Part shown: piece after piece, positions 1 to 32,000 of the stretch
Position numbering within the stretch: the stretch's first letter is position 1
Layout of the letters: each line of letters begins with the position of its first letter
DNA from: Candidatus Harpocratesius repetitus
GTDB lineage: Archaea; Asgardarchaeota; Lokiarchaeia; Sigyniarchaeales; Promethearchaeaceae
Assembly (NCBI GenBank): GCA_021498095.1
Contig: JAIZWK010000001.1
Coordinates: forward strand, 540,001 to 572,000
Length of the DNA stretch: 32,000 bases
Direction: 5' to 3'
Translations under genes and position numbers: made by a program
The notes under the pieces: model-generated
Told to the model about the DNA's origin: nothing
The model's database searches: none
The model's input: only the letters and a program-made list of their open reading frames with translations

Positions 1-225
1 GCAGAACGAACTCAGAAAATGATTGGAACTTGGGAAACTAAATTCAGAGGATTCGATCTTTTGCATTTTGATTTTGAAACAAAAGCATTTCAATGTCAAG
101 GTTGCCCAAATCGTTGTGAAGTGGTTTCTGTATATATGCATAAAAAAGACGAAGAAACTGGAGAAGAGAAGAAAGAATTAGTTGCCCGCTGGGGAGATCG
201 TTGCGGTAAATGGGCTGTTTACTAA
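1..225 (+). CDS. C-terminal fragment of a CoA-substrate-specific enzyme activase / acyl-CoA dehydratase activase-type protein (5' partial)
   Basis: Frame 1 is open from base 1 (AERTQKMIGTW...). It carries FQCQGCPNRCEV and WGDRCGKW, the Cys-rich C-terminal signature of these activase-family proteins. The ATPase domains would lie upstream of the window. Confidence 0.65.
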   Translation, partial: AERTQKMIGTWETKFRGFDLLHFDFETKAFQCQGCPNRCEVVSVYMHKKDEETGEEKKELVARWGDRCGKWAVY

Positions 226-251
226 TCACTTTAAATTAAGGGTTTTTAATC

Positions 252-503
252 ATGGATAACAATAACTTTTCTATTTCGCAGAAAAATAAGTTAAATGAAA
301 AATCATCTTCAATCAAATCTTTAATTGATGTAGATAAAGTAATTAGTGATATAAAAAAAATAGCTAGACAAATTCAAACTCCTTCAGATTTATTGGATTT
401 AACTTGGGAACAACTAATTCCTAAGATAGTTAAGGAAAAAACGGATGACTTTTTCCAAAACGCTCAAAAAACGATTGATTATTTTTTCCGACACTTAATT
501 TAA
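252..503 (+). CDS. Small hypothetical protein (83 aa)
   Basis: ATG-initiated ORF 26 bp after the previous stop, filling the gap on the + strand. Amphipathic helical composition, no recognised motif. Confidence 0.55.
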   Translation: MDNNNFSISQKNKLNEKSSSIKSLIDVDKVISDIKKIARQIQTPSDLLDLTWEQLIPKIVKEKTDDFFQNAQKTIDYFFRHLI

Positions 504-515
504 TCTAATTTAATC
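496..515. repeat. 10-bp tandem duplication TAATTTAATC x2 spanning the stop codon of the 83-aa ORF
   Basis: Read directly: 496-505 and 506-515 are identical, followed by a degenerate third copy. Confidence 0.8.
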
Positions 516-532
516 TAAATCTGATTGAAATC

Positions 533-544
533 AAAAAAAAAAAG
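533..544 (-). terminator. Oligo-T (T12 on the minus strand) archaeal-type terminator
   Basis: A12 run on the + strand 16-27 bp beyond the stop of the minus-strand gene 561..2294. Confidence 0.55.
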
Positions 545-560
545 TAGTAAAAAAGAATTA

Positions 561-2294
561 TTATAATTTTCTGACTAATTTTTTATTTTTTTTCGATTTA
601 GGCTTCGATTCTGGTTTTTCTACTTTAGATGGTGTTTTATCAACCTCAATATTATCTGAACTTTCTGTATCACTTTCTACCTCAGAAATTTGGGATTTTT
701 GCATTAAACGTATCTTCAATCCTGTATAAGAAGTTGCAAAAACTAAAACTCCACCAATAATTATTCCAATAACAAACATAAGCCAAATCATGGAATTAAA
801 TGTTTTAGTTGTTTCAATTTCAAATTTAACTGGATCGGATAATTCAGAAGTTAATCCATCAGTATCTTGTATGAGAATTTGAACTGTCCATGTCCCAGCG
901 GCTAATTCTGCGGTATTTAATTGGAATTTCTCGGTTTCAGAGTATTGGTAAGGAATAGTATATTGTTTTTGAGTTCCTGTTGCATCATGGGTTAAAATAA
1001 TAGTAATATATGCATATACTTCTTTATTATTTTCATGATTCAAAGCGATAATACTCGCATCCTCATCATCAATTACATCAAACGTGAAATTTAAAACTTC
1101 ATTTTGAGTAAAGCTTAGAGGTTCTCCATAAAAACCATTAATGTAAAATTTATTTACTTCAGGAGCATTATTCTTGAGTTGAATTTCTATGGTTTCACTT
1201 GATTTACCAATTAACGTTTCATTATCAGTTGCATATTCTCTTAATTCAACATTCATTGTAATTACTCCGATATTGATTGTTGTAGGAAAGAGAACTTCTT
1301 TTTCAAATAACCATGAAGTTTCAGTTAAATTTGGTAAAATATCATTGTAATCACTGAAGAAAATAGCAGTTCCACTAATTGGATCTTTAGCAGTGATTGT
1401 GATTCGAAAATTTTCAAAATGACCATCAATATCTGAAGCATTAAGTCGAAGTTTAAAGTTTTCTCCTCGATATACAGGAATACTTGTGGAATTGACTTGA
1501 TTATATATACTTTCGCCGATTTCTAATTGTATTGCATCAATAATAGGATCGTTATTCAAGATCTCAAAATAATATAAATCAACATTTCGTTCATCAGCAT
1601 CCCAACAAGTTGCATTGATGTAATAATTTCCTAGTGCAGTATCATTCGCAATATCATAAGAATACTCAAATACTGACTCGTTGTTTACAAAAATCTCGAT
1701 AGGTGTTGCTGAACCAGATCTATATAAGCTAATCATCCAAGTTAAATCTCCAACAGCTTGTTCAACATCTGATGGGAAAAATTCCATGTTAATTGTTTCT
1801 TCTCGATAATATTCTTCTTTATCTAGTTGAACAGAAACAGATGGCTTATTATTCTCAATAATAAATGAAGCATCTGGATCATTGTTTTCTATTCCACCAG
1901 AAGTTCCTTGAATATAAACATTAGCTTGTCCTGTAATATTATAAGCATCTGGAGTAAATAGCACAGACCAAACTTGAGGATTACTTGTTGTGTTAGCCAT
2001 TGGTAATAAAAGACTAGAATCATCTGCAAAAGTAATATTTGCGTTAAATCCCGGAGAACTTAATAAATGAGAATTATTGAAAGTAATATTCACCGATTGC
2101 AAAACGCGTTTTATAGTGCTACGATCAATAGTGACGTCATCTGATGTGATTTGATCTGCTGCAGATACTGGTTGAGTTGACGCTTGATTATAAGAATGTC
2201 CAGAATATCCGGTCAATGTTGGAAAAATAATTCCAAAAATTGCAATAGAAACAAGAATAGTTATTATTTTCTGATTTTTGTTCATTTTCTTCAC
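561..2294 (-). CDS. Membrane-anchored surface glycoprotein with tandem Ig/cadherin-like beta-sandwich domains
   Basis: Basic N-terminus plus hydrophobic signal/TM (IITILVSIAIFGIIFPTL). Recurrent domain-start motifs NNKPSV, NNDPII and NNAPEV. About 13 N-x-S/T sequons. C-terminal TM (MIWLMFVIGIIIGGVLVFA) followed by an acidic then Lys-rich tail. GTG start at 2294, alternative ATG at 2285. Confidence 0.7.
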   Translation of the reverse strand: MKKMNKNQKIITILVSIAIFGIIFPTLTGYSGHSYNQASTQPVSAADQITSDDVTIDRSTIKRVLQSVNITFNNSHLLSSPGFNANITFADDSSLLLPMANTTSNPQVWSVLFTPDAYNITGQANVYIQGTSGGIENNDPDASFIIENNKPSVSVQLDKEEYYREETINMEFFPSDVEQAVGDLTWMISLYRSGSATPIEIFVNNESVFEYSYDIANDTALGNYYINATCWDADERNVDLYYFEILNNDPIIDAIQLEIGESIYNQVNSTSIPVYRGENFKLRLNASDIDGHFENFRITITAKDPISGTAIFFSDYNDILPNLTETSWLFEKEVLFPTTINIGVITMNVELREYATDNETLIGKSSETIEIQLKNNAPEVNKFYINGFYGEPLSFTQNEVLNFTFDVIDDEDASIIALNHENNKEVYAYITIILTHDATGTQKQYTIPYQYSETEKFQLNTAELAAGTWTVQILIQDTDGLTSELSDPVKFEIETTKTFNSMIWLMFVIGIIIGGVLVFATSYTGLKIRLMQKSQISEVESDTESSDNIEVDKTPSKVEKPESKPKSKKNKKLVRKL

Positions 2295-2310
2295 TTCATT
2301 TACTTTTTCA

Positions 2311-5025
2311 TTACATTAATCGTTTTTTGTTTTCAAGAGCCATATGCTTCACAACTACAATTCCAATAATTGGTATTGCTAAAGGAAGAACATATCCAAG
2401 TAAAATACTTCCCAATGAAGGTTCCACATTTGTAGAAATAGTGTCTTGGTATAACATCATACCATTAATGTCATAAATCTCGATAGTATAAGATTTCATT
2501 CCCAATTCATAAGGATTACGGAGAGTTTCACCAATTGGTATACTTAAGATATTTTCTCCTGGAGCAACTTTAGTTAGGGAAGAAATAAGATTACCATTAA
2601 GATAGACTTTAATTTCTTGAATAGATTCCATATTATTTTGAACAGCACATATAAGGTTATTTTCTCGCCATTGATAAGCACTTTCTGGTGGAGTTAAATA
2701 TAGAATTTCAATTGGATTTTTTATAGTCGAAGATAATGAATAAGATTCGATTAAGGAACTATCTGATTCACGTTTAATCTGTAATTCATAATTTAAATCT
2801 CCTAAGGGTGCCTCTTGGTTAATAAATGAGATTAAATCAAGAGTTATCGATTGATATGCATTTAAATCAATGGTTTGATTCACAGTACTAATAAATTCAC
2901 CCGAAAATTCTAGAATTATTGATTCTGCAAAGTTTTTTGTATTTTCTACTGTTACTATAGTAGAAAAATTACGAGCTCGAAATACAGTAGCATCTTGTTG
3001 AACAGAAATTATCTCTATGGAACTAATAATTGAAAATGAGATACTTGCTTCATCATAAACTAATGAATTATTTAAAACTTTAATGAGAATTTCTGATTCG
3101 CCAAAATCTGCTTTTTGATTTACGTCTACAATAAAACTGAAATTATTTAGTGTTTCAGCGAATACTAACTGATTTTCAAAAGTTTCATTGGTTATGAAAT
3201 CACCTTCAATATCAATATCAACAGTGAAATTGTTCAATTTTTCTGAATTAATTGAAAATGATACATTTAATTCTGCTCCACATCTTATTTTCTTATTTTG
3301 AAGATCAAGATCAATAATATCAATTCCAGGTTGTAAATTAAAGGTTGCTGATGCGAATTTAGTGGAGATTCCGGTATAATTTACCCGTAAATCGACAAAA
3401 TATTCACCAAAATCCATATCTTCACTAAAATTGAAGAGTAATGAACTTTTCCCAGAATTATTTCCAAAAATGGAATAACTTTCTAAAATACTTCCATTTG
3501 GTGATCGAAATACATAAAAGAATGAAGCATTTATGATTTCATATGATTTTTGTTGTGTAAAAGCACCAGCAGTTAATGAAAAATCAAAAACATATTCTGC
3601 AGAAACGTTTAATGGACTTTCTTCTCCCTTAATGAACTCTGTTTGATTTAGATTTAATGAAACTGAAGATTGTTGAGCAAATTCATTAAACTCTATATAA
3701 GTTTTTAATAAATAACTATGAACCTTCAAGCTTTTCGTTGTATCAAATTGGGATGAAGTACTATTTAGTGAAGTATAATAATTTCCATAAACAGGATCTC
3801 TAAGATTTTTCTGTATTCCTTGATACATTTCCATACAAATTTGGTAATAAGTAAAATTACCCGTAATCTGGAATAATTTTTCAATAGCTATCATCATTAT
3901 TGCATTAGCTTCAACATCAATGGTTTGATCAATGACAACAGCACCTGCTTTAGACATGGCATTCATAAACAATGAATAGTTATCATTCCAAAGATGATTA
4001 TAAAAATTATTGAAAATTGCTTCAGCTTTTTCTACTCGCTGATAATTTGCGTTTTCAACTAATTCATCAGAAAGGAACCATTCAAGGAGAGCTAAGATAC
4101 CATAAGCATTTGTTTTCAAGTCTCGAATAGATGAAGAAAGAGTAGTGCTAAGATCAATATCTCTTTTATAATCAAAAGCATTTTCACTATAAATTAAATA
4201 GTTTGCAGATGCATATTCATCGATTAATATCTCCATAATTTTATTTGCTTCAGCTTTTGCAGTAGCGGCATCAGCTAAGCTATATTTATTAATCAAAAAT
4301 CCAGATAATGCAACTAAAAATTGATCTTCTATATATTTCTGTCCGTCAGAATTAGTATGATTATACAATAAATTATCAGAATCTAAGAATGAATCAGCTA
4401 ACACTTCCCATTGAGCATGAATTAGACCAGATGCTTGTGATTTTGTGGAAGTATCTTCTAACAACTTATTTAGTGATAAGATATATTGAGCATTTCCTTT
4501 TAATTCTTTCACTGATGAATTTGATTGCGTATCTGCAGTAATATAAGAATAAAAGCCGGGATCATTAGTGGATTCATCCCAAAATGGATAATCTTTTAAA
4601 TTCTGAAAATAAGCAAGAATTTGGTTGTTAGAGTAACCAACTAAACTTGCTAATCCATCTAAAAATATAACAGTATCTTCAAAATAATGATGATTATCTG
4701 TAATATTTTCTCCCGATCGATCTGTTTGAGAATAGTATAGAGGCAAATATTGATCACTAGGGGATTTTGGGAGTGTGGCATTATTTATCAACAATTCTAC
4801 CCAATTAAGATAGGGAGTTGAATTGCGTAAATATGGTAATGTAGTATAATCTGAACTGCTTTGGTCAGAGAGAGTTGTTGATTCAAAGTGTGAATCAGGA
4901 TTTAAATTGTTATCTATTGGGATATTGGGAGATCCTCCTTGAATTAGCATGGGAAGGAGAAGAAGCACCATTACAATCCCCAAAAAACCTATTTTTACGT
5001 TTTTCCGCAACGTCTGTGGTGTCAT
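2311..5025 (-). CDS. Membrane-anchored surface glycoprotein: (alpha/alpha)6-barrel-like N-terminal half plus several Ig-like domains
   Basis: N-terminal signal/TM (IGFLGIVMVLLLLPML). Six similarly spaced helical motifs (YFEDTVIFL, ELKGNAQYI, YIEDQFLVA, DLKTNAYGI, DVEANAIMM, SLKVHSYLL) suggest a six-hairpin glycosidase-like fold. Beta-rich C-terminal half, about 20 N-x-S/T sequons, C-terminal TM. Stop is 16 bp from the next gene, so probably an operon. Confidence 0.65.
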   Translation of the reverse strand: MTPQTLRKNVKIGFLGIVMVLLLLPMLIQGGSPNIPIDNNLNPDSHFESTTLSDQSSSDYTTLPYLRNSTPYLNWVELLINNATLPKSPSDQYLPLYYSQTDRSGENITDNHHYFEDTVIFLDGLASLVGYSNNQILAYFQNLKDYPFWDESTNDPGFYSYITADTQSNSSVKELKGNAQYILSLNKLLEDTSTKSQASGLIHAQWEVLADSFLDSDNLLYNHTNSDGQKYIEDQFLVALSGFLINKYSLADAATAKAEANKIMEILIDEYASANYLIYSENAFDYKRDIDLSTTLSSSIRDLKTNAYGILALLEWFLSDELVENANYQRVEKAEAIFNNFYNHLWNDNYSLFMNAMSKAGAVVIDQTIDVEANAIMMIAIEKLFQITGNFTYYQICMEMYQGIQKNLRDPVYGNYYTSLNSTSSQFDTTKSLKVHSYLLKTYIEFNEFAQQSSVSLNLNQTEFIKGEESPLNVSAEYVFDFSLTAGAFTQQKSYEIINASFFYVFRSPNGSILESYSIFGNNSGKSSLLFNFSEDMDFGEYFVDLRVNYTGISTKFASATFNLQPGIDIIDLDLQNKKIRCGAELNVSFSINSEKLNNFTVDIDIEGDFITNETFENQLVFAETLNNFSFIVDVNQKADFGESEILIKVLNNSLVYDEASISFSIISSIEIISVQQDATVFRARNFSTIVTVENTKNFAESIILEFSGEFISTVNQTIDLNAYQSITLDLISFINQEAPLGDLNYELQIKRESDSSLIESYSLSSTIKNPIEILYLTPPESAYQWRENNLICAVQNNMESIQEIKVYLNGNLISSLTKVAPGENILSIPIGETLRNPYELGMKSYTIEIYDINGMMLYQDTISTNVEPSLGSILLGYVLPLAIPIIGIVVVKHMALENKKRLM

Positions 5026-5135
5026 TCCTAAATTCTACCTATAATGTTTTCGAATCTATATCAAAAAGTTCAAGCAATAAAAAAATAAAAAGATTATAGA
5101 ACGTATTGTTGAATAAAGGAATTTGTCGATTACAC

Positions 5136-6257
5136 TCAGAAAAAGGAAAATCTTGAAGATTTTGTGTAATTACCAACAATTGGAATTTTTTCACCACATT
5201 TTAAGCAAGTATTCTCGGAAGATAATCCTGGTGCAGTAACATTGTATCCTTGTCGTGAAATAATCAATTCACCGCATTTAGAACAATATGTATTATTTCC
5301 CTTAGTAGTATATACATTTCCCATATAAACGTAATGCAAACCAGCAGACTTGGCTTCTTTCCAAGCAAATTTTAGAATATTTTTTGAAGTAGATGGATTA
5401 TTCATCCGATATCGTGGAGTATAAGCTGAAAAATGTAAAGGAGTATCGCTACCCAAATTCTCTAAGACCCACTTTATTAAAGCACGAATTACAGAAGGAG
5501 AATCGTTTTCACCTGGAATTAATAAATTAGTGATTTCTAAATGGACATTATTTTCTTTAAAGAATTTGCATGTATCTAACACAGGTTGAACAGAGTGAAC
5601 TCCAACAATCCTTTTATAAAAAGAATCTTCCATTGATTTGATATCAATATTTGCTGCATCAATAAAGTTAATAAGCTCAGAGTTAGCCTCTGGGGAAGAA
5701 TATCCGTTAGAAACTAAAATATTCTTTATTCCTTCTTTATGGGCTAAAAGAGAAGTATCTTTAATAAATTCAAACCAAATTGTTGGTTCATTATAGGTAT
5801 ATGCAATTGAAATTGATTTTGACCTTTTAACTTGGGAAATAACTTGTTCTGGTGTCCTTTCTGTTAATAAAAATGAATGAATTCCAAAATCTTGTTGATC
5901 TTTCTGAGAAAATAATGCAATTTTTCCGTCTTCTGAAGGATATGACTGAGATATTTCCCAATTTTGACATTGTTTACATCTAAAATTGCATCCTATTGTT
6001 GCAATCGAAAATGCTTGGCTACCTGGAAAAAAATGATATAATGGCTTCTTTTCCACTGGATCATTGGTTCCAGGAGAAATTAATGCCCCATAATCAAGAG
6101 AATAAAGTTTGCCATCTAGATTGATTCGTGTTCGGCAGAAGCCTCTACGATTTGGATTAATAATACAATAATGAGAACAAACATTACATTTCACTTGCTT
6201 ATCAGCAGGATTTCCATAAGATTCCCACAACTCTGCGATTTTTTTCATCGATACCAC
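5136..6257 (-). CDS. AmmeMemoRadiSam system radical SAM enzyme
   Basis: N-terminal CNVCSHYC...GFCRTR, family motif DPVEKKPLYHFFPGS, radical SAM CxxxCxxC (CNFRCKQCQNWEISQ), YTYNEPTIW, PLHFSAYTPRY and C-terminal CSKCG/CLKCG zinc ribbon. Confidence 0.93.
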   Translation of the reverse strand: MVSMKKIAELWESYGNPADKQVKCNVCSHYCIINPNRRGFCRTRINLDGKLYSLDYGALISPGTNDPVEKKPLYHFFPGSQAFSIATIGCNFRCKQCQNWEISQSYPSEDGKIALFSQKDQQDFGIHSFLLTERTPEQVISQVKRSKSISIAYTYNEPTIWFEFIKDTSLLAHKEGIKNILVSNGYSSPEANSELINFIDAANIDIKSMEDSFYKRIVGVHSVQPVLDTCKFFKENNVHLEITNLLIPGENDSPSVIRALIKWVLENLGSDTPLHFSAYTPRYRMNNPSTSKNILKFAWKEAKSAGLHYVYMGNVYTTKGNNTYCSKCGELIISRQGYNVTAPGLSSENTCLKCGEKIPIVGNYTKSSRFSFF

Positions 6258-6289
6258 TTTTTCATTAGAATTAAGGGAGGTAATAACAT

Positions 6290-7246
6290 TTAAAGCTTTT
6301 CGGCTTGATCCTTATGTGCTTCGTGTAATGCTTTACGTTCTTCATGCATTAATTCTTTTGGACTATATCCTAAAGTTAGTAGAAGCAAACGCATAGATTC
6401 AACCGCTTCTTTATGATCTGAAATTGTATTAAGATATACAGCCAATTTGAAAGTTTGGAGATACACATTTTTAGCTTTTTCCATATCTCCTAATTTAACA
6501 TAGCATTCACCAATAAAACCTTCTGCTAAATACATTTTCTCTAAATCGCCTAAATTATAAGCAATATTATAAGCTCTCTTAAAATAATTGACAGCAGTAC
6601 TATATTCTTCAAGAATCTGACAAATTACGCCTAAATCTATCAGTGTCTTAAATTGTCGTTCGGGTATTTTTATTTGGATCCAAAAATCAAGGGCTTTTCG
6701 CTTTAATTCTAAAAGCATGTCATACCTTTCGAGTTTTTCATAATGCTCAAGTAATATTTGAATAGTTGCAGCAAATTGCAACTCATCTTCTAGATAAATA
6801 GCCATTTGCAAACCTTTCAAAAGAAAATTTGTTGCTTTAACTTCCTCTTTCATTTTCAGATAACATATTCCTAAATTCTGTAAAGTTGCAATTCTTTCGT
6901 TTAAATAATTATGTGTTTGCCAATACTCGTACGCTTCTTCATTATATCGAAGTGCAAGCCCAAATTCACCCATTTGAATAAATAATGATCCTAAACTCCC
7001 CTTAACATTTGCAATTTTGAATTCATCATGTAATTTCTCATATTCAGATAAAGCTAATAAGAAATATTTACGGGCTTCAGTTAATTTTTCCTTTTTCCAG
7101 TAAAAAATCCCTAAATCAGCTAAGATTAATGCCCGTTGTTCTTGAATTTGTGGGGTTTCATGGTGTTTATAAGTTTCCTTTAATTCTTGTAATCCTAAAA
7201 AAATAGATTGATCTAAATCTTCAAAATTATCCTGCTTTTTACTCAT
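6290..7246 (-). CDS. Tetratricopeptide repeat (TPR) protein
   Basis: Successive TPR-type units (LADLGIFYW..EARKYFLLAL; KGSLGSLFIQMGEFGLALRYNEEA; LQNLGICYLKM; LIDLGVICQIL..AVNYFKRA; EGFIGECYVKLGDMEKAKNVY). Confidence 0.88.
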   Translation of the reverse strand: MSKKQDNFEDLDQSIFLGLQELKETYKHHETPQIQEQRALILADLGIFYWKKEKLTEARKYFLLALSEYEKLHDEFKIANVKGSLGSLFIQMGEFGLALRYNEEAYEYWQTHNYLNERIATLQNLGICYLKMKEEVKATNFLLKGLQMAIYLEDELQFAATIQILLEHYEKLERYDMLLELKRKALDFWIQIKIPERQFKTLIDLGVICQILEEYSTAVNYFKRAYNIAYNLGDLEKMYLAEGFIGECYVKLGDMEKAKNVYLQTFKLAVYLNTISDHKEAVESMRLLLLTLGYSPKELMHEERKALHEAHKDQAEKL

Positions 7247-7274
7247 AAGTCAACAAAGGAATTCAATGCAAAAT

Positions 7275-7284
7275 AAAAAAAAAA
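7275..7284 (-). terminator. Oligo-T (T10 on the minus strand) putative terminator
   Basis: A10 run on the + strand about 60 bp past the stop of minus-strand gene 7345..8196. Confidence 0.35.
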
Positions 7285-7344
7285 GAACTCTAAAAATATT
7301 TTAATAAAAATTTACAATTTTAAAATTTAATAAATCTCTAAATT

Positions 7345-8196
7345 TCACCATAATCCTTCTTTCAAAGTATCAAAACTGCGAATTTTTATACGGTTTACAT
7401 CTTTCTTAAATCTATACTTGACTATATCTTTCAACATGTTTAGATATTCTTCACGTAGTGGCTTTTTAAACTCTTTCTTAAACTTCTTTATTAGATCTTC
7501 TTCATATATATCTTTATTTTCGATTTTTTTTGCAATAAATTCAGCATGTTTAAATATTTTTTCTATCTCTTGTTGCATTATTATTTCTTGAGAAGAATCA
7601 TCTAGAATTGATAAAGCATTATTAATTAAATCCTTCTCGATATTAAGAGATATATGCTCCCAGGGTGAATTTGCTAAAACACCAGTAGGACTTATTACTA
7701 AAGCCTCGCTGATCTGAGTTTTTAAATAATCTTCTTCCTTTATTGTAGAAACTTGGACTAAATTTTTCCTATATATTTCAGGTAAGAACTGATTAAATAG
7801 ATGAGAAATCATTGCAGTCTTACTTTTTTCACTCTCAGTTCGGAGAAAAATAATAGGAAAATTACATAAAATTGCATGAAGACAAGAGCTTAAAGCATAA
7901 TCACCATATGTGGATATTAAATCTCGAATGAATATTTTTCCTTCTATAGCTGCTTTCTTTATTTTGGAAAGATCAATTGCCATATCTATGGATTCATATC
8001 CTCTAATCTTTCCATCATTAGATACAAAAGCAATAAACTCATGTTCGCAACATATCCCAGCATGGACTTGTACCTTTAATGTTCCCATTTTTTTATTCCC
8101 AAACAAATATTTTGGAACAGATATATGCTTTGTTTTATTACAATTTGGGTTAGGACATTCAACTAATACTTCGATACTTTCTTGAGAATCTTGCAT
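7345..8196 (-). CDS. Hypothetical protein with Cys/His-rich (probable Zn-binding) N-terminal domain and a possible DENN-like C-terminal domain
   Basis: CPNPNC...GICCEHEF near the N-terminus. I prefer the ATG at 8196 over 8259 because the extra 21 codons overlap the promoter of the divergent gene. The segment LSSCLHAILCNFPIIFL...ISHLFNQFLP recalls the cDENN core (inference only). Confidence 0.7.
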   Translation of the reverse strand: MQDSQESIEVLVECPNPNCNKTKHISVPKYLFGNKKMGTLKVQVHAGICCEHEFIAFVSNDGKIRGYESIDMAIDLSKIKKAAIEGKIFIRDLISTYGDYALSSCLHAILCNFPIIFLRTESEKSKTAMISHLFNQFLPEIYRKNLVQVSTIKEEDYLKTQISEALVISPTGVLANSPWEHISLNIEKDLINNALSILDDSSQEIIMQQEIEKIFKHAEFIAKKIENKDIYEEDLIKKFKKEFKKPLREEYLNMLKDIVKYRFKKDVNRIKIRSFDTLKEGLW

Positions 8197-8282
8197 TATT
8201 TTTTGTTGTTGTTGGGAAGGAATAAATATTTTTTGGTTAAGGAAGGATATATAGTACAATTACTAATAATGAGCGACTTTAT

Positions 8283-9875
8283 ATGGTAAATAGATTTCCA
8301 TTTGCAATAGAGGAAAAAACCCAACAGGAATTGAGCTTTGATGAGAGTATTGCTGCAAATTTTATCACAATTTTAAATCGGATGAATTTAGACACAGAAC
8401 ACATCGTTAAAATATCAGAAATACTATGGCCAGTTATGTTTATTCAATCTGAACCAAATGCAAAACTCGTTTTAGATAATGTTGGAGTTTTATTTTTTGA
8501 AGAAAAAATAGTAAACGCACCTAGGACTGCCCAAGTAGGTCATATATTAAGAAATCAAGATTTATTTTATTTAGAACGATTAAGAAAAGTAAAATCAATA
8601 ATAAAATTTCAAGAATCAATTGAACTTTCTAGTCAGAAAAGTGAGATTTCACAGGAAGAATATATTTTCAGAAAGATCCGAGGGTTATTTCCTCCATACC
8701 TTTTAAAATGTATTGGAAAGATGATGCTATTCGTTCAACCACTTAATTTAGCAAAATTCGACCTTTTAGAAAGTCAATATACTTTTGATGATGCTATTGA
8801 TTTTGCTCAAGAATGGTTAGATTTGCTTAATTTTATTAGAGGAACCCGACATCGTTGGAAATCACTAAAAGAATTAATCCAGGAACCTATTGAAAAGTGG
8901 AAACTTGATTTAAAAGTCCAACTTAAAGATATTGAAAGTTTTTATAAAAAAAAAATCCGAAATTTTGATCAATTAGATGATTCAATGATTAAATCAAAAC
9001 TAGATGAAGCAAAAAACAATATTGATCGTTGGGTTTTACAAGAGCAAAAATCAATAATTGAACGGATAGGTAAACTTTTCGTAGGAATAAATATCTTATT
9101 TGAAAAAGCAATTGAACAGAATAAAGATTTTCTTCAATTAGATACTTTAAAAACTAGAAAAATTGGAGATGTTGTAGTAAATGCTTATCAAAATATTGCA
9201 TTTCTCAGGGACACTCTAGAGAAATCAAATGAAGAATTAGACGAAATTTCCTCGAAAATTAATACAATTAGAGAAAATGTAGAAAAGACGAATTTAACTG
9301 CAGAAGAAAAAATTAAATTACTTCAAAAAGAATTGCAAGATCAAAAGAAAAACCAAGAACAAAAGATTATGGATCTAAAGAAAGAAAAAGAAGAAAAAAT
9401 CATCTCAATCCAGAAGAATCTAAATAATTTAATTGAGTTAGAAAAAGAGATTTATCAAATAATTGAACAAAAGATGACGGAATGTAATATCCACGAGAAA
9501 AAAATCAAAGAATGGCAAATTAGTGATGAAATAACAAAAATTCGAAATCCAACAAGTAAATTTTACATTCCTATTGGAATTGCATTGATTGAAGATAATG
9601 ATTTTGAAGAAAGGTTAGAAATAGTATTTCCTTCCATTTTTGGTCAGAATCTTCATAGAGAATATTTCTCTGAAAAAATTCCAGAGTTTGAAAAATCCCT
9701 TTCTGAAATCTTAGAAGAAAATATGAAATTGCGCAGTAATTTTGAATTTACATGTGAAAAGTCTCAAGATTTTAAGAAAAACATTCAAAATGGAATAAAA
9801 AGTCTATTCAACAAAGGGTTGATTAATATAAAAATGAAACAGAAATATACTTCAATTCTTACTTCAATGGAATAA
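8283..9875 (+). CDS. Hypothetical protein with long central coiled coil flanked by globular N- and C-terminal segments
   Basis: Heptad-rich E/K/Q/L region at about aa 180-410. Beta-containing termini (EILWPVMFIQ; KFYIPIGIALI). No Walker motifs. Confidence 0.8.
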   Translation: MVNRFPFAIEEKTQQELSFDESIAANFITILNRMNLDTEHIVKISEILWPVMFIQSEPNAKLVLDNVGVLFFEEKIVNAPRTAQVGHILRNQDLFYLERLRKVKSIIKFQESIELSSQKSEISQEEYIFRKIRGLFPPYLLKCIGKMMLFVQPLNLAKFDLLESQYTFDDAIDFAQEWLDLLNFIRGTRHRWKSLKELIQEPIEKWKLDLKVQLKDIESFYKKKIRNFDQLDDSMIKSKLDEAKNNIDRWVLQEQKSIIERIGKLFVGINILFEKAIEQNKDFLQLDTLKTRKIGDVVVNAYQNIAFLRDTLEKSNEELDEISSKINTIRENVEKTNLTAEEKIKLLQKELQDQKKNQEQKIMDLKKEKEEKIISIQKNLNNLIELEKEIYQIIEQKMTECNIHEKKIKEWQISDEITKIRNPTSKFYIPIGIALIEDNDFEERLEIVFPSIFGQNLHREYFSEKIPEFEKSLSEILEENMKLRSNFEFTCEKSQDFKKNIQNGIKSLFNKGLINIKMKQKYTSILTSME

Positions 9876-9974
9876 CTTGATGCATTTGATAATACAATTA
9901 CAATAAGGATAGGATATGGCTCTAATGAAAAAAATGCTCTCTAAAAGAGGACACTACCCCCATTAACTATATTT

Positions 9975-12900
9975 TTACTTCTTTTTTAATTCTGAAAGTG
10001 CCGCTTGCATGATTTTATTTTGAGTATGGTGAGCTCGAATACTTAAAATGGCAATAACTCTATCTTTTATTTCTTTCCTTTCATATTTCACAATTCTTTT
10101 TAAAGCAAGAACAACAGATTCTTCCAACTGAATAGGGGATTCATCTGATAAATGAGAAAGCAATTGTGGTATAAGTATTTCTGAATCGATTTTTCTAGAT
10201 AATCTAACTAAGGCAGATATTGCTGCATTCCGGATGGTTTCTTTTGGATCTGCCATGAGTTTCACAAATATAGGAAATATAAGATTAAAGTTTTCTTGAT
10301 TTAATGTTCCAATCCATTTCACAAATGCAAGTAAAACTTCTTCATCTTCAGTAGAAATATGAATTCTTTCAAGAACTGATTTTATATTAACCATTTTTTT
10401 TTGGTCTTCATCCAAAGATCCCAGAATATTCAAAATAGATTTTCTAGTCCACTTGTTTGGATCTTCAAGTAATTTTAGAAGATTTGAAAATATTAGTGTA
10501 TCATGCGATTTCAGAGAAATTTCGACTAAACTTTTAAGACAAGTATTTTTTACACTGAAATCATCTTCTTTTAATCCTTTCATTAGGATACTTATTGCCT
10601 TTTTTGGAGTAGAACCTCCAATTATTCCTAATATAGTATAACCTTGCTCTCTTACAGATGAATCGACATCGTTTATCATAGTATTGATAAATTTCATTGA
10701 GATTAAATTAGGATCTTGTTTTACTAAACTTGAAATCATTTTTGCAATGGAGATTCTTAAAGATTTACTTGATGTCTTAAATGTCTTTAAAAGATCATTA
10801 AGAAAGGGCTTCAATTCAATTAAATTTGTGGAATTGACAGACTTAATGATATTTAGCAATTCAATTTTAATTTTATCTGAGGATTCCTTTTTCCAAATAT
10901 TAAATAGAGTTTTTGGAGATATATCAATAGAATGTATACTACAATAATCAGATAAGACACGTACAGCATTAATTTTTGAATTATCATTCTTTGAAGAAAT
11001 GTTTTGAATAAGTAAGGGAATAATCTGGTTTGGAAATTGCTTTGTAATGTTTAGTACTGTCTGTACAATTTTCCCACGTGTTAAAATACTTTCAGTGTCG
11101 GATTCTTTAATTAATTCTGAAACAATAAACTTTGGATCTTGTTGAGCCATCTCAATTAATTGAGATTGAGCAATTCCTGCAAAATCTCCATCATTGGATT
11201 TAATGTATAATTTTAACACCGAAAGAACTTTTGAGGGTGCCTGTTTCCAGATATATGGAAAAAGCGAAATAAAGAGTTTCTGAATCTCGAAAGATTTTCC
11301 TTTTGCGGCGTTTAGCAAATAATCAATAGAAATACCAAATGGTTTTTCTTGAAGATACGATTTAAGTCCCAGAAAGGCAGCATTTCTTATAGAAATATTG
11401 TGATCAAATAAATGATCTTTGAAAATATCAATGGGAATATGATTTTTTTCGAAATCTCCAATCTTAGCAAGAGTCTCCAATATTATTGCTTTAGTCTTTG
11501 GATTAACACTTGAAGTCATTTCTATTAATTTCGATATACTTAATGATTCTATATCAATTGTTGCAATTTCACCCGCAATTCGAGCCACTGCTTCTTGAAT
11601 TTGGGGATGTGGATCATTTAATCGAGAAATGAAAATTGAATGGTCTACTTGATCTGGAAATGCAGAAAGAATACGGAGAACTTTCCCTTGAACATTATAA
11701 TCTGGATAATTTAAGAGAGAAAGTAATTTTTGCCGCAATTTAGAACTTAGTTTTTGATTCATATCATTTGATGTATATTTTAAAAATAATATTTGTAGAC
11801 ATAATTCTTTATGAAAGTGATTTCTATTTGAGAGAATACTAAGAAACAAATCTTCATTGATTTTTTGAAGACATTGAAGAGTATCATTAGAAAAACATTC
11901 CAAAATTGAAGTAACCATATCAGGATTCTCTGATTTGAGCCCAATTTCAACAAGGGGGAAAAATTTCTCAGGATATTCAATCATTAACCTTGTGAATAGT
12001 TTTTGGCTCCAATAATACCCATAAATAAATGTTCTATCAGATAAAGCATCAAAAAGAGGATCTATAAATCGATCTTGATCAAAACTTAATCCCCGTTTAT
12101 TTGGAATCCTTAAATACATTCGTTCTAGTGATTCATAGGCAAATTTTTGTTCGGATTCTGGTTGATAACGAATCATATTAAAACCAGGAATTGGATTAAA
12201 CTTCTCTTCTGCCGATGTAACTGTTCCTATAAATGCATTTCGAATAGCTTTATGGTTTTTTTGAATAAAAAAGAAATAGGAAATTATTACAAAAAGCATG
12301 AATTCTTCAATAACTCCAATTAAATTCAACTCAGTATAGAGTTCAACGCGATTCCCATATTTATTAATTCCACGTAAATCGTAAAAAGTTGCAGTAATAT
12401 CCCATTTCATAAATAATTCTTGAAAAACATAAGGTCTAGCAATTAAATAATTAAGCATTATATTAATTCCCATCGCTGCAATTAAGAAAGTGGAAAATAG
12501 TATAGATTGTGTGGAAGATTTTACTTTTCGTTTCCAATATCGATTAAAGTATGCAGTAATGGCCAAGGCGAGAGAAATAGGAATAGACCAATCTACATTG
12601 TACCATGATACTGTATATGGAACATAGTTAATATCAAATCGAGAAATAGTTGCAACTGTTCGATAAATAAAATAAATATAAGAATAGAAAAGAGTTCCGT
12701 AAACAATATAGGTCATAGGATCTCTAAAGAATTCCTTTATAGCACGATTACTTTGATCAAAATGTAGAAAAGTAGATCGAGGTAAATGGGGAAGACTGAT
12801 AGTAAAGATACCAAAGGCGATTATATAGCCTACTGATGCATAGTAAAGAATAATGACCATTGGATAAATTAACTGCCAACTAAGCCACGCAATAATAAAT

Positions 12901-13412
12901 TTCACATGGAACACTAAAGTCAATAATACAGGGGGAAGAACAATAGCTAATCCATAGATAATTATAGCTAAAACATAACTCCAAGGTTTTGAGAAGTATT
13001 TGATTAATTTTTCAAAAGGTTGTTGAAAAGGAGTGGTACTAATTTCATGAGAAAAATGAGCCATGAAAAGAAATTCAATAAGTGGATAAATTGAAATAAA
13101 AGTTAAACAGAAAATAAGCGGAATTAGAAGAAATACTGCTTGATCTTGATAACCCCAATCATTTAAATCAAGAATAAAGGTTACAATTGTTGTTGCTACA
13201 ATAGTTAAGCCATTTCCAAAGAAAAAGGCGAAAATTATGCATTTTAAAGTATCATTCCATTTCCAAAATTCCTTTTTTACCAATTTTACTTGTGATGCCA
13301 TGAGATAATATCCAGCAAGAAAGCTAAGGATAAGAAATATAATTAAACCGATTGTCCATGAATTTATTGAAGTAGGAATACTAAATATATCCCAGATATC
13401 CTTGAATTTCAT
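9975..13412 (-). CDS. Polytopic membrane protein fused to a long HEAT/ARM-repeat alpha-solenoid
   Basis: About 8-10 hydrophobic helices in aa 1-385, then many HEAT-type units (LNDPHPQIQEAVA, LFDHNISIRNAAFLGL, INDVDSSVREQGYTIL, LKEDDFSVKNTCLKSL, LEDPNKWTRKSILNIL, MADPKETIRNAAISAL). Confidence 0.85.
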   Translation of the reverse strand: MKFKDIWDIFSIPTSINSWTIGLIIFLILSFLAGYYLMASQVKLVKKEFWKWNDTLKCIIFAFFFGNGLTIVATTIVTFILDLNDWGYQDQAVFLLIPLIFCLTFISIYPLIEFLFMAHFSHEISTTPFQQPFEKLIKYFSKPWSYVLAIIIYGLAIVLPPVLLTLVFHVKFIIAWLSWQLIYPMVIILYYASVGYIIAFGIFTISLPHLPRSTFLHFDQSNRAIKEFFRDPMTYIVYGTLFYSYIYFIYRTVATISRFDINYVPYTVSWYNVDWSIPISLALAITAYFNRYWKRKVKSSTQSILFSTFLIAAMGINIMLNYLIARPYVFQELFMKWDITATFYDLRGINKYGNRVELYTELNLIGVIEEFMLFVIISYFFFIQKNHKAIRNAFIGTVTSAEEKFNPIPGFNMIRYQPESEQKFAYESLERMYLRIPNKRGLSFDQDRFIDPLFDALSDRTFIYGYYWSQKLFTRLMIEYPEKFFPLVEIGLKSENPDMVTSILECFSNDTLQCLQKINEDLFLSILSNRNHFHKELCLQILFLKYTSNDMNQKLSSKLRQKLLSLLNYPDYNVQGKVLRILSAFPDQVDHSIFISRLNDPHPQIQEAVARIAGEIATIDIESLSISKLIEMTSSVNPKTKAIILETLAKIGDFEKNHIPIDIFKDHLFDHNISIRNAAFLGLKSYLQEKPFGISIDYLLNAAKGKSFEIQKLFISLFPYIWKQAPSKVLSVLKLYIKSNDGDFAGIAQSQLIEMAQQDPKFIVSELIKESDTESILTRGKIVQTVLNITKQFPNQIIPLLIQNISSKNDNSKINAVRVLSDYCSIHSIDISPKTLFNIWKKESSDKIKIELLNIIKSVNSTNLIELKPFLNDLLKTFKTSSKSLRISIAKMISSLVKQDPNLISMKFINTMINDVDSSVREQGYTILGIIGGSTPKKAISILMKGLKEDDFSVKNTCLKSLVEISLKSHDTLIFSNLLKLLEDPNKWTRKSILNILGSLDEDQKKMVNIKSVLERIHISTEDEEVLLAFVKWIGTLNQENFNLIFPIFVKLMADPKETIRNAAISALVRLSRKIDSEILIPQLLSHLSDESPIQLEESVVLALKRIVKYERKEIKDRVIAILSIRAHHTQNKIMQAALSELKKK

Positions 13413-13502
13413 TAGTATATTATTGGTGATTTTCCTTAATGGCTTTATTGATCTTACAATAAGTGATTTTTTTTAGCTGTAAATATTACAATATTAGAAG
13501 AA

Positions 13503-14069
13503 ATGAGCCCGCTTTCAATAAAAAATAAATTAAAACGAGATCAAAATAAGTACATACATCAAAAAGTAGATGTAATTGTAACCAAGGAATTTCCTTCTTT
13601 TCATATTTTGGGAAAGCACATTGGTCCGTTTAAATTAGGGCATCCAATGACAATCGATCAATATATTGCACGAATTTTAGTTGAAGAAGGAATTGTTAAA
13701 TTTGATGATACTAAGCATTTAAATCGAAAAGGAATTCAGAAAATTAATTTTCAAGAATCTACAAATCCTGAATTGGGAAAAATCGCTGAAAACTTTATTT
13801 ATACACAAGCACGAGAACAACTGGAGATCATGAATAAACTCTACGAACAAGGAAAAATTCCACGACAAGAGTTTAAACAATTGCTCAGTGATGTAAACGA
13901 TTTAATTCGCGTCCGTTTAGCAAAAATTAACCGGCTTGCCGTACAAACGGGCAGAAGTCAATCTGAACGCAATTTAACGCAAGAAGAACGCATTCTTTTT
14001 GATGAAATTGCAAGCAAAATTAATGAATGGAAAACTGCTTTAGGAAAAGTTAATTCGAAATATAATTGA
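13503..14069 (+). CDS. gins23: GINS complex subunit, Gins23 (Psf2/Psf3-like) type
   Basis: N-terminal beta B-domain (VDVIVTKEFPSF...GPFKLG...IARILVEEG), followed by a helical A-domain ending RLAKINRLA...LTQEERILFDEI...W. The B-before-A order defines the Gins23 class. Confidence 0.8.
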   Translation: MSPLSIKNKLKRDQNKYIHQKVDVIVTKEFPSFHILGKHIGPFKLGHPMTIDQYIARILVEEGIVKFDDTKHLNRKGIQKINFQESTNPELGKIAENFIYTQAREQLEIMNKLYEQGKIPRQEFKQLLSDVNDLIRVRLAKINRLAVQTGRSQSERNLTQEERILFDEIASKINEWKTALGKVNSKYN

Positions 14070-14101
14070 TTATATAAGTAATTTCATAATTGAATACACT
14101 C

Positions 14102-16201
14102 CTATCTCTCCTTTTCTGATTTTACCGCGCTAATATGAACAGTTCCAGAAAAATAAGAGCCCGAATGACCAAGAATTTCAGGAATTGAATTTGTGAAATG
14201 ATTGGCATTTAAAGAAGAAGGATTTCGATTTGGACCACCTGAATATATTAAAGCCATTTCTCTTCCTAATGAAGGCATTACTTCAAGAATAAATATTCCT
14301 TCTCCAAATTGATTTGAAACTTTAACTCTTTCACCCACTCGTGAGTCAATAGATACTATATCTAAAGGATTTAGAAATACTTTTAAAAAATCAGAATTAA
14401 ATTGAGAATTTATTTCTCCTAATTGTGAATGAATAAAATGTGGATGGTGCGGTGTATAAAGATAAAAATCGCCTGGTTTTTTCTGCAGGATTTTAAGAAA
14501 TAATTCATGATGATGAATAAAGTATTCCATAAAGGAATGCAATTGTATTTTTCCAGTGGATGTTGGAAATTGTAAATCAGTAAAGAAAGTTTCATCTGGA
14601 TTAAAAAATAACACATATCCGTTTTTTTCAATTTCTTTTCTTTGCTGAGGTTTTAAAATTTTCATGCAATTTCTAACCATTTGTTCTGAAGATATTTTGA
14701 ATTGTTTCAATATAGAGGAAGACCACCCAATTTGATTCCCAAAATCAAGGCCTAGGCGATTAAAAAACTCATGATTTGAAAGACAGCTTGTATATGGACA
14801 TGGTCCTGCTTGAATGATCGAAAGACCGGGCATATAATAAGAACTTACCAAATCATTCGTTTCTGGTGCCATTTTCATTGGAAAAATTAAATCAGCATAA
14901 GCGCATGTTTCATTCAAAAAACAATCTAAAACAACAACAAATAAGTCTTCGCGCTTTAAAACAGATCTAAGAAGGTTTTGATTCGGTAAACTACTGGCAG
15001 GGTTGAAATTATAGATGAATAACATTTTTATTTCATGATCTTGCAGAATATTAGCTAATTTTATAATTTCAAGCGAATTATTTTGATTCAAAGTGTGTGA
15101 ATAATTAAATGTGATTTCTTCAATAATACGTTCTCTTATTTCTCTTCTGTGATCACTTAGTGAATAAATAATTCCCGCTCCTGGTTTTCCAATATTTCCT
15201 AATACTACTTGGATTAAAGCAATAAATTGAACAAAATATCCACCATATCTATCTTTTTGGGTACCATATCCAATTAAAAATAAAGTATGTGAAATATTTT
15301 CTACTAAAAGAGAAGCAAATGATTGTAACTGTTCTAAAGATACCCCGATTTTGTTACATATTTCGATAATATCAACTTTCTCGATTATTTGCTTTACAGA
15401 ATTCCAATTATCCACATGTTCAAATAAAAACCTATGATTTTCCCCATTTATTTGAAGAATTTGTTTAATTATTCCTATGGCTAACAGATGAGAAGTATTT
15501 AAAGTAATTTTCAAAAAAAAATCAGATTGATTTGCAATTTTGGTTTCTCTTGAATCTATTACAACAACTTTCAATCCATTTTTCTGTGCTTTTCTTACCA
15601 AAAGATGAGCATGATTATTATTATTGGTTAGATCTGAATTCCAGATAACTAAGAGGCGGGTTTCAGGATTTGTAATCTGCAGTGGGTGAGAAAGGGAGTA
15701 AGTTCCAAACATTTGACGTAATCCGGCAATTCCCCCTTCATTACAGATCCCTCCTGTTGTAATTAAGGCACCTATTTTATTAAAAAAGCGTAATGGGGAA
15801 AATTGAGAAAGTAATCCGGTATTTCCAGAATAAAATGCCGCAAGGATCTTATCTGCTCCATGTTGATAATAGATTTCTTTTAATTTCATTAACAACTGAT
15901 CCCAAGCATTTGAAAAGGAAATTTCCTTAAAGTTTTGGCAGGGTTTGGGAGCTTGTCGTATAAGTGGAACATGTAATCTTGAATTATGATAAAGAGAACC
16001 TATTTTATTGGTGTACTTCGCACAGAAAACACCTTGAGTAAAAGGGTGCTTTTTTGAGGGAATTGTTTGAAGAAGAGGATGATCGATTTTATTATCATCC
16101 CATATTCCCATATAAACGCAAGCGCCATAACAATCTTTTGTGCAAGTCGCAAATCGGGAGATTTTCGAAGACGAATTCAAGATTTTGGGTGAGTCTTCCA
16201 T
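14102..16201 (-). CDS. Molybdopterin-dependent oxidoreductase, DMSO reductase superfamily, cytoplasmic
   Basis: N-terminal 4Fe-4S motif CTKDCYGAC...HPFTQGVFCAK, putative metal-ligand Cys in GGICNEGG, FVVVLDCFLNETCAYADLIFP, and a C-terminal molybdopterin dinucleotide-binding domain (TPHHPHFIHSQ...VFLNPLD...GERVKVSNQFG). No Tat signal. Confidence 0.9.
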   Translation of the reverse strand: MEDSPKILNSSSKISRFATCTKDCYGACVYMGIWDDNKIDHPLLQTIPSKKHPFTQGVFCAKYTNKIGSLYHNSRLHVPLIRQAPKPCQNFKEISFSNAWDQLLMKLKEIYYQHGADKILAAFYSGNTGLLSQFSPLRFFNKIGALITTGGICNEGGIAGLRQMFGTYSLSHPLQITNPETRLLVIWNSDLTNNNNHAHLLVRKAQKNGLKVVVIDSRETKIANQSDFFLKITLNTSHLLAIGIIKQILQINGENHRFLFEHVDNWNSVKQIIEKVDIIEICNKIGVSLEQLQSFASLLVENISHTLFLIGYGTQKDRYGGYFVQFIALIQVVLGNIGKPGAGIIYSLSDHRREIRERIIEEITFNYSHTLNQNNSLEIIKLANILQDHEIKMLFIYNFNPASSLPNQNLLRSVLKREDLFVVVLDCFLNETCAYADLIFPMKMAPETNDLVSSYYMPGLSIIQAGPCPYTSCLSNHEFFNRLGLDFGNQIGWSSSILKQFKISSEQMVRNCMKILKPQQRKEIEKNGYVLFFNPDETFFTDLQFPTSTGKIQLHSFMEYFIHHHELFLKILQKKPGDFYLYTPHHPHFIHSQLGEINSQFNSDFLKVFLNPLDIVSIDSRVGERVKVSNQFGEGIFILEVMPSLGREMALIYSGGPNRNPSSLNANHFTNSIPEILGHSGSYFSGTVHISAVKSEKER

Positions 16202-16320
16202 TAATGATTAATAAAAAAACATCTAAATTAAGTTATAGGAAAAATGATGCTAAGTTATGGTCTAAAGTTATTTGAAATAAAAGGTATAATATTTTATAAT
16301 TAGAAACCATTTTCCAATGT

Positions 16321-16365
16321 TCAAGTAATTTATAATCAAGTAAATAATAATCAAGTGATTTAATT
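16321..16365 (+). repeat. Three tandem 15-bp direct repeats (TCAAGT core) in a divergent promoter region
   Basis: TCAAGTAATTTATAA / TCAAGTAAATAATAA / TCAAGTGATTTAATT at 16321, 16336 and 16351. Units 2 and 3 match unit 1 at 13/15 and 11/15. Confidence 0.7.
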
Positions 16366-16387
16366 TATCAAATTGGTGAACAAAAAA

Positions 16388-17032
16388 ATGAAAGGATTCT
16401 TGTTATCGTTATCATCCTTATTAGGGTTTGCAGATTTATGGCAGAATTATTTGGAAATGGGCACTCCTGAGAAAGTTATTATTGGAATTGTCGTCTTTGC
16501 TCTTTTAGCAACATTACTTTATTTCTTATATAGAATACTAGATGGAATTGCAGTTATATTCAAAGGAATCTTCTGGTTTTTAAAGAGTATTGTGTTTTTA
16601 ATTGTGGTTTTACTCTTTTCTTTAGCCTGGTTAATTTTTATATGCCCATTCGGATTTTTCCGCTATAAGAAATTTACTGAAGTCATTGAAATATATAAAA
16701 TTACCTTAAGACGATTGAAGTACTTCTTTTATCCTAAAGCAAAAAAGGATCTAATAATGACAAAAGAAGAAATCGCTAAAAAAATAACAGAAAAAGATAA
16801 AAAAGAAATGCTTAGGGAGAAGAAGGAACAAGATGGCACTTCGAAAGAAAAAAAACCATCTGAAAAATCAGATGAAAAAGAGGAAATACCAAAATTTCAC
16901 TGCTCCAATTGTGGAGCCGAAATGCCTCCTTCAATGGTAACTCTCTTACAAAAAGGAAATGCGGCCTTTTGCGAAGCATGTGGTCAAAAATTTAAAATGG
17001 AAGGGGGAATTCCCTATCCAACGGATCACTAA
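16388..17032 (+). CDS. Membrane protein with charged linker and C-terminal zinc ribbon
   Basis: 2-3 hydrophobic segments at the N-terminus, a K/E-rich linker, then CSNC...CEAC. ATG at 16388; TTG/GTG alternatives at 16373/16376. Confidence 0.8.
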   Translation: MKGFLLSLSSLLGFADLWQNYLEMGTPEKVIIGIVVFALLATLLYFLYRILDGIAVIFKGIFWFLKSIVFLIVVLLFSLAWLIFICPFGFFRYKKFTEVIEIYKITLRRLKYFFYPKAKKDLIMTKEEIAKKITEKDKKEMLREKKEQDGTSKEKKPSEKSDEKEEIPKFHCSNCGAEMPPSMVTLLQKGNAAFCEACGQKFKMEGGIPYPTDH

Positions 17033-17415
17033 CAAAGCATTTTAAAAACAATATTAAAATTGAGGGTATTTTAAATTTCAAAGATTCGAAGTTTTTCATT
17101 CCTTCAACTTGATTCTTCCGACTCAAATCCAAAATATCCCTCCATATTTTTTGTCGATTTAACCAAGGGGCCAAATTCAAGATAGGTAAATCAAGAATTA
17201 TAATAAAATCGACTTCAGATTGAAGAATTTATAAGCAGGATGGTAAATTTTTAACAAATTCTTTGAAAAAATCGAGTTCGACAAAAAAAGAATTGCGATA
17301 TTTCAGATTTAAGTCGGATATATATAAATGATATTCAAAAAAGCGTTTAAATTAGAATAGATAAAAGATCCTCAATTATCAACACTTTTTTTTCTTCTGG
17401 AAATAATAATAGAAT

Positions 17416-19851
17416 ATGGCTCTTTTGCTTTCTGCAGAAAAAGTAGATGAATTTTTCGGGATAAAATCATCCATGTTTAAAAGGTTTAGATCTTCGATTA
17501 ACTTAAAGCAGAAAGAAGATGCTATCTTTCAAGAGAAATTTAACATTGGATATAAAAAATGGAAATTATTCTTCCGATCTTTCTATAGTGAAGTTAATTT
17601 AAGTAGAAATCTCTATTTTCTTCATATTTATTGTGTAATTCTGGTAAAAGGTTTGCAATTTATTTTTTTTTCTACTTATTATTTTAACGATATAACAGAG
17701 AAAATGAAAGAGGAAAAGAAAGATAACAAAAAAGTGAACAGGAAAAATATTACTAAATTAAATGATTTTTTTCCAGAAATATTCGATTTAGATTTTTTCT
17801 CTTGGATTTTTCAAGATAATCAGTTGTACTCATTAATTCAAAACCTTTTTCAAGCAGATTGTTTTTATCGACTCAAGAATTCATCAATATCAATTCCTTC
17901 TGATTTGTTTCATGTTTTTTATCAAAATTTAATCAGTTCAGAAGTTCGCCATAATCTGGGAGAGTTCTATACTCCACCTGAACTAGCAAATCAAATGATC
18001 AAAAATCGCTATAAGTTTGGACTAAAAATTATGGATCCAGCATGTGGAACTGGTGTATTTTTAATAGAAATTATAAAAGAAATAATCAACAAATCAGATC
18101 GTTCAAAGAAAGATAAATTAAGTGCTCTTAAACAAATCTATGGATTTGATATTAATCCTATTGCATGTCTTTTTGCCAAATTGAATTTTCTACTAACTCT
18201 TCACTTTCATGGGATAGAATATCCAATTAATGAACTTCATATTTATAATGAAAGCGTACTGTTTTGGAAAAACAAGTTCTTTCCAATATCTATGATACAA
18301 AAGAAGTTTGACTTAATAATTGGTAATCCTGCTTGGATCACAGTGAAGAGTATGCAGGATTTAGAATATAAGGAGCAAATAAAAAACCTTGCGAAAATAC
18401 TGGAATTAAAACCAACTACTCATCAAATACCTAATATTGAAATCAGTGCACTTTTCTTTTACCAATGTCGAGATTATTTGGTAGTTAAAGGTAAAATAGG
18501 ATTTATTGTAAGTAAGGCTTTTATTAATGGAAGCAATCATGCATTAACGCGGAAATTTACGGATTTTGATGAAATTTCAATTTGGACTTTTGATAAAAAT
18601 TTATTTCCTATATCAAATATATGCTTATTTGCAAGATATAATCCTCCTTTGAGAAGAACCGAAGAAGAATTAAAAGAATTACAAATTGAAGAAATTCAGT
18701 TTCAAATTGAAAAAATAGGACAAAGCTTAAGAATTAAACAATTAAATCGTATTTTCTTGGTTCCGTACAGAATTGAAAAGCATAAAAACCAGCTGCTGGT
18801 TACTAAATTAATAGGATTAAAAGAAAAAAAGGCATTAACAGAGCTACTCCCTCACGGAATAAATCAATATAAGAATTCATGCTATCGTGGAGCAGATATT
18901 TTTCCCCGTGCTTTACTTTCTGTCTTTCCAAAACAAAGTTCTTCTGGTAGGATATTTATTCAACCTATAACAAATGAGTCTAAATTGACTTGGGATTTCG
19001 ATCTTGAAAAAAAATTGGAAGAATTCCCCGAAATAATTAAAAAGGGAAAAATTTTCATGGATTCTTCTTATATTTTTCCTGTTTTGAAAAGTAAACACTT
19101 GGTCCCCTTTACATATCTTTACTGGGATTATGCTTTTATTCCCATCCAGGAAAATAAAAAGACGGGCGGGTATGCTCGTATCTCAGAATCAGAAACATTA
19201 GCTTGGCGCTATTATCAAGTCTTAGAACAAATTTTCCAACAAAATTTCAAAACAGGTGCATCTATTCGGACTTTATGGGAAAGAATGAACTATCATAATA
19301 ATTTAATCCAACCTAGGCATCGAAGTCCGTATAAAGTTGTTTATCAACGGAGTGGATCATATGTAAAGGCTTGTATTATTAAGGAACCAAAAGTTATTGT
19401 CGATACAACTAACTATTTTCTTGCTTTCTCAAATTTAGATGAAGCATATTATGTATTAGGCTTCTTAAATGCTCCAGATTTAACTAAAGCTATTCAAATC
19501 GAAAAATCTGCGCGTGATATTCACAAGCTTCCCTTTACATTCTATTTACCCAAATTTGATCCAGACGACCAAAACCATCAAAATCTTATAAAACAAGCCC
19601 AGATCATGGAGAAAAAAGCTAAACAAATCGCCTTATCTGCAGTTAAATCCTTTTTAAATAAAAATCAAGCAGAACTGAAAATTACAGAATTCTATAATGT
19701 ACCCGTTTTAAAGACAATTAAAGCGCGCCAAATTCAATCCCAAATCTATAATTCCTTAGGTTGGAATCCAAAAAAAGATAGCATTTCTGAAGATTTTGAA
19801 AAGTTGAATCATCTTGTTCGGTTAGTTGTTTCTGAAAATAAGAATAGTTGA
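17416..19851 (+). CDS. N6-adenine DNA methyltransferase (type IIG/Eco57I-like MTase plus target-recognition region), no evident nuclease domain
   Basis: LGEFYTP, SAM-binding motif I (IMDPACGTGVFL), YGFDINP, motif IV variant IIGNPAW, and a C-terminal TRD-like region (YKVVYQRSG...EAYYVLGFLN...RDIHKLP). Confidence 0.88.
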   Translation: MALLLSAEKVDEFFGIKSSMFKRFRSSINLKQKEDAIFQEKFNIGYKKWKLFFRSFYSEVNLSRNLYFLHIYCVILVKGLQFIFFSTYYFNDITEKMKEEKKDNKKVNRKNITKLNDFFPEIFDLDFFSWIFQDNQLYSLIQNLFQADCFYRLKNSSISIPSDLFHVFYQNLISSEVRHNLGEFYTPPELANQMIKNRYKFGLKIMDPACGTGVFLIEIIKEIINKSDRSKKDKLSALKQIYGFDINPIACLFAKLNFLLTLHFHGIEYPINELHIYNESVLFWKNKFFPISMIQKKFDLIIGNPAWITVKSMQDLEYKEQIKNLAKILELKPTTHQIPNIEISALFFYQCRDYLVVKGKIGFIVSKAFINGSNHALTRKFTDFDEISIWTFDKNLFPISNICLFARYNPPLRRTEEELKELQIEEIQFQIEKIGQSLRIKQLNRIFLVPYRIEKHKNQLLVTKLIGLKEKKALTELLPHGINQYKNSCYRGADIFPRALLSVFPKQSSSGRIFIQPITNESKLTWDFDLEKKLEEFPEIIKKGKIFMDSSYIFPVLKSKHLVPFTYLYWDYAFIPIQENKKTGGYARISESETLAWRYYQVLEQIFQQNFKTGASIRTLWERMNYHNNLIQPRHRSPYKVVYQRSGSYVKACIIKEPKVIVDTTNYFLAFSNLDEAYYVLGFLNAPDLTKAIQIEKSARDIHKLPFTFYLPKFDPDDQNHQNLIKQAQIMEKKAKQIALSAVKSFLNKNQAELKITEFYNVPVLKTIKARQIQSQIYNSLGWNPKKDSISEDFEKLNHLVRLVVSENKNS

Positions 19852-20103
19852 AAGCAAATACAAGATAAGAAATATCAACGATATTATTTTTTAAAGCTTT
19901 TCTTCCATATAGGGATCCAGCCATTTAATTGCTAACCAATAAAGAGGAAGTAAAGAAAGTTCAACAAAAATTGAGATGATGAAAGGATACTTTTTTACAT
20001 TCAGTAAAATCCGAACTTCCATTTATCCCTTTAAATTACAAGGATTTCTTTAGAAAACAAGATTTAATTAATTTAATTAACATATTTTTAAAAAGAAGAA
20101 AGA

Positions 20104-20619
20104 ATGACGCTTTCAAAAAAAAGTAGGACATTAGTTATTATAGGAATAATAATTACAGTTCTTGGAGGAACTGGAACCTTTGGCGGCTTGTATTATCGAG
20201 CAGTTAACCAAATTGAAGTGGATGTAGAACATATTTATATTACGAATTATAGTATAGGAGGAACTCTACTAAATCCAACAATGGATGTAAGCTTAGAAAT
20301 TAATGCTTTAATCTCTAATCCAACTAATATTGCTGTTGAAGTAGAGTATGCCCAATTTGAGATATATCTTGATGGATTATACTCAGGAGATGGTCAGACA
20401 TCTTCATTTACAGCCACAAAGACCCCTTCTCCTATGAAAATAAATACTTTCTTAGATGATATTGGTGGTTCCCAATATTTACTCTTAGCTGATCTCATTT
20501 TATTGGGGAATTCAAAAGTTGCTACAATTCGAATAACAAACGTGAAAGTTATGGGGATAATTGTTGAAATCAACCAAGATATTAATGTTACAATCACACA
20601 AGAAGACTTTCTTTTTTAA
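20104..20619 (+). CDS. Membrane-anchored LEA_2/WHy-like beta-sandwich protein
   Basis: Basic N-terminus, single TM, then LEINALISNPTNIAVEVEYAQFEIYLDGLYSGDG, matching the LEA_2 pattern (V.NPN...I......Y.....G..G). Confidence 0.65.
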   Translation: MTLSKKSRTLVIIGIIITVLGGTGTFGGLYYRAVNQIEVDVEHIYITNYSIGGTLLNPTMDVSLEINALISNPTNIAVEVEYAQFEIYLDGLYSGDGQTSSFTATKTPSPMKINTFLDDIGGSQYLLLADLILLGNSKVATIRITNVKVMGIIVEINQDINVTITQEDFLF

Positions 20620-20643
20620 TTTTCAAAAGAAGGTATACTATAG

Positions 20644-21783
20644 TTATTTTTCTTCATTTATTTTTCTTAAGACATCATGAACAATGAAATCCGTTGATTG
20701 ATTCCATTCATGAACCTCCTCATTAAATCCATCTGGATCAAAGCTAAAAACTTCTGCTTTTGGATAATCAACATAAACAAAATGAAGTTCATATAATTTC
20801 TCCTGTAAAATATGAAGTAAATCAGAAAGTTGATGAGTTGGTAGATGAAGGTACCAGTAAAGGGTAAATTTTTCATAATTAAAAACAGAATAAAATGGAA
20901 CGGGATGTAAAATTGTTCGGTGATGGATTCGCTTTAATTCTTCTTCAGGACCGTATCCCCAGATTAAAACAGTATTAACAATATCAAATAATTTTGGATC
21001 AATCTGAACTTTATAACCACTTATGACTTCTGTTTCGAGTTTTTTTCTTCTCCGACTTAAAGTAGAATCATTTATATCATAATTTTGTTCACGAAGCTGT
21101 TCTTTAAGTTTTGTATTAGGACGGCGCGCATTCACAACAAGTTTATTTAAAAGAGCAATGTCCCTTCTTTGAATCCATGATTTAACATTGAATTTTTGGT
21201 TTTTAATTGAAATATTACTAAAATCTTCTGTAATTGAAATTTGAAACCATTTTTTCCATTCGAAATTCCAAGAATAATTTTCAGGACTCCAATATCTTAA
21301 ATCAAATGGTGTAATATTGAAGGGTTTAGAAAAGTGTAAAAAGGAAAAGCTTTCAATTTTATTTTGAAATTTTAATTCACGAAATAAAAGTTCAAGATTA
21401 TTTCCTGATCCTATAGGACTACGAAATTGAAAATAAATGCCAGTAATTTTTCCGTAAATTCGTGCAAAATAGTATATATATGGATGAGTTCTCCCCATTT
21501 TCTCTAAATAGTGCAAATTTGGAAGAGAATTAACTTCTGAAAAAATATCATAAGTAGTTAATCCTAAATTTCTTAAATTAGGAATTGCAGATACCCAAAA
21601 TGCAGGTTGTAATTTTTGAACTATATCATATACTGTAGTTTTTGGTATTTGAGTAAGTTCTGCCAATTCTTCATATGTTGCAAATGGTCTACGATGAATA
21701 TGAAGAAGAATTTGGATATCTTTGAACGTGATGTCGTCAAGTGAAATATTTTTTGTAATTTTGATCCCTCTAAATTGACTCAT
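20644..21783 (-). CDS. Tandem (double) Lrp/AsnC-like winged-helix transcriptional regulator
   Basis: Two HTH modules (DIQILLHIHRRPFATYEELAELTQIPKTTVYDIVQKL; DIALLNKLVVNARRPNTKL...STLSRRRKKLE...GYKVQIDP), each followed by a RAM/ACT-like beta-alpha segment and an aromatic-rich end (WNFEWKKW; FNEEVHEW). Confidence 0.8.
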   Translation of the reverse strand: MSQFRGIKITKNISLDDITFKDIQILLHIHRRPFATYEELAELTQIPKTTVYDIVQKLQPAFWVSAIPNLRNLGLTTYDIFSEVNSLPNLHYLEKMGRTHPYIYYFARIYGKITGIYFQFRSPIGSGNNLELLFRELKFQNKIESFSFLHFSKPFNITPFDLRYWSPENYSWNFEWKKWFQISITEDFSNISIKNQKFNVKSWIQRRDIALLNKLVVNARRPNTKLKEQLREQNYDINDSTLSRRRKKLETEVISGYKVQIDPKLFDIVNTVLIWGYGPEEELKRIHHRTILHPVPFYSVFNYEKFTLYWYLHLPTHQLSDLLHILQEKLYELHFVYVDYPKAEVFSFDPDGFNEEVHEWNQSTDFIVHDVLRKINEEK

Positions 21784-21803
21784 AAAAAAAAAGGATTTTG
21801 AGT

Positions 21804-21811
21804 AATATAAA
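21804..21811 (-). promoter_or_regulatory. TATA box (TTTATATT) for the double-Lrp gene
   Basis: Lies 21-28 nt upstream of the ATG at 21783. No Shine-Dalgarno, consistent with a leaderless transcript. Confidence 0.5.
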
Positions 21812-21875
21812 AATTATTGATGCAAAATAACTGGGTTCTCTATGGAAATTTGTGGAATAGAATAATTAACTCGAA

Positions 21876-22127
21876 TTATCCAGGAGTTCCTCCTCCGCCC
21901 CCAGCTTCCTTCTCCAACAATGAGAAATCAGAAACGAATGATTGAATTCGCATCCAAATCTCGCCTATTTTCCCACTTATGTCAAGATTTGAGAAGACTT
22001 GGGAGAAAACAGAGTAGTCAATTGCGGTGATAACAAAACCTACGAATACACCGACTAAAGCAATAGAGAAAAAGATTATCGTCCATTTTTTAATTGTTTG
22101 TCCATTCATGATGAGGGTCACCCTCAT
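21876..22127 (-). CDS. Small single-TM or secreted protein (83 aa) ending in EKEAGGGGGTPG
   Basis: One strong hydrophobic segment (WTIIFFSIALVGVFVGFVITAI), an amphipathic middle and a Gly-run C-terminus. The ATG at 22127 is favoured over 22193 by TATA position; 22109 is also possible. Confidence 0.7.
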   Translation of the reverse strand: MRVTLIMNGQTIKKWTIIFFSIALVGVFVGFVITAIDYSVFSQVFSNLDISGKIGEIWMRIQSFVSDFSLLEKEAGGGGGTPG

Positions 22128-22147
22128 TTTATTTGAGAAGAAATGAG

Positions 22148-22155
22148 TATATAAA
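22148..22155 (-). promoter_or_regulatory. TATA box (TTTATATA) for the small Gly-tailed protein gene
   Basis: Lies 21-28 nt upstream of the ATG at 22127, the same geometry as the neighbouring gene. Confidence 0.5.
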
Positions 22156-22720
22156 CCTTGCGAAAAAATTCGATTATTTATAAAGAGATTCACATTTTAT
22201 TTCTTAGACGATCTCAGAAAATTTAGATGATTTTCTAATTTGCATTTAAAATTATGATGATTCTTTTTAGATATTATATTTTCTTCTTTTTTTTTTAATT
22301 TATTTTTAAAAAATAATTTTCTTTTGATTATTATCCTTTGATTTCTTAGATTTTAAGTAACTGAAAATTGGTAGGTTATTCGGAATATTTTTTATATAAA
22401 TTGGATTTCCAAATTTTTTTATAGGAATATTAATATTGTATATTCGACAATAAACGGAAAAATGGTTTTTTTATCTTGAAAGATCTATGGAACAAGAAAA
22501 AGGAGAAAAGGAATTTGCTGGCAGGGTTAAAAGAGGAGCACTGTTTGGAAACAAAAGAAGAAGGAAAACCACATTTGCTTAATTCGAATCATTTTATGCA
22601 AAAAATTACTATTCCAAAATATTTTCCTTAAAGGAAACAAAAATGGATCTTTTTACTGTTTAAACATTTTTAAAGAAGAATTTTCGGTTATATCCTAAAA
22701 AACACCAGGAATAATATAAA

Positions 22721-23791
22721 ATGGCAATGTTAAAGATGCAAAACTCATATAATGTGAACACTCTACAAGAATCAAGCAAAATGGCAGATTATAAATGGAA
22801 GATCCCTATTATTTTAAACTTAATTTTAGGTTTAATTCTATTACTTCTCTTTATTTTACTTTCTAATACAGATATCCATAATAAAAGAGAATTTCTTTTT
22901 ACTTTTGCTGGGTGCATCTTTCTTCTAGCGAATAATATATACTATCTTTTTATCATATCAAAAGAAAAAACTAATTTGATAATAAATATTGAAAATAATA
23001 TTCCAAAAATGGATGAGAAAGATTTTAGCGAATTAACTAGAGGAATTGCACATGATTTTAACAATATTCTTACAACTCTTTCAGGAATACTCTCAATTTC
23101 GCTGATAGATATTCAAGAAAAATCTAAGGTTGATCTTATTCCAATTTTACAAGAGAATCTTGACATTGCTTTAAAAGCTACTCATAGAGCTACTGGATTA
23201 ACAAGACAATTACTAAGCTTCTCAAAAGGAGGCCAACCTATTCGAAAAAATGCATCTTTAGAAGAGATAATTCAAGATTCAACTAAATTCATATTAGCAG
23301 GTTCAAGCGTTGCGAATCACTTTAATATTTCTAGAAATATCCCACCTATTGATTTCGATCCTGACCAGATTAGTCAAGTTATCCAAAATTTAGTATTAAA
23401 TGCAAAACAGGCAATGAGTAATCATGGAAATTTGTATATTGAACTATCTTGCTATGAATCTGAAGATTCATTCTTTAAACATTATGGAAATATTAATTTA
23501 ATTAATTGGAAAGGAAATAATCAAAAAAATAACTCAAAAAAAATTCAAATAGAGTTTCCCTGTATTTGTTTTTCAATTCAAGATGATGGCCCAGGAATTG
23601 CTCCTGAAATCAGGGGAAAGATATTCCATATTAACGTAACAACAAAAAATGAAGGAAATGGTCTTGGATTGGTATCATCTTGTGAGATAATTAGAAAACA
23701 TCATGGAGAAATCGCATTTAGCACGAAACTAGGCATCGGAACCACATTTTTTGTGTTTTTACCTATTAATAGACATAACAATTCTTTATAA
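22721..23791 (+). CDS. Sensor histidine kinase (HisKA plus HATPase_c, NtrB-like H-box), two TM helices, no receiver or PAS domain
   Basis: H-box GIAHDFNNIL, N-box QVIQNLVLNAKQAM, G1 QDDGPGI, G2 TTKNEGNGLGL, terminal GIGTTFFVFLP. Confidence 0.92.
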   Translation: MAMLKMQNSYNVNTLQESSKMADYKWKIPIILNLILGLILLLLFILLSNTDIHNKREFLFTFAGCIFLLANNIYYLFIISKEKTNLIINIENNIPKMDEKDFSELTRGIAHDFNNILTTLSGILSISLIDIQEKSKVDLIPILQENLDIALKATHRATGLTRQLLSFSKGGQPIRKNASLEEIIQDSTKFILAGSSVANHFNISRNIPPIDFDPDQISQVIQNLVLNAKQAMSNHGNLYIELSCYESEDSFFKHYGNINLINWKGNNQKNNSKKIQIEFPCICFSIQDDGPGIAPEIRGKIFHINVTTKNEGNGLGLVSSCEIIRKHHGEIAFSTKLGIGTTFFVFLPINRHNNSL

Positions 23792-23891
23792 TTTGAATAT
23801 TCCAAAAAGACATAGACATATACAACCAAGATGACAAATAAAAATTAAAAATCAACGAGATCAAACATCCAATTAGACAAAATCCCCTTTC

Positions 23892-23909
23892 AAAGAGATC
23901 TCTTTTTTT
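23892..23909 (+). terminator. Perfect 14-bp palindrome AAAGAGATCTCTTT running into a T-tract; possible terminator or operator downstream of the kinase
   Basis: Read directly. It lies 100 bp after the kinase stop, between convergent genes. Confidence 0.35.
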
Positions 23910-24098
23910 GATTAAAAAATTTACAAGCAATTCGTTCAATCCAAAATAATCTTCAAATGCTGATAACCCAATCCTTGATATACAATACTCTTCATTTTGG
24001 GATTTTAAAGCATTTTGCAGGCATAATTCAGAATTTTCTAATCTTTTTTTTGAATTAAAATGTAGTTCACCAAGAAATCTTTTAGTAAATTTTTTCGC

Positions 24099-26180
24099 CT
24101 ATTTTGATATTTTCACCATATCAAGATCCATTTTAAGCAATTCTTGCAAAAATACATCAAAACATCCAACATTCCCAGAGAAATTAGCGAGTTCTTGCCT
24201 ATAAATATCATAAAATCGGTGATAAATAAAGGATAATACTTTTTTTGATTCATCAACTGTTGAATAAATCGAACAACGGCCTAAAATGAAAAATTCTTTA
24301 TCTGGTTCCAAATAAAAATCAAATCGGCTTTCTCCCATCTGAATACTCTGGATCTCTTTTTTAGTAAGTTCTTTACTAAAATTTTGAAGAGCTGAAAGAA
24401 ATCCACCTAAAAGAATAGAATCAAAAGAAAGTTCTGGTGCATATGTAAATAATTCGATCCCACTACTGCTGAATATCCATAAATCACGTAAAATACCCAA
24501 TTTTGATGTCTGTTCACTCCTTCTCGCCAATAATTGTTCCTTTAACCTTTCTTTTTGCCGAAGATAGTAATTTTTTTTTTCTACATCATCATTATAAATT
24601 ATAATTAAAAGATCCAAAATTTCTTCCATTTCCACAACGGGTTTATTTATTTTTTTATAATGATTAAGCGCAGTAATTAATTCTATTATAGCTTCTTGTT
24701 TTTGTTCCGAAAGAAGAAGATTTTTTCCTAATATAAGATGGAATTTTGCAATAGATAAGCGATCTAATAAAATAAAATTTGCTGTATCTTGCATGAAAAA
24801 CTGCAGTAAATTAACATTTTGTTCGAAATGTCCAAATTTTTCGTGAATTTGAACAATTTGAAGTAGAAATCTAATTTTATTAGAAAAATCATTCATATTT
24901 TCACAAGAATCGATGGTTTTTTCAAGATAATACACTTGTTCAGAATAATTATCATCAAAACTATAGATTTGCGAAATAAGTGGATAAATCATGATCAATT
25001 GGTTATAATCTTTTAGTTTTTCCCAGATTTCTGCAGCTTGGGCGAGATATTCAAGAGAATTTTTTAACTCTGAATTTTCGTGAATGTTTATTTGCTGCCA
25101 TTTTTCAATTCCTGCATTTTTAATGGAATCTATTGCGCGGTAATAATATTGCAATGCTAAATGATAATTAATTAACCCTTTTTGTTTAAGCATATTTTGA
25201 CTAAGATCTTGAATTTGATTAGAGTTGAAAAATTGATTTGATTTAATAAATTCCTCTATCGCTTTACTATAAAGATTCAATTTTGAATAACTTCTACCAA
25301 GGATGAAATGATATTGATAAAATGAGATATATTTAGCTTTTTTAAGTGAAATTGATTTTAGTTGTTTAATTGCTTTGGAATATTGAAAACTTGAATATAG
25401 AGAAAAGCCCAATAAAAATTGGCTTGTTTCGAGATACTTTTGGTGATTTAATTGCTTTGCAATAGGAATCAATTTCTGAAATATGTTTACCGCTGCATTA
25501 TATTTCTTTTCTTTAATTATCATTGTCCCCTTAAGATAAAGTGCTTCCATGTAAAGCTTTTCATGATTTTCCATGCTAAACTTTTCAAGAGGTTTTTGAA
25601 GTAATCTGTACGCATATTTGAAATTTCTATTTTGAAACTCTACAAGAGCTTTTTTAAAATCCTCGACAGCGACAGAAAAAGAATAATTTGAATCAATTTG
25701 CACTTCTGATTCCAGTGATTCTTCTAGGGATTGGTAAACTTTTAAGAATTTTGGGATAATCTCATCAGATGAAATGATGTCTTGAAATTTATCAATTCCT
25801 TTAAGCGTGATTTGTAAAGCAAATTGCTCTATAATTTCGTCATATTCCGGAAGAAGATGTTCTGAGTATTCATCGGGAAAAACAACAGCAATACAAAATG
25901 GCTGCCAATTCATTGAAAATGATTCTTGCTTTGTGTGAATAAGTACTCTTCCCCTTATTTCATATAAATTAAAGGGAATTGAAATGTTAAAAGAAGAGAA
26001 ATCGCTCCAAAATTTCTCTAATAATAGTGATTTTGCATTTAGAAATATTTGGCGAGTAATTATATTTGGATTTCCAAAATTCCATGGGTTTGGTTCTAGT
26101 AAATCGATTTTAGGACCTTCATTTTCATCCCAATGAGCAAAAATCACTCCAAGATGAGCCTTTTGTGAGATTTCTGTCAA
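24099..26180 (-). CDS. Longin-like domain, TPR array, C-terminal longin domain (eukaryotic-signature-type protein)
   Basis: N-terminal LGVIFAHWDENEGPKI...PFCIAVVFP is uDENN/NPR2-type longin-like. Central TPRs (LYLKGTMII..AAVNIFQKL; FLLGFSLY; HFILGRSYSKL; HLILGKNLL). C-terminal LWIFSSSGIELFTY...LLGGFLSALQNFSKEL...FYDIY...F.G....F..F is the classic longin/sedlin-like pattern. TTG start with AGGAG about 10 nt upstream. Confidence 0.75.
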   Translation of the reverse strand: MTEISQKAHLGVIFAHWDENEGPKIDLLEPNPWNFGNPNIITRQIFLNAKSLLLEKFWSDFSSFNISIPFNLYEIRGRVLIHTKQESFSMNWQPFCIAVVFPDEYSEHLLPEYDEIIEQFALQITLKGIDKFQDIISSDEIIPKFLKVYQSLEESLESEVQIDSNYSFSVAVEDFKKALVEFQNRNFKYAYRLLQKPLEKFSMENHEKLYMEALYLKGTMIIKEKKYNAAVNIFQKLIPIAKQLNHQKYLETSQFLLGFSLYSSFQYSKAIKQLKSISLKKAKYISFYQYHFILGRSYSKLNLYSKAIEEFIKSNQFFNSNQIQDLSQNMLKQKGLINYHLALQYYYRAIDSIKNAGIEKWQQINIHENSELKNSLEYLAQAAEIWEKLKDYNQLIMIYPLISQIYSFDDNYSEQVYYLEKTIDSCENMNDFSNKIRFLLQIVQIHEKFGHFEQNVNLLQFFMQDTANFILLDRLSIAKFHLILGKNLLLSEQKQEAIIELITALNHYKKINKPVVEMEEILDLLIIIYNDDVEKKNYYLRQKERLKEQLLARRSEQTSKLGILRDLWIFSSSGIELFTYAPELSFDSILLGGFLSALQNFSKELTKKEIQSIQMGESRFDFYLEPDKEFFILGRCSIYSTVDESKKVLSFIYHRFYDIYRQELANFSGNVGCFDVFLQELLKMDLDMVKISK

Positions 26181-26255
26181 ATCAATGAACTCCTTTTAGT
26201 TAAGAAAAAAAAGACTAATAAAATAATTTGTTTTTAAAAAAGATTTAATCTTTAA

Positions 26256-29000
26256 TTAGATAAATTTATTTAACCGTTCCAATATTTGGCTATAGAGTTC
26301 AACAGTTTTTTCGATGTCTCCTTGATCCAAGGTATTCTGAGCTTCTCTTGAGAGATTATCTACAAGAATCTTCAAATTTTCGAATTGAGTCATTTCAATC
26401 ATTTGATATTCATGTAATATTTCATTTTCTTGCGGGATTTCTTTAAACGCCCATTTAATCAATGCACCAACTTGTTGTTCATTTTGAGCTTCAGGAAGAA
26501 TGTTTTTTGGTAATTTTATTTGATAATGATAAAAAGTAGGGATAATATCTTCAATTATTACACCTAAAATTGCTTGTGGAAATTTATTTTTGAAATACAT
26601 TGTTGCTTTGAACAACCCCTCATGGGAATAGGTTTTAATTCTTGTATGGGTTTTAATAACCTTTAGTTGATTCTTTAATGGAACTAAAACAGTTCGCGAT
26701 ACACGTTGCCGTAATTCATAATTTATTGTAATTGATTTTTTTACAGGGATATCATTTAATTTCCAATGAAGAACCAATCCTTCTTTCTGTAATTCTTCAC
26801 TTGGTTGAATTTTCTTTTCGATTCCATCTATTGTTATATCTGAAATTTCAAAATTATAAGGAATAATGTCTTCAATAATAGCTTCGGCAATAGCATCGTT
26901 AAATGGATTTTCAAAACCAGAATTCACCCTAAATGGAGAAATTTTTGAAGTTTCTTCAGAATTTTTATTTAAATCTGGAGAATACATAGATATTTGTGAT
27001 TTTGATTTAATTTCCATTGTTTCACCTGATTTACTTGTAAGTAATAAAGAACTTTCCATTTCTTTCTTAACATCTACACGTTGTTCATCTAATAACGCGC
27101 CTATTTGAGCAAAAGCTTCATTTATATCATCTGATAAGTTCGGTAAAATATCTTCTAAAGATAAATCTTCAACTAAAGGAAGGACATTTTTCTCTACCTT
27201 GATTATTTCTTCAACTTCTTTGGCTTTTTCAAGTAATTTTGTCTGTTCTTTGTTATGTTGACTCAAAATCTCCTCTATTTTCGTCAAAGCAAGTTTTTGG
27301 AGATCATTATATTTATATATCTCGCCATCTTTTTCAATTAAAGGAAGAATCTCTATAATACGCTCCGTATTTCGTTTCAATGCCTGCCATTGAAGATTAT
27401 TCTTATTTTCTTTAATTTCACTGCGAAGCCGATTATATAAAGATAAGTTTTCTTCATAAGCTGCCTTTTTTTTCTCTATTGATCTTTTTATTTTCTCTAA
27501 ATGTTCTTTATTTTCAGGAGAATTAGATAGAATTTCGTTAGAAAGAAAAATAGCAAGATCACTAAGAATTTTATTATATTGCTTTTGGTTTTCCAGTTCA
27601 GGAAGGATTTCTTCCCAAGAATTAATCTTTTTAACCAAATCTTCCAAGAGCTTAAGATTAGTTACTCTTTCATTGATTTGATCTCGATAATCCGATACAT
27701 CCTTTTGTAATTCTTCGTCTTTTGTTTGTAGCGCAAATAAATAAAGTTTTTCCACATGGCTAAAAGTTTCTGGAAACTGATGATTACTCAAAAATTGTTC
27801 TATTTCTTCTTTTGCATTTTGTATATATTCTATATTTTTATTTCTTTTTGATTGTGTCTCTTTTTCCTGTTTAGTCCATGCATCTTTTAATTCTTGTAAT
27901 GTCTCTTTTTCCTGTTTCCATCTGATTAATTCAGAAGAATGATTGGATGAATTAAGAAAATCGATTATTTGATTAAGAGTTTGAAATGCATGCTCATATT
28001 CATGCTTATATTTTGCATCTTCATAGCGTTCTTTAAACATTTTTAATTTTTGATTAAATTTCTGCTCCTCTTTTTCCCATAGTTTATAATCATCCTCAAT
28101 TTTATCAATTTTTTCTTTGATTAAAGAATTAATTTCTAATTCAGGAATTTCTTCATGAATTCGTAATATTTTCTGACCAATTCGATGAAGATCCTTTAGA
28201 TTTCTTTCAGGAAAAAGTGCTTCAAACTGTTCTAAGAGTTCTTGAAAATCTTTTTTTTGTCGTAAGTAATTATCATAAAGTATTTTTTCAGAATTTAATG
28301 AACGTTGGAATTTTGAAGGTATTGATTCATTGAAGAGAATGGAATAATATTCGCGAATCACCTCAGAAGTATTATGAGCATCGATAAATTTTTTATCCTT
28401 AATTAGAGAGTCAAGCTTTGCAATCATATGGGGAATTTGGCCCTTAATCTCAGATTTTCTTGATTTCAAATCTTTTACACGAAGAATTTGTTCTTTTAAT
28501 TTAGTGTATTCTTCAATAATATCCCAATCATAAATTTCGCGGGCAGTTTGAATAAGTTGTTCGATGTAATTTAATGCAGTTTCGAAATTACCTACATTTT
28601 TGGCTGATGTAATGTTAATCTTTAAATCACTCAGAAAAGCATATTTCTCAAGACGGAATTCAGCCCACCTTCTTTGTTTTTTTCTAATCAAATCTTGATC
28701 AAGTAGTGTATCTGCCCAAAAATCACTTGATTCATTCCCTTCATCCACTGTAAAATGACGAATTATCGATATGTCTGGGTTCTTTTCCAATATTATTTTT
28801 TCTGCTATCGGAATTGAATTTTTTAATTTTTGTCCTGCATTCTTTCCTATCCAAATATAAAGTCGCCTTTTTTCATTATGGTATAAATAAATTACATTAA
28901 CAGAAATTAGTTTCGATGGGAGATCATCTAAATCCAATTCTTCAATTTGTCCATCAGGTTTGAGAATATACAAAAGAAGATTTTTTGATTTACTATTCAT
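26256..29000 (-). CDS. Gelsolin-like domain, helical-hairpin/coiled-coil repeats, two cytosolic Ig-like domains, terminal helical hairpin
   Basis: N-terminal LISVNVIYLY..RLYIWIGKNA...VDEGNESSDFW matches the gelsolin repeat pattern (L.S.DV...YIW.G....EG.E..eF). Two IEDIIP...W..I....Y units lie 107 aa apart. No signal peptide or TM. Confidence 0.75.
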   Translation of the reverse strand: MNSKSKNLLLYILKPDGQIEELDLDDLPSKLISVNVIYLYHNEKRRLYIWIGKNAGQKLKNSIPIAEKIILEKNPDISIIRHFTVDEGNESSDFWADTLLDQDLIRKKQRRWAEFRLEKYAFLSDLKINITSAKNVGNFETALNYIEQLIQTAREIYDWDIIEEYTKLKEQILRVKDLKSRKSEIKGQIPHMIAKLDSLIKDKKFIDAHNTSEVIREYYSILFNESIPSKFQRSLNSEKILYDNYLRQKKDFQELLEQFEALFPERNLKDLHRIGQKILRIHEEIPELEINSLIKEKIDKIEDDYKLWEKEEQKFNQKLKMFKERYEDAKYKHEYEHAFQTLNQIIDFLNSSNHSSELIRWKQEKETLQELKDAWTKQEKETQSKRNKNIEYIQNAKEEIEQFLSNHQFPETFSHVEKLYLFALQTKDEELQKDVSDYRDQINERVTNLKLLEDLVKKINSWEEILPELENQKQYNKILSDLAIFLSNEILSNSPENKEHLEKIKRSIEKKKAAYEENLSLYNRLRSEIKENKNNLQWQALKRNTERIIEILPLIEKDGEIYKYNDLQKLALTKIEEILSQHNKEQTKLLEKAKEVEEIIKVEKNVLPLVEDLSLEDILPNLSDDINEAFAQIGALLDEQRVDVKKEMESSLLLTSKSGETMEIKSKSQISMYSPDLNKNSEETSKISPFRVNSGFENPFNDAIAEAIIEDIIPYNFEISDITIDGIEKKIQPSEELQKEGLVLHWKLNDIPVKKSITINYELRQRVSRTVLVPLKNQLKVIKTHTRIKTYSHEGLFKATMYFKNKFPQAILGVIIEDIIPTFYHYQIKLPKNILPEAQNEQQVGALIKWAFKEIPQENEILHEYQMIEMTQFENLKILVDNLSREAQNTLDQGDIEKTVELYSQILERLNKFI

Positions 29001-29122
29001 TTGCAGTCACTAATTTTAAGTAATACGCGCTTTTAGTATTTCAGCTAATAAATTTTTAGCCTACAACCGCTAAATTATTTTAGGATCAATCTCACATTCT
29101 TGTATTACACTTACTTCATCAT

Positions 29123-29127
29123 AGGAG
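29123..29127 (+). promoter_or_regulatory. Shine-Dalgarno AGGAG for smc
   Basis: AGGAG ends 12 nt upstream of the ATG at 29140. Confidence 0.5.
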
Positions 29128-29139
29128 TTCTACATTTCA

Positions 29140-32000
29140 ATGACTTATATTAAACGAGTAGTAATGACGGGTTTCAAATCCTTTGGAAACCGAACAGTAT
29201 CAGTTAATCTTGCCAAAGGTTTTACATGTATTGTCGGACCAAATGGAAATGGTAAGTCCAATGTTATAGATGGGCTTTGTTTTGCTTTAGGGCGTCTGGC
29301 AAAATCGACTATGCGGGCAACAAAACTAACAGACTTAATCTTTGCGGGTTCCAAAAAGGTAAAGCCCGCTACTCGAGCAGAAGTTGAAATAGTATTTGAT
29401 AATAAAGATCGAGTCTTTCCTTCAGATTCTGATGAATTTAAGGTCTCTCGATGGATTAAACGGAGTGGAACTAGTGGCTACCGAATTCAAGGGAAAGCTT
29501 CAACCCGAACAGCTATTCTAAATGCTCTGGCTCAAGCTAATATTGATCCAGATGGTTCAAATCAATTTGTTCTCCAAGGAAAAATTGTAGAACTAACCCA
29601 TATGAGCCCAAATGCGCGTAGAGAATTCATAGAAATGTTAATTGGACTAAGTAAATATGATGAAATGAAAGATAAAACATTAAAAGAGTTAGAAAAAGCA
29701 GATAAAGATTTGGGACAATTTGAAGCAATTTTCAAAGAAGTATCAGTTCAATTAAAAAAAGTGGAAAAGGAAAAAAATGATGCTTTACGATGGAAAGAAC
29801 TTGATAATCAGGTAAATCTTTTCAATGCACAACTGATTGCCTTAAAGATCCATAAAATGCGCCAAGAAGAAGACGATATTGCCACAGAAATGGAATCCAC
29901 TCAGTTGGTGATTGAGGATTTAAAAAATCGAATTCAGCGCCAAAAAGATAAAATTGAGGCAGAAGCACTCTACTTAAAAGGTCTTGAAGAGGATATTTCT
30001 GCACAAGAGACAGAAAAATCCAAAATGGATGAAGAAATCACTTCTCAAAAATCAGAACTTTCAGCTAAAGAAGCAACTTTAAAAGCAACTGAAGAAAATT
30101 TAAAACGGCTTCAGCAAAATATCGAGAAATTAGAAGATCTTCAGCAAAAACTGGAAGAAGGTCAAACTTATGATGATTTAATTAACAAAACAAAAGAAGA
30201 AATTGAAAATCTTCAGCAAGCTTTAGATGAAAATTCAGGATTAATTGATGAAAATAAAGCGAAACAGAAAGAAGAAGAACAAATAATTGCACAAATAAAT
30301 AATGAAAAAGCCCAAATTAATAAAGAAATCTCCAAAATCAAACAGGATGGTAAAGCTTTAACTACTGAAATCAAGCTTTTGGAAAAAACTATTAAAAAGA
30401 ATGAGAAAAAGAGAGCTCAACTAGAAAAAGATTTGAAAAAGTTACAGAAAGACGCAGAAAGTGTAACTGAAGCGATGGAACAAGCAAAAAATGAAGCCAA
30501 ATCCATTCAAGAAAAAATTTCAACATTGAAAAAGCAAATTACTGAGCAAAAATCACTACAAAAACAACTTGATGGAGAAATCCAAAAGCTAGAAGTAAAA
30601 CGTGACAAATTTTCGAAATCACAAGCAGAAATTCAAGCTTCCATCTCTTCTGCAGGTGCAGAAATTAACATGCTTGAAACCCGTATACAAGAACTTGAAA
30701 AGAAGAAAAAAGATTATAGAAACGAGTATGAAAAACTAACAAAAGGCCAAGCAGTTGAAGACCAAATCAAAACTTTAAAAGTCGAAGAAAAAGAAATCTC
30801 ACAACAGTTAAAAAAGCTTAAAGAAAAACTTATTTCCGCAAATGATGAGCAAAAACGAAGTCAAAATAAACAAGAAACCTTGGAATTGAAACGACGAGCA
30901 TTAGAAGGAGAATTGACCGACCTTGAAAAACGTCTTTCTGGATTACGTGTTGAACTAAAAACGGCAGAATCAGAACTTCATACTTCACAACGGGAAAAAC
31001 AACATAAAGATATTATCAAAGAAAATTTAATAAAAGAAATTACAATCCAAAAAGAACAAAAAGAGAAATTGCAAAATCAAGTTGAAAATTTTCAAGCTAA
31101 AATAAACCAAATGAAAAAAGAGCGCGCTAAACTTCAAGAAACAATTGATAAAAAGGAAGAAGAATATGGTCAAACTCAACTTGAATTAAACACAGTACTC
31201 GATAATCTAACGAATTTGATTCAAGATATTGATCGCTCTGCAGGTGATATCAAATCTGATATTCAAAATGTTAGTCAAGTTGCAATTGATGAATCAGGAA
31301 AAGTTTTCAAAGAATTTGTGCTCGATGTCACCGATATGTTGCGATCTATAGAAGAAATATCAGAAATGAATCCTGAAGATCCAAAAGAAATCCAGGAACA
31401 ACTGAATTTTGCAGTAAATACTTTAAAATTATTAATTGAAAATGCAGAACAACCACTAATTCAACTTAATGAAGTCGTTCAAGATGCTAGTGATGAAGCA
31501 TTAAAAGAATCTACTGGTAATTTCGATGGATTTATACAAGATTTTACAGATAAATTCGATTCAATTCGTGTTGCTTTACAAGCTGTCGCAGTAGCAGATA
31601 CATCAGAACATTATCGAGCATTAGAGGATCTGAATTCTGCTATTAGTTCCCAATCTGAAGAGCTCTCGAAAATATCAGTTCAGCTAACTCGAATCACAGC
31701 TCAACTGGAACAAAAAGAACGTGAATTATCACAAATCAATTCGGAATTAAAACAGTTACAAACAAAAATTGATGAAGCAGAGAAGAAATCTAAAATAGGT
31801 AAAAAAGAAAATGAAGAAAAAACCAAAAAATCTGAAGAAATAAAAGAAGAAATCGCAAAAATAACCTCCACAATTTTAGATATAAAAAAATCTTCTGAAA
31901 ATTTTTGGAAACATACAAAATCCCTACAAAATGAAATCGATAAAAAAGCAGAAATTCTTTCACAAATTACTGAAGATCTAAATAAATTGAGCAATGTAAA
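29140..32000 (+). CDS. smc: SMC-family chromosome segregation ATPase (3' partial; absent from the ORF track), atypical long arm with no canonical hinge visible
   Basis: Hand translation gives 953 codons without a stop: MTYIKRVVMTGFKSFG...Walker A IVGPNGNGKSNVIDGLCFALG, R-loop MRATKLTDLIFAG, VFDNKDR, Q-loop FVLQGKI, then coiled coil from about aa 170. Confidence 0.93.
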   Translation, partial: MTYIKRVVMTGFKSFGNRTVSVNLAKGFTCIVGPNGNGKSNVIDGLCFALGRLAKSTMRATKLTDLIFAGSKKVKPATRAEVEIVFDNKDRVFPSDSDEFKVSRWIKRSGTSGYRIQGKASTRTAILNALAQANIDPDGSNQFVLQGKIVELTHMSPNARREFIEMLIGLSKYDEMKDKTLKELEKADKDLGQFEAIFKEVSVQLKKVEKEKNDALRWKELDNQVNLFNAQLIALKIHKMRQEEDDIATEMESTQLVIEDLKNRIQRQKDKIEAEALYLKGLEEDISAQETEKSKMDEEITSQKSELSAKEATLKATEENLKRLQQNIEKLEDLQQKLEEGQTYDDLINKTKEEIENLQQALDENSGLIDENKAKQKEEEQIIAQINNEKAQINKEISKIKQDGKALTTEIKLLEKTIKKNEKKRAQLEKDLKKLQKDAESVTEAMEQAKNEAKSIQEKISTLKKQITEQKSLQKQLDGEIQKLEVKRDKFSKSQAEIQASISSAGAEINMLETRIQELEKKKKDYRNEYEKLTKGQAVEDQIKTLKVEEKEISQQLKKLKEKLISANDEQKRSQNKQETLELKRRALEGELTDLEKRLSGLRVELKTAESELHTSQREKQHKDIIKENLIKEITIQKEQKEKLQNQVENFQAKINQMKKERAKLQETIDKKEEEYGQTQLELNTVLDNLTNLIQDIDRSAGDIKSDIQNVSQVAIDESGKVFKEFVLDVTDMLRSIEEISEMNPEDPKEIQEQLNFAVNTLKLLIENAEQPLIQLNEVVQDASDEALKESTGNFDGFIQDFTDKFDSIRVALQAVAVADTSEHYRALEDLNSAISSQSEELSKISVQLTRITAQLEQKERELSQINSELKQLQTKIDEAEKKSKIGKKENEEKTKKSEEIKEEIAKITSTILDIKKSSENFWKHTKSLQNEIDKKAEILSQITEDLNKLSNV

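Follow-up and report, generated by a model that had tools for sequence, protein, structure and literature searches.

The window analysed here is a 32,000-nucleotide stretch of Candidatus Harpocratesius repetitus (contig JAIZWK010000001.1, positions 540,001 to 572,000), and coordinates below are those of the window. A single open frame of 693 codons fits the coordinates of the original prediction exactly. We refer to its product as LTL, for longin-TPR-longin, and to the gene preceding it as X. The LTL start codon is a TTG at 26180, and a Ca. Harpocratesius sp. protein in NCBI is 92% identical to LTL with the same length (693 aa) and the same start. The gene and its parts are as follows.

26256..29000, minus strand: partner gene X, 914 aa, 75 bp upstream of LTL and on the same strand; recognised by orthologue identity and recurrent adjacency
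26190..26193, minus strand: GGAG, a ribosome-binding-like motif read from the sequence, 9 nt upstream of the TTG
24099..26180, minus strand: whole LTL gene, 693 aa, TTG start, stop included
25701..26153, minus strand: N-terminal longin of the FLCN/SMCR8/C9orf72/NPRL2 type, residues ~10-160; from AF2, Foldseek, VIA and the atlas
26112..26132, minus strand: WD-x3-GP motif (W17 D18 E N E G22 P23) in the b1-b2 turn; from the sequence and the family alignment
25905..25931, minus strand: b4-b5 loop, residues 84-92 (KQESFSMNW), without arginine; xVRGGxQP in most clade-A relatives; from the alignment
24537..25658, minus strand: TPR/alpha-solenoid, residues ~175-548; from Pfam and the limits of the end-domain models
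24126..24494, minus strand: C-terminal canonical longin, residues ~563-685; from AF2, Foldseek, VIA and a profile

The original prediction of two end domains around a TPR array is upheld by the frame, the models and Pfam, and both of the motifs that it quoted are present, as F14..W17 D18..E21 G22 P23.I25....P30 at the N-terminus and as I569 F..S G574 I.LF ... LLGGFLSALQNFSKE at the C-terminus. Each end domain is covered by an AF2 model, and the boundaries of the TPR region derive from these two models. The solenoid, about 375 residues between the two longins, contains a Pfam TPR_12 match at residues 369-426 (34.1 bits against a gathering score of 30.1), weaker TPR_2/ANAPC3 matches at residues 246-311, and a TTC29 match spanning residues 182-345. 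TPR_12-type scores are higher in relatives, at about 60 bits in P0012 and P0019, and an atlas search by features returned nothing beyond generic TPR clusters.

The N-terminal domain (residues 1-172; pLDDT 85, pTM 0.80) is modelled in the longin order b-b-a-b-b-b-a-a, with elements E11-18, E22-29, H38-58, E64-70, E75-85, E92-102, H107-127 and H141-160. Its top VIA match is PDB 8yqg (Z 13.9, rmsd 2.7 A over 138 residues), the longin of a Lokiarchaeota Roadblock-Longin protein that was solved as a dimer and belongs to the same archaeal class, although identity is 9-13% and its partner is a roadblock domain where LTL has TPRs and a second longin. Next come 6nzd_H of the FLCN complex (FLCN-FNIP2; Z 12.5), 7o2w_A of C9orf72-SMCR8 (Z 12.3), Lst4 (4zy8_C, Z 12.3), 8fw5_B (Z 10.6) and GATOR1/SEAC chains (about 10-10.6), the subunit names of matched chains being deduced from chain lengths and ranges, while TRAPP, VAMP7 and AP longins reach at most 9.8. 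The Foldseek comparison with NPRL2 and FLCN that had been proposed as a check gives the same FLCN-, C9orf72-SMCR8-, Lst4- and GATOR1-type complexes as best matches, and the atlas returns SMCR8 and C9orf72 clusters (TM 0.71), an NPR2 cluster (TM 0.64) and a 274-member archaeal Arf-GTPase cluster, with TM values of 0.64-0.75 overall. The start of the protein had been read as an NPR2/folliculin-type longin, and its fold is indeed closer to FLCN, SMCR8, C9orf72, Lst4 and GATOR1 than to generic longins.

This resemblance is one of structure and motif. Pfam finds nothing in residues 1-170 even at E 10, with Folliculin (PF11704), NPR2 (PF06218) and C9orf72-like (PF15019) among the models, and the sole such hint is a below-cutoff Folliculin match (E 0.0032) in P0091, a related response-regulator fusion. 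Searches of PDB sequences with phmmer (P0091:150-300) and with profiles A2 and A5 retrieved no longin, so that the eukaryotic longin GAPs have no sequence-level match to the LTL N-domain. The motif itself is well kept in the family (W17 in 39/40 members, G22 in 38/40, P23 in 27/40). G22-P23 stands directly before strand b2 (E22-29), and the WD-x3-GP spacing equals that of W33-D34/G38-P39 in C9orf72 (PMC12290439). What follows the domain is different: FLCN, FNIP, SMCR8 and C9orf72 continue with DENN after the longin, whereas LTL has neither a DENN module nor the C-terminal domain of NPRL2, and continues with TPRs and a second longin instead.

That second longin (pLDDT 88, pTM 0.83) has the same element order, b-b-a-b-b-b-a-a, and other affinities. 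By VIA it matches Fuzzy (Z 13.6), VAMP7 (13.5), Mon1 (12.5), Sec22 (12.2), Bet5 (11.7), AP sigma/mu (about 11-11.6) and sedlin (9.7), Foldseek places Bet5 and Mon1 on top, and a profile search (A3) finds MON1 LD1 (E 9.6e-5) and Bet5 (E 4.3e-3), with Sec22b and VAMP7 weaker. The domain had been assigned to the sedlin/AP-sigma type, and the comparison with TRAPPC2 and AP sigma confirms a canonical longin, with higher scores for Fuzzy, VAMP7 and Mon1. All Pfam longin models fall below threshold here, and neither end domain in isolation has a Pfam match. W568, G574, G593 and F594 vary little or not at all across the family. Between the N- and C-terminal domains hhalign gives a probability of 0.3%, which is no detectable sequence similarity, and together with the distinct structural matches this agrees with the proposal that LTL contains two different types of longin.

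LTL belongs to a family found in 24 of 400 genomes of the phylum, all in one Lokiarchaeial order, with at least 33 full-length relatives. The family divides into two clades, each with 99/98 support: clade A keeps the GP motif and a conserved RGG loop, and clade B has lost both. All six tandem pairs, found in six related genomes, consist of one clade-A and one clade-B copy. The window LTL is a clade-A member within a Harpocratesius subclade (56-92% full-length identity) that retains WD-x3-GP and the remainder of the N-domain, and a family-profile search of its own genome found neither a clade-B copy nor a second N-type longin. Beyond the full-length members, paralogues of 535-565 aa carry TPRs and the C-longin without the N-longin, and this N-less form adjoins an X-like paralogue in six genomes. 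A clade-B origin of the short paralogue was considered and rejected, as FastTree on the TPR and C region appears to put it within clade A, close to the family-f1 copies. The two longin types also occur in other contexts: four response-regulator fusions (P0074, P0075, P0079 and P0091) consist of a receiver, an N-type longin and a C-type longin with no linker, and Arf-like GTPases are fused to the C-type longin (P0069) and, in the atlas, to the N-type fold.

A position directly downstream of X is a highly recurrent feature of the LTL neighbourhood. X orthologues are about 850-920 aa long and are built from a weak gelsolin-like N-terminus, a long helical middle and a conserved C-terminal region of ~400 aa. 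Gelsolin matches, seen in two orthologues, and an Alpha_adaptinC2 hint are all sub-threshold, and X has no match among PDB sequences. LTL nearly always follows X, and this order is seen in its own genome, at the P0003 locus (whose X is 56% identical to that of the window), at L005, in Lokiarchaeum ossiferum, at L009/L010, and in G134, G278, G153, G174 and G154. The Lokiarchaeum ossiferum locus (L007; CP104013.1, about 3.744-3.747 Mb) comes from a genome that shares the family Promethearchaeaceae with Harpocratesius (NCBI taxonomy), and encodes an X of 847 aa (33% identity to the window X, E 1e-148), an LTL of 684 aa and an Arf-like GTPase of 166 aa. Gene order, strand and X partner are shared with the window, and the two LTL proteins have the same three-part layout at 30% full-length identity, but the Lokiarchaeum ossiferum protein has RGG in its b4-b5 loop and the GTPase 25 bp downstream, and the window LTL has neither.

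An Arf-like GTPase lies within 1.5 kb of LTL in seven genomes or contigs (L001, G137, G154, G272, G274, G276 and G278), and adjoins N-longin-only proteins in G280 and G281. In the G154 set, a GTPase of the 292-aa type stands between the clade-A and clade-B LTL genes. Such adjacency holds for about a third of LTL loci with readable flanks, and since Asgard genomes encode many small GTPases, some of it is expected by chance. The original prediction of a link to Asgard small GTPases thus finds support in the synteny of related genomes and none in the window, where no GTPase gene adjoins LTL. Searches of its genome using the GTPases of L001 and Lokiarchaeum ossiferum as queries gave generic matches only (about 30% identity), the nearest of which (C1:585025-585510) is separated from LTL by about 19 kb and from the short paralogue by about 5 kb. 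Downstream of LTL lie a 36-aa remnant of a gene other than the operon GTPase and a histidine kinase, no TRAPPC3/Bet3 partner is found nearby, and an SMC-like gene lies upstream of X in divergent orientation, here as at the P0003 locus.

The b4-b5 loop sets the window protein apart from most of its clade-A relatives. In an alignment of clade A, the response-regulator fusions and 341-aa N-longin proteins (A5), the RGG arginine of this loop is at least 90% conserved. From longin topology and by comparison with NPRL2, we take it to be the probable counterpart of the FLCN/NPRL2/SMCR8 finger, so that the loop would correspond to the arginine-finger position already described. In the window LTL, WD-x3-GP is kept and RGG is lost, leaving this loop without arginine. 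The residue that is probably catalytic in the family is thus missing from this protein.

The combination of a GP motif with an arginine finger is a hallmark of FLCN, NPRL2 and SMCR8 and is found in Asgard longins too (PMC12290439). Asgard GP-motif longins of the FLCN/SMCR8 type (Traffic 2025, PMC12290439), with GP before b2, and Asgard NPRL2-like longins (Liu et al., bioRxiv 10.1101/2020.10.19.343400) are of the same class as the LTL N-domain, carry an arginine in the neighbouring loop as most LTL family members do, and include fusions to two-component domains, as seen among LTL relatives. The class itself is thus published, with an emphasis on Heimdallarchaeia and Thor, whereas the LTL family is confined to a Lokiarchaeial order. 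These two papers mention no TPR array with a second canonical longin, no X and no A/B tandem paralogues, and we found no description of the longin-TPR-longin architecture or its operon in the literature. Nor did the searches bring up a eukaryotic protein with this arrangement, the taxonomy considered being that inside the phylum.

Eukaryotic longin complexes offer the closest comparison on both sides of the protein. C9orf72-SMCR8 is a GAP for Arf, FLCN-FNIP2 for RagC/D, and the NPRL2-NPRL3 pair of GATOR1 for RagA/B. These complexes are the best structural matches of the LTL N-domain, share its GP motif, pair an arginine-bearing with an arginine-less subunit as the A+B tandems do, and, like the LTL family, are associated with Arf-like GTPases, although the finger is absent from the window LTL. 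Mon1-Ccz1, Fuzzy-Inturned, BLOC-3 and TRAPP longins bind Rab GTPases as heterodimers, and the C-domain matches Mon1 LD1 and Bet5/TRAPPC1 of this group, which also takes in the TRAPP core subunit Trs23/TRAPPC4, by profile and by fold (Z 11.7-13.6). The tri-longin RabGEFs (Mon1-Ccz1, CPLANE, BLOC-3) have three tandem longins per subunit, whereas LTL has two of different types separated by TPRs.

On this evidence we favour, at slightly better than even odds (about 0.55), the reading that LTL is a subunit of a module that regulates small GTPases in Lokiarchaeia. Its longins would serve as dimeric GTPase-binding platforms, as in FLCN-FNIP, GATOR1, C9orf72-SMCR8, Mon1-Ccz1 and TRAPP, while the TPR solenoid would hold X. 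In most relatives the GP motif and the b4-b5 loop arginine would probably allow the N-longin to act as a GAP. The Arf-like GTPase in the cluster of related genomes makes LTL a testable candidate for an archaeal GTPase regulator. The window protein would most likely be a non-catalytic platform or scaffold with X, in the manner of C9orf72 or FNIP, or else use another catalytic residue. Longin pairing is more likely to occur in trans than between the N- and C-domains of one chain, and the partner could be a second LTL copy, a paralogue or, for family f3, the clade-B paralogue. The A+B tandems in six genomes, which recall FLCN-FNIP or NPRL2-NPRL3, are suggestive of heterodimers in which the second longin subunit is a paralogue without the arginine.

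The original prediction instead had the protein's own N- and C-longins packing into an intramolecular heterodimer that acts as the GTPase platform, with the TPRs as a cargo or scaffold loop. Longins generally act as dimers (PMC10933270), and the linker-free abutment of N- and C-type longins in the response-regulator fusions amounts to a recurrent association in cis. We nonetheless consider such packing unlikely in LTL. About 375 solenoid residues separate the two domains, the 535-565-aa paralogues keep TPRs and the C-longin without an N-longin, and the A+B tandems point to pairing in trans, N with N' and C with C', like that of FLCN-FNIP2, NPRL2-NPRL3 and Mon1-Ccz1. In tri-longin RabGEFs, LD1 is not known to pair with its own LD2. 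Complex prediction for the N- and C-domains, run twice and without controls, scored 0.00 both times, which weighs neither for nor against this packing.

LTL might also be no GTPase regulator at all, but a TPR scaffold whose longin-like ends serve dimerisation or ligand sensing, perhaps in a cytoskeletal or chromosomal role with X and the SMC-like gene, or in two-component signalling. The far greater constancy of X adjacency than of GTPase adjacency speaks for this, as do the SMC-like gene, the fusion of the same longin pair to response-regulator receivers, the downstream histidine kinase and the missing arginine. Yet the histidine kinase is absent at the other LTL loci examined and the SMC linkage is limited to the closest relative, and adjacency or fusion of Arf-like GTPases to both longin types, together with the GP/RGG signature, would be hard to explain otherwise, which makes a pure scaffold quite improbable. 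An equally poor prospect is that the window LTL remains a GAP (or GEF) for which loss of RGG is harmless: its subclade keeps WD-x3-GP and the remaining domain, K84 (end of b4) and R76/R78 (before b4) are in-chain candidates with R or K at position 78 in 27/40 members, and in C9orf72-SMCR8 the arginine comes from the partner subunit, but longin topology would put R76/R78 and the GP loop at opposite ends of the sheet, and the family profile detects no second N-type longin in this genome.

More tentatively, and with doubt outweighing belief, we suggest that the LTL family may be a prokaryotic precursor, or else an analogue, of the heterodimeric longin GAP complexes of eukaryotes. Clade-A subunits with the arginine and clade-B subunits without it would pair through their FLCN-type longins and switch off the operon-encoded Arf-like GTPase, and the second, Mon1/TRAPP-type longins would offer another platform for GTPase binding or exchange. 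Through the TPR solenoids this switch would be linked to the gelsolin-like coiled-coil protein, and thus to the actin cytoskeleton. The window LTL would then be a natural arginine-less and partner-less variant, showing the module without GAP chemistry.

So far, hardly any of the many small GTPases of Asgard archaea has been assigned a GAP or GEF, and the rarity with which Asgard GTPase genes share operons with longin or roadblock genes makes it hard to match regulators to GTPases (PMC10933270). In the LTL family, a protein with an FLCN/SMCR8-type longin shows conserved pairing at gene level with one particular Arf-like GTPase and with a fixed partner, X, and the arginine-bearing and arginine-less paralogues in several genomes mirror the build of FLCN-FNIP, NPRL2-NPRL3 and SMCR8-C9orf72. 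The window LTL extends this set by a naturally occurring variant that lacks both the arginine and a neighbouring GTPase, and as the cultured Lokiarchaeum ossiferum contributes one family member, a pre-eukaryotic origin of longin GAP complexes becomes directly testable.

The longin-TPR-longin gene, here LTL, encodes a subunit of a conserved Lokiarchaeial module together with an upstream partner, which we call X. The window has a G+C content of ~30% and corresponds to positions 540001-572000 of a single 4.36-Mb contig from Harpocratesius, which NCBI taxonomy places in the Promethearchaeaceae, within the Lokiarchaeial lineage of Asgard archaea. LTL and its neighbors are arranged as follows:

22721-23791, plus strand: histidine kinase (HisKA + HATPase_c), convergent with LTL and downstream of the 36-aa stretch
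23940-24047, minus strand: 36-aa stretch that shares 58% identity with residues 176-211 of a 288-aa gene
24099-26180, minus strand: LTL, 693 codons with a TTG start
26256-29000, minus strand: X, 914 aa, 75 bp upstream of LTL and on the same strand
29140-31998, plus strand: SMC_N/AAA_23 coiled-coil ATPase, divergent from X and extending past the window end

A GGAG lies 9 nt 5' of the LTL start, and the nearest database protein, a 693-aa ‘tetratricopeptide repeat protein’ from Candidatus Harpocratesius sp. (92% identity), has an identical start. Pfam recognizes only TPRs in LTL, with TPR_12 above threshold at residues 369-426 and weaker TPR/ANAPC3 matches at residues 246-311, and TTC29 is the top PDB match by sequence (residues 182-345). 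No Pfam model matches either end domain. These domains were aligned separately (40 sequences for the N-domain, 75 for the C-domain) and each was then folded, giving confident predicted models (pLDDT 85 and pTM 0.80 for the N-domain; pLDDT 88 and pTM 0.83 for the C-domain) that both have the longin element order β-β-α-β-β-β-α-α. Their profiles are unrelated (hhalign probability 0.3%). The original prediction of two different longins around a TPR array is therefore correct, and its subtype assignments are essentially right, with FLCN/NPRL2-type matches for the N-domain and canonical longin matches for the C-domain.

Foldseek places chains of the GATOR1, FLCN-FNIP2, SEAC, Lst4, and C9orf72-SMCR8 structures among the top N-domain matches, in line with the proposed NPRL2/FLCN likeness, along with the longin of a Lokiarchaeota Roadblock-Longin protein. 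With PDB subunit names assigned from chain lengths and residue ranges, an exhaustive VIA search gave Z scores of 13.9 for 8yqg, 12.5 for 6nzd_H (FLCN complex), 12.3 for both 7o2w_A (C9orf72-SMCR8) and Lst4, ~10-10.6 for GATOR1/SEAC chains, and at most 9.8 for TRAPP, VAMP7, and adaptor longins. In the ESM-Atlas search, clusters named SMCR8 and C9orf72 match at TM 0.71 and one named NPR2 at TM 0.64; further matches are an archaeal cluster with Pfam Folliculin in part of it and another archaeal cluster, of 274 members, made up of Arf-family GTPases of 341 aa (TM 0.75). The motif on which the original prediction drew, W17-D18-x3-G22-P23, sits directly before strand 2. A ‘GP motif’ has been defined that distinguishes the GAP-type longins (FLCN, NPRL2, SMCR8, and C9orf72) from other longins (PMC12290439, 2025), and in C9orf72 the essential W33-D34 lies three residues ahead of G38-P39 (PMC12290439), the same spacing as in LTL. 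Because Asgard ‘FLCN/SMCR8-type’ longins with GP and an arginine finger have been reported (PMC12290439), the N-domain class is already known.

The C-domain profile has sequence matches to MON1 LD1 (E 1e-4) and Bet5 (E 4e-3). By fold, its Z scores are 13.6 for Fuzzy, 13.5 for VAMP7, 12.5 for Mon1, 12.2 for Sec22, 12.0 for BLOC-3, 11.8 for SRX, and 11.7 for Bet5; of the anticipated sedlin and AP sigma types, sedlin scores 9.7 and AP sigma/mu ~11-11.6. No FLCN-type chain appears among the top 50 fold matches.

When LTL was searched against 1.84 billion cluster representatives, 52 relatives scored E<1e-30, and more than 30 of these are full-length proteins (660-725 aa); the last ~125 residues also have many homologues that stand alone as proteins of 125-140 aa. 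Across 400 genomes from the phylum, matches at E<=1e-40 were confined to 24, all of which belong to the window's own order (9/13 genomes of family f1, 12/135 of f3, and 2/4 of f4). X adjoins LTL throughout the order, wherever the flank is long enough, by tblastn across all fetched loci. A 56%-identical LTL orthologue (P0003, locus L002) is immediately preceded by a gene that shares 56% identity with X, and that gene's stop overlaps the orthologue's start. In Lokiarchaeum ossiferum (CP104013.1, 6.03 Mb), the gene immediately preceding LTL shares 33% identity with X (E 1e-148). X and LTL have also been duplicated together, in the order X, X', LTL', LTL (L009). The N-terminus of X (~residues 27-63) is weakly gelsolin-like, with only sub-threshold Gelsolin matches, in two orthologues (E 0.002-0.02); the middle is long and helical, and the C-terminal ~400 aa are conserved and faintly suggest Alpha_adaptinC2.

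A 1490-aa SMC-like gene is likewise divergent from X in the P0003 locus (L002 623-5095) and was not seen at more distant loci. In the P0003 locus, LTL is followed by the 288-aa gene (L002 10129-10995), of which the 36-aa stretch looks like a decayed remnant; the histidine kinase is not conserved at other loci. Elsewhere, the window encodes a GINS (Sld5-domain) protein (13503-14069, plus strand), a separate 318-aa multi-TPR protein (6290-7246, minus strand), and an 811-aa N6_Mtase/Eco57I/MmeI-type methyltransferase (17416-19851, plus strand) that is probably a type IIG/IIL restriction-modification enzyme. Several other large ORFs (561-2294, 7345-8259, 8283-9875, and 20104-20619) have no Pfam match in scans that covered the window outside ORF 9975-13412.

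An Arf-like small GTPase (Pfam Arf E ~1e-26 to 1e-29) adjoins LTL in locus L001 and in genomes G137, G154, G272, G274, G276, and G278, lying 25 bp downstream of LTL in G137 and between two LTL paralogues in G154. The same GTPase type adjoins N-longin-only proteins that lack the LTL-like remainder:

L039 1417-2439 (genome G281) and L040 1414-2442 (genome G280): 341-343-aa N-longin-only proteins with WDE..GP and RGG

Here the GTPase is convergent, ~290 aa long, and has a conserved ~115-aa N-terminal extension. Fusions also occur, of an Arf-like GTPase with a C-type longin (P0069) and, in the ESM-Atlas search, with the N-type fold.

Most relatives carry xVRGGxQP in the β4-β5 loop of the N-longin. 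In an alignment restricted to RGG-bearing relatives, response-regulator fusions, and the 341-aa proteins, conservation reaches 90% or more at each of five residues: W, D, G, P, and the arginine of RGG. In the longin topology, the β4-β5 loop lies beside the GP-bearing β1-β2 loop. Given this proximity, and since the published arginine finger neighbors GP (PMC12290439), the RGG arginine is a candidate finger equivalent. In a maximum-likelihood tree, full-length family members fall into two clades, both supported at 99/98: nearly all clade A members have GP and RGG, and clade B is without RGG, nearly all of its members having also lost the GP proline. Tandem LTL genes comprise one A and one B copy in 6/6 genomes or contigs, mirroring FLCN-FNIP, NPRL2-NPRL3, and SMCR8-C9orf72. 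In the literature searched, we found neither the longin-TPR-longin architecture nor the operon nor the pattern of A and B paralogues described.

These A+B pairs bear on how the longins associate, and indirectly point to pairing in trans. So does a paralogue without the N-domain (TPR and C-longin, 535-565 aa), which is present in the window's own genome:

G000 C1:590687-592327 (L012), minus strand: N-less paralogue (~565-aa frame) adjacent to an X-like paralogue and lying ~25 kb away from LTL in the window

The order N-less paralogue then X-like paralogue recurs in six genomes, this one and five others of family f1 (L034-L038). Four metagenomic response-regulator fusions (P0074, P0075, P0079, and P0091) are a second architecture joining the same two longin types: a receiver is followed by an N-type longin, carrying WDE..GP and RGG, and then a C-type longin with no linker. 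This abutment is indirect evidence for a link in cis. We consider it unlikely that the N- and C-longins of one LTL chain form the intramolecular heterodimer originally proposed.

The window's LTL is nested in clade A, within a Harpocratesius subclade (three sequences) in which RGG is replaced by SMN or SSV. A family profile search of its genome found no clade B copy and no other N-type longin, and the operon GTPases lack a clear orthologue there. Viewed across the family, the module has ties to Arf-like GTPases and bears a longin-GAP signature. Since the window's LTL lacks the arginine and no GTPase gene is adjacent to it in the window, this copy probably serves as a platform or scaffold and not as a GAP.

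Follow-up and report, generated by a model that had tools for sequence, protein, structure and literature searches.

The three large genes that occupy the last part of the window (the whole stretch of 32,000 nucleotides analysed here, from Candidatus Harpocratesius repetitus) probably belong to two functionally unrelated units, namely an SMC–kleisin–kite operon and a cassette of two genes, which encode a gelsolin-domain scaffold and a longin–TPR–longin protein and may provide a small-GTPase platform tied to Lokiactin. A genus-specific rearrangement appears to have brought the two units back to back. An earlier note, made by eye from the sequence, had combined all three genes into one system connecting DNA, actin and membrane; this three-gene system is not supported and dissolves into two ordinary neighbours. 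The three ORFs and the gaps of 139 bp and 75 bp between them were found as that note had described them, and its domain calls (SMC head, gelsolin, longin and TPR) were all upheld by Pfam, profile and structure matches (Table 1). Throughout, G000 denotes the present genome, G010 denotes L. ossiferum, and L-numbers denote metagenomic loci.

Table 1. Genes, spacers and protein domains in the analysed part of the window (window coordinates; aa, residues of the encoded protein)
Feature	Coordinates	Strand	Basis
Longin–TPR–longin gene (P0001, 693 aa)	24099..26180	−	ORF; TTG start, GGAG upstream
P0001 C-terminal longin domain, aa 564-665	24186..24491	−	ββαβββα order in model
P0001 TPR solenoid, aa 168-556	24513..25679	−	Pfam TPR_12, 34.1 bits against a cut-off of 30.1
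P0001 N-terminal longin domain, aa 11-127, ββαβββα	25800..26150	−	AF2 model secondary structure
Spacer between the P0002 and P0001 genes, 75 bp	26181..26255	−	Sequence read: T6 and T8 tracts, GGAG ribosome-binding motif
Gelsolin-domain scaffold gene (P0002, 914 aa)	26256..29000	−	ORF
P0002 C-terminal helical hairpin, aa 870-913	26262..26393	−	L910 nearly invariant in family
P0002 conserved C-terminal module, aa 609-869: short α/β part and two β-sandwiches, repeated IIEDIIPxxF/Y motif	26394..27176	−	AF2 strands
P0002 all-helical stalk (~500 aa), aa 102-596: helical hairpins and three-helix bundles	27213..28697	−	DSSP of AF2 model
P0002 single gelsolin-homology domain, ProGel/1DGelX-like, aa 8-98	28707..28979	−	
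Divergent intergenic region between smc and the P0002 gene, 139 bp	29001..29139	.	Sequence; AT-rich TATA-like stretches toward both genes
Atypical smc, first 953 codons of 1487 aa	29140..32000 (ORF 29140-31998, open at window end)	+	
Central conserved helical domain of the long SMC, aa ~680-830, at the expected hinge position	31177..31629	+	Conservation peak

The smc operon

The reading frame of smc runs past the window and ends at window coordinate 33603. Its product has the split ABC ATPase head of SMC proteins, as Pfam SMC_N matches across both ends with 172.7 bits. The Walker A motif GPNGNGKS is found inside the window (aa 33-40), and the signature LSGGEK (aa 1376-1381) and the Walker B motif YIMDEIDAALD (aa 1401-1411, with D1404 and E1405) all lie outside it. 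The best family match was archaeal SMC (TIGR02169); in a scan of the first 953 aa, this model scored 318.7 bits against an equivalog cut-off of 729.4 and TIGR02168 scored 302.4 against 567.35, neither cut-off being reached. Orthologs of 1473-1505 aa are found across the order, and the protein, at 1487 aa, exceeds the canonical paralogue (1206 aa) by ~280 aa. The long paralogue is expected to have arisen as a lineage-specific duplicate of canonical archaeal SMC.

The centre of the protein is unusual. Pfam SMC_hinge (PF06470) gave no match in the whole protein at E ≤ 0.1 or in aa 560-960 at E ≤ 10, while this model does match the genome's two other SMC paralogues (116.1 and 23.9 bits), and a profile of six long-SMC orthologs (A6) matched no hinge among the PDB chains. 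At the expected hinge position there is instead a conserved helical domain that, among 201 genomes of the phylum, was found in this order and in one other genome, and that also forms the N-terminal part of a 1041-aa non-ATPase protein. Judged from its sequence, the long SMC thus has no detectable hinge and seems to carry an order-restricted conserved helical domain in its place, through which it may dimerise or fold back; a strongly diverged hinge is a less likely alternative.

The earlier note had proposed to look for scpA and scpB downstream of smc, and an ScpA-like and an scpB gene were found directly there. The scpB product matches Pfam ScpB (PF04079) at 1.2e-33. The kleisin-like product of the 366-aa gene between smc and scpB was not detected by Pfam ScpA (PF02616); the profile of its family matches only ScpA chains in the PDB, namely 6ivh_A (ScpA N-domain) at 2.9e-4 and 5h66_C (C-terminal winged helix) at 0.09. 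ScpA has a lysine-rich and ScpB an acidic N-terminal tail. Both partner genes share with smc an operon that is conserved across the order: four genomes (G000, G002, G010 and G011) retain the gene order smc–scpA–scpB–GFO oxidoreductase–radical SAM, and G004 retains smc–scpA–scpB. Altogether, the genome carries three SMC-like genes, each with an ScpB-like (kite) gene just downstream, which agrees with the report of several SMC complexes in Asgard archaea and of three kite paralogues in some of them (bioRxiv 10.1101/2024.01.07.573240).

The first unit would encode all subunits of an SMC–kleisin–kite complex that is confined to this order of Lokiarchaeia. With canonical ATPase heads on very long arms, the complex would act on DNA as other SMC complexes do and would require no link to its gelsolin and longin neighbours. 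With kleisin and kite partners of its own and a helical domain at the expected hinge position, the long SMC represents a natural experiment on the need for a hinge in SMC function; it also extends what has lately become known of the multiple SMC complexes of Asgard archaea.

The gelsolin-scaffold and longin–TPR–longin pair

The second unit consists of the gene for P0002, a 1DGelX-like scaffold whose gelsolin domain is followed by a helical stalk and by tandem β-sandwiches, apparently of DUF11 type, and of the downstream gene for P0001. The AF2 model of P0002 has a mean pLDDT of 84.5. Its N-terminal domain has the gelsolin fold, with a central β-sheet flanked by one long and one short helix, and superimposes on Thorarchaeota ProGel (7c2f_D) over 88/88 residues (VIA Z 13.0, rmsd 1.9 Å); fragmin, gelsolin, adseverin and villin domains matched with VIA Z 9.7-11.2, and adseverin, gelsolin and villin domains with a Foldseek probability of 1.0. 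Sequence similarity was found with a profile of 13 family N-termini (A7), which matched villin at 2.8e-7, ProGel at 4.6e-7, adseverin at 2.4e-6 and Loki 2DGel at 2.6e-5, while the single P0002 sequence remained below the Pfam Gelsolin threshold (14.9 bits vs 21, E 0.024). The hallmarks LYxWxG and ExxxF are kept in the family, with W50, E90 and F94 invariant.

The stalk gave non-specific matches only in structure searches (MIT-like bundles with Z ~9, and TPR-like folds). An identity as an MIT-like three-helix bundle was rejected, as Z ~9 is below the level that is meaningful for helical bundles. The conserved C-terminal module, by comparison, is the part that P0002 has in common with a set of paralogous proteins, designated type B. 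It is rare, with 176 clusters among 1.84 billion representatives, and its alignment (A4) has 22 invariant positions. DUF11-type matches were obtained for 2 of 21 members (3.7e-4), and hhalign gave a probability of 68.7% against a DUF11-like neighbour; the profile of the module found no sequence relative in the PDB, noise only (Gγ, E 0.05). Searches with the whole P0002 model (Foldseek PDB, VIA wide and Atlas) were dominated by the gelsolin and helical parts and barely probed this module, and P0002 had no usable match in the Atlas feature search. Two leads toward an adaptin-type β-sandwich were dismissed: a match of Alpha_adaptinC2 to P0002 (E 0.11) was too weak to serve as evidence, and a weak Adap_comp_sub flag on a neighbour in L078 was not reproduced by our own Pfam scan.

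P0001, to which a protein listed at NCBI as 'tetratricopeptide repeat protein [Candidatus Harpocratesius sp.]' is 92% identical, has an AF2 model with a mean pLDDT of 82. Its central repeat solenoid scores above the Pfam TPR_12 cut-off and matches the TPR domain of LGN/Pins in Foldseek and VIA searches (Z 18.6). A longin fold is found at both ends, each with the expected order of secondary structure in the model. The N-terminal domain, which is absent from the paralogous TPR-longin proteins of type B, aligns with its counterpart in a Roadblock-Longin protein of Lokiarchaeota (8yqg_B) over 135 residues (VIA-align Z 13.5, rmsd 2.6 Å). The C-terminal domain is of a type that also occurs in many stand-alone paralogues of ~135-150 aa throughout these genomes; it was not among the matches listed for P0001 in the fold searches (Foldseek PDB and VIA wide), whose lists were filled by TPR proteins. 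The profile of the C-terminal domain (A3) matched the TRAPP subunit Bet5 twice (7ea3_D at 5.2e-4, and a second match at 4.3e-3), and Pfam recognised Fuz_longin_1 in 2 of 16 members (3.7e-6) and Intu_longin_1 in 1 of 16 (7.1e-6). Sequence support for the longin assignment is modest because the longin domains of P0001 itself have no match in Pfam.

Genes of the P0002 and P0001 types are adjacent in three genera, represented by G000, L. ossiferum (UYP46866.1 and UYP46867.1, with a 41-bp gap) and G005 (4-bp overlap of the frames). Of the module in the earlier note, this linked pair is what stood. In the metagenomic locus L067, the stop and start codons of the pair overlap, and L071 has a 673-aa gene followed by a 681-aa TPR gene. 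A paralogous type B pair, consisting of a TPR-longin gene and then a gene for a β-sandwich protein, lies ~20 kb from the present pair; type B pairs occur in four genera and are adjacent in seven genomes (G000, G001, G006, G007, G010, G011 and G013), and their β-sandwich proteins keep the pairing without a gelsolin domain. Word-indexed homologue searches found 9 and 2 proteins, and alignments were built from genome loci instead. The T-tracts that the earlier note had seen between the two genes are present in the 75-bp spacer as T6 and T8 and could bring transcription to a stop before the second gene in this genome.

Adjacency by inheritance alone, with products that do not work together, is an improbable explanation for the pair. 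It would fit with the longin-TPR gene that occurs by itself in G008, with the tandem gelsolin-module genes of G019 and G003, where no longin-TPR gene was found, and with G002, in which a decayed longin-TPR remnant occupies the same site while the counterpart of the 914-aa gene (57% identity) is intact; moreover, the genomes that bear the pair all belong to one family, apart from a few metagenomic contigs. Two paralogous pairs with opposite gene order have, however, each stayed adjacent across several genera despite wholly different flanks, and in G005 and L067 the overlap of stop and start codons points to co-translation of the two genes. We regard the gelsolin-like and longin-TPR genes as a genuine conserved Asgard cassette, often located beside small-GTPase genes. 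Physical binding between the two proteins is an inference from this gene pairing, with the β-sandwich module as the part that co-occurs with the TPR and C-terminal longin part; prediction of a complex between P0001 aa 150-693 and P0002 aa 590-914 gave scores of 0.44, 0.00 and 0.00, which count neither for nor against it.

Small-GTPase neighbours and a possible actin link

An Arf- or Ras-family gene is located no more than two genes from a family member in L. ossiferum (11 bp), G005 (834 bp), L071, L073/L074 (33 bp), L075 (155 bp) and L076. This corresponds to 6 of ~15 lineage-loci, against a genome background of about one Ras-model match per 89-99 kb, in a count that was made after the pattern was seen and with loci that are not all independent. 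Arf/Ras genes thus stand beside relatives of the cassette far more often than chance predicts. In L. ossiferum, UYP46866.1 and UYP46867.1 are followed by a 171-aa Arf-family gene, to which G000 has no close ortholog (best match 29% identical), and neither the present genome nor the closely related L067 and L069 have a GTPase gene next to the pair. Longin domains of complexes of the TRAPP and Mon1–Ccz1 type dimerise and contact the switch regions of GTPases (PMC10933270). Taken together with the genomic association, this suggests that the longin domains of P0001 could form a predicted GEF/GAP platform for an Arf/Ras-type small GTPase, as in TRAPP, Mon1–Ccz1 and the longin GAP complexes. As Asgard GTPases can rarely be matched to their regulators from genome layout (PMC10933270), the cassette family provides one of the few testable matches for a GTPase.

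The gelsolin domain of P0002 may, in turn, link this GTPase switch to Lokiactin filaments. A pair without any cytoskeletal role, in which the gelsolin fold has been re-used for protein interaction in a regulator or effector scaffold of a small GTPase, seems unlikely, though not negligibly so. The affinity of Thor ProGel, the closest structural match, for rabbit actin is very low (Kd 337 µM; PMC7444086), P0002 scores below the Pfam Gelsolin threshold, and the type B paralogues keep their pairing without a gelsolin domain. In addition, GNAMCCOK_03181, which is very probably the 847-aa P0002 homologue of L. ossiferum given its mass (98.39 kDa in the published table, 98.45 kDa computed) and its matching locus index, is listed in that table as detected in the Lokiactin co-IP and not significantly enriched (log2 ratio 0.78, p 0.34; bioRxiv 10.1101/2025.11.30.690169). 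Such a result is compatible with transient or regulated binding, however, and the retention of the gelsolin hallmarks in the family argues for a link to actin, as does Thor 1DGelX, a filament-severing protein of the same architecture (gelsolin domain and helical domain X) whose Kd for actin is 7.7 µM (Akıl et al. 2020, PMC7444086). The Arf and gelsolin proteins that the same table gives as enriched in the co-IP were considered as products of the L. ossiferum cluster and rejected, as they are encoded by different genes (bioRxiv 10.1101/2025.11.30.690169). If the actin link holds, the cassette family might connect GTPase switching to Lokiactin.

Membership of smc in a common module with these two genes is very unlikely. 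According to the earlier note, all three would be co-regulated from the 139-bp region and would anchor DNA, or a rod derived from the SMC, to the membrane and the actin cytoskeleton. The divergent layout, with a spacer of 115-139 bp, is indeed kept in four genus-level lineages (G000, L069, G002 and L067), and the region, a putative divergent promoter by its sequence, carries a 14-nt motif (CTTTWAGKATTTCA), which the genus has conserved and of which G002 has two copies (alignment A9, four genus-level relatives); the SMC itself is atypical, with its long arms and undetectable hinge. Synteny within one genus is, however, expected by descent alone, and the gelsolin gene is the upstream neighbour of smc only in these four members of the source genus, two of which are close metagenomic relatives. 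Outside it, the adjacency is absent in every genus examined: in L. ossiferum, a clostripain-like 1129-aa gene is directly upstream of smc and the pair is ~340 kb from the smc operon; G011, G004 and G019 have smc–scpA–scpB with upstream neighbours unrelated to the gelsolin gene; and in G005 the smc locus and the pair are on different contigs. Kleisin and kite partners of the SMC are encoded in its own operon, which is conserved without the pair, and the pair is found without SMC in other genera, beside other neighbours such as an Arf GTPase. A linkage that ends at close relatives is one of the outcomes that the earlier note had named as counting against its module, which synteny has already largely refuted.

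A linkage restricted to one genus is still compatible with a function that arose within that genus, whereby expression of the gelsolin/longin cassette and of the hinge-less SMC complex would be coupled through back-to-back promoters; the likelihood of such coupling is slighter still. If it were true, chromosome organisation or segregation would be tied to the actin cytoskeleton, as an archaeal forerunner of cytoskeleton-driven chromosome handling. Two independent units remain the preferred reading. L. ossiferum, which is in culture, carries both the smc operon and the gelsolin–longin pair.

Comparison with known systems

Compared with prokaryotic SMC–ScpA–ScpB (PMC8665677), the first unit has the same two-part ABC head, in which the Walker A, signature and Walker B motifs are present, and the same kleisin-like and ScpB genes in an operon. 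It differs by the extra length of the SMC, its undetectable hinge, its sub-cut-off NCBIfam scores and the charged tails on both partners.

P0002 resembles the Asgard mini-gelsolins 1DGelX and B35_GelX (PMC7444086; bioRxiv 10.1101/2025.11.30.690169) in having an N-terminal gelsolin domain followed by a helical region without known actin-binding homology, and proteins of ~350 aa that match P0002 residues 6-350 are present in the sister family. By comparison with 1DGelX, which is about actin-sized on gels, P0002 is far longer (914 aa) and adds the ~500-aa stalk, the tandem β-sandwich module, the terminal hairpin and a longin-TPR gene partner. Five gelsolin-homology proteins are given as enriched with Lokiactin in the L. 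ossiferum table, and the P0002 homologue is not among them (bioRxiv 10.1101/2025.11.30.690169). The cluster of that organism has the same two families in the same order and orientation as the present genome, which differs in having no Arf gene at the locus, a spacer with T-tracts and a position of the cassette beside the smc operon.

Longin folds at both ends of P0001 are a feature in common with TRAPP Bet5/Trs23, the LD1 domains of Mon1–Ccz1 and Fuzzy–Inturned, and the Asgard Roadblock-Longin proteins (PMC10933270; 8yqg). In those platforms, the two longins are contributed by two subunits, whereas P0001 has both in one chain, separated by ~390 aa of TPR; unlike TRAPP, the present locus has no TRAPPC3/Bet3 partner and no GTPase gene adjoining the pair. 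Across the family as a whole, a further likeness to the longin GTPase platforms is that small-GTPase genes recur beside P0001 and P0002 family members.

The SMC operon and its central domain

The earlier note had proposed that smc, a gelsolin-like gene and a longin-TPR gene form one module linking DNA to actin and membrane. Such a three-gene module is not supported, because the SMC gene belongs to its own conserved operon and adjoins the gelsolin/longin-TPR pair within one genus only; the best reading of the region is a pair of units, an SMC–kleisin–kite complex and a gelsolin-scaffold/double-longin-TPR cassette. The genes themselves were present as described when the ORFs were re-read on the single 4.36-Mb source contig (~30% G+C), with gaps of 139 bp between the divergent smc and P0002 genes and 75 bp between P0002 and P0001, and Pfam, profile and fold matches bore out the domain calls for all three. 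In the 75-bp gap, T6 and T8 tracts precede a GGAG motif and the TTG start codon of P0001. A copy of P0001 (92% identical) is named by NCBI as from "Candidatus Harpocratesius sp." In the 139-bp region, a 14-nt motif, CTTTWAGKATTTCA (window 29030-29054), is conserved in four genus-level relatives and is present twice, as a direct repeat, in the sister species G002 (L035:10479-10593); it may act as a promoter element or bind a regulator.

Features of the locus, its paralogues and neighbouring small-GTPase genes (G000, source genome; L, compared locus or contig)
Feature	Position	Strand	Details
P0001 gene	window 24099-26180	−	693 aa; ORF re-read
P0002 gene	window 26256-29000	−	914 aa; ORF re-read
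SMC gene	window 29140 to end, continuing beyond	+	ORF re-read
Eco57I/MmeI-type N6-methylase gene	window 17416-19851	+	type IIG-like
Type B pair	G000:C1:589200-592360 = L041:6201-9361 (window coordinates ~49200-52360, ~20 kb beyond window)		564-aa TPR-longin gene, then 484-aa β-sandwich-module gene
Two further SMC loci (L064, L065)	G000:C1:1712176-1716392 and 1238999-1243949		one: canonical 1206-aa SMC (hinge 116 bits), then directly 196-aa ScpB-like gene, no kleisin between; other: 1188-aa SMC-like gene (weak hinge, 23.9 bits), then 268-aa and 186-aa genes, the 186-aa one ScpB-like
1041-aa protein gene	G000:C1:3819996-3823121 = L066:2997-6122	−	no Pfam hit
GTPase, L. ossiferum	11 bp after pair	same as pair	171-aa Arf family; Pfam Arf 2.7e-26
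GTPase, G005	834 bp distant		Ras family
GTPase, L071	one gene away		Arf/Ras family
GTPase, L073/L074	33 bp distant		Arf/Ras family
GTPase, L075	155 bp upstream		Arf/Ras family
GTPase, L076	one gene away		Arf/Ras family

Read beyond the window, the long SMC has 1487 aa, has both halves of the SMC head (Pfam SMC_N, 172.7 bits) and shows the motifs GPNGNGKS (Walker A), LSGGEK (signature) and YIMDEIDAALD (Walker B/D-loop). The scpA and scpB genes that the earlier note had suggested looking for downstream were both found directly after smc on the same strand; they encode a 366-aa ScpA-like protein, the family profile of which matches only ScpA chains in the PDB (N-domain 6ivh_A, 2.9e-4; C-terminal winged helix 5h66_C, 0.09), and then a 331-aa ScpB (PF04079, 1.2e-33). 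The long SMC gene is thus the first of a complete smc–kleisin–kite operon. Both proteins carry N-terminal extensions unusual for prokaryotic ScpA/ScpB (L004:4656-6778, window coordinates ~33655-35777, outside the window), namely a Lys/Ser/Thr-rich tail of ~85 aa in the ScpA-like protein and an acidic stretch of ~160 aa with repeated 'GE(E/K)IDTEE(K/R)I' units in ScpB. Two more SMC-like genes in the genome, of 1206 and 1188 aa, both encode a detectable hinge and are closely followed by a ScpB-like gene; the genome therefore holds three SMC–kite sets, which fits the report of several SMC complexes in Asgard archaea, some with three kite paralogues beside different SMC and kleisin genes (bioRxiv 10.1101/2024.01.07.573240; see also PMC8665677).

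The long SMC exceeds its canonical paralogue by ~280 aa, and Pfam SMC_hinge had no match in it, even at E ≤ 10 on aa 560-960. When the two proteins were compared by BLASTP, heads and arms aligned but the hinge segment did not, and a profile of the central 200 residues of six orthologs matched only designed helical bundles in the PDB (E > 0.02). The centre (aa ~680-830) is a local conservation peak. Orthologs, 1473-1505 aa in length, are present across the order, and the central domain was found in 43 of the 201 sampled genomes of the phylum, all of this order except one assigned to another family. Judged from these sequence comparisons, the hinge is apparently replaced by a helical domain. A diverged version of this central domain, 23% identical over 211 aa (E 6e-13), forms the N-terminus of a separate 1041-aa protein without an ATPase head, which may be a partner or competitor of the domain; similar proteins of 925-1118 aa were found in G002, G006, G007, G010, G011, G012 and G013.

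Conservation of the two gene linkages

Each protein was searched against 41 genomes of the order and the ORF neighbourhoods were compared. The synteny check proposed in the earlier note gave a divided answer, as the gelsolin–longin-TPR linkage is kept across genera whereas the smc–gelsolin linkage is confined to the genus. The smc–scpA–scpB genes and, after them, those for a GFO-type oxidoreductase and a radical-SAM protein are conserved as a block in the source genome, G002, Lokiarchaeum ossiferum B-35 (G010) and G011; G004 keeps the trio, and in G019 two inserted genes interrupt the block. P0002 was found upstream of smc only in the source genome, G002 and two close relatives, the NCBI Harpocratesius assembly L069 and the metagenomic contig L067, both of which came from an exact-protein look-up. 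Other genomes carry an unrelated gene there, such as the clostripain-like protease gene of L. ossiferum. In that species, smc occupies 3.398-3.402 Mb, about 340 kb from the counterparts of P0002 and P0001 (3.742-3.747 Mb), and ~4.5 kb separates smc from the counterparts of window genes 9975-13412 and 13503-14069. The corresponding interval in the source genome spans ~15 kb of variable content, with genes for an Eco57I-type methylase, an Lrp-like regulator and a histidine kinase as well as the pair, and it is this variable interval that accounts for the juxtaposition of smc and the pair. The genus-limited adjacency is what descent alone would give. In L067 (L067:1-7095, Logan ERR15087787 contig), which preserves the SMC–gelsolin–longin adjacency, opposite-strand genes of 166 aa (an acetyltransferase), 203 aa and 394 aa come after the long smc in place of scpA/scpB; the operon of this relative is thus broken or rearranged. 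A methylase gene of the Eco57I/MmeI N6 type, which lies near the pair in the window, is also found directly upstream of the pair in G005 (L039:13173-15755).

P0002-type and P0001-type genes are adjacent and in the same order in the source genome, L. ossiferum (UYP46866.1 and UYP46867.1, gap 41 bp), G005 (4-bp overlap), L067 (stop and start overlapping) and the distant metagenomic contig L071. In G002, the P0001 gene has decayed to a short remnant (L035:13339-14125, G002:C6) at the expected place, downstream of an intact 914-aa ortholog; what is left is an N-terminal fragment with 'GVIIVNWD' and the final ~30 codons (57% identity with P0001 660-689), which indicates internal deletion or MAG assembly collapse. 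In a paralogous pair (type B), a shorter TPR–longin protein without the N-terminal longin is followed by a ~450-aa protein with the β-sandwich module only; besides the source genome, this pair is adjacent in G001, G006, G007, G010, G011 and G013, and the genes that flank it differ completely. Since two paralogous pairs stay together across genera, there is good evidence that the β-sandwich module and the TPR/C-terminal-longin part are functionally linked. This link is not universal; the longin-TPR gene of G008 stands alone, and tandem gelsolin-module genes occur without a longin-TPR gene in G019 and G003. Within 4 kb of the type B pair in the source genome are a Ras-family GTPase gene (L041:1984-2532) and a gene for another TPR protein (669 aa).

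Predicted architecture of P0002 and P0001

An AlphaFold2 model of P0002 built on 28 family sequences (mean pLDDT 84.5) has four parts: an α/β domain (aa 8-98), an all-helical region (aa 102-596), a β-rich module (aa 609-869) and a terminal helical hairpin. The domain at aa 8-98 adopts a gelsolin fold, with Thorarchaeota ProGel as the best match (7c2f_D; Z 13.0, rmsd 1.9 Å, 88/88 residues), followed by fragmin, gelsolin, adseverin and villin domains (Z 9.7-11.2; Foldseek probability 1.0). Consistently, a profile of 13 family N-termini matches villin (2.8e-7), ProGel (4.6e-7), adseverin (2.4e-6) and Lokiarchaeota 2DGel (2.6e-5), and the family keeps the signatures LYxWxG and ExxxF. This arrangement, one gelsolin domain with a helical region after it, is the published "1DGelX" architecture (PMC7444086). 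The β-rich module has a duplicated IIEDIIPxxF/Y motif and, over the whole module, 22 invariant positions; sequence searches of the PDB found no relative, DUF11-type domains matched only weakly, and the family is small (176 clusters among 1.84 billion representatives). Two giant proteins, P0127 (2232 aa) and P0158 (4208 aa), contain 11-12 tandem copies of a domain matching the module's second β-sandwich, which fits a DUF11/Ig-type repeat re-used in large, possibly surface, proteins.

The longin-TPR call for P0001 was right, and the protein in fact has two longin domains. In its model (mean pLDDT 82), a ββαβββα domain lies at either end of a TPR solenoid, which matches LGN/Pins (Z 18.6) and exceeds the cut-off of Pfam TPR_12. 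The N-terminal domain matches the longin of a Lokiarchaeota Roadblock-Longin protein (8yqg_B; Z 13.5, rmsd 2.6 Å, 135 residues). The C-terminal domain is of the same type as many stand-alone 135-150-aa proteins in these genomes; its profile matches TRAPP Bet5 (5e-4), and some members of the family match Pfam Fuz_longin_1 or Intu_longin_1 (~1e-6).

Possible actin and small-GTPase links

A preprint on L. ossiferum motility reports proteomes and Lokiactin co-immunoprecipitation (bioRxiv 10.1101/2025.11.30.690169). Its entry GNAMCCOK_03181 (98.39 kDa, 27 peptides) is very probably the 847-aa homologue of P0002, for which an average mass of 98.45 kDa was computed; mass and locus index both fit. This protein is expressed (mean log2 intensity 16.06) and was detected in the co-immunoprecipitate with no significant enrichment (log2 ratio 0.78, p 0.34, adjusted p 0.45). 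The five gelsolin-homology proteins and the Arf protein that showed enrichment are encoded by genes outside the cluster. Given these results, it is from the predicted fold that we infer actin binding by the P0002-type protein.

Arf- or Ras-family genes lie near a family member in six lineage-loci; none was found near family members in three other contigs, beside the majority of type B pairs or at the present locus. Taking into consideration that the Ras model matches 49-61 genes per genome, or about one per 89-99 kb, proximity in six of ~15 lineage-loci is far above expectation, in a count made after the pattern was noticed and over loci that are not all independent.

On the two-unit reading, the first unit is an order-specific, apparently hinge-less SMC–kleisin–kite complex, and the second a cassette whose probable partner is a small GTPase, which it may connect to Lokiactin; both are open to testing in cultured L. 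ossiferum. In TRAPP, Mon1–Ccz1 and related complexes, longin dimers serve as platforms for GTPases (summarised in PMC10933270). GTPase genes of MK-D1 are generally not in operons with longin genes (PMC10933270), and the gelsolin/longin-TPR family is therefore unusual.

Follow-up and report, generated by a model that had tools for sequence, protein, structure and literature searches.

Organization of the locus

The locus lies at the end of the window, by which we mean the whole stretch of 32,000 nucleotides that was analysed. It is opened by a gene for a long SMC protein and continues beyond the window with genes for two putative partner proteins. The features are listed below, in window coordinates unless the locus L004 is given.

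29140..32000, + strand: long smc gene, first 953 codons (ORF 29140..31998, open at the window end)
29140..29649, + strand: N-terminal half of the head, aa 1-170 (Pfam SMC_N, motif scan)
29236-29259, + strand: Walker A motif GPNGNGKS, aa 33-40 (motif scan)
29650..31167, + strand: N-terminal strand of the arm, aa 171-676 (heptad tracking, AF2 helix with pLDDT >90)
30322..30903, + strand: tandem duplication in the N-terminal strand, aa 395-491 resembling aa 492-588, 97-aa unit (local alignment)
31168..31635, + strand: tip module in hinge position, aa 677-832 (alignments, AF2, no hinge match)
31366..31383, + strand: predicted loop at the fold-back, aa 743-748, containing Pro745 and Pro748 (loop in both AF2 models)
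31636..32000, + strand: start of the C-terminal strand of the arm, aa 833-953, running to about aa 1271 outside the window (heptads)
L004:5656-6756: scpA-like gene (P0002), 366 aa, downstream of long smc
L004:6783-7778: scpB-like gene (P0003), 331 aa, after the scpA-like gene

The complete ORF of the long SMC comprises 1487 aa (L004:1141-5604, which is G000:C1:569140-573603) and ends 1603 nt past the window. The first-pass annotation had predicted, from symmetry alone, a protein of about 1,500 aa ending some 1.6 kb beyond the window, and both figures were nearly exact. In the extended contig, the signature and Walker B of the C-terminal head half also came to lie where symmetry had put them. 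Orthologues of 1460-1505 aa were present in more than 60 genomes, and the long SMC is therefore neither a chance ORF nor an assembly artefact. The order long smc, scpA-like, scpB-like was kept in six loci, among them those of MK-D1 and L. ossiferum, and in f2 genomes the partner genes were located near long smc in 2/3. A gelsolin-like gene of 914 aa was observed 139 bp upstream of long smc on the opposite strand; it recurs in the close relative L016 and is missing from the other five loci.

ATPase heads and partner proteins

The head of the long SMC scored 592 bits with TIGR02168 (cut-off 567) and 172.7 bits with PF02463. The Smc head of Pyrococcus yayanosii (PDB 5xei) was matched with 419 bits, compared to 422 bits for the canonical paralogue of the same genome. 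Besides Walker A, the Q-loop (aa 144-147), the signature SGGE (aa 1377), Walker B (aa 1400-1405) and SHR (aa 1435) were located, the last three within a C-terminal head half of aa ~1290-1470, which is preceded by a Pro-rich loop after the end of the arm at about aa 1271. Judged from sequence, the criterion of an Smc-type split head, with Walker A in one half and the signature and Walker B in the other, is met. Given the TIGR02168 score, the match to 5xei and the intact state of every ATPase motif, the earlier reading of the heads as those of bona fide Smc and not of Rad50 holds. The same reading had stressed GPNGNGKS in place of the usual GPNGSGKS; the Asn is indeed there, as a family trait (GPNG[N/A]GKS), without evident consequence.

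A Rad50/SbcC-like repair ATPase would likewise have long arms and no globular hinge, and Rad50 NCBIfam models gave partial matches to the long SMC, although their 62-115 bits remained far under the cut-offs of 700-1087. In the PDB search with the head region, Smc reached 419 bits against about 40 bits for Rad50 and about 37-39 bits for Smc5. Cys residues occur at positions 30 and 47 only, and the CxxC motif was found in 0/11 family members, which agrees with the first-pass claim that there is no Cys outside the head and no zinc hook. Next to long smc lie scpA-like and scpB-like genes rather than mre11, and the genome has a separate Mre11-Rad50 pair of its own at 4.09 Mb. We regard the Rad50-like identity as extremely improbable. 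The possibility of an SMC5/6-related archaeal SMC was also considered and was not borne out, judging by the position in the head tree, by the low Smc5 scores and by the kite being the most ScpB-like one.

A tree of the heads united the long family in one clade (support 95/100), placed among canonical Smc sequences and remote from the weak-hinge paralogue of the genome. It was not nested within the canonical Loki Smc clade. Since the backbone was unresolved, we do not place the family among the other archaeal Smc lineages, nor do we claim a date for its origin.

Among the two putative partners, P0003 was readily recognized as ScpB, with 116 bits to PF04079 and 100.6 bits to TIGR00281, where the cut-off of 89.2 was exceeded. 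It is the top ScpB match of the genome and the most ScpB-like of its three kites, and by these profile scores P0003 meets the criterion of a kite (ScpB) partner. P0002 failed the Pfam ScpA model PF02616. Its profile matched the ScpA N-domain 6ivh_A in the PDB at E = 1.8e-5, and its Atlas features reached up to 0.94 to ScpA-bearing clusters. The assignment of P0002 as a divergent ScpA kleisin rests on this one profile match and on language-model features, without binding data.

Length and growth of the coiled-coil arms

Heptad register was tracked on an alignment of 14 sequences. Heptads in the N-terminal strand were continuous over aa 238-335, 346-539 and 540-680, became fragmented over aa 681-832, and were continuous again in the C-terminal strand over aa 833-947, 958-1037, 1048-1126 and 1137-1231. 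The first-pass annotation had described uninterrupted heptads for aa 170-690, with coiled coil resuming after aa 820. The resumption was found as described, from aa 833, and the first statement was nearly right, except that two register shifts interrupt the strand, one at about aa 340 (aa 336-345, with the conserved EEGQT[YF]DDL) and one at about aa 540 (conserved LTKG). Each strand measures about 470-550 aa, against about 350 aa in the canonical paralogue. This corresponds to 1.35-1.6 times the canonical length and is in line with the arms having been proposed as about 50% longer than normal.

There were two tandem duplications in the arm. The one in the N-terminal strand was detected by local alignment with z = 6.0, its score being reached by 0/500 shuffles, while a control segment gave z = 0.7; the profile offset of the repeat was 97-98. 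The one in the C-terminal strand has a unit of about 90 aa (aa 918-1007 vs aa 1008-1097, z = 5.0). Duplications thus gave z-scores of 5-6, against 0.7-1.6 for control segments. The Sigynarchaeota orthologue P0045, of 1296 aa, aligned with two clean gaps, at aa 492-588 (97 aa) and at aa 918-1007, which pair across the molecule under i+j of about 1500; from each duplication, P0045 is thus missing exactly one copy. At the level of sequence, these data show that one coiled-coil period was duplicated in tandem in each strand, 97 aa in the N-terminal and 90 aa in the C-terminal one, and that the arm grew in this way.

Paired register breaks and paired indels together gave i+j of about 1471-1506, that is, a centre at about aa 735-753. 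They show that the polypeptide reverses direction near Pro745, which marks the molecule's centre of symmetry. The criterion of a long intramolecular antiparallel arm is met, by the paired breaks, the paired indels, the AF2 hairpin and the hairpins returned by Foldseek.

Arms of prokaryotic Smc are known to fall into natural modes of 423 aa and 515 aa with a period of 91-99 aa (Burmann et al., 2017; PMC5344682). Long arms alone are therefore not new, considering the 515-aa mode. The arm of the long SMC is near that mode, and P0045 is one step of ~90-97 aa shorter, near 423. The differences to the proteins of that study (PMC5344682) are that those Smc have hinges, whereas here the period shows as tandem duplications, and in both strands.

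The tip module in the position of the hinge

The module between the two strands is all-helical, about 155 aa long, rich in F/V/A, and conserved above the level of the arms. It consists of two repeats of ~72 aa, with aa 708-737 resembling aa 780-809 (z = 6.0). The only Gly residues are G702, G720, G793 and G797, and the Gly-rich motifs of the hinge are absent. The net charge over aa 690-830 is -20, and so strongly acidic a tip cannot stand in for basic hinge surfaces in the DNA binding attributed to them.

No SMC_hinge domain (PF06470) was found by Pfam at E<=10, either in the whole protein or in aa 620-900, while the same model gave 111-116 bits on the canonical paralogue as a positive control. 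Profile-profile comparison of the tip with a hinge alignment by hhalign returned 0.2% probability. The part of the long SMC downstream of the window had no canonical hinge either. Structure prediction yielded helices only, with no strands, in both AF2 models. On the Pfam, hhalign and AF2 results, the canonical hinge that was reported as lacking from the first 953 aa is indeed absent, and the criterion of a central alpha/beta hinge is not met by the long SMC. One could still think of a hinge that has diverged past sequence recognition, as the region is situated exactly at the hinge position and shows stronger conservation than the arms do. Such a hinge is hardly conceivable in view of the failed PF06470 and hhalign comparisons, the lack of strands in AF2 and of Gly-rich motifs, and a two-repeat helical architecture which cannot fit the hinge fold.

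The tip was predicted with low confidence compared to its surroundings, with pLDDT of 52-70 as part of the long construct and 61 on its own, against >90 for the flanking coils. The two AF2 models of the tip disagree, one being an extended hairpin and the other an up-down helical bundle. Complex prediction with two copies of aa 640-880 gave scores of 0.17 and 0.01, compared to a mark of 0.42, and speaks neither for nor against dimerisation.

Searches for relatives gave little. The tip search of 1.84 billion representative proteins returned 37 matches only. Foldseek with the long model retrieved nothing beyond coiled-coil hairpins of a generic kind (chemoreceptor, MukB elbow, dynein stalk, Rad50) at TM 0.2-0.5, and with the isolated tip model nothing at E<=0.001. 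For the latter model, VIA retrieved talin rod domains as well as Rop-like and sensor four-helix bundles, at Z = 11-13; this range is expected of any helical bundle, and no fold family is therefore claimed for the tip. The profile search of the PDB gave nothing better than E = 0.037. In Pfam, 26 tip sequences matched only helical families below threshold, e.g., DUF948, ApoLp-III and WXG100, and the Atlas feature search with the tip gave no named family. PF24161, the CCDC39 coiled-coil family, was listed in the precomputed domains of homologues and was rejected as a composition match.

Outside the long SMC, the module was found in an unrelated protein family of ~1000 aa, where it is N-terminal. 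Its representative in the same genome, P0057 (1041 aa), carries it at aa ~67-219 with 25% identity (E = 2e-14; profile E = 2e-22) and has a Lys-rich tail. About 10 further clusters contain the module as well, which makes it a portable unit not bound to the SMC apex. P0057-like genes were seen in the family f1 only (four genomes), and the gene neighbours of P0057 provided no functional lead.

Distribution and SMC paralogues

The tip profile was present in 67/75 sampled genomes of the order, in ORFs of nearly constant length (~1480-1500 aa); a look for sequencing runs brought up no expression data. Counting of the SMC paralogues, which had been suggested as a check, gave for the source genome a canonical Smc of 1206 aa with hinge, a weak-hinge protein of 1188 aa, an SMC-like protein of 1057 aa and one Rad50. 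No strong hinge match was obtained from the genera g5, g6, g8 and g9, and in five genomes (98-100% complete, four genera) a canonical Smc query found nothing closer than the long SMC, at 31-37% identity. As far as these metagenome-assembled genomes, 98-100% complete, can tell, the long SMC appears to be the only condensin-type SMC in several genera.

The canonical and the long SMC occur together in the source genome, MK-D1 and L. ossiferum, and the two could in principle form a heterodimer. This seems most improbable to us: the long SMC also occurs in many genomes without canonical Smc, each of the two has an adjacent ScpB gene of its own, each arm strand is about 120-200 aa longer in one than in the other, and the canonical hinge would find no counterpart in the long SMC. 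Departure from chromosome biology towards a structural or cytoskeletal role was considered on account of the gelsolin-like gene 139 bp upstream, shared with L016. It is a very weak candidate, as the other five loci lack that gene, the conserved partner genes are those of the putative kleisin and the kite, and the long SMC appears to be the sole Smc-type protein in several genera.

Proposed function and comparison with known systems

The explanation that accounts best for the data, and which we consider probable as a whole, is a genuine Smc-ScpAB-type ATPase of Lokiarchaeales, its activity being inferred, in which a helical tip replaces the hinge and the arms are elongated to about 70-80 nm, vs about 50 nm in canonical Smc. 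In the proposed mechanism, ATP binding would make two copies of the long SMC engage at their heads, the ScpA-like kleisin would bridge both copies, and ScpB-like dimers would be attached as in Smc-ScpAB. Chromosomal DNA may then be entrapped or extruded into loops by the complex, whose lumen or step would be larger. At their far ends, the arms could be joined by bundling of the two helical tips, which would thereby take over the dimerisation role of the hinge; this step is not demonstrated, and we see about even chances for it.

Alternatively, the tips may not dimerise at all, leaving free rods held together at heads and kleisin, with the tip docking another factor, such as the P0057 family or a chromatin or membrane partner. 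Portability of the module (P0057, about 10 further clusters) and conserved polar tip residues, which suggest a specific interface, would suit this arrangement. To our knowledge, however, the distal ends self-associate in every characterised long-armed protein of the SMC superfamily (Smc, MukB, Rad50, RecN), and P0057 is excluded as a universal partner, being seen in f1 only while the long SMC is order-wide. We think free tips unlikely. A bolder idea, which is tentative and rather improbable, is that the main condensin-type motor of Lokiarchaeales does without a hinge altogether, that the portable tip closes or docks the 70-80 nm arms and that the Lys-tailed P0057-like proteins plug into the SMC apex, which would represent a new coupling of the SMC ring to chromatin; the tandem repeats of the arms would in this view be a record of their growth by whole superhelical periods.

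Under the preferred reading, the system shares with canonical Smc-ScpAB (B. subtilis, Pyrococcus; TIGR02168/TIGR02169; PDB 5xei, 5xns, 3zgx) the ABC-type heads, the antiparallel arm with paired discontinuities, and the putative kleisin (ScpA-like) and kite (ScpB) genes adjoining smc. It differs by the lack of PF06470, with a two-repeat helical module instead, by longer arm strands (about 470-550 aa against about 340-350), and by the tails of the partners, Lys-rich at the N-terminus of the ScpA-like protein and acidic at that of the ScpB-like one. With Rad50/SbcC it has in common a long antiparallel coiled coil without globular hinge, where the apex is formed by the coil itself, whereas the CxxC hook is missing, the heads are of Smc type and the partners are a putative kleisin and a kite, not Mre11/SbcD. 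Distal dimerisation without a canonical hinge is known in the SMC superfamily, since RecN joins via coiled-coil ends and MukB via a small hinge. The likeness to RecN and MukB/MksB/JetC, which belong to the same superfamily, ends there: RecN has much shorter arms, MukB/MksB/JetC have other head families and MukE/F-type partners, and no sequence relation of the tip to any of them was found in the tip searches of representative proteins and the PDB.

A 'hinge-less' SMC cluster with neither hinge nor CxxC has been described in marine Actinobacteria from predicted structures (Sussfeld et al., 2025; PMC12153180). It resembles the long SMC in combining SMC heads and coiled coil with the loss of both elements, but it is bacterial, known from environmental ORFs only, and its description mentions neither a conserved tip module nor long arms nor an operon (PMC12153180). 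The tip profile matched no such actinobacterial proteins, and the two losses of the hinge therefore look independent. In the literature searched, no hinge-less, long-armed SMC of Lokiarchaeia was described.

Engineering of B. subtilis Smc had led to the rule that arms lengthen or shorten by about 90-100 aa at a time (Burmann et al., 2017; PMC5344682). The paired one-period duplications, together with an orthologue one period shorter, independently confirm this step rule in nature.

The long SMC, its putative kleisin and its kite constitute an archaeal, order-wide system in which the hinge is replaced by an unrelated helical module. The hinge is considered defining and essential in SMC proteins, as constitutive dimerisation site, DNA-binding surface and proposed DNA gate. 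Lokiarchaeales include cultured relatives of eukaryotes, and as the cultured MK-D1 and L. ossiferum carry both complexes, the question of canonical versus hinge-less Smc can be addressed by experiment. A hinge-less Smc, on which alone several genera seemingly depend, offers a natural test of those SMC functions that are held to require the hinge.

Gene length and Smc-type heads

The source genome is a single contig of 4.36 Mb with a G+C content of ~30%, of which the window covers G000:C1:540001-572000. The long SMC gene (P0001), which starts at window position 29140, was still open at the window end; in the genome it occupies L004:1141-5604, the locus containing the full gene and its downstream neighbors, and encodes 1487 aa, in close agreement with the ~1500 aa that the first-pass annotation had forecast from symmetry. 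The closest named match was a protein from Candidatus Harpocratesius (96% identity), and orthologous loci included those of Promethearchaeum syntrophicum MK-D1 and Ca. Lokiarchaeum ossiferum, which identifies the source as a Loki-type member of the Asgard archaea. Pfam placed SMC_N at both ends of the protein, and the NCBIfam model TIGR02168 scored 592 bits, above its cut-off. Rad50 was considered as an identity and rejected, the NCBIfam Rad50 models scoring far below their own cut-offs. In a search of solved structures the heads matched the Pyrococcus yayanosii Smc head 5xei with 419 bits, and the canonical Smc of the same genome (P0058) matched it with 422 bits. The motif set was complete, comprising Walker A, Q-loop, signature motif, Walker B and H-loop. 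The Walker A sequence GPNGNGKS, singled out earlier for its N in place of S, proved to be a family-wide trait and is otherwise unremarkable. Judged by its sequence, P0001 is a genuine Smc.

Absence of hinge and hook

The lack of a canonical hinge, also claimed in the first-pass annotation, was borne out: PF06470 (SMC_hinge) gave no match at E<=10 to either the whole protein or aa 620-900, and the same model, as a positive control, scored 111-116 bits on the canonical paralogue. Profile-profile comparison of the middle region with a hinge alignment of 11 archaeal and bacterial Smc returned a probability of 0.2%. No CxxC hook was found in 11 family members, and the only Cys residues of P0001 are at positions 30 and 47. 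The AF2 model of aa 560-960 consisted of helices only (mean pLDDT 83; flanking coils above 90, tip 52-70), with loops at aa 743-748 and 817-821 and a kink at 768-769.

Tip module

The hinge position is occupied by a module (aa ~677-832) that is more conserved than the arms. Across its core (aa 690-830) the net charge is -20, and F, V and A are abundant. The module is built of two repeats spaced ~72 aa (z = 6.0, 0/500 shuffles attaining the score), and it matched no known family in Pfam, PDB or Atlas. When 1.84 billion representative proteins were searched exhaustively with HMMER, the tip profile retrieved only 37 of them: long SMCs in which the module lies at about aa 680-850 and fragments of such SMCs, one 1296-aa Sigynarchaeota SMC (P0045), and a second family of ~1000-aa proteins with the module at aa ~70-236. 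‘Hinge-less’ SMC ORFs have been described in marine Actinobacteria (Sussfeld et al., 2025, PMC12153180). None of these was among the tip-profile matches in that protein set, so the hinge-less SMCs of Actinobacteria and Lokiarchaeia look independent.

Folded alone, the module was predicted with low confidence (pLDDT 61) as an up-down helical bundle resembling generic four-/five-helix bundles, and inside the long construct (aa 560-960) AF2 drew it as an extended hairpin. Both models are symmetric about Pro745, and from modeling we cannot tell which is right. We infer, at roughly even chances and without a confident complex model, that the module is a dimerisation device; alternatively, it could be a docking module.

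The second family is represented in the source genome by one protein outside the window:

G000:C1:3819997-3823122 (L042:3997-7122), minus strand: P0057, 1041 aa, no known family

Its N-terminal module (aa ~67-219) shares 25% identity with the SMC tip (E = 2e-14), and the C-terminal tail, long and Lys/Thr-rich, may bind DNA. A weaker second module copy is possible at aa ~333-447, and aa ~520-830 appeared beta-rich by eye. Related clusters number about 10, and the taxonomic family of the window is the only one in which they were seen.

Arm geometry and growth by duplication

Heptad register, tracked as an average over the multiple alignment, gave segments at aa 238-335, 346-539 and 540-680 on the N strand and at aa 833-947, 958-1037, 1048-1126 and 1137-1231 on the C strand. 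Register breaks paired across the strands, 340 with 1131 and 539 with 952, which places the fold-back center near aa 740-745. The mean arm strand is 472 aa without the tip module, or 548 aa if counted to the turn, and about 352 aa in the canonical paralogue within the same bounds; the ratio is 1.35-1.6, or roughly 70-80 nm vs 50 nm. Arm lengths of natural prokaryotic Smc cluster around main modes of 238, 341 and 515 aa and minor modes of 163 and 423 aa (Burmann et al., 2017, PMC5344682), so long arms by themselves were already known.

Two pairs of tandem duplicates were detected, aa 395-491 with 492-588 on the N strand (z = 6.0) and aa 918-1007 with 1008-1097 on the C strand (z = 5.0); non-adjacent control segments gave z = 0.7 and 1.6. 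Aligned to P0001, the orthologue P0045 shows exactly two gaps, both clean: one of 97 aa (aa 492-588) and one of 90 aa (aa 918-1007). They lie opposite one another under antiparallel pairing. Since the gaps face each other, the difference between the two proteins amounts to a full coiled-coil period on each strand. The functional arm-length period is 91-99 aa (Burmann et al., 2017, PMC5344682), and this difference is a natural counterpart of the periodicity engineered in that study.

Neighboring genes and other SMC systems

The genes around the long smc are as follows:

Window 26256-29000, minus strand: 914-aa protein, divergent, upstream of the long smc, N-terminus gelsolin-like in appearance
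L004:5656-6756, just past the window end, directly after P0001: P0002, ScpA-like, 366 aa
L004:6783-7778, just past the window end, after P0002: P0003, ScpB, 331 aa

P0002 failed the Pfam ScpA model; its profile matched the ScpA N-domain structure 6ivh_A (E = 1.8e-5), and its language-model features pointed toward ScpA clusters. P0003 is a clear ScpB and the top ScpB match of the genome. Both proteins have an N-terminal tail: in P0002 it spans about 95 aa and is abundant in Lys, Ser and Thr, and in P0003 it is acidic, spans about 160 aa and contains tandem ~11-aa repeats (EKIGEEIDTEE type). These tails, in what would be one complex, are oppositely charged. Six loci, those of MK-D1 and L. ossiferum among them, share the order smc-scpA-scpB, and in two of three sister-family genomes the scpA/scpB pair lay within 1.6-2.7 kb. 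The 914-aa protein had no significant Pfam match, and its position was kept only in a close relative (L016, 57% identity).

The source genome also encodes a canonical Smc that has a ScpB of its own, a weak-hinge SMC accompanied by a kite protein, a Mre11-Rad50 pair, and a fourth SMC-like locus (L029):

G000:C1:1137389-1140562, minus strand: 1057-aa SMC-like ATPase

Its neighbors are an AAA+ ATPase (327 aa) and proteins of 322, 313 (sub-threshold Nse4_C match) and 176 aa; the locus possibly represents another system with a kleisin. Two or three SMC complexes have been reported in Asgard archaea, and the inventory agrees with those publications, in which neither hinge loss nor arm length is mentioned.

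Distribution and phylogeny

The tip profile was detected in 67 of 75 genomes sampled from the order and in only 3 of about 225 others in the phylum, with near-constant long SMC ORFs of about 1480-1500 aa. One long SMC (58% identity) was found on a 4 kb contig under a ‘Bacillota bacterium’ MAG (L017, DAITAL010000089.1), probably a mis-binned Lokiarchaeia contig. In the head-domain tree, whose backbone is unresolved, the long family was monophyletic (95/100) and was not part of the canonical Loki/Hod Smc clade (96/99).

The family of the window and three sister-family genera gave strong hinge matches (E of about 1e-30); the genomes sampled from sister-family genera g5, g6, g8 and g9 gave none. 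Five genomes of the latter (G207, G113, G204, G030 and G135) are 98-100% complete; no canonical hinge-bearing Smc was found in them, only the long hinge-less SMC, which was the best match to canonical Smc (31-37% identity), and a paralogue of ~1150-1170 aa with a weak hinge. As far as genome sequences can tell, canonical Smc has apparently been lost at the genus level.

We conclude that the long SMC and its partners probably make up a working complex of the Smc-ScpAB type, its hinge replaced and its arms extended, in which head and kleisin mechanics, as inferred by homology, would be those of Smc-ScpAB, and that in several genera this would be the principal Smc-type complex.

Follow-up and report, generated by a model that had tools for sequence, protein, structure and literature searches.

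In SMC complexes, dimerisation and DNA gating are generally attributed to the hinge. In the canonical Smc-ScpAB complex (B. subtilis and Pyrococcus Smc; models TIGR02168 and TIGR02169, domains PF02463 and PF06470), ABC-type heads with Walker A, signature and Walker B motifs are combined with an antiparallel coiled-coil arm and an alpha/beta hinge (PF06470). Rad50 / SbcC has no globular domain at its apex, where a helical hairpin forms the tip and the two arms are joined. A 'hinge-less' SMC clade, bacterial and known only from marine Actinobacteria metagenomes, has SMC-type heads and arms with neither hinge nor zinc hook (PMC12153180); we compare it here by its description, and the part of that article dealing with the clade describes no conserved tip module or operon (PMC12153180). 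Some Asgard archaea have three kite paralogues, each beside different SMC and kleisin genes, and the main-text passages on them mention no hinge loss, long arm or apex module (bioRxiv 10.1101/2024.01.07.573240).

The window, by which we mean the whole stretch of 32,000 nucleotides analysed, ends inside an SMC gene of Ca. Harpocratesius (order Promethearchaeales). This organism belongs to the Lokiarchaeia, a lineage that includes cultured Asgard archaea. The listing of open reading frames and their translations places the start of the gene at 29140 on the plus strand and gives a product of 1487 aa. The gene extends past the window (in full, L003:1141-5604, encoding protein P0003), and the portion inside it is laid out as follows.

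29140 to 32000, plus strand: 5' two thirds of the hinge-less SMC paralogue, aa 1-953 (open reading frame; SMC_N, E 1e-50)
29140 to 29649, plus strand: N-terminal half of the ATPase head, aa 1-170 (SMC_N and AAA_23 matches; Walker A)
29650 to 31206, plus strand: coiled-coil arm, ascending strand, aa ~171-689 (heptads, K/E-rich; aa 631-742 are one helix in the AF2 model)
31207 to 31353, plus strand: repeat copy 1, aa 690-738, including the first 30-mer at 31261-31350 (HHalign)
31354 to 31422, plus strand: linker, aa 739-761, with the predicted turn MNPED at aa 743-747, nt 31366-31380 (DSSP on the AF2 model; the module of protein P0045 turns at the aligned position)
31423 to 31569, plus strand: repeat copy 2, aa 762-810, including the second 30-mer at 31477-31566 (HHalign)
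31570 to 31644, plus strand: helical continuation of the apex module, aa 811-835, conserved (invariant columns in alignment A1)
31645 to 31998, plus strand: beginning of the descending arm strand, aa 836-953, which runs on past the window to the C-terminal head

The heads are those of an SMC. Walker A (GPNGNGKS, aa 33-40) lies in the N-terminal half, while the ABC signature (LSGGEK, aa 1376-1381) and Walker B (aa 1400-1407, within FYIMDEIDAALD at aa 1400-1411) lie in the C-terminal half; all three were read from the sequence, and they are split between the halves as in a condensin-type SMC. PF02463 (SMC_N) matches at E 9.7e-51 in a Pfam search, and the heads are ~30% identical to those of the canonical 1206-aa SMC of the same genome. 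Like its canonical counterparts, the protein scores above the cut-off of TIGR02168 (SMC_prok_B; 592.2 bits against 567.35), but it falls below that of TIGR02169 (633 bits against 729). It also differs from them in its longer arm strands, which we estimate from domain positions at ~520-570 aa, compared with ~360 aa in the canonical SMC of the genome, and in lacking the alpha/beta hinge. PF06470 (SMC_hinge) has no match at E <= 0.1 in the whole protein or in aa 600-900, and both PF06470 matches found by a six-frame search of the genome lie in two other SMC genes. Nor is there a zinc hook of the Rad50 kind: the arms and apex (aa 200-1230) contain no CxxC and no Cys at all. The Rad50 NCBIfam models score 62-115 bits, far under their cut-offs of 700-1087, and the model of archaea-specific SMC-related proteins (ASRP, NF045487) scores 149 bits, under its cut-off of 300. 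As judged from its sequence, the protein is an SMC-type, condensin-type paralogue without hinge or zinc hook. An earlier sequence-only reading of this DNA had spoken of the apex of a putative SMC, and SMC-type heads without an SMC_hinge domain bear that out.

The neighbouring genes point the same way as the heads, with kleisin and kite partners as in Smc-ScpAB rather than the Mre11 of Rad50. A ScpB gene (PF04079, E 1.2e-33) lies two genes downstream. The 366-aa protein encoded between them has no direct Pfam match, so we infer its kleisin-like nature from an orthologue in another family, to which it is 40% identical and which has sub-threshold ScpA and Rad21_Rec8 matches, and from its ScpA-bearing neighbours in the Atlas; it is probably an ScpA-like kleisin. 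A ScpB-like gene comes after each of the three SMC genes of the source genome, a layout shared with the Asgard archaea that have a third SMC-kleisin-kite set (bioRxiv 10.1101/2024.01.07.573240).

The apex contains an internal duplication, although the likeness by which it was noticed is a poor guide to it. Window positions 31261-31350 and 31477-31566 translate to aa 708-737 and aa 780-809, and we reproduced the ungapped match reported between them (12/30 identities, BLOSUM62 score 49), with MNPEDPKE lying between the two segments. However, six other 30-residue self-diagonals of the same protein, all in K/E-rich coiled coil, equal or beat this score (top 62), and we rejected the identity as significant by itself. 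Those diagonals favour the view that the likeness is due to chance or to heptads shared by two coiled-coil stretches, and that the region is just more arm. Profile comparisons argue strongly against that view. Using HHalign with profiles from 11 full-length homologues, aa 690-760 matched aa 761-835 with probability 92.9 and E 3.6e-7 over 49 columns (690-738 against 762-810), whereas the best of 66 controls, in which either half was compared with other 71-aa arm windows, had a score of 15.8 and E 0.019. With 35 diverse modules, the match strengthened to E 3.2e-11 (probability 97, 51 columns). Three diverged subfamilies taken separately gave E values of 4e-7, 1.3e-10, and 2.9e-6, each in the identical register. 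The half-against-half match, the arm controls and the subfamily tests rule out chance or heptads, an extremely improbable explanation that also sits badly with an apex whose composition and conservation are unlike those of the arms.

In these profiles, each 30-mer forms the core of one copy of an ancient repeat of ~50 aa with a period of 72 aa (aa 690-740 and 762-812). The 72-aa internal duplication that had been proposed is therefore real at the profile level, with that period and with a length exceeding the 30-mers, but it does not extend to aa 739-761 and 811-833, which do not align. A repeat search at the DNA level found only short out-of-register matches, for example one of 29 nt at 79% with a spacing of 204 nt. 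As had been anticipated, the repeat is kept in homologues; it is present in all of them, down to 20-30% identity.

The ascending strand (aa ~171-689) is rich in heptads, K and E, with 24% large hydrophobic residues. The apex (aa 690-835) is 41% hydrophobic, compared with 28-30% in the arms, and has 11 K/R against 31 D/E (net -20), seven Phe and no Cys; the earlier description of the segment as acidic and richer in hydrophobics than its flanks was accurate. Invariant positions make up 28% of the apex but 18% and 13% of the arms, and 57% of the N-terminal head half among 11 homologues. Of the 41 invariant apex positions, 23 are polar. In the continuation at aa 811-835, D820, T821, E823, and Y825 are invariant (alignment A1).

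We modelled the fragment aa 630-890 as a monomer with AF2, using an alignment of 43 rows. In the model, aa 631-742 and aa 748-889 are each a long continuous helix, and the two make an antiparallel hairpin with its turn at aa 743-747; according to DSSP, the only non-helical residues are 114-118 of the fragment. Mean pLDDT is 77.9, only 64-80 in the apex, and pTM is 0.41. A separate AF2 run on the module of P0045, which is ~25% identical, placed the turn at the aligned position with a mean pLDDT of 85. The predicted turn coincides with the midpoint of the protein (aa 743), in agreement with the apical position first assigned to the region. Specifically, the chain would reverse at MNPED, inside the linker. 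Because the turn falls between the repeats, the copies would lie on opposite strands of the hairpin, related by a pseudo-dyad: the ascending helix would end in copy 1 and the descending helix would have copy 2 near its start, and the two copies would pack antiparallel on each other about a local pseudo-two-fold axis, with Q709 and Q781 at the predicted pseudo-dyad positions. Such an axis is what one would expect if the module forms a symmetric helical bundle or derives from one. Reversal within the Pro-containing linker and antiparallel packing of the copies would make the module a fold-back element, one of the roles originally suggested. The suggestion of a pseudo-symmetric helical bundle fares less well: the model is all-helical and pseudo-symmetric, but it contains a plain two-helix hairpin and no distinct or compact bundle, and an ordinary continuous antiparallel hairpin is an outcome that the sequence-only reading had named as telling against it. 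The apex module is a conserved, acidic, all-helical unit of ~150 aa (aa ~690-835). That a real duplication lies in a fold-back apex module standing in place of the hinge we consider very probable.

Searches of Pfam, PDB sequences, solved folds and the Atlas matched the module to no known family. Pfam returned only sub-threshold coiled-coil families for aa 600-900 or 685-840, the best hit in a PDB profile search had E 0.0039 (all hits being coiled coils), and the Protein Atlas search yielded no cluster with a common family. Foldseek found nothing in the PDB at E <= 1e-3, and in VIA-align wide Z was at most 11.9, inside the helical background. The matches from these two programs (SMC arm fragments, chemoreceptors, FliJ, dynein stalk, prefoldin, Lamassu LmuB) are all at background level, no RecN-like or hook-like fold stood out among them, and the Foldseek check proposed for similar bundles produced generic hairpins only. 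PF24161, listed among the precomputed domains of homologues, is the coiled-coil family CCDC39 and has no match in the genome search; we dismissed it as noise.

Methyl-accepting chemoreceptors offer a parallel for what such a hairpin might do. Two of their hairpins form a four-helix bundle, the tip of which docks partners, and their cytoplasmic hairpin (2ch7, 3g67, 1qu7) is likewise long, antiparallel, helical and most conserved at the tip. They are among the best fold matches, though not significantly so (profile E 0.015, Foldseek E 0.05, VIA Z ~11, which is helical background), and the likeness is an analogy, not a relationship.

The extra hydrophobic face and the many invariant polar residues of the apex would suggest a second contact, the likeliest being that two SMC hairpins associate by their tips in a four-helix bundle, which would do the dimerisation job of the hinge. 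An apex duplication in a hinge-less SMC with a fold-back tip, together with a putative tip-to-tip contact, is the best explanation overall, and one that we think reasonably probable. That the module is the dimerisation element is a tentative assignment that falls somewhat short of probable. Unless screened, the acidic surface, at net -20, would work against two copies packing closely, and the monomer model is an ordinary hairpin without a separate bundle. An uncontrolled complex prediction with two copies of aa 630-890 (alignment A2) gave a score of 0.30, against a mark of 0.42, a value that weighs on neither side of the dimerisation question. As to the register of the hairpin, mutual information among 48 non-redundant modules (Neff 30) had its best antidiagonals at residue sums of ~1499-1504, close to the AF2 turn (~1490) without coinciding with it, and with z values of 2.0-2.7 that are too weak after multiple testing.

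The plain hairpin would suit a module that is a fold-back cap and docking platform only, with protomers held together by ATP-engaged heads, kleisin and zipped arms instead of tips. The acidic tip would then bind some other partner, such as the heads or kite on arm bending, or the lysine-rich N-tail of the kleisin: the adjacent kleisin-like protein opens with ~80 residues rich in K, S and T, as against an apex of net -20, and polar residues at over half of the invariant apex positions suit a specific binding surface. Nonetheless, a buried interface accounts better for the raised hydrophobic content than one that is purely electrostatic, and, as far as is known, joining at the apex, by hinge, zinc hook or coiled-coil tip, is common to all the long-armed SMC-family proteins that have been studied in depth. 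We regard a cap without tip contact as rather unlikely.

The module also occurs twice in non-SMC proteins of ~920-1180 aa that have a lysine-rich, histone-H1-like tail and no Pfam domain, one of which (P0045) is encoded in the source genome; in a Foldseek search with a 526-residue tandem-module model, no TM-score exceeded 0.34 and most were under 0.25. Modules in common often mediate like-with-like association, and the apex could accordingly be a heterotypic docking site at which like modules pair and bring this probably DNA-binding protein to the SMC tip. However, the P0045 family was found only in the source genome's own family (f1). The genomes sampled from f2 (22), f28 (one) and f29 (four) did not yield it, and 23 of these nevertheless have the hinge-less SMC, its apex conserved. 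Because of this confinement, docking of P0045 is not the module's general function, and as an explanation of the apex we find it improbable. A broader proposal would have the duplicated module act as a self-associating all-helical 'hinge' that closes the SMC-kleisin ring without an alpha/beta hinge, showing the hinge to be replaceable in a natural Smc-ScpAB where this is the only condensin-type SMC, with the lysine-tailed protein docked on the tip in f1; taken as a whole, it is on the unlikely side.

If the tip self-associates, the protein amounts to a natural experiment on the need for a hinge, and a defined fragment of ~250 aa lends itself to testing in vitro. If it does not, these genomes contain an SMC complex with arms unjoined at the apex, a finding of equal value to models of how loops are extruded and DNA is entrapped. 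Throughout an order of Lokiarchaeia, a bona fide Smc with kleisin-like and ScpB partners has exchanged its hinge for a conserved tip in the form of a helical hairpin. What is new is a module matched to no known family, found in a single order of the phylum, that recurs twice in a lysine-tailed non-SMC protein and belongs to the one condensin-type SMC detected in most f2 genomes; the source genome keeps a canonical hinge-bearing SMC as well.

The hinge-less SMC is present in 37 of the 41 sampled genomes of the order, in open reading frames of ~1455-1509 aa with the module always central. The motif had been expected in other Asgard SMCs generally; among the genomes sampled, we found it in only one order of the phylum. 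At least 12 sampled genomes of the order besides the source genome also keep the canonical hinge-bearing SMC, so the source genome itself offers no argument that the apex is essential. For most genomes of the sister family f2, no condensin-type SMC other than the hinge-less protein was found. This holds for four f2 genomes that are 99-100% complete, which shows that the hinge-less SMC is not a decaying copy.

At the midpoint of its arms, P0003, the SMC protein whose gene begins near the end of the window, carries a conserved, internally duplicated helical module that stands in for the hinge in an otherwise complete SMC-kleisin-kite set. Its heads are of SMC type (SMC_N, E 1e-50), and it scores above the cut-off of TIGR02168 (592 bits, cut-off 567) and below that of TIGR02169 (633, cut-off 729). 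Identification as Rad50, RecN or ASRP was ruled out, because each of those models scored far under its own cut-off. By its heads and its partners P0003 belongs to the SMC family, yet a domain search detected no SMC_hinge, nor is there a CxxC. Its nearest database relatives carry the NCBI names Ca. Harpocratesius sp. (97% identity), Promethearchaeota archaeon and Ca. Lokiarchaeum ossiferum; Harpocratesius is placed in Promethearchaeaceae, Promethearchaeales. The genes concerned are listed here (G000 is the window's genome, in which the window spans G000:C1:540001-572000; L-numbers are loci).

Window 29140 to beyond the window end, + strand, hinge-less SMC gene (P0003), from the ORF listing
L003:1141-5604, the complete P0003 gene, encoding 1487 aa
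L003:5656-6756, + strand, kleisin-like gene (P0046), 1.6 kb past the window end
L003:6783-7778, + strand, ScpB gene (P0047), ScpB E 1e-33
G000:C1:1712176-1716392 (L024), another SMC locus
G000:C1:1238999-1243949 (L025), the remaining SMC locus
L026:3997-7122 (G000:C1:3819996-3823121), - strand in L026, gene of a 1041-aa double-module protein (P0045)

The midpoint of P0003 is aa 743, and the segments matched in the sequence-only reading are aa 708-737 and aa 780-809. The translations agree with the 12/30 ungapped identities noted there and with MNPEDPKE in between. The raw score alone proves nothing, since its BLOSUM62 value of 49 ranks only about sixth among the 30-residue self-diagonals of this coiled-coil protein. 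With profiles built from 11 full-length homologues, HHalign matched aa 690-760 to aa 761-835 at E 3.6e-7, the 49 aligned columns (690-738 against 762-810) having a probability of 92.9, while the best control, either half against other arm windows (n=66), scored 15.8 with E 0.019. An alignment of 35 diverse modules gave E 3.2e-11 over 51 columns, and its register is unchanged when close SMCs (E 4e-7), more distant ones (E 1.3e-10) or a non-SMC family (E 2.9e-6) are compared separately. Together, the profile matches, the controls and the shared register show that the duplication is real and ancient, with a unit of about 50 aa and a period of 72 aa. The sequence-only reading had put the duplication at 72 aa; this is the period, and outside the 50-aa unit its remaining 22 aa show no alignment between copies.

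The apex region (aa ~690-835) is compositionally distinct from the arms and better conserved. It is acidic, as had been read from the sequence (net charge -20), and 41% hydrophobic, compared with 28-30% in the arms, with 7 Phe, 3 Pro and no Cys. Among the 11 homologues, 41 of its 146 positions are invariant, compared with 81 of 450 and 52 of 395 in the arms.

In the AlphaFold2 model of aa 630-890, made from an alignment of 43 rows, one long helix (631-742) leads through a turn of five residues, MNPED, at 743-747 into another (748-889); mean pLDDT is 77.9 and pTM 0.41, with pLDDT at 64-80 in the apex part and 87-91 in the flanks. The predicted turn falls where a fold-back had been proposed, so that the chain would reverse inside the linker between repeats, which would put copy 1 in the ascending and copy 2 in the descending strand. 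The pseudo-symmetric helical bundle proposed earlier therefore survives in part: the model is all-helical with the copies on opposite strands, but it is a two-helix hairpin. Two homologous strands that pair antiparallel are always related by a local two-fold axis; with the turn near aa 745, and depending on the predicted register, this axis would lie near the conserved Q709 and Q781, and the LxxLI with which each copy starts would sit opposite the paired Phe residues of its partner.

In a second, independent AlphaFold2 run, on aa 15-540 of the non-SMC protein P0045, which span its tandem modules (mean pLDDT 85.4), both modules turn at the position aligned with the P0003 turn. The N-terminal 500 aa of P0045 form four long helices in the model, and the chain turns at aa 132-134, 257-261 and 384-387. 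In the first module, the helix is briefly interrupted right after the conserved A-I-x-E-S motif in both repeat copies; because P0003 has conserved Gly or small residues at the equivalent positions (G720, T792-G793), its tip may be segmented and not a rigid rod. Sequence and fold searches against solved structures, Foldseek included, returned only generic antiparallel hairpins, and domain and Atlas searches matched the module to no described family.

An exhaustive phmmer search with aa 685-840 against 1.84 billion representatives found 28 proteins in two groups. One comprises SMC paralogues that share the architecture of P0003 (1464-1497 aa, with the module at ~688-836, identity down to 23-34%). 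The other is a non-SMC family of ~920-1180 aa that carries the module twice near the N-terminus, without a Pfam domain, followed by a middle region that is beta-rich by eye and a lysine-rich tail. P0045 belongs here: it has modules at aa ~75-228 and ~328-481, no Pfam domain, and then a beta-rich-looking region (by eye), coiled coil and a K/T-rich, histone H1-like tail.

The motif did not prove general to Asgard SMCs: in a phylum-wide sample of 151 genomes, the module was confined to the window's order (its own family, f1, and the sister family f2), apart from one weak match elsewhere. Within that order the hinge-less SMC occurs in 37 of 41 genomes, and it coexists with a canonical SMC in G000 and in at least 12 other sampled genomes of the order. 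Strong matches to the canonical hinge (E < 1e-28) turned up in 10 of the 14 f1 genomes, in 3 of 4 from a further family (f29) and in only 3 of 22 from f2. Four f2 genomes, 99-100% complete, yielded in an SMC_N search only the ~1488-aa hinge-less protein and a ~1160-aa weak-hinge SMC; a fifth has a canonical SMC besides. In most sampled f2 genomes the search did not find the canonical SMC, and the hinge-less protein appears to stand alone.

The apex module is predicted to be a fold-back element with its two copies packed on each other. A further, putative interface is suggested by its surplus of hydrophobic positions and by the 23 polar positions that are invariant. We favor tip-to-tip self-association into a four-helix bundle as a functional hinge substitute, a reading to which we give somewhat less than an even chance. 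A docking platform without dimerisation is a putative alternative that we consider rather unlikely. Heterotypic pairing of the apex with the double-module protein seems improbable, and would apply in f1 only, to which that protein family is confined among the 41 genomes of the order sampled. By analogy only, the apex would come closest in its working to those of the hook or coiled-coil-tip type, and in shape it resembles the hairpin tip of chemoreceptors.

A hinge-less SMC clade is reported from marine Actinobacteria (PMC12153180), and a third SMC-kleisin-kite set from some Asgard archaea in a preprint whose available part does not describe its apex (10.1101/2024.01.07.573240). Our literature search found no description of the apex module. 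New here are the proof and true extent of the duplication, the predicted siting of its copies on opposite strands, the module's presence in a second protein family and restriction to one order among the sampled genomes, and the coexistence of hinge-less and canonical SMCs in some genomes, with the former apparently alone in most of f2.

Two genes downstream of P0003 encode the 366-aa P0046 and the ScpB protein P0047. P0046 has no direct Pfam match, but an orthologue in another family, with which it shares 40% identity, has sub-threshold ScpA and Rad21/Rec8 matches, and in the Atlas P0046 lies near ScpA clusters; from this we infer that it is the kleisin. Its N-terminal tail of ~80 residues is almost wholly K/S/T/P and histone H1-like, the same kind as the C-terminal tail of the double-module protein, in contrast to the acidic SMC apex. 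P0047 begins with an acidic extension of ~160 aa that contains EEIDTEE(K/R)IGE-type repeats in tandem; orthologues in other genomes are also extended at the N-terminus (the ScpB domain spans aa 98-242 in one of 260 aa and aa 128-277 in one of 294 aa). The synteny is kept in a single-contig genome (6,035,313 bp; NCBI name L. ossiferum) and is looser in an f2 genome. In the f2 genome G030, a Ras-family small GTPase gene (L047:2868-3410, - strand; PF00071, E 2e-39) separates the gene of the hinge-less SMC from its ScpA/ScpB genes.

Three SMC genes are present in G000, and every one of them has a ScpB-like gene after it. Besides the hinge-less gene there are a canonical one (1206 aa, strong hinge match, E 5e-32) and a divergent one (1188 aa, weak hinge match); behind the divergent one come a 268-aa protein and a protein with a weak likeness to ScpB. 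BLAST aligned the heads and head-proximal arms of P0003 with the canonical paralogue; judging from the alignment limits, ~530 aa of P0003 (~aa 480-1013) would occupy the place of the canonical hinge and the adjacent ~190 aa.

Some 16 kb from the SMC gene, at 9975-13412 (- strand) in the window, lies a gene for a 1145-aa HEAT/Armadillo-repeat protein, a possible hawk-like candidate with a weak match to the condensin non-SMC subunit Cnd1 (E 8.6e-7, no single stretch being significant). The gene at 17416-19851 (+ strand) probably encodes a type IIG/IIL restriction-modification enzyme; its 811-aa product has methyltransferase domains (N6_Mtase, Eco57I and MmeI).
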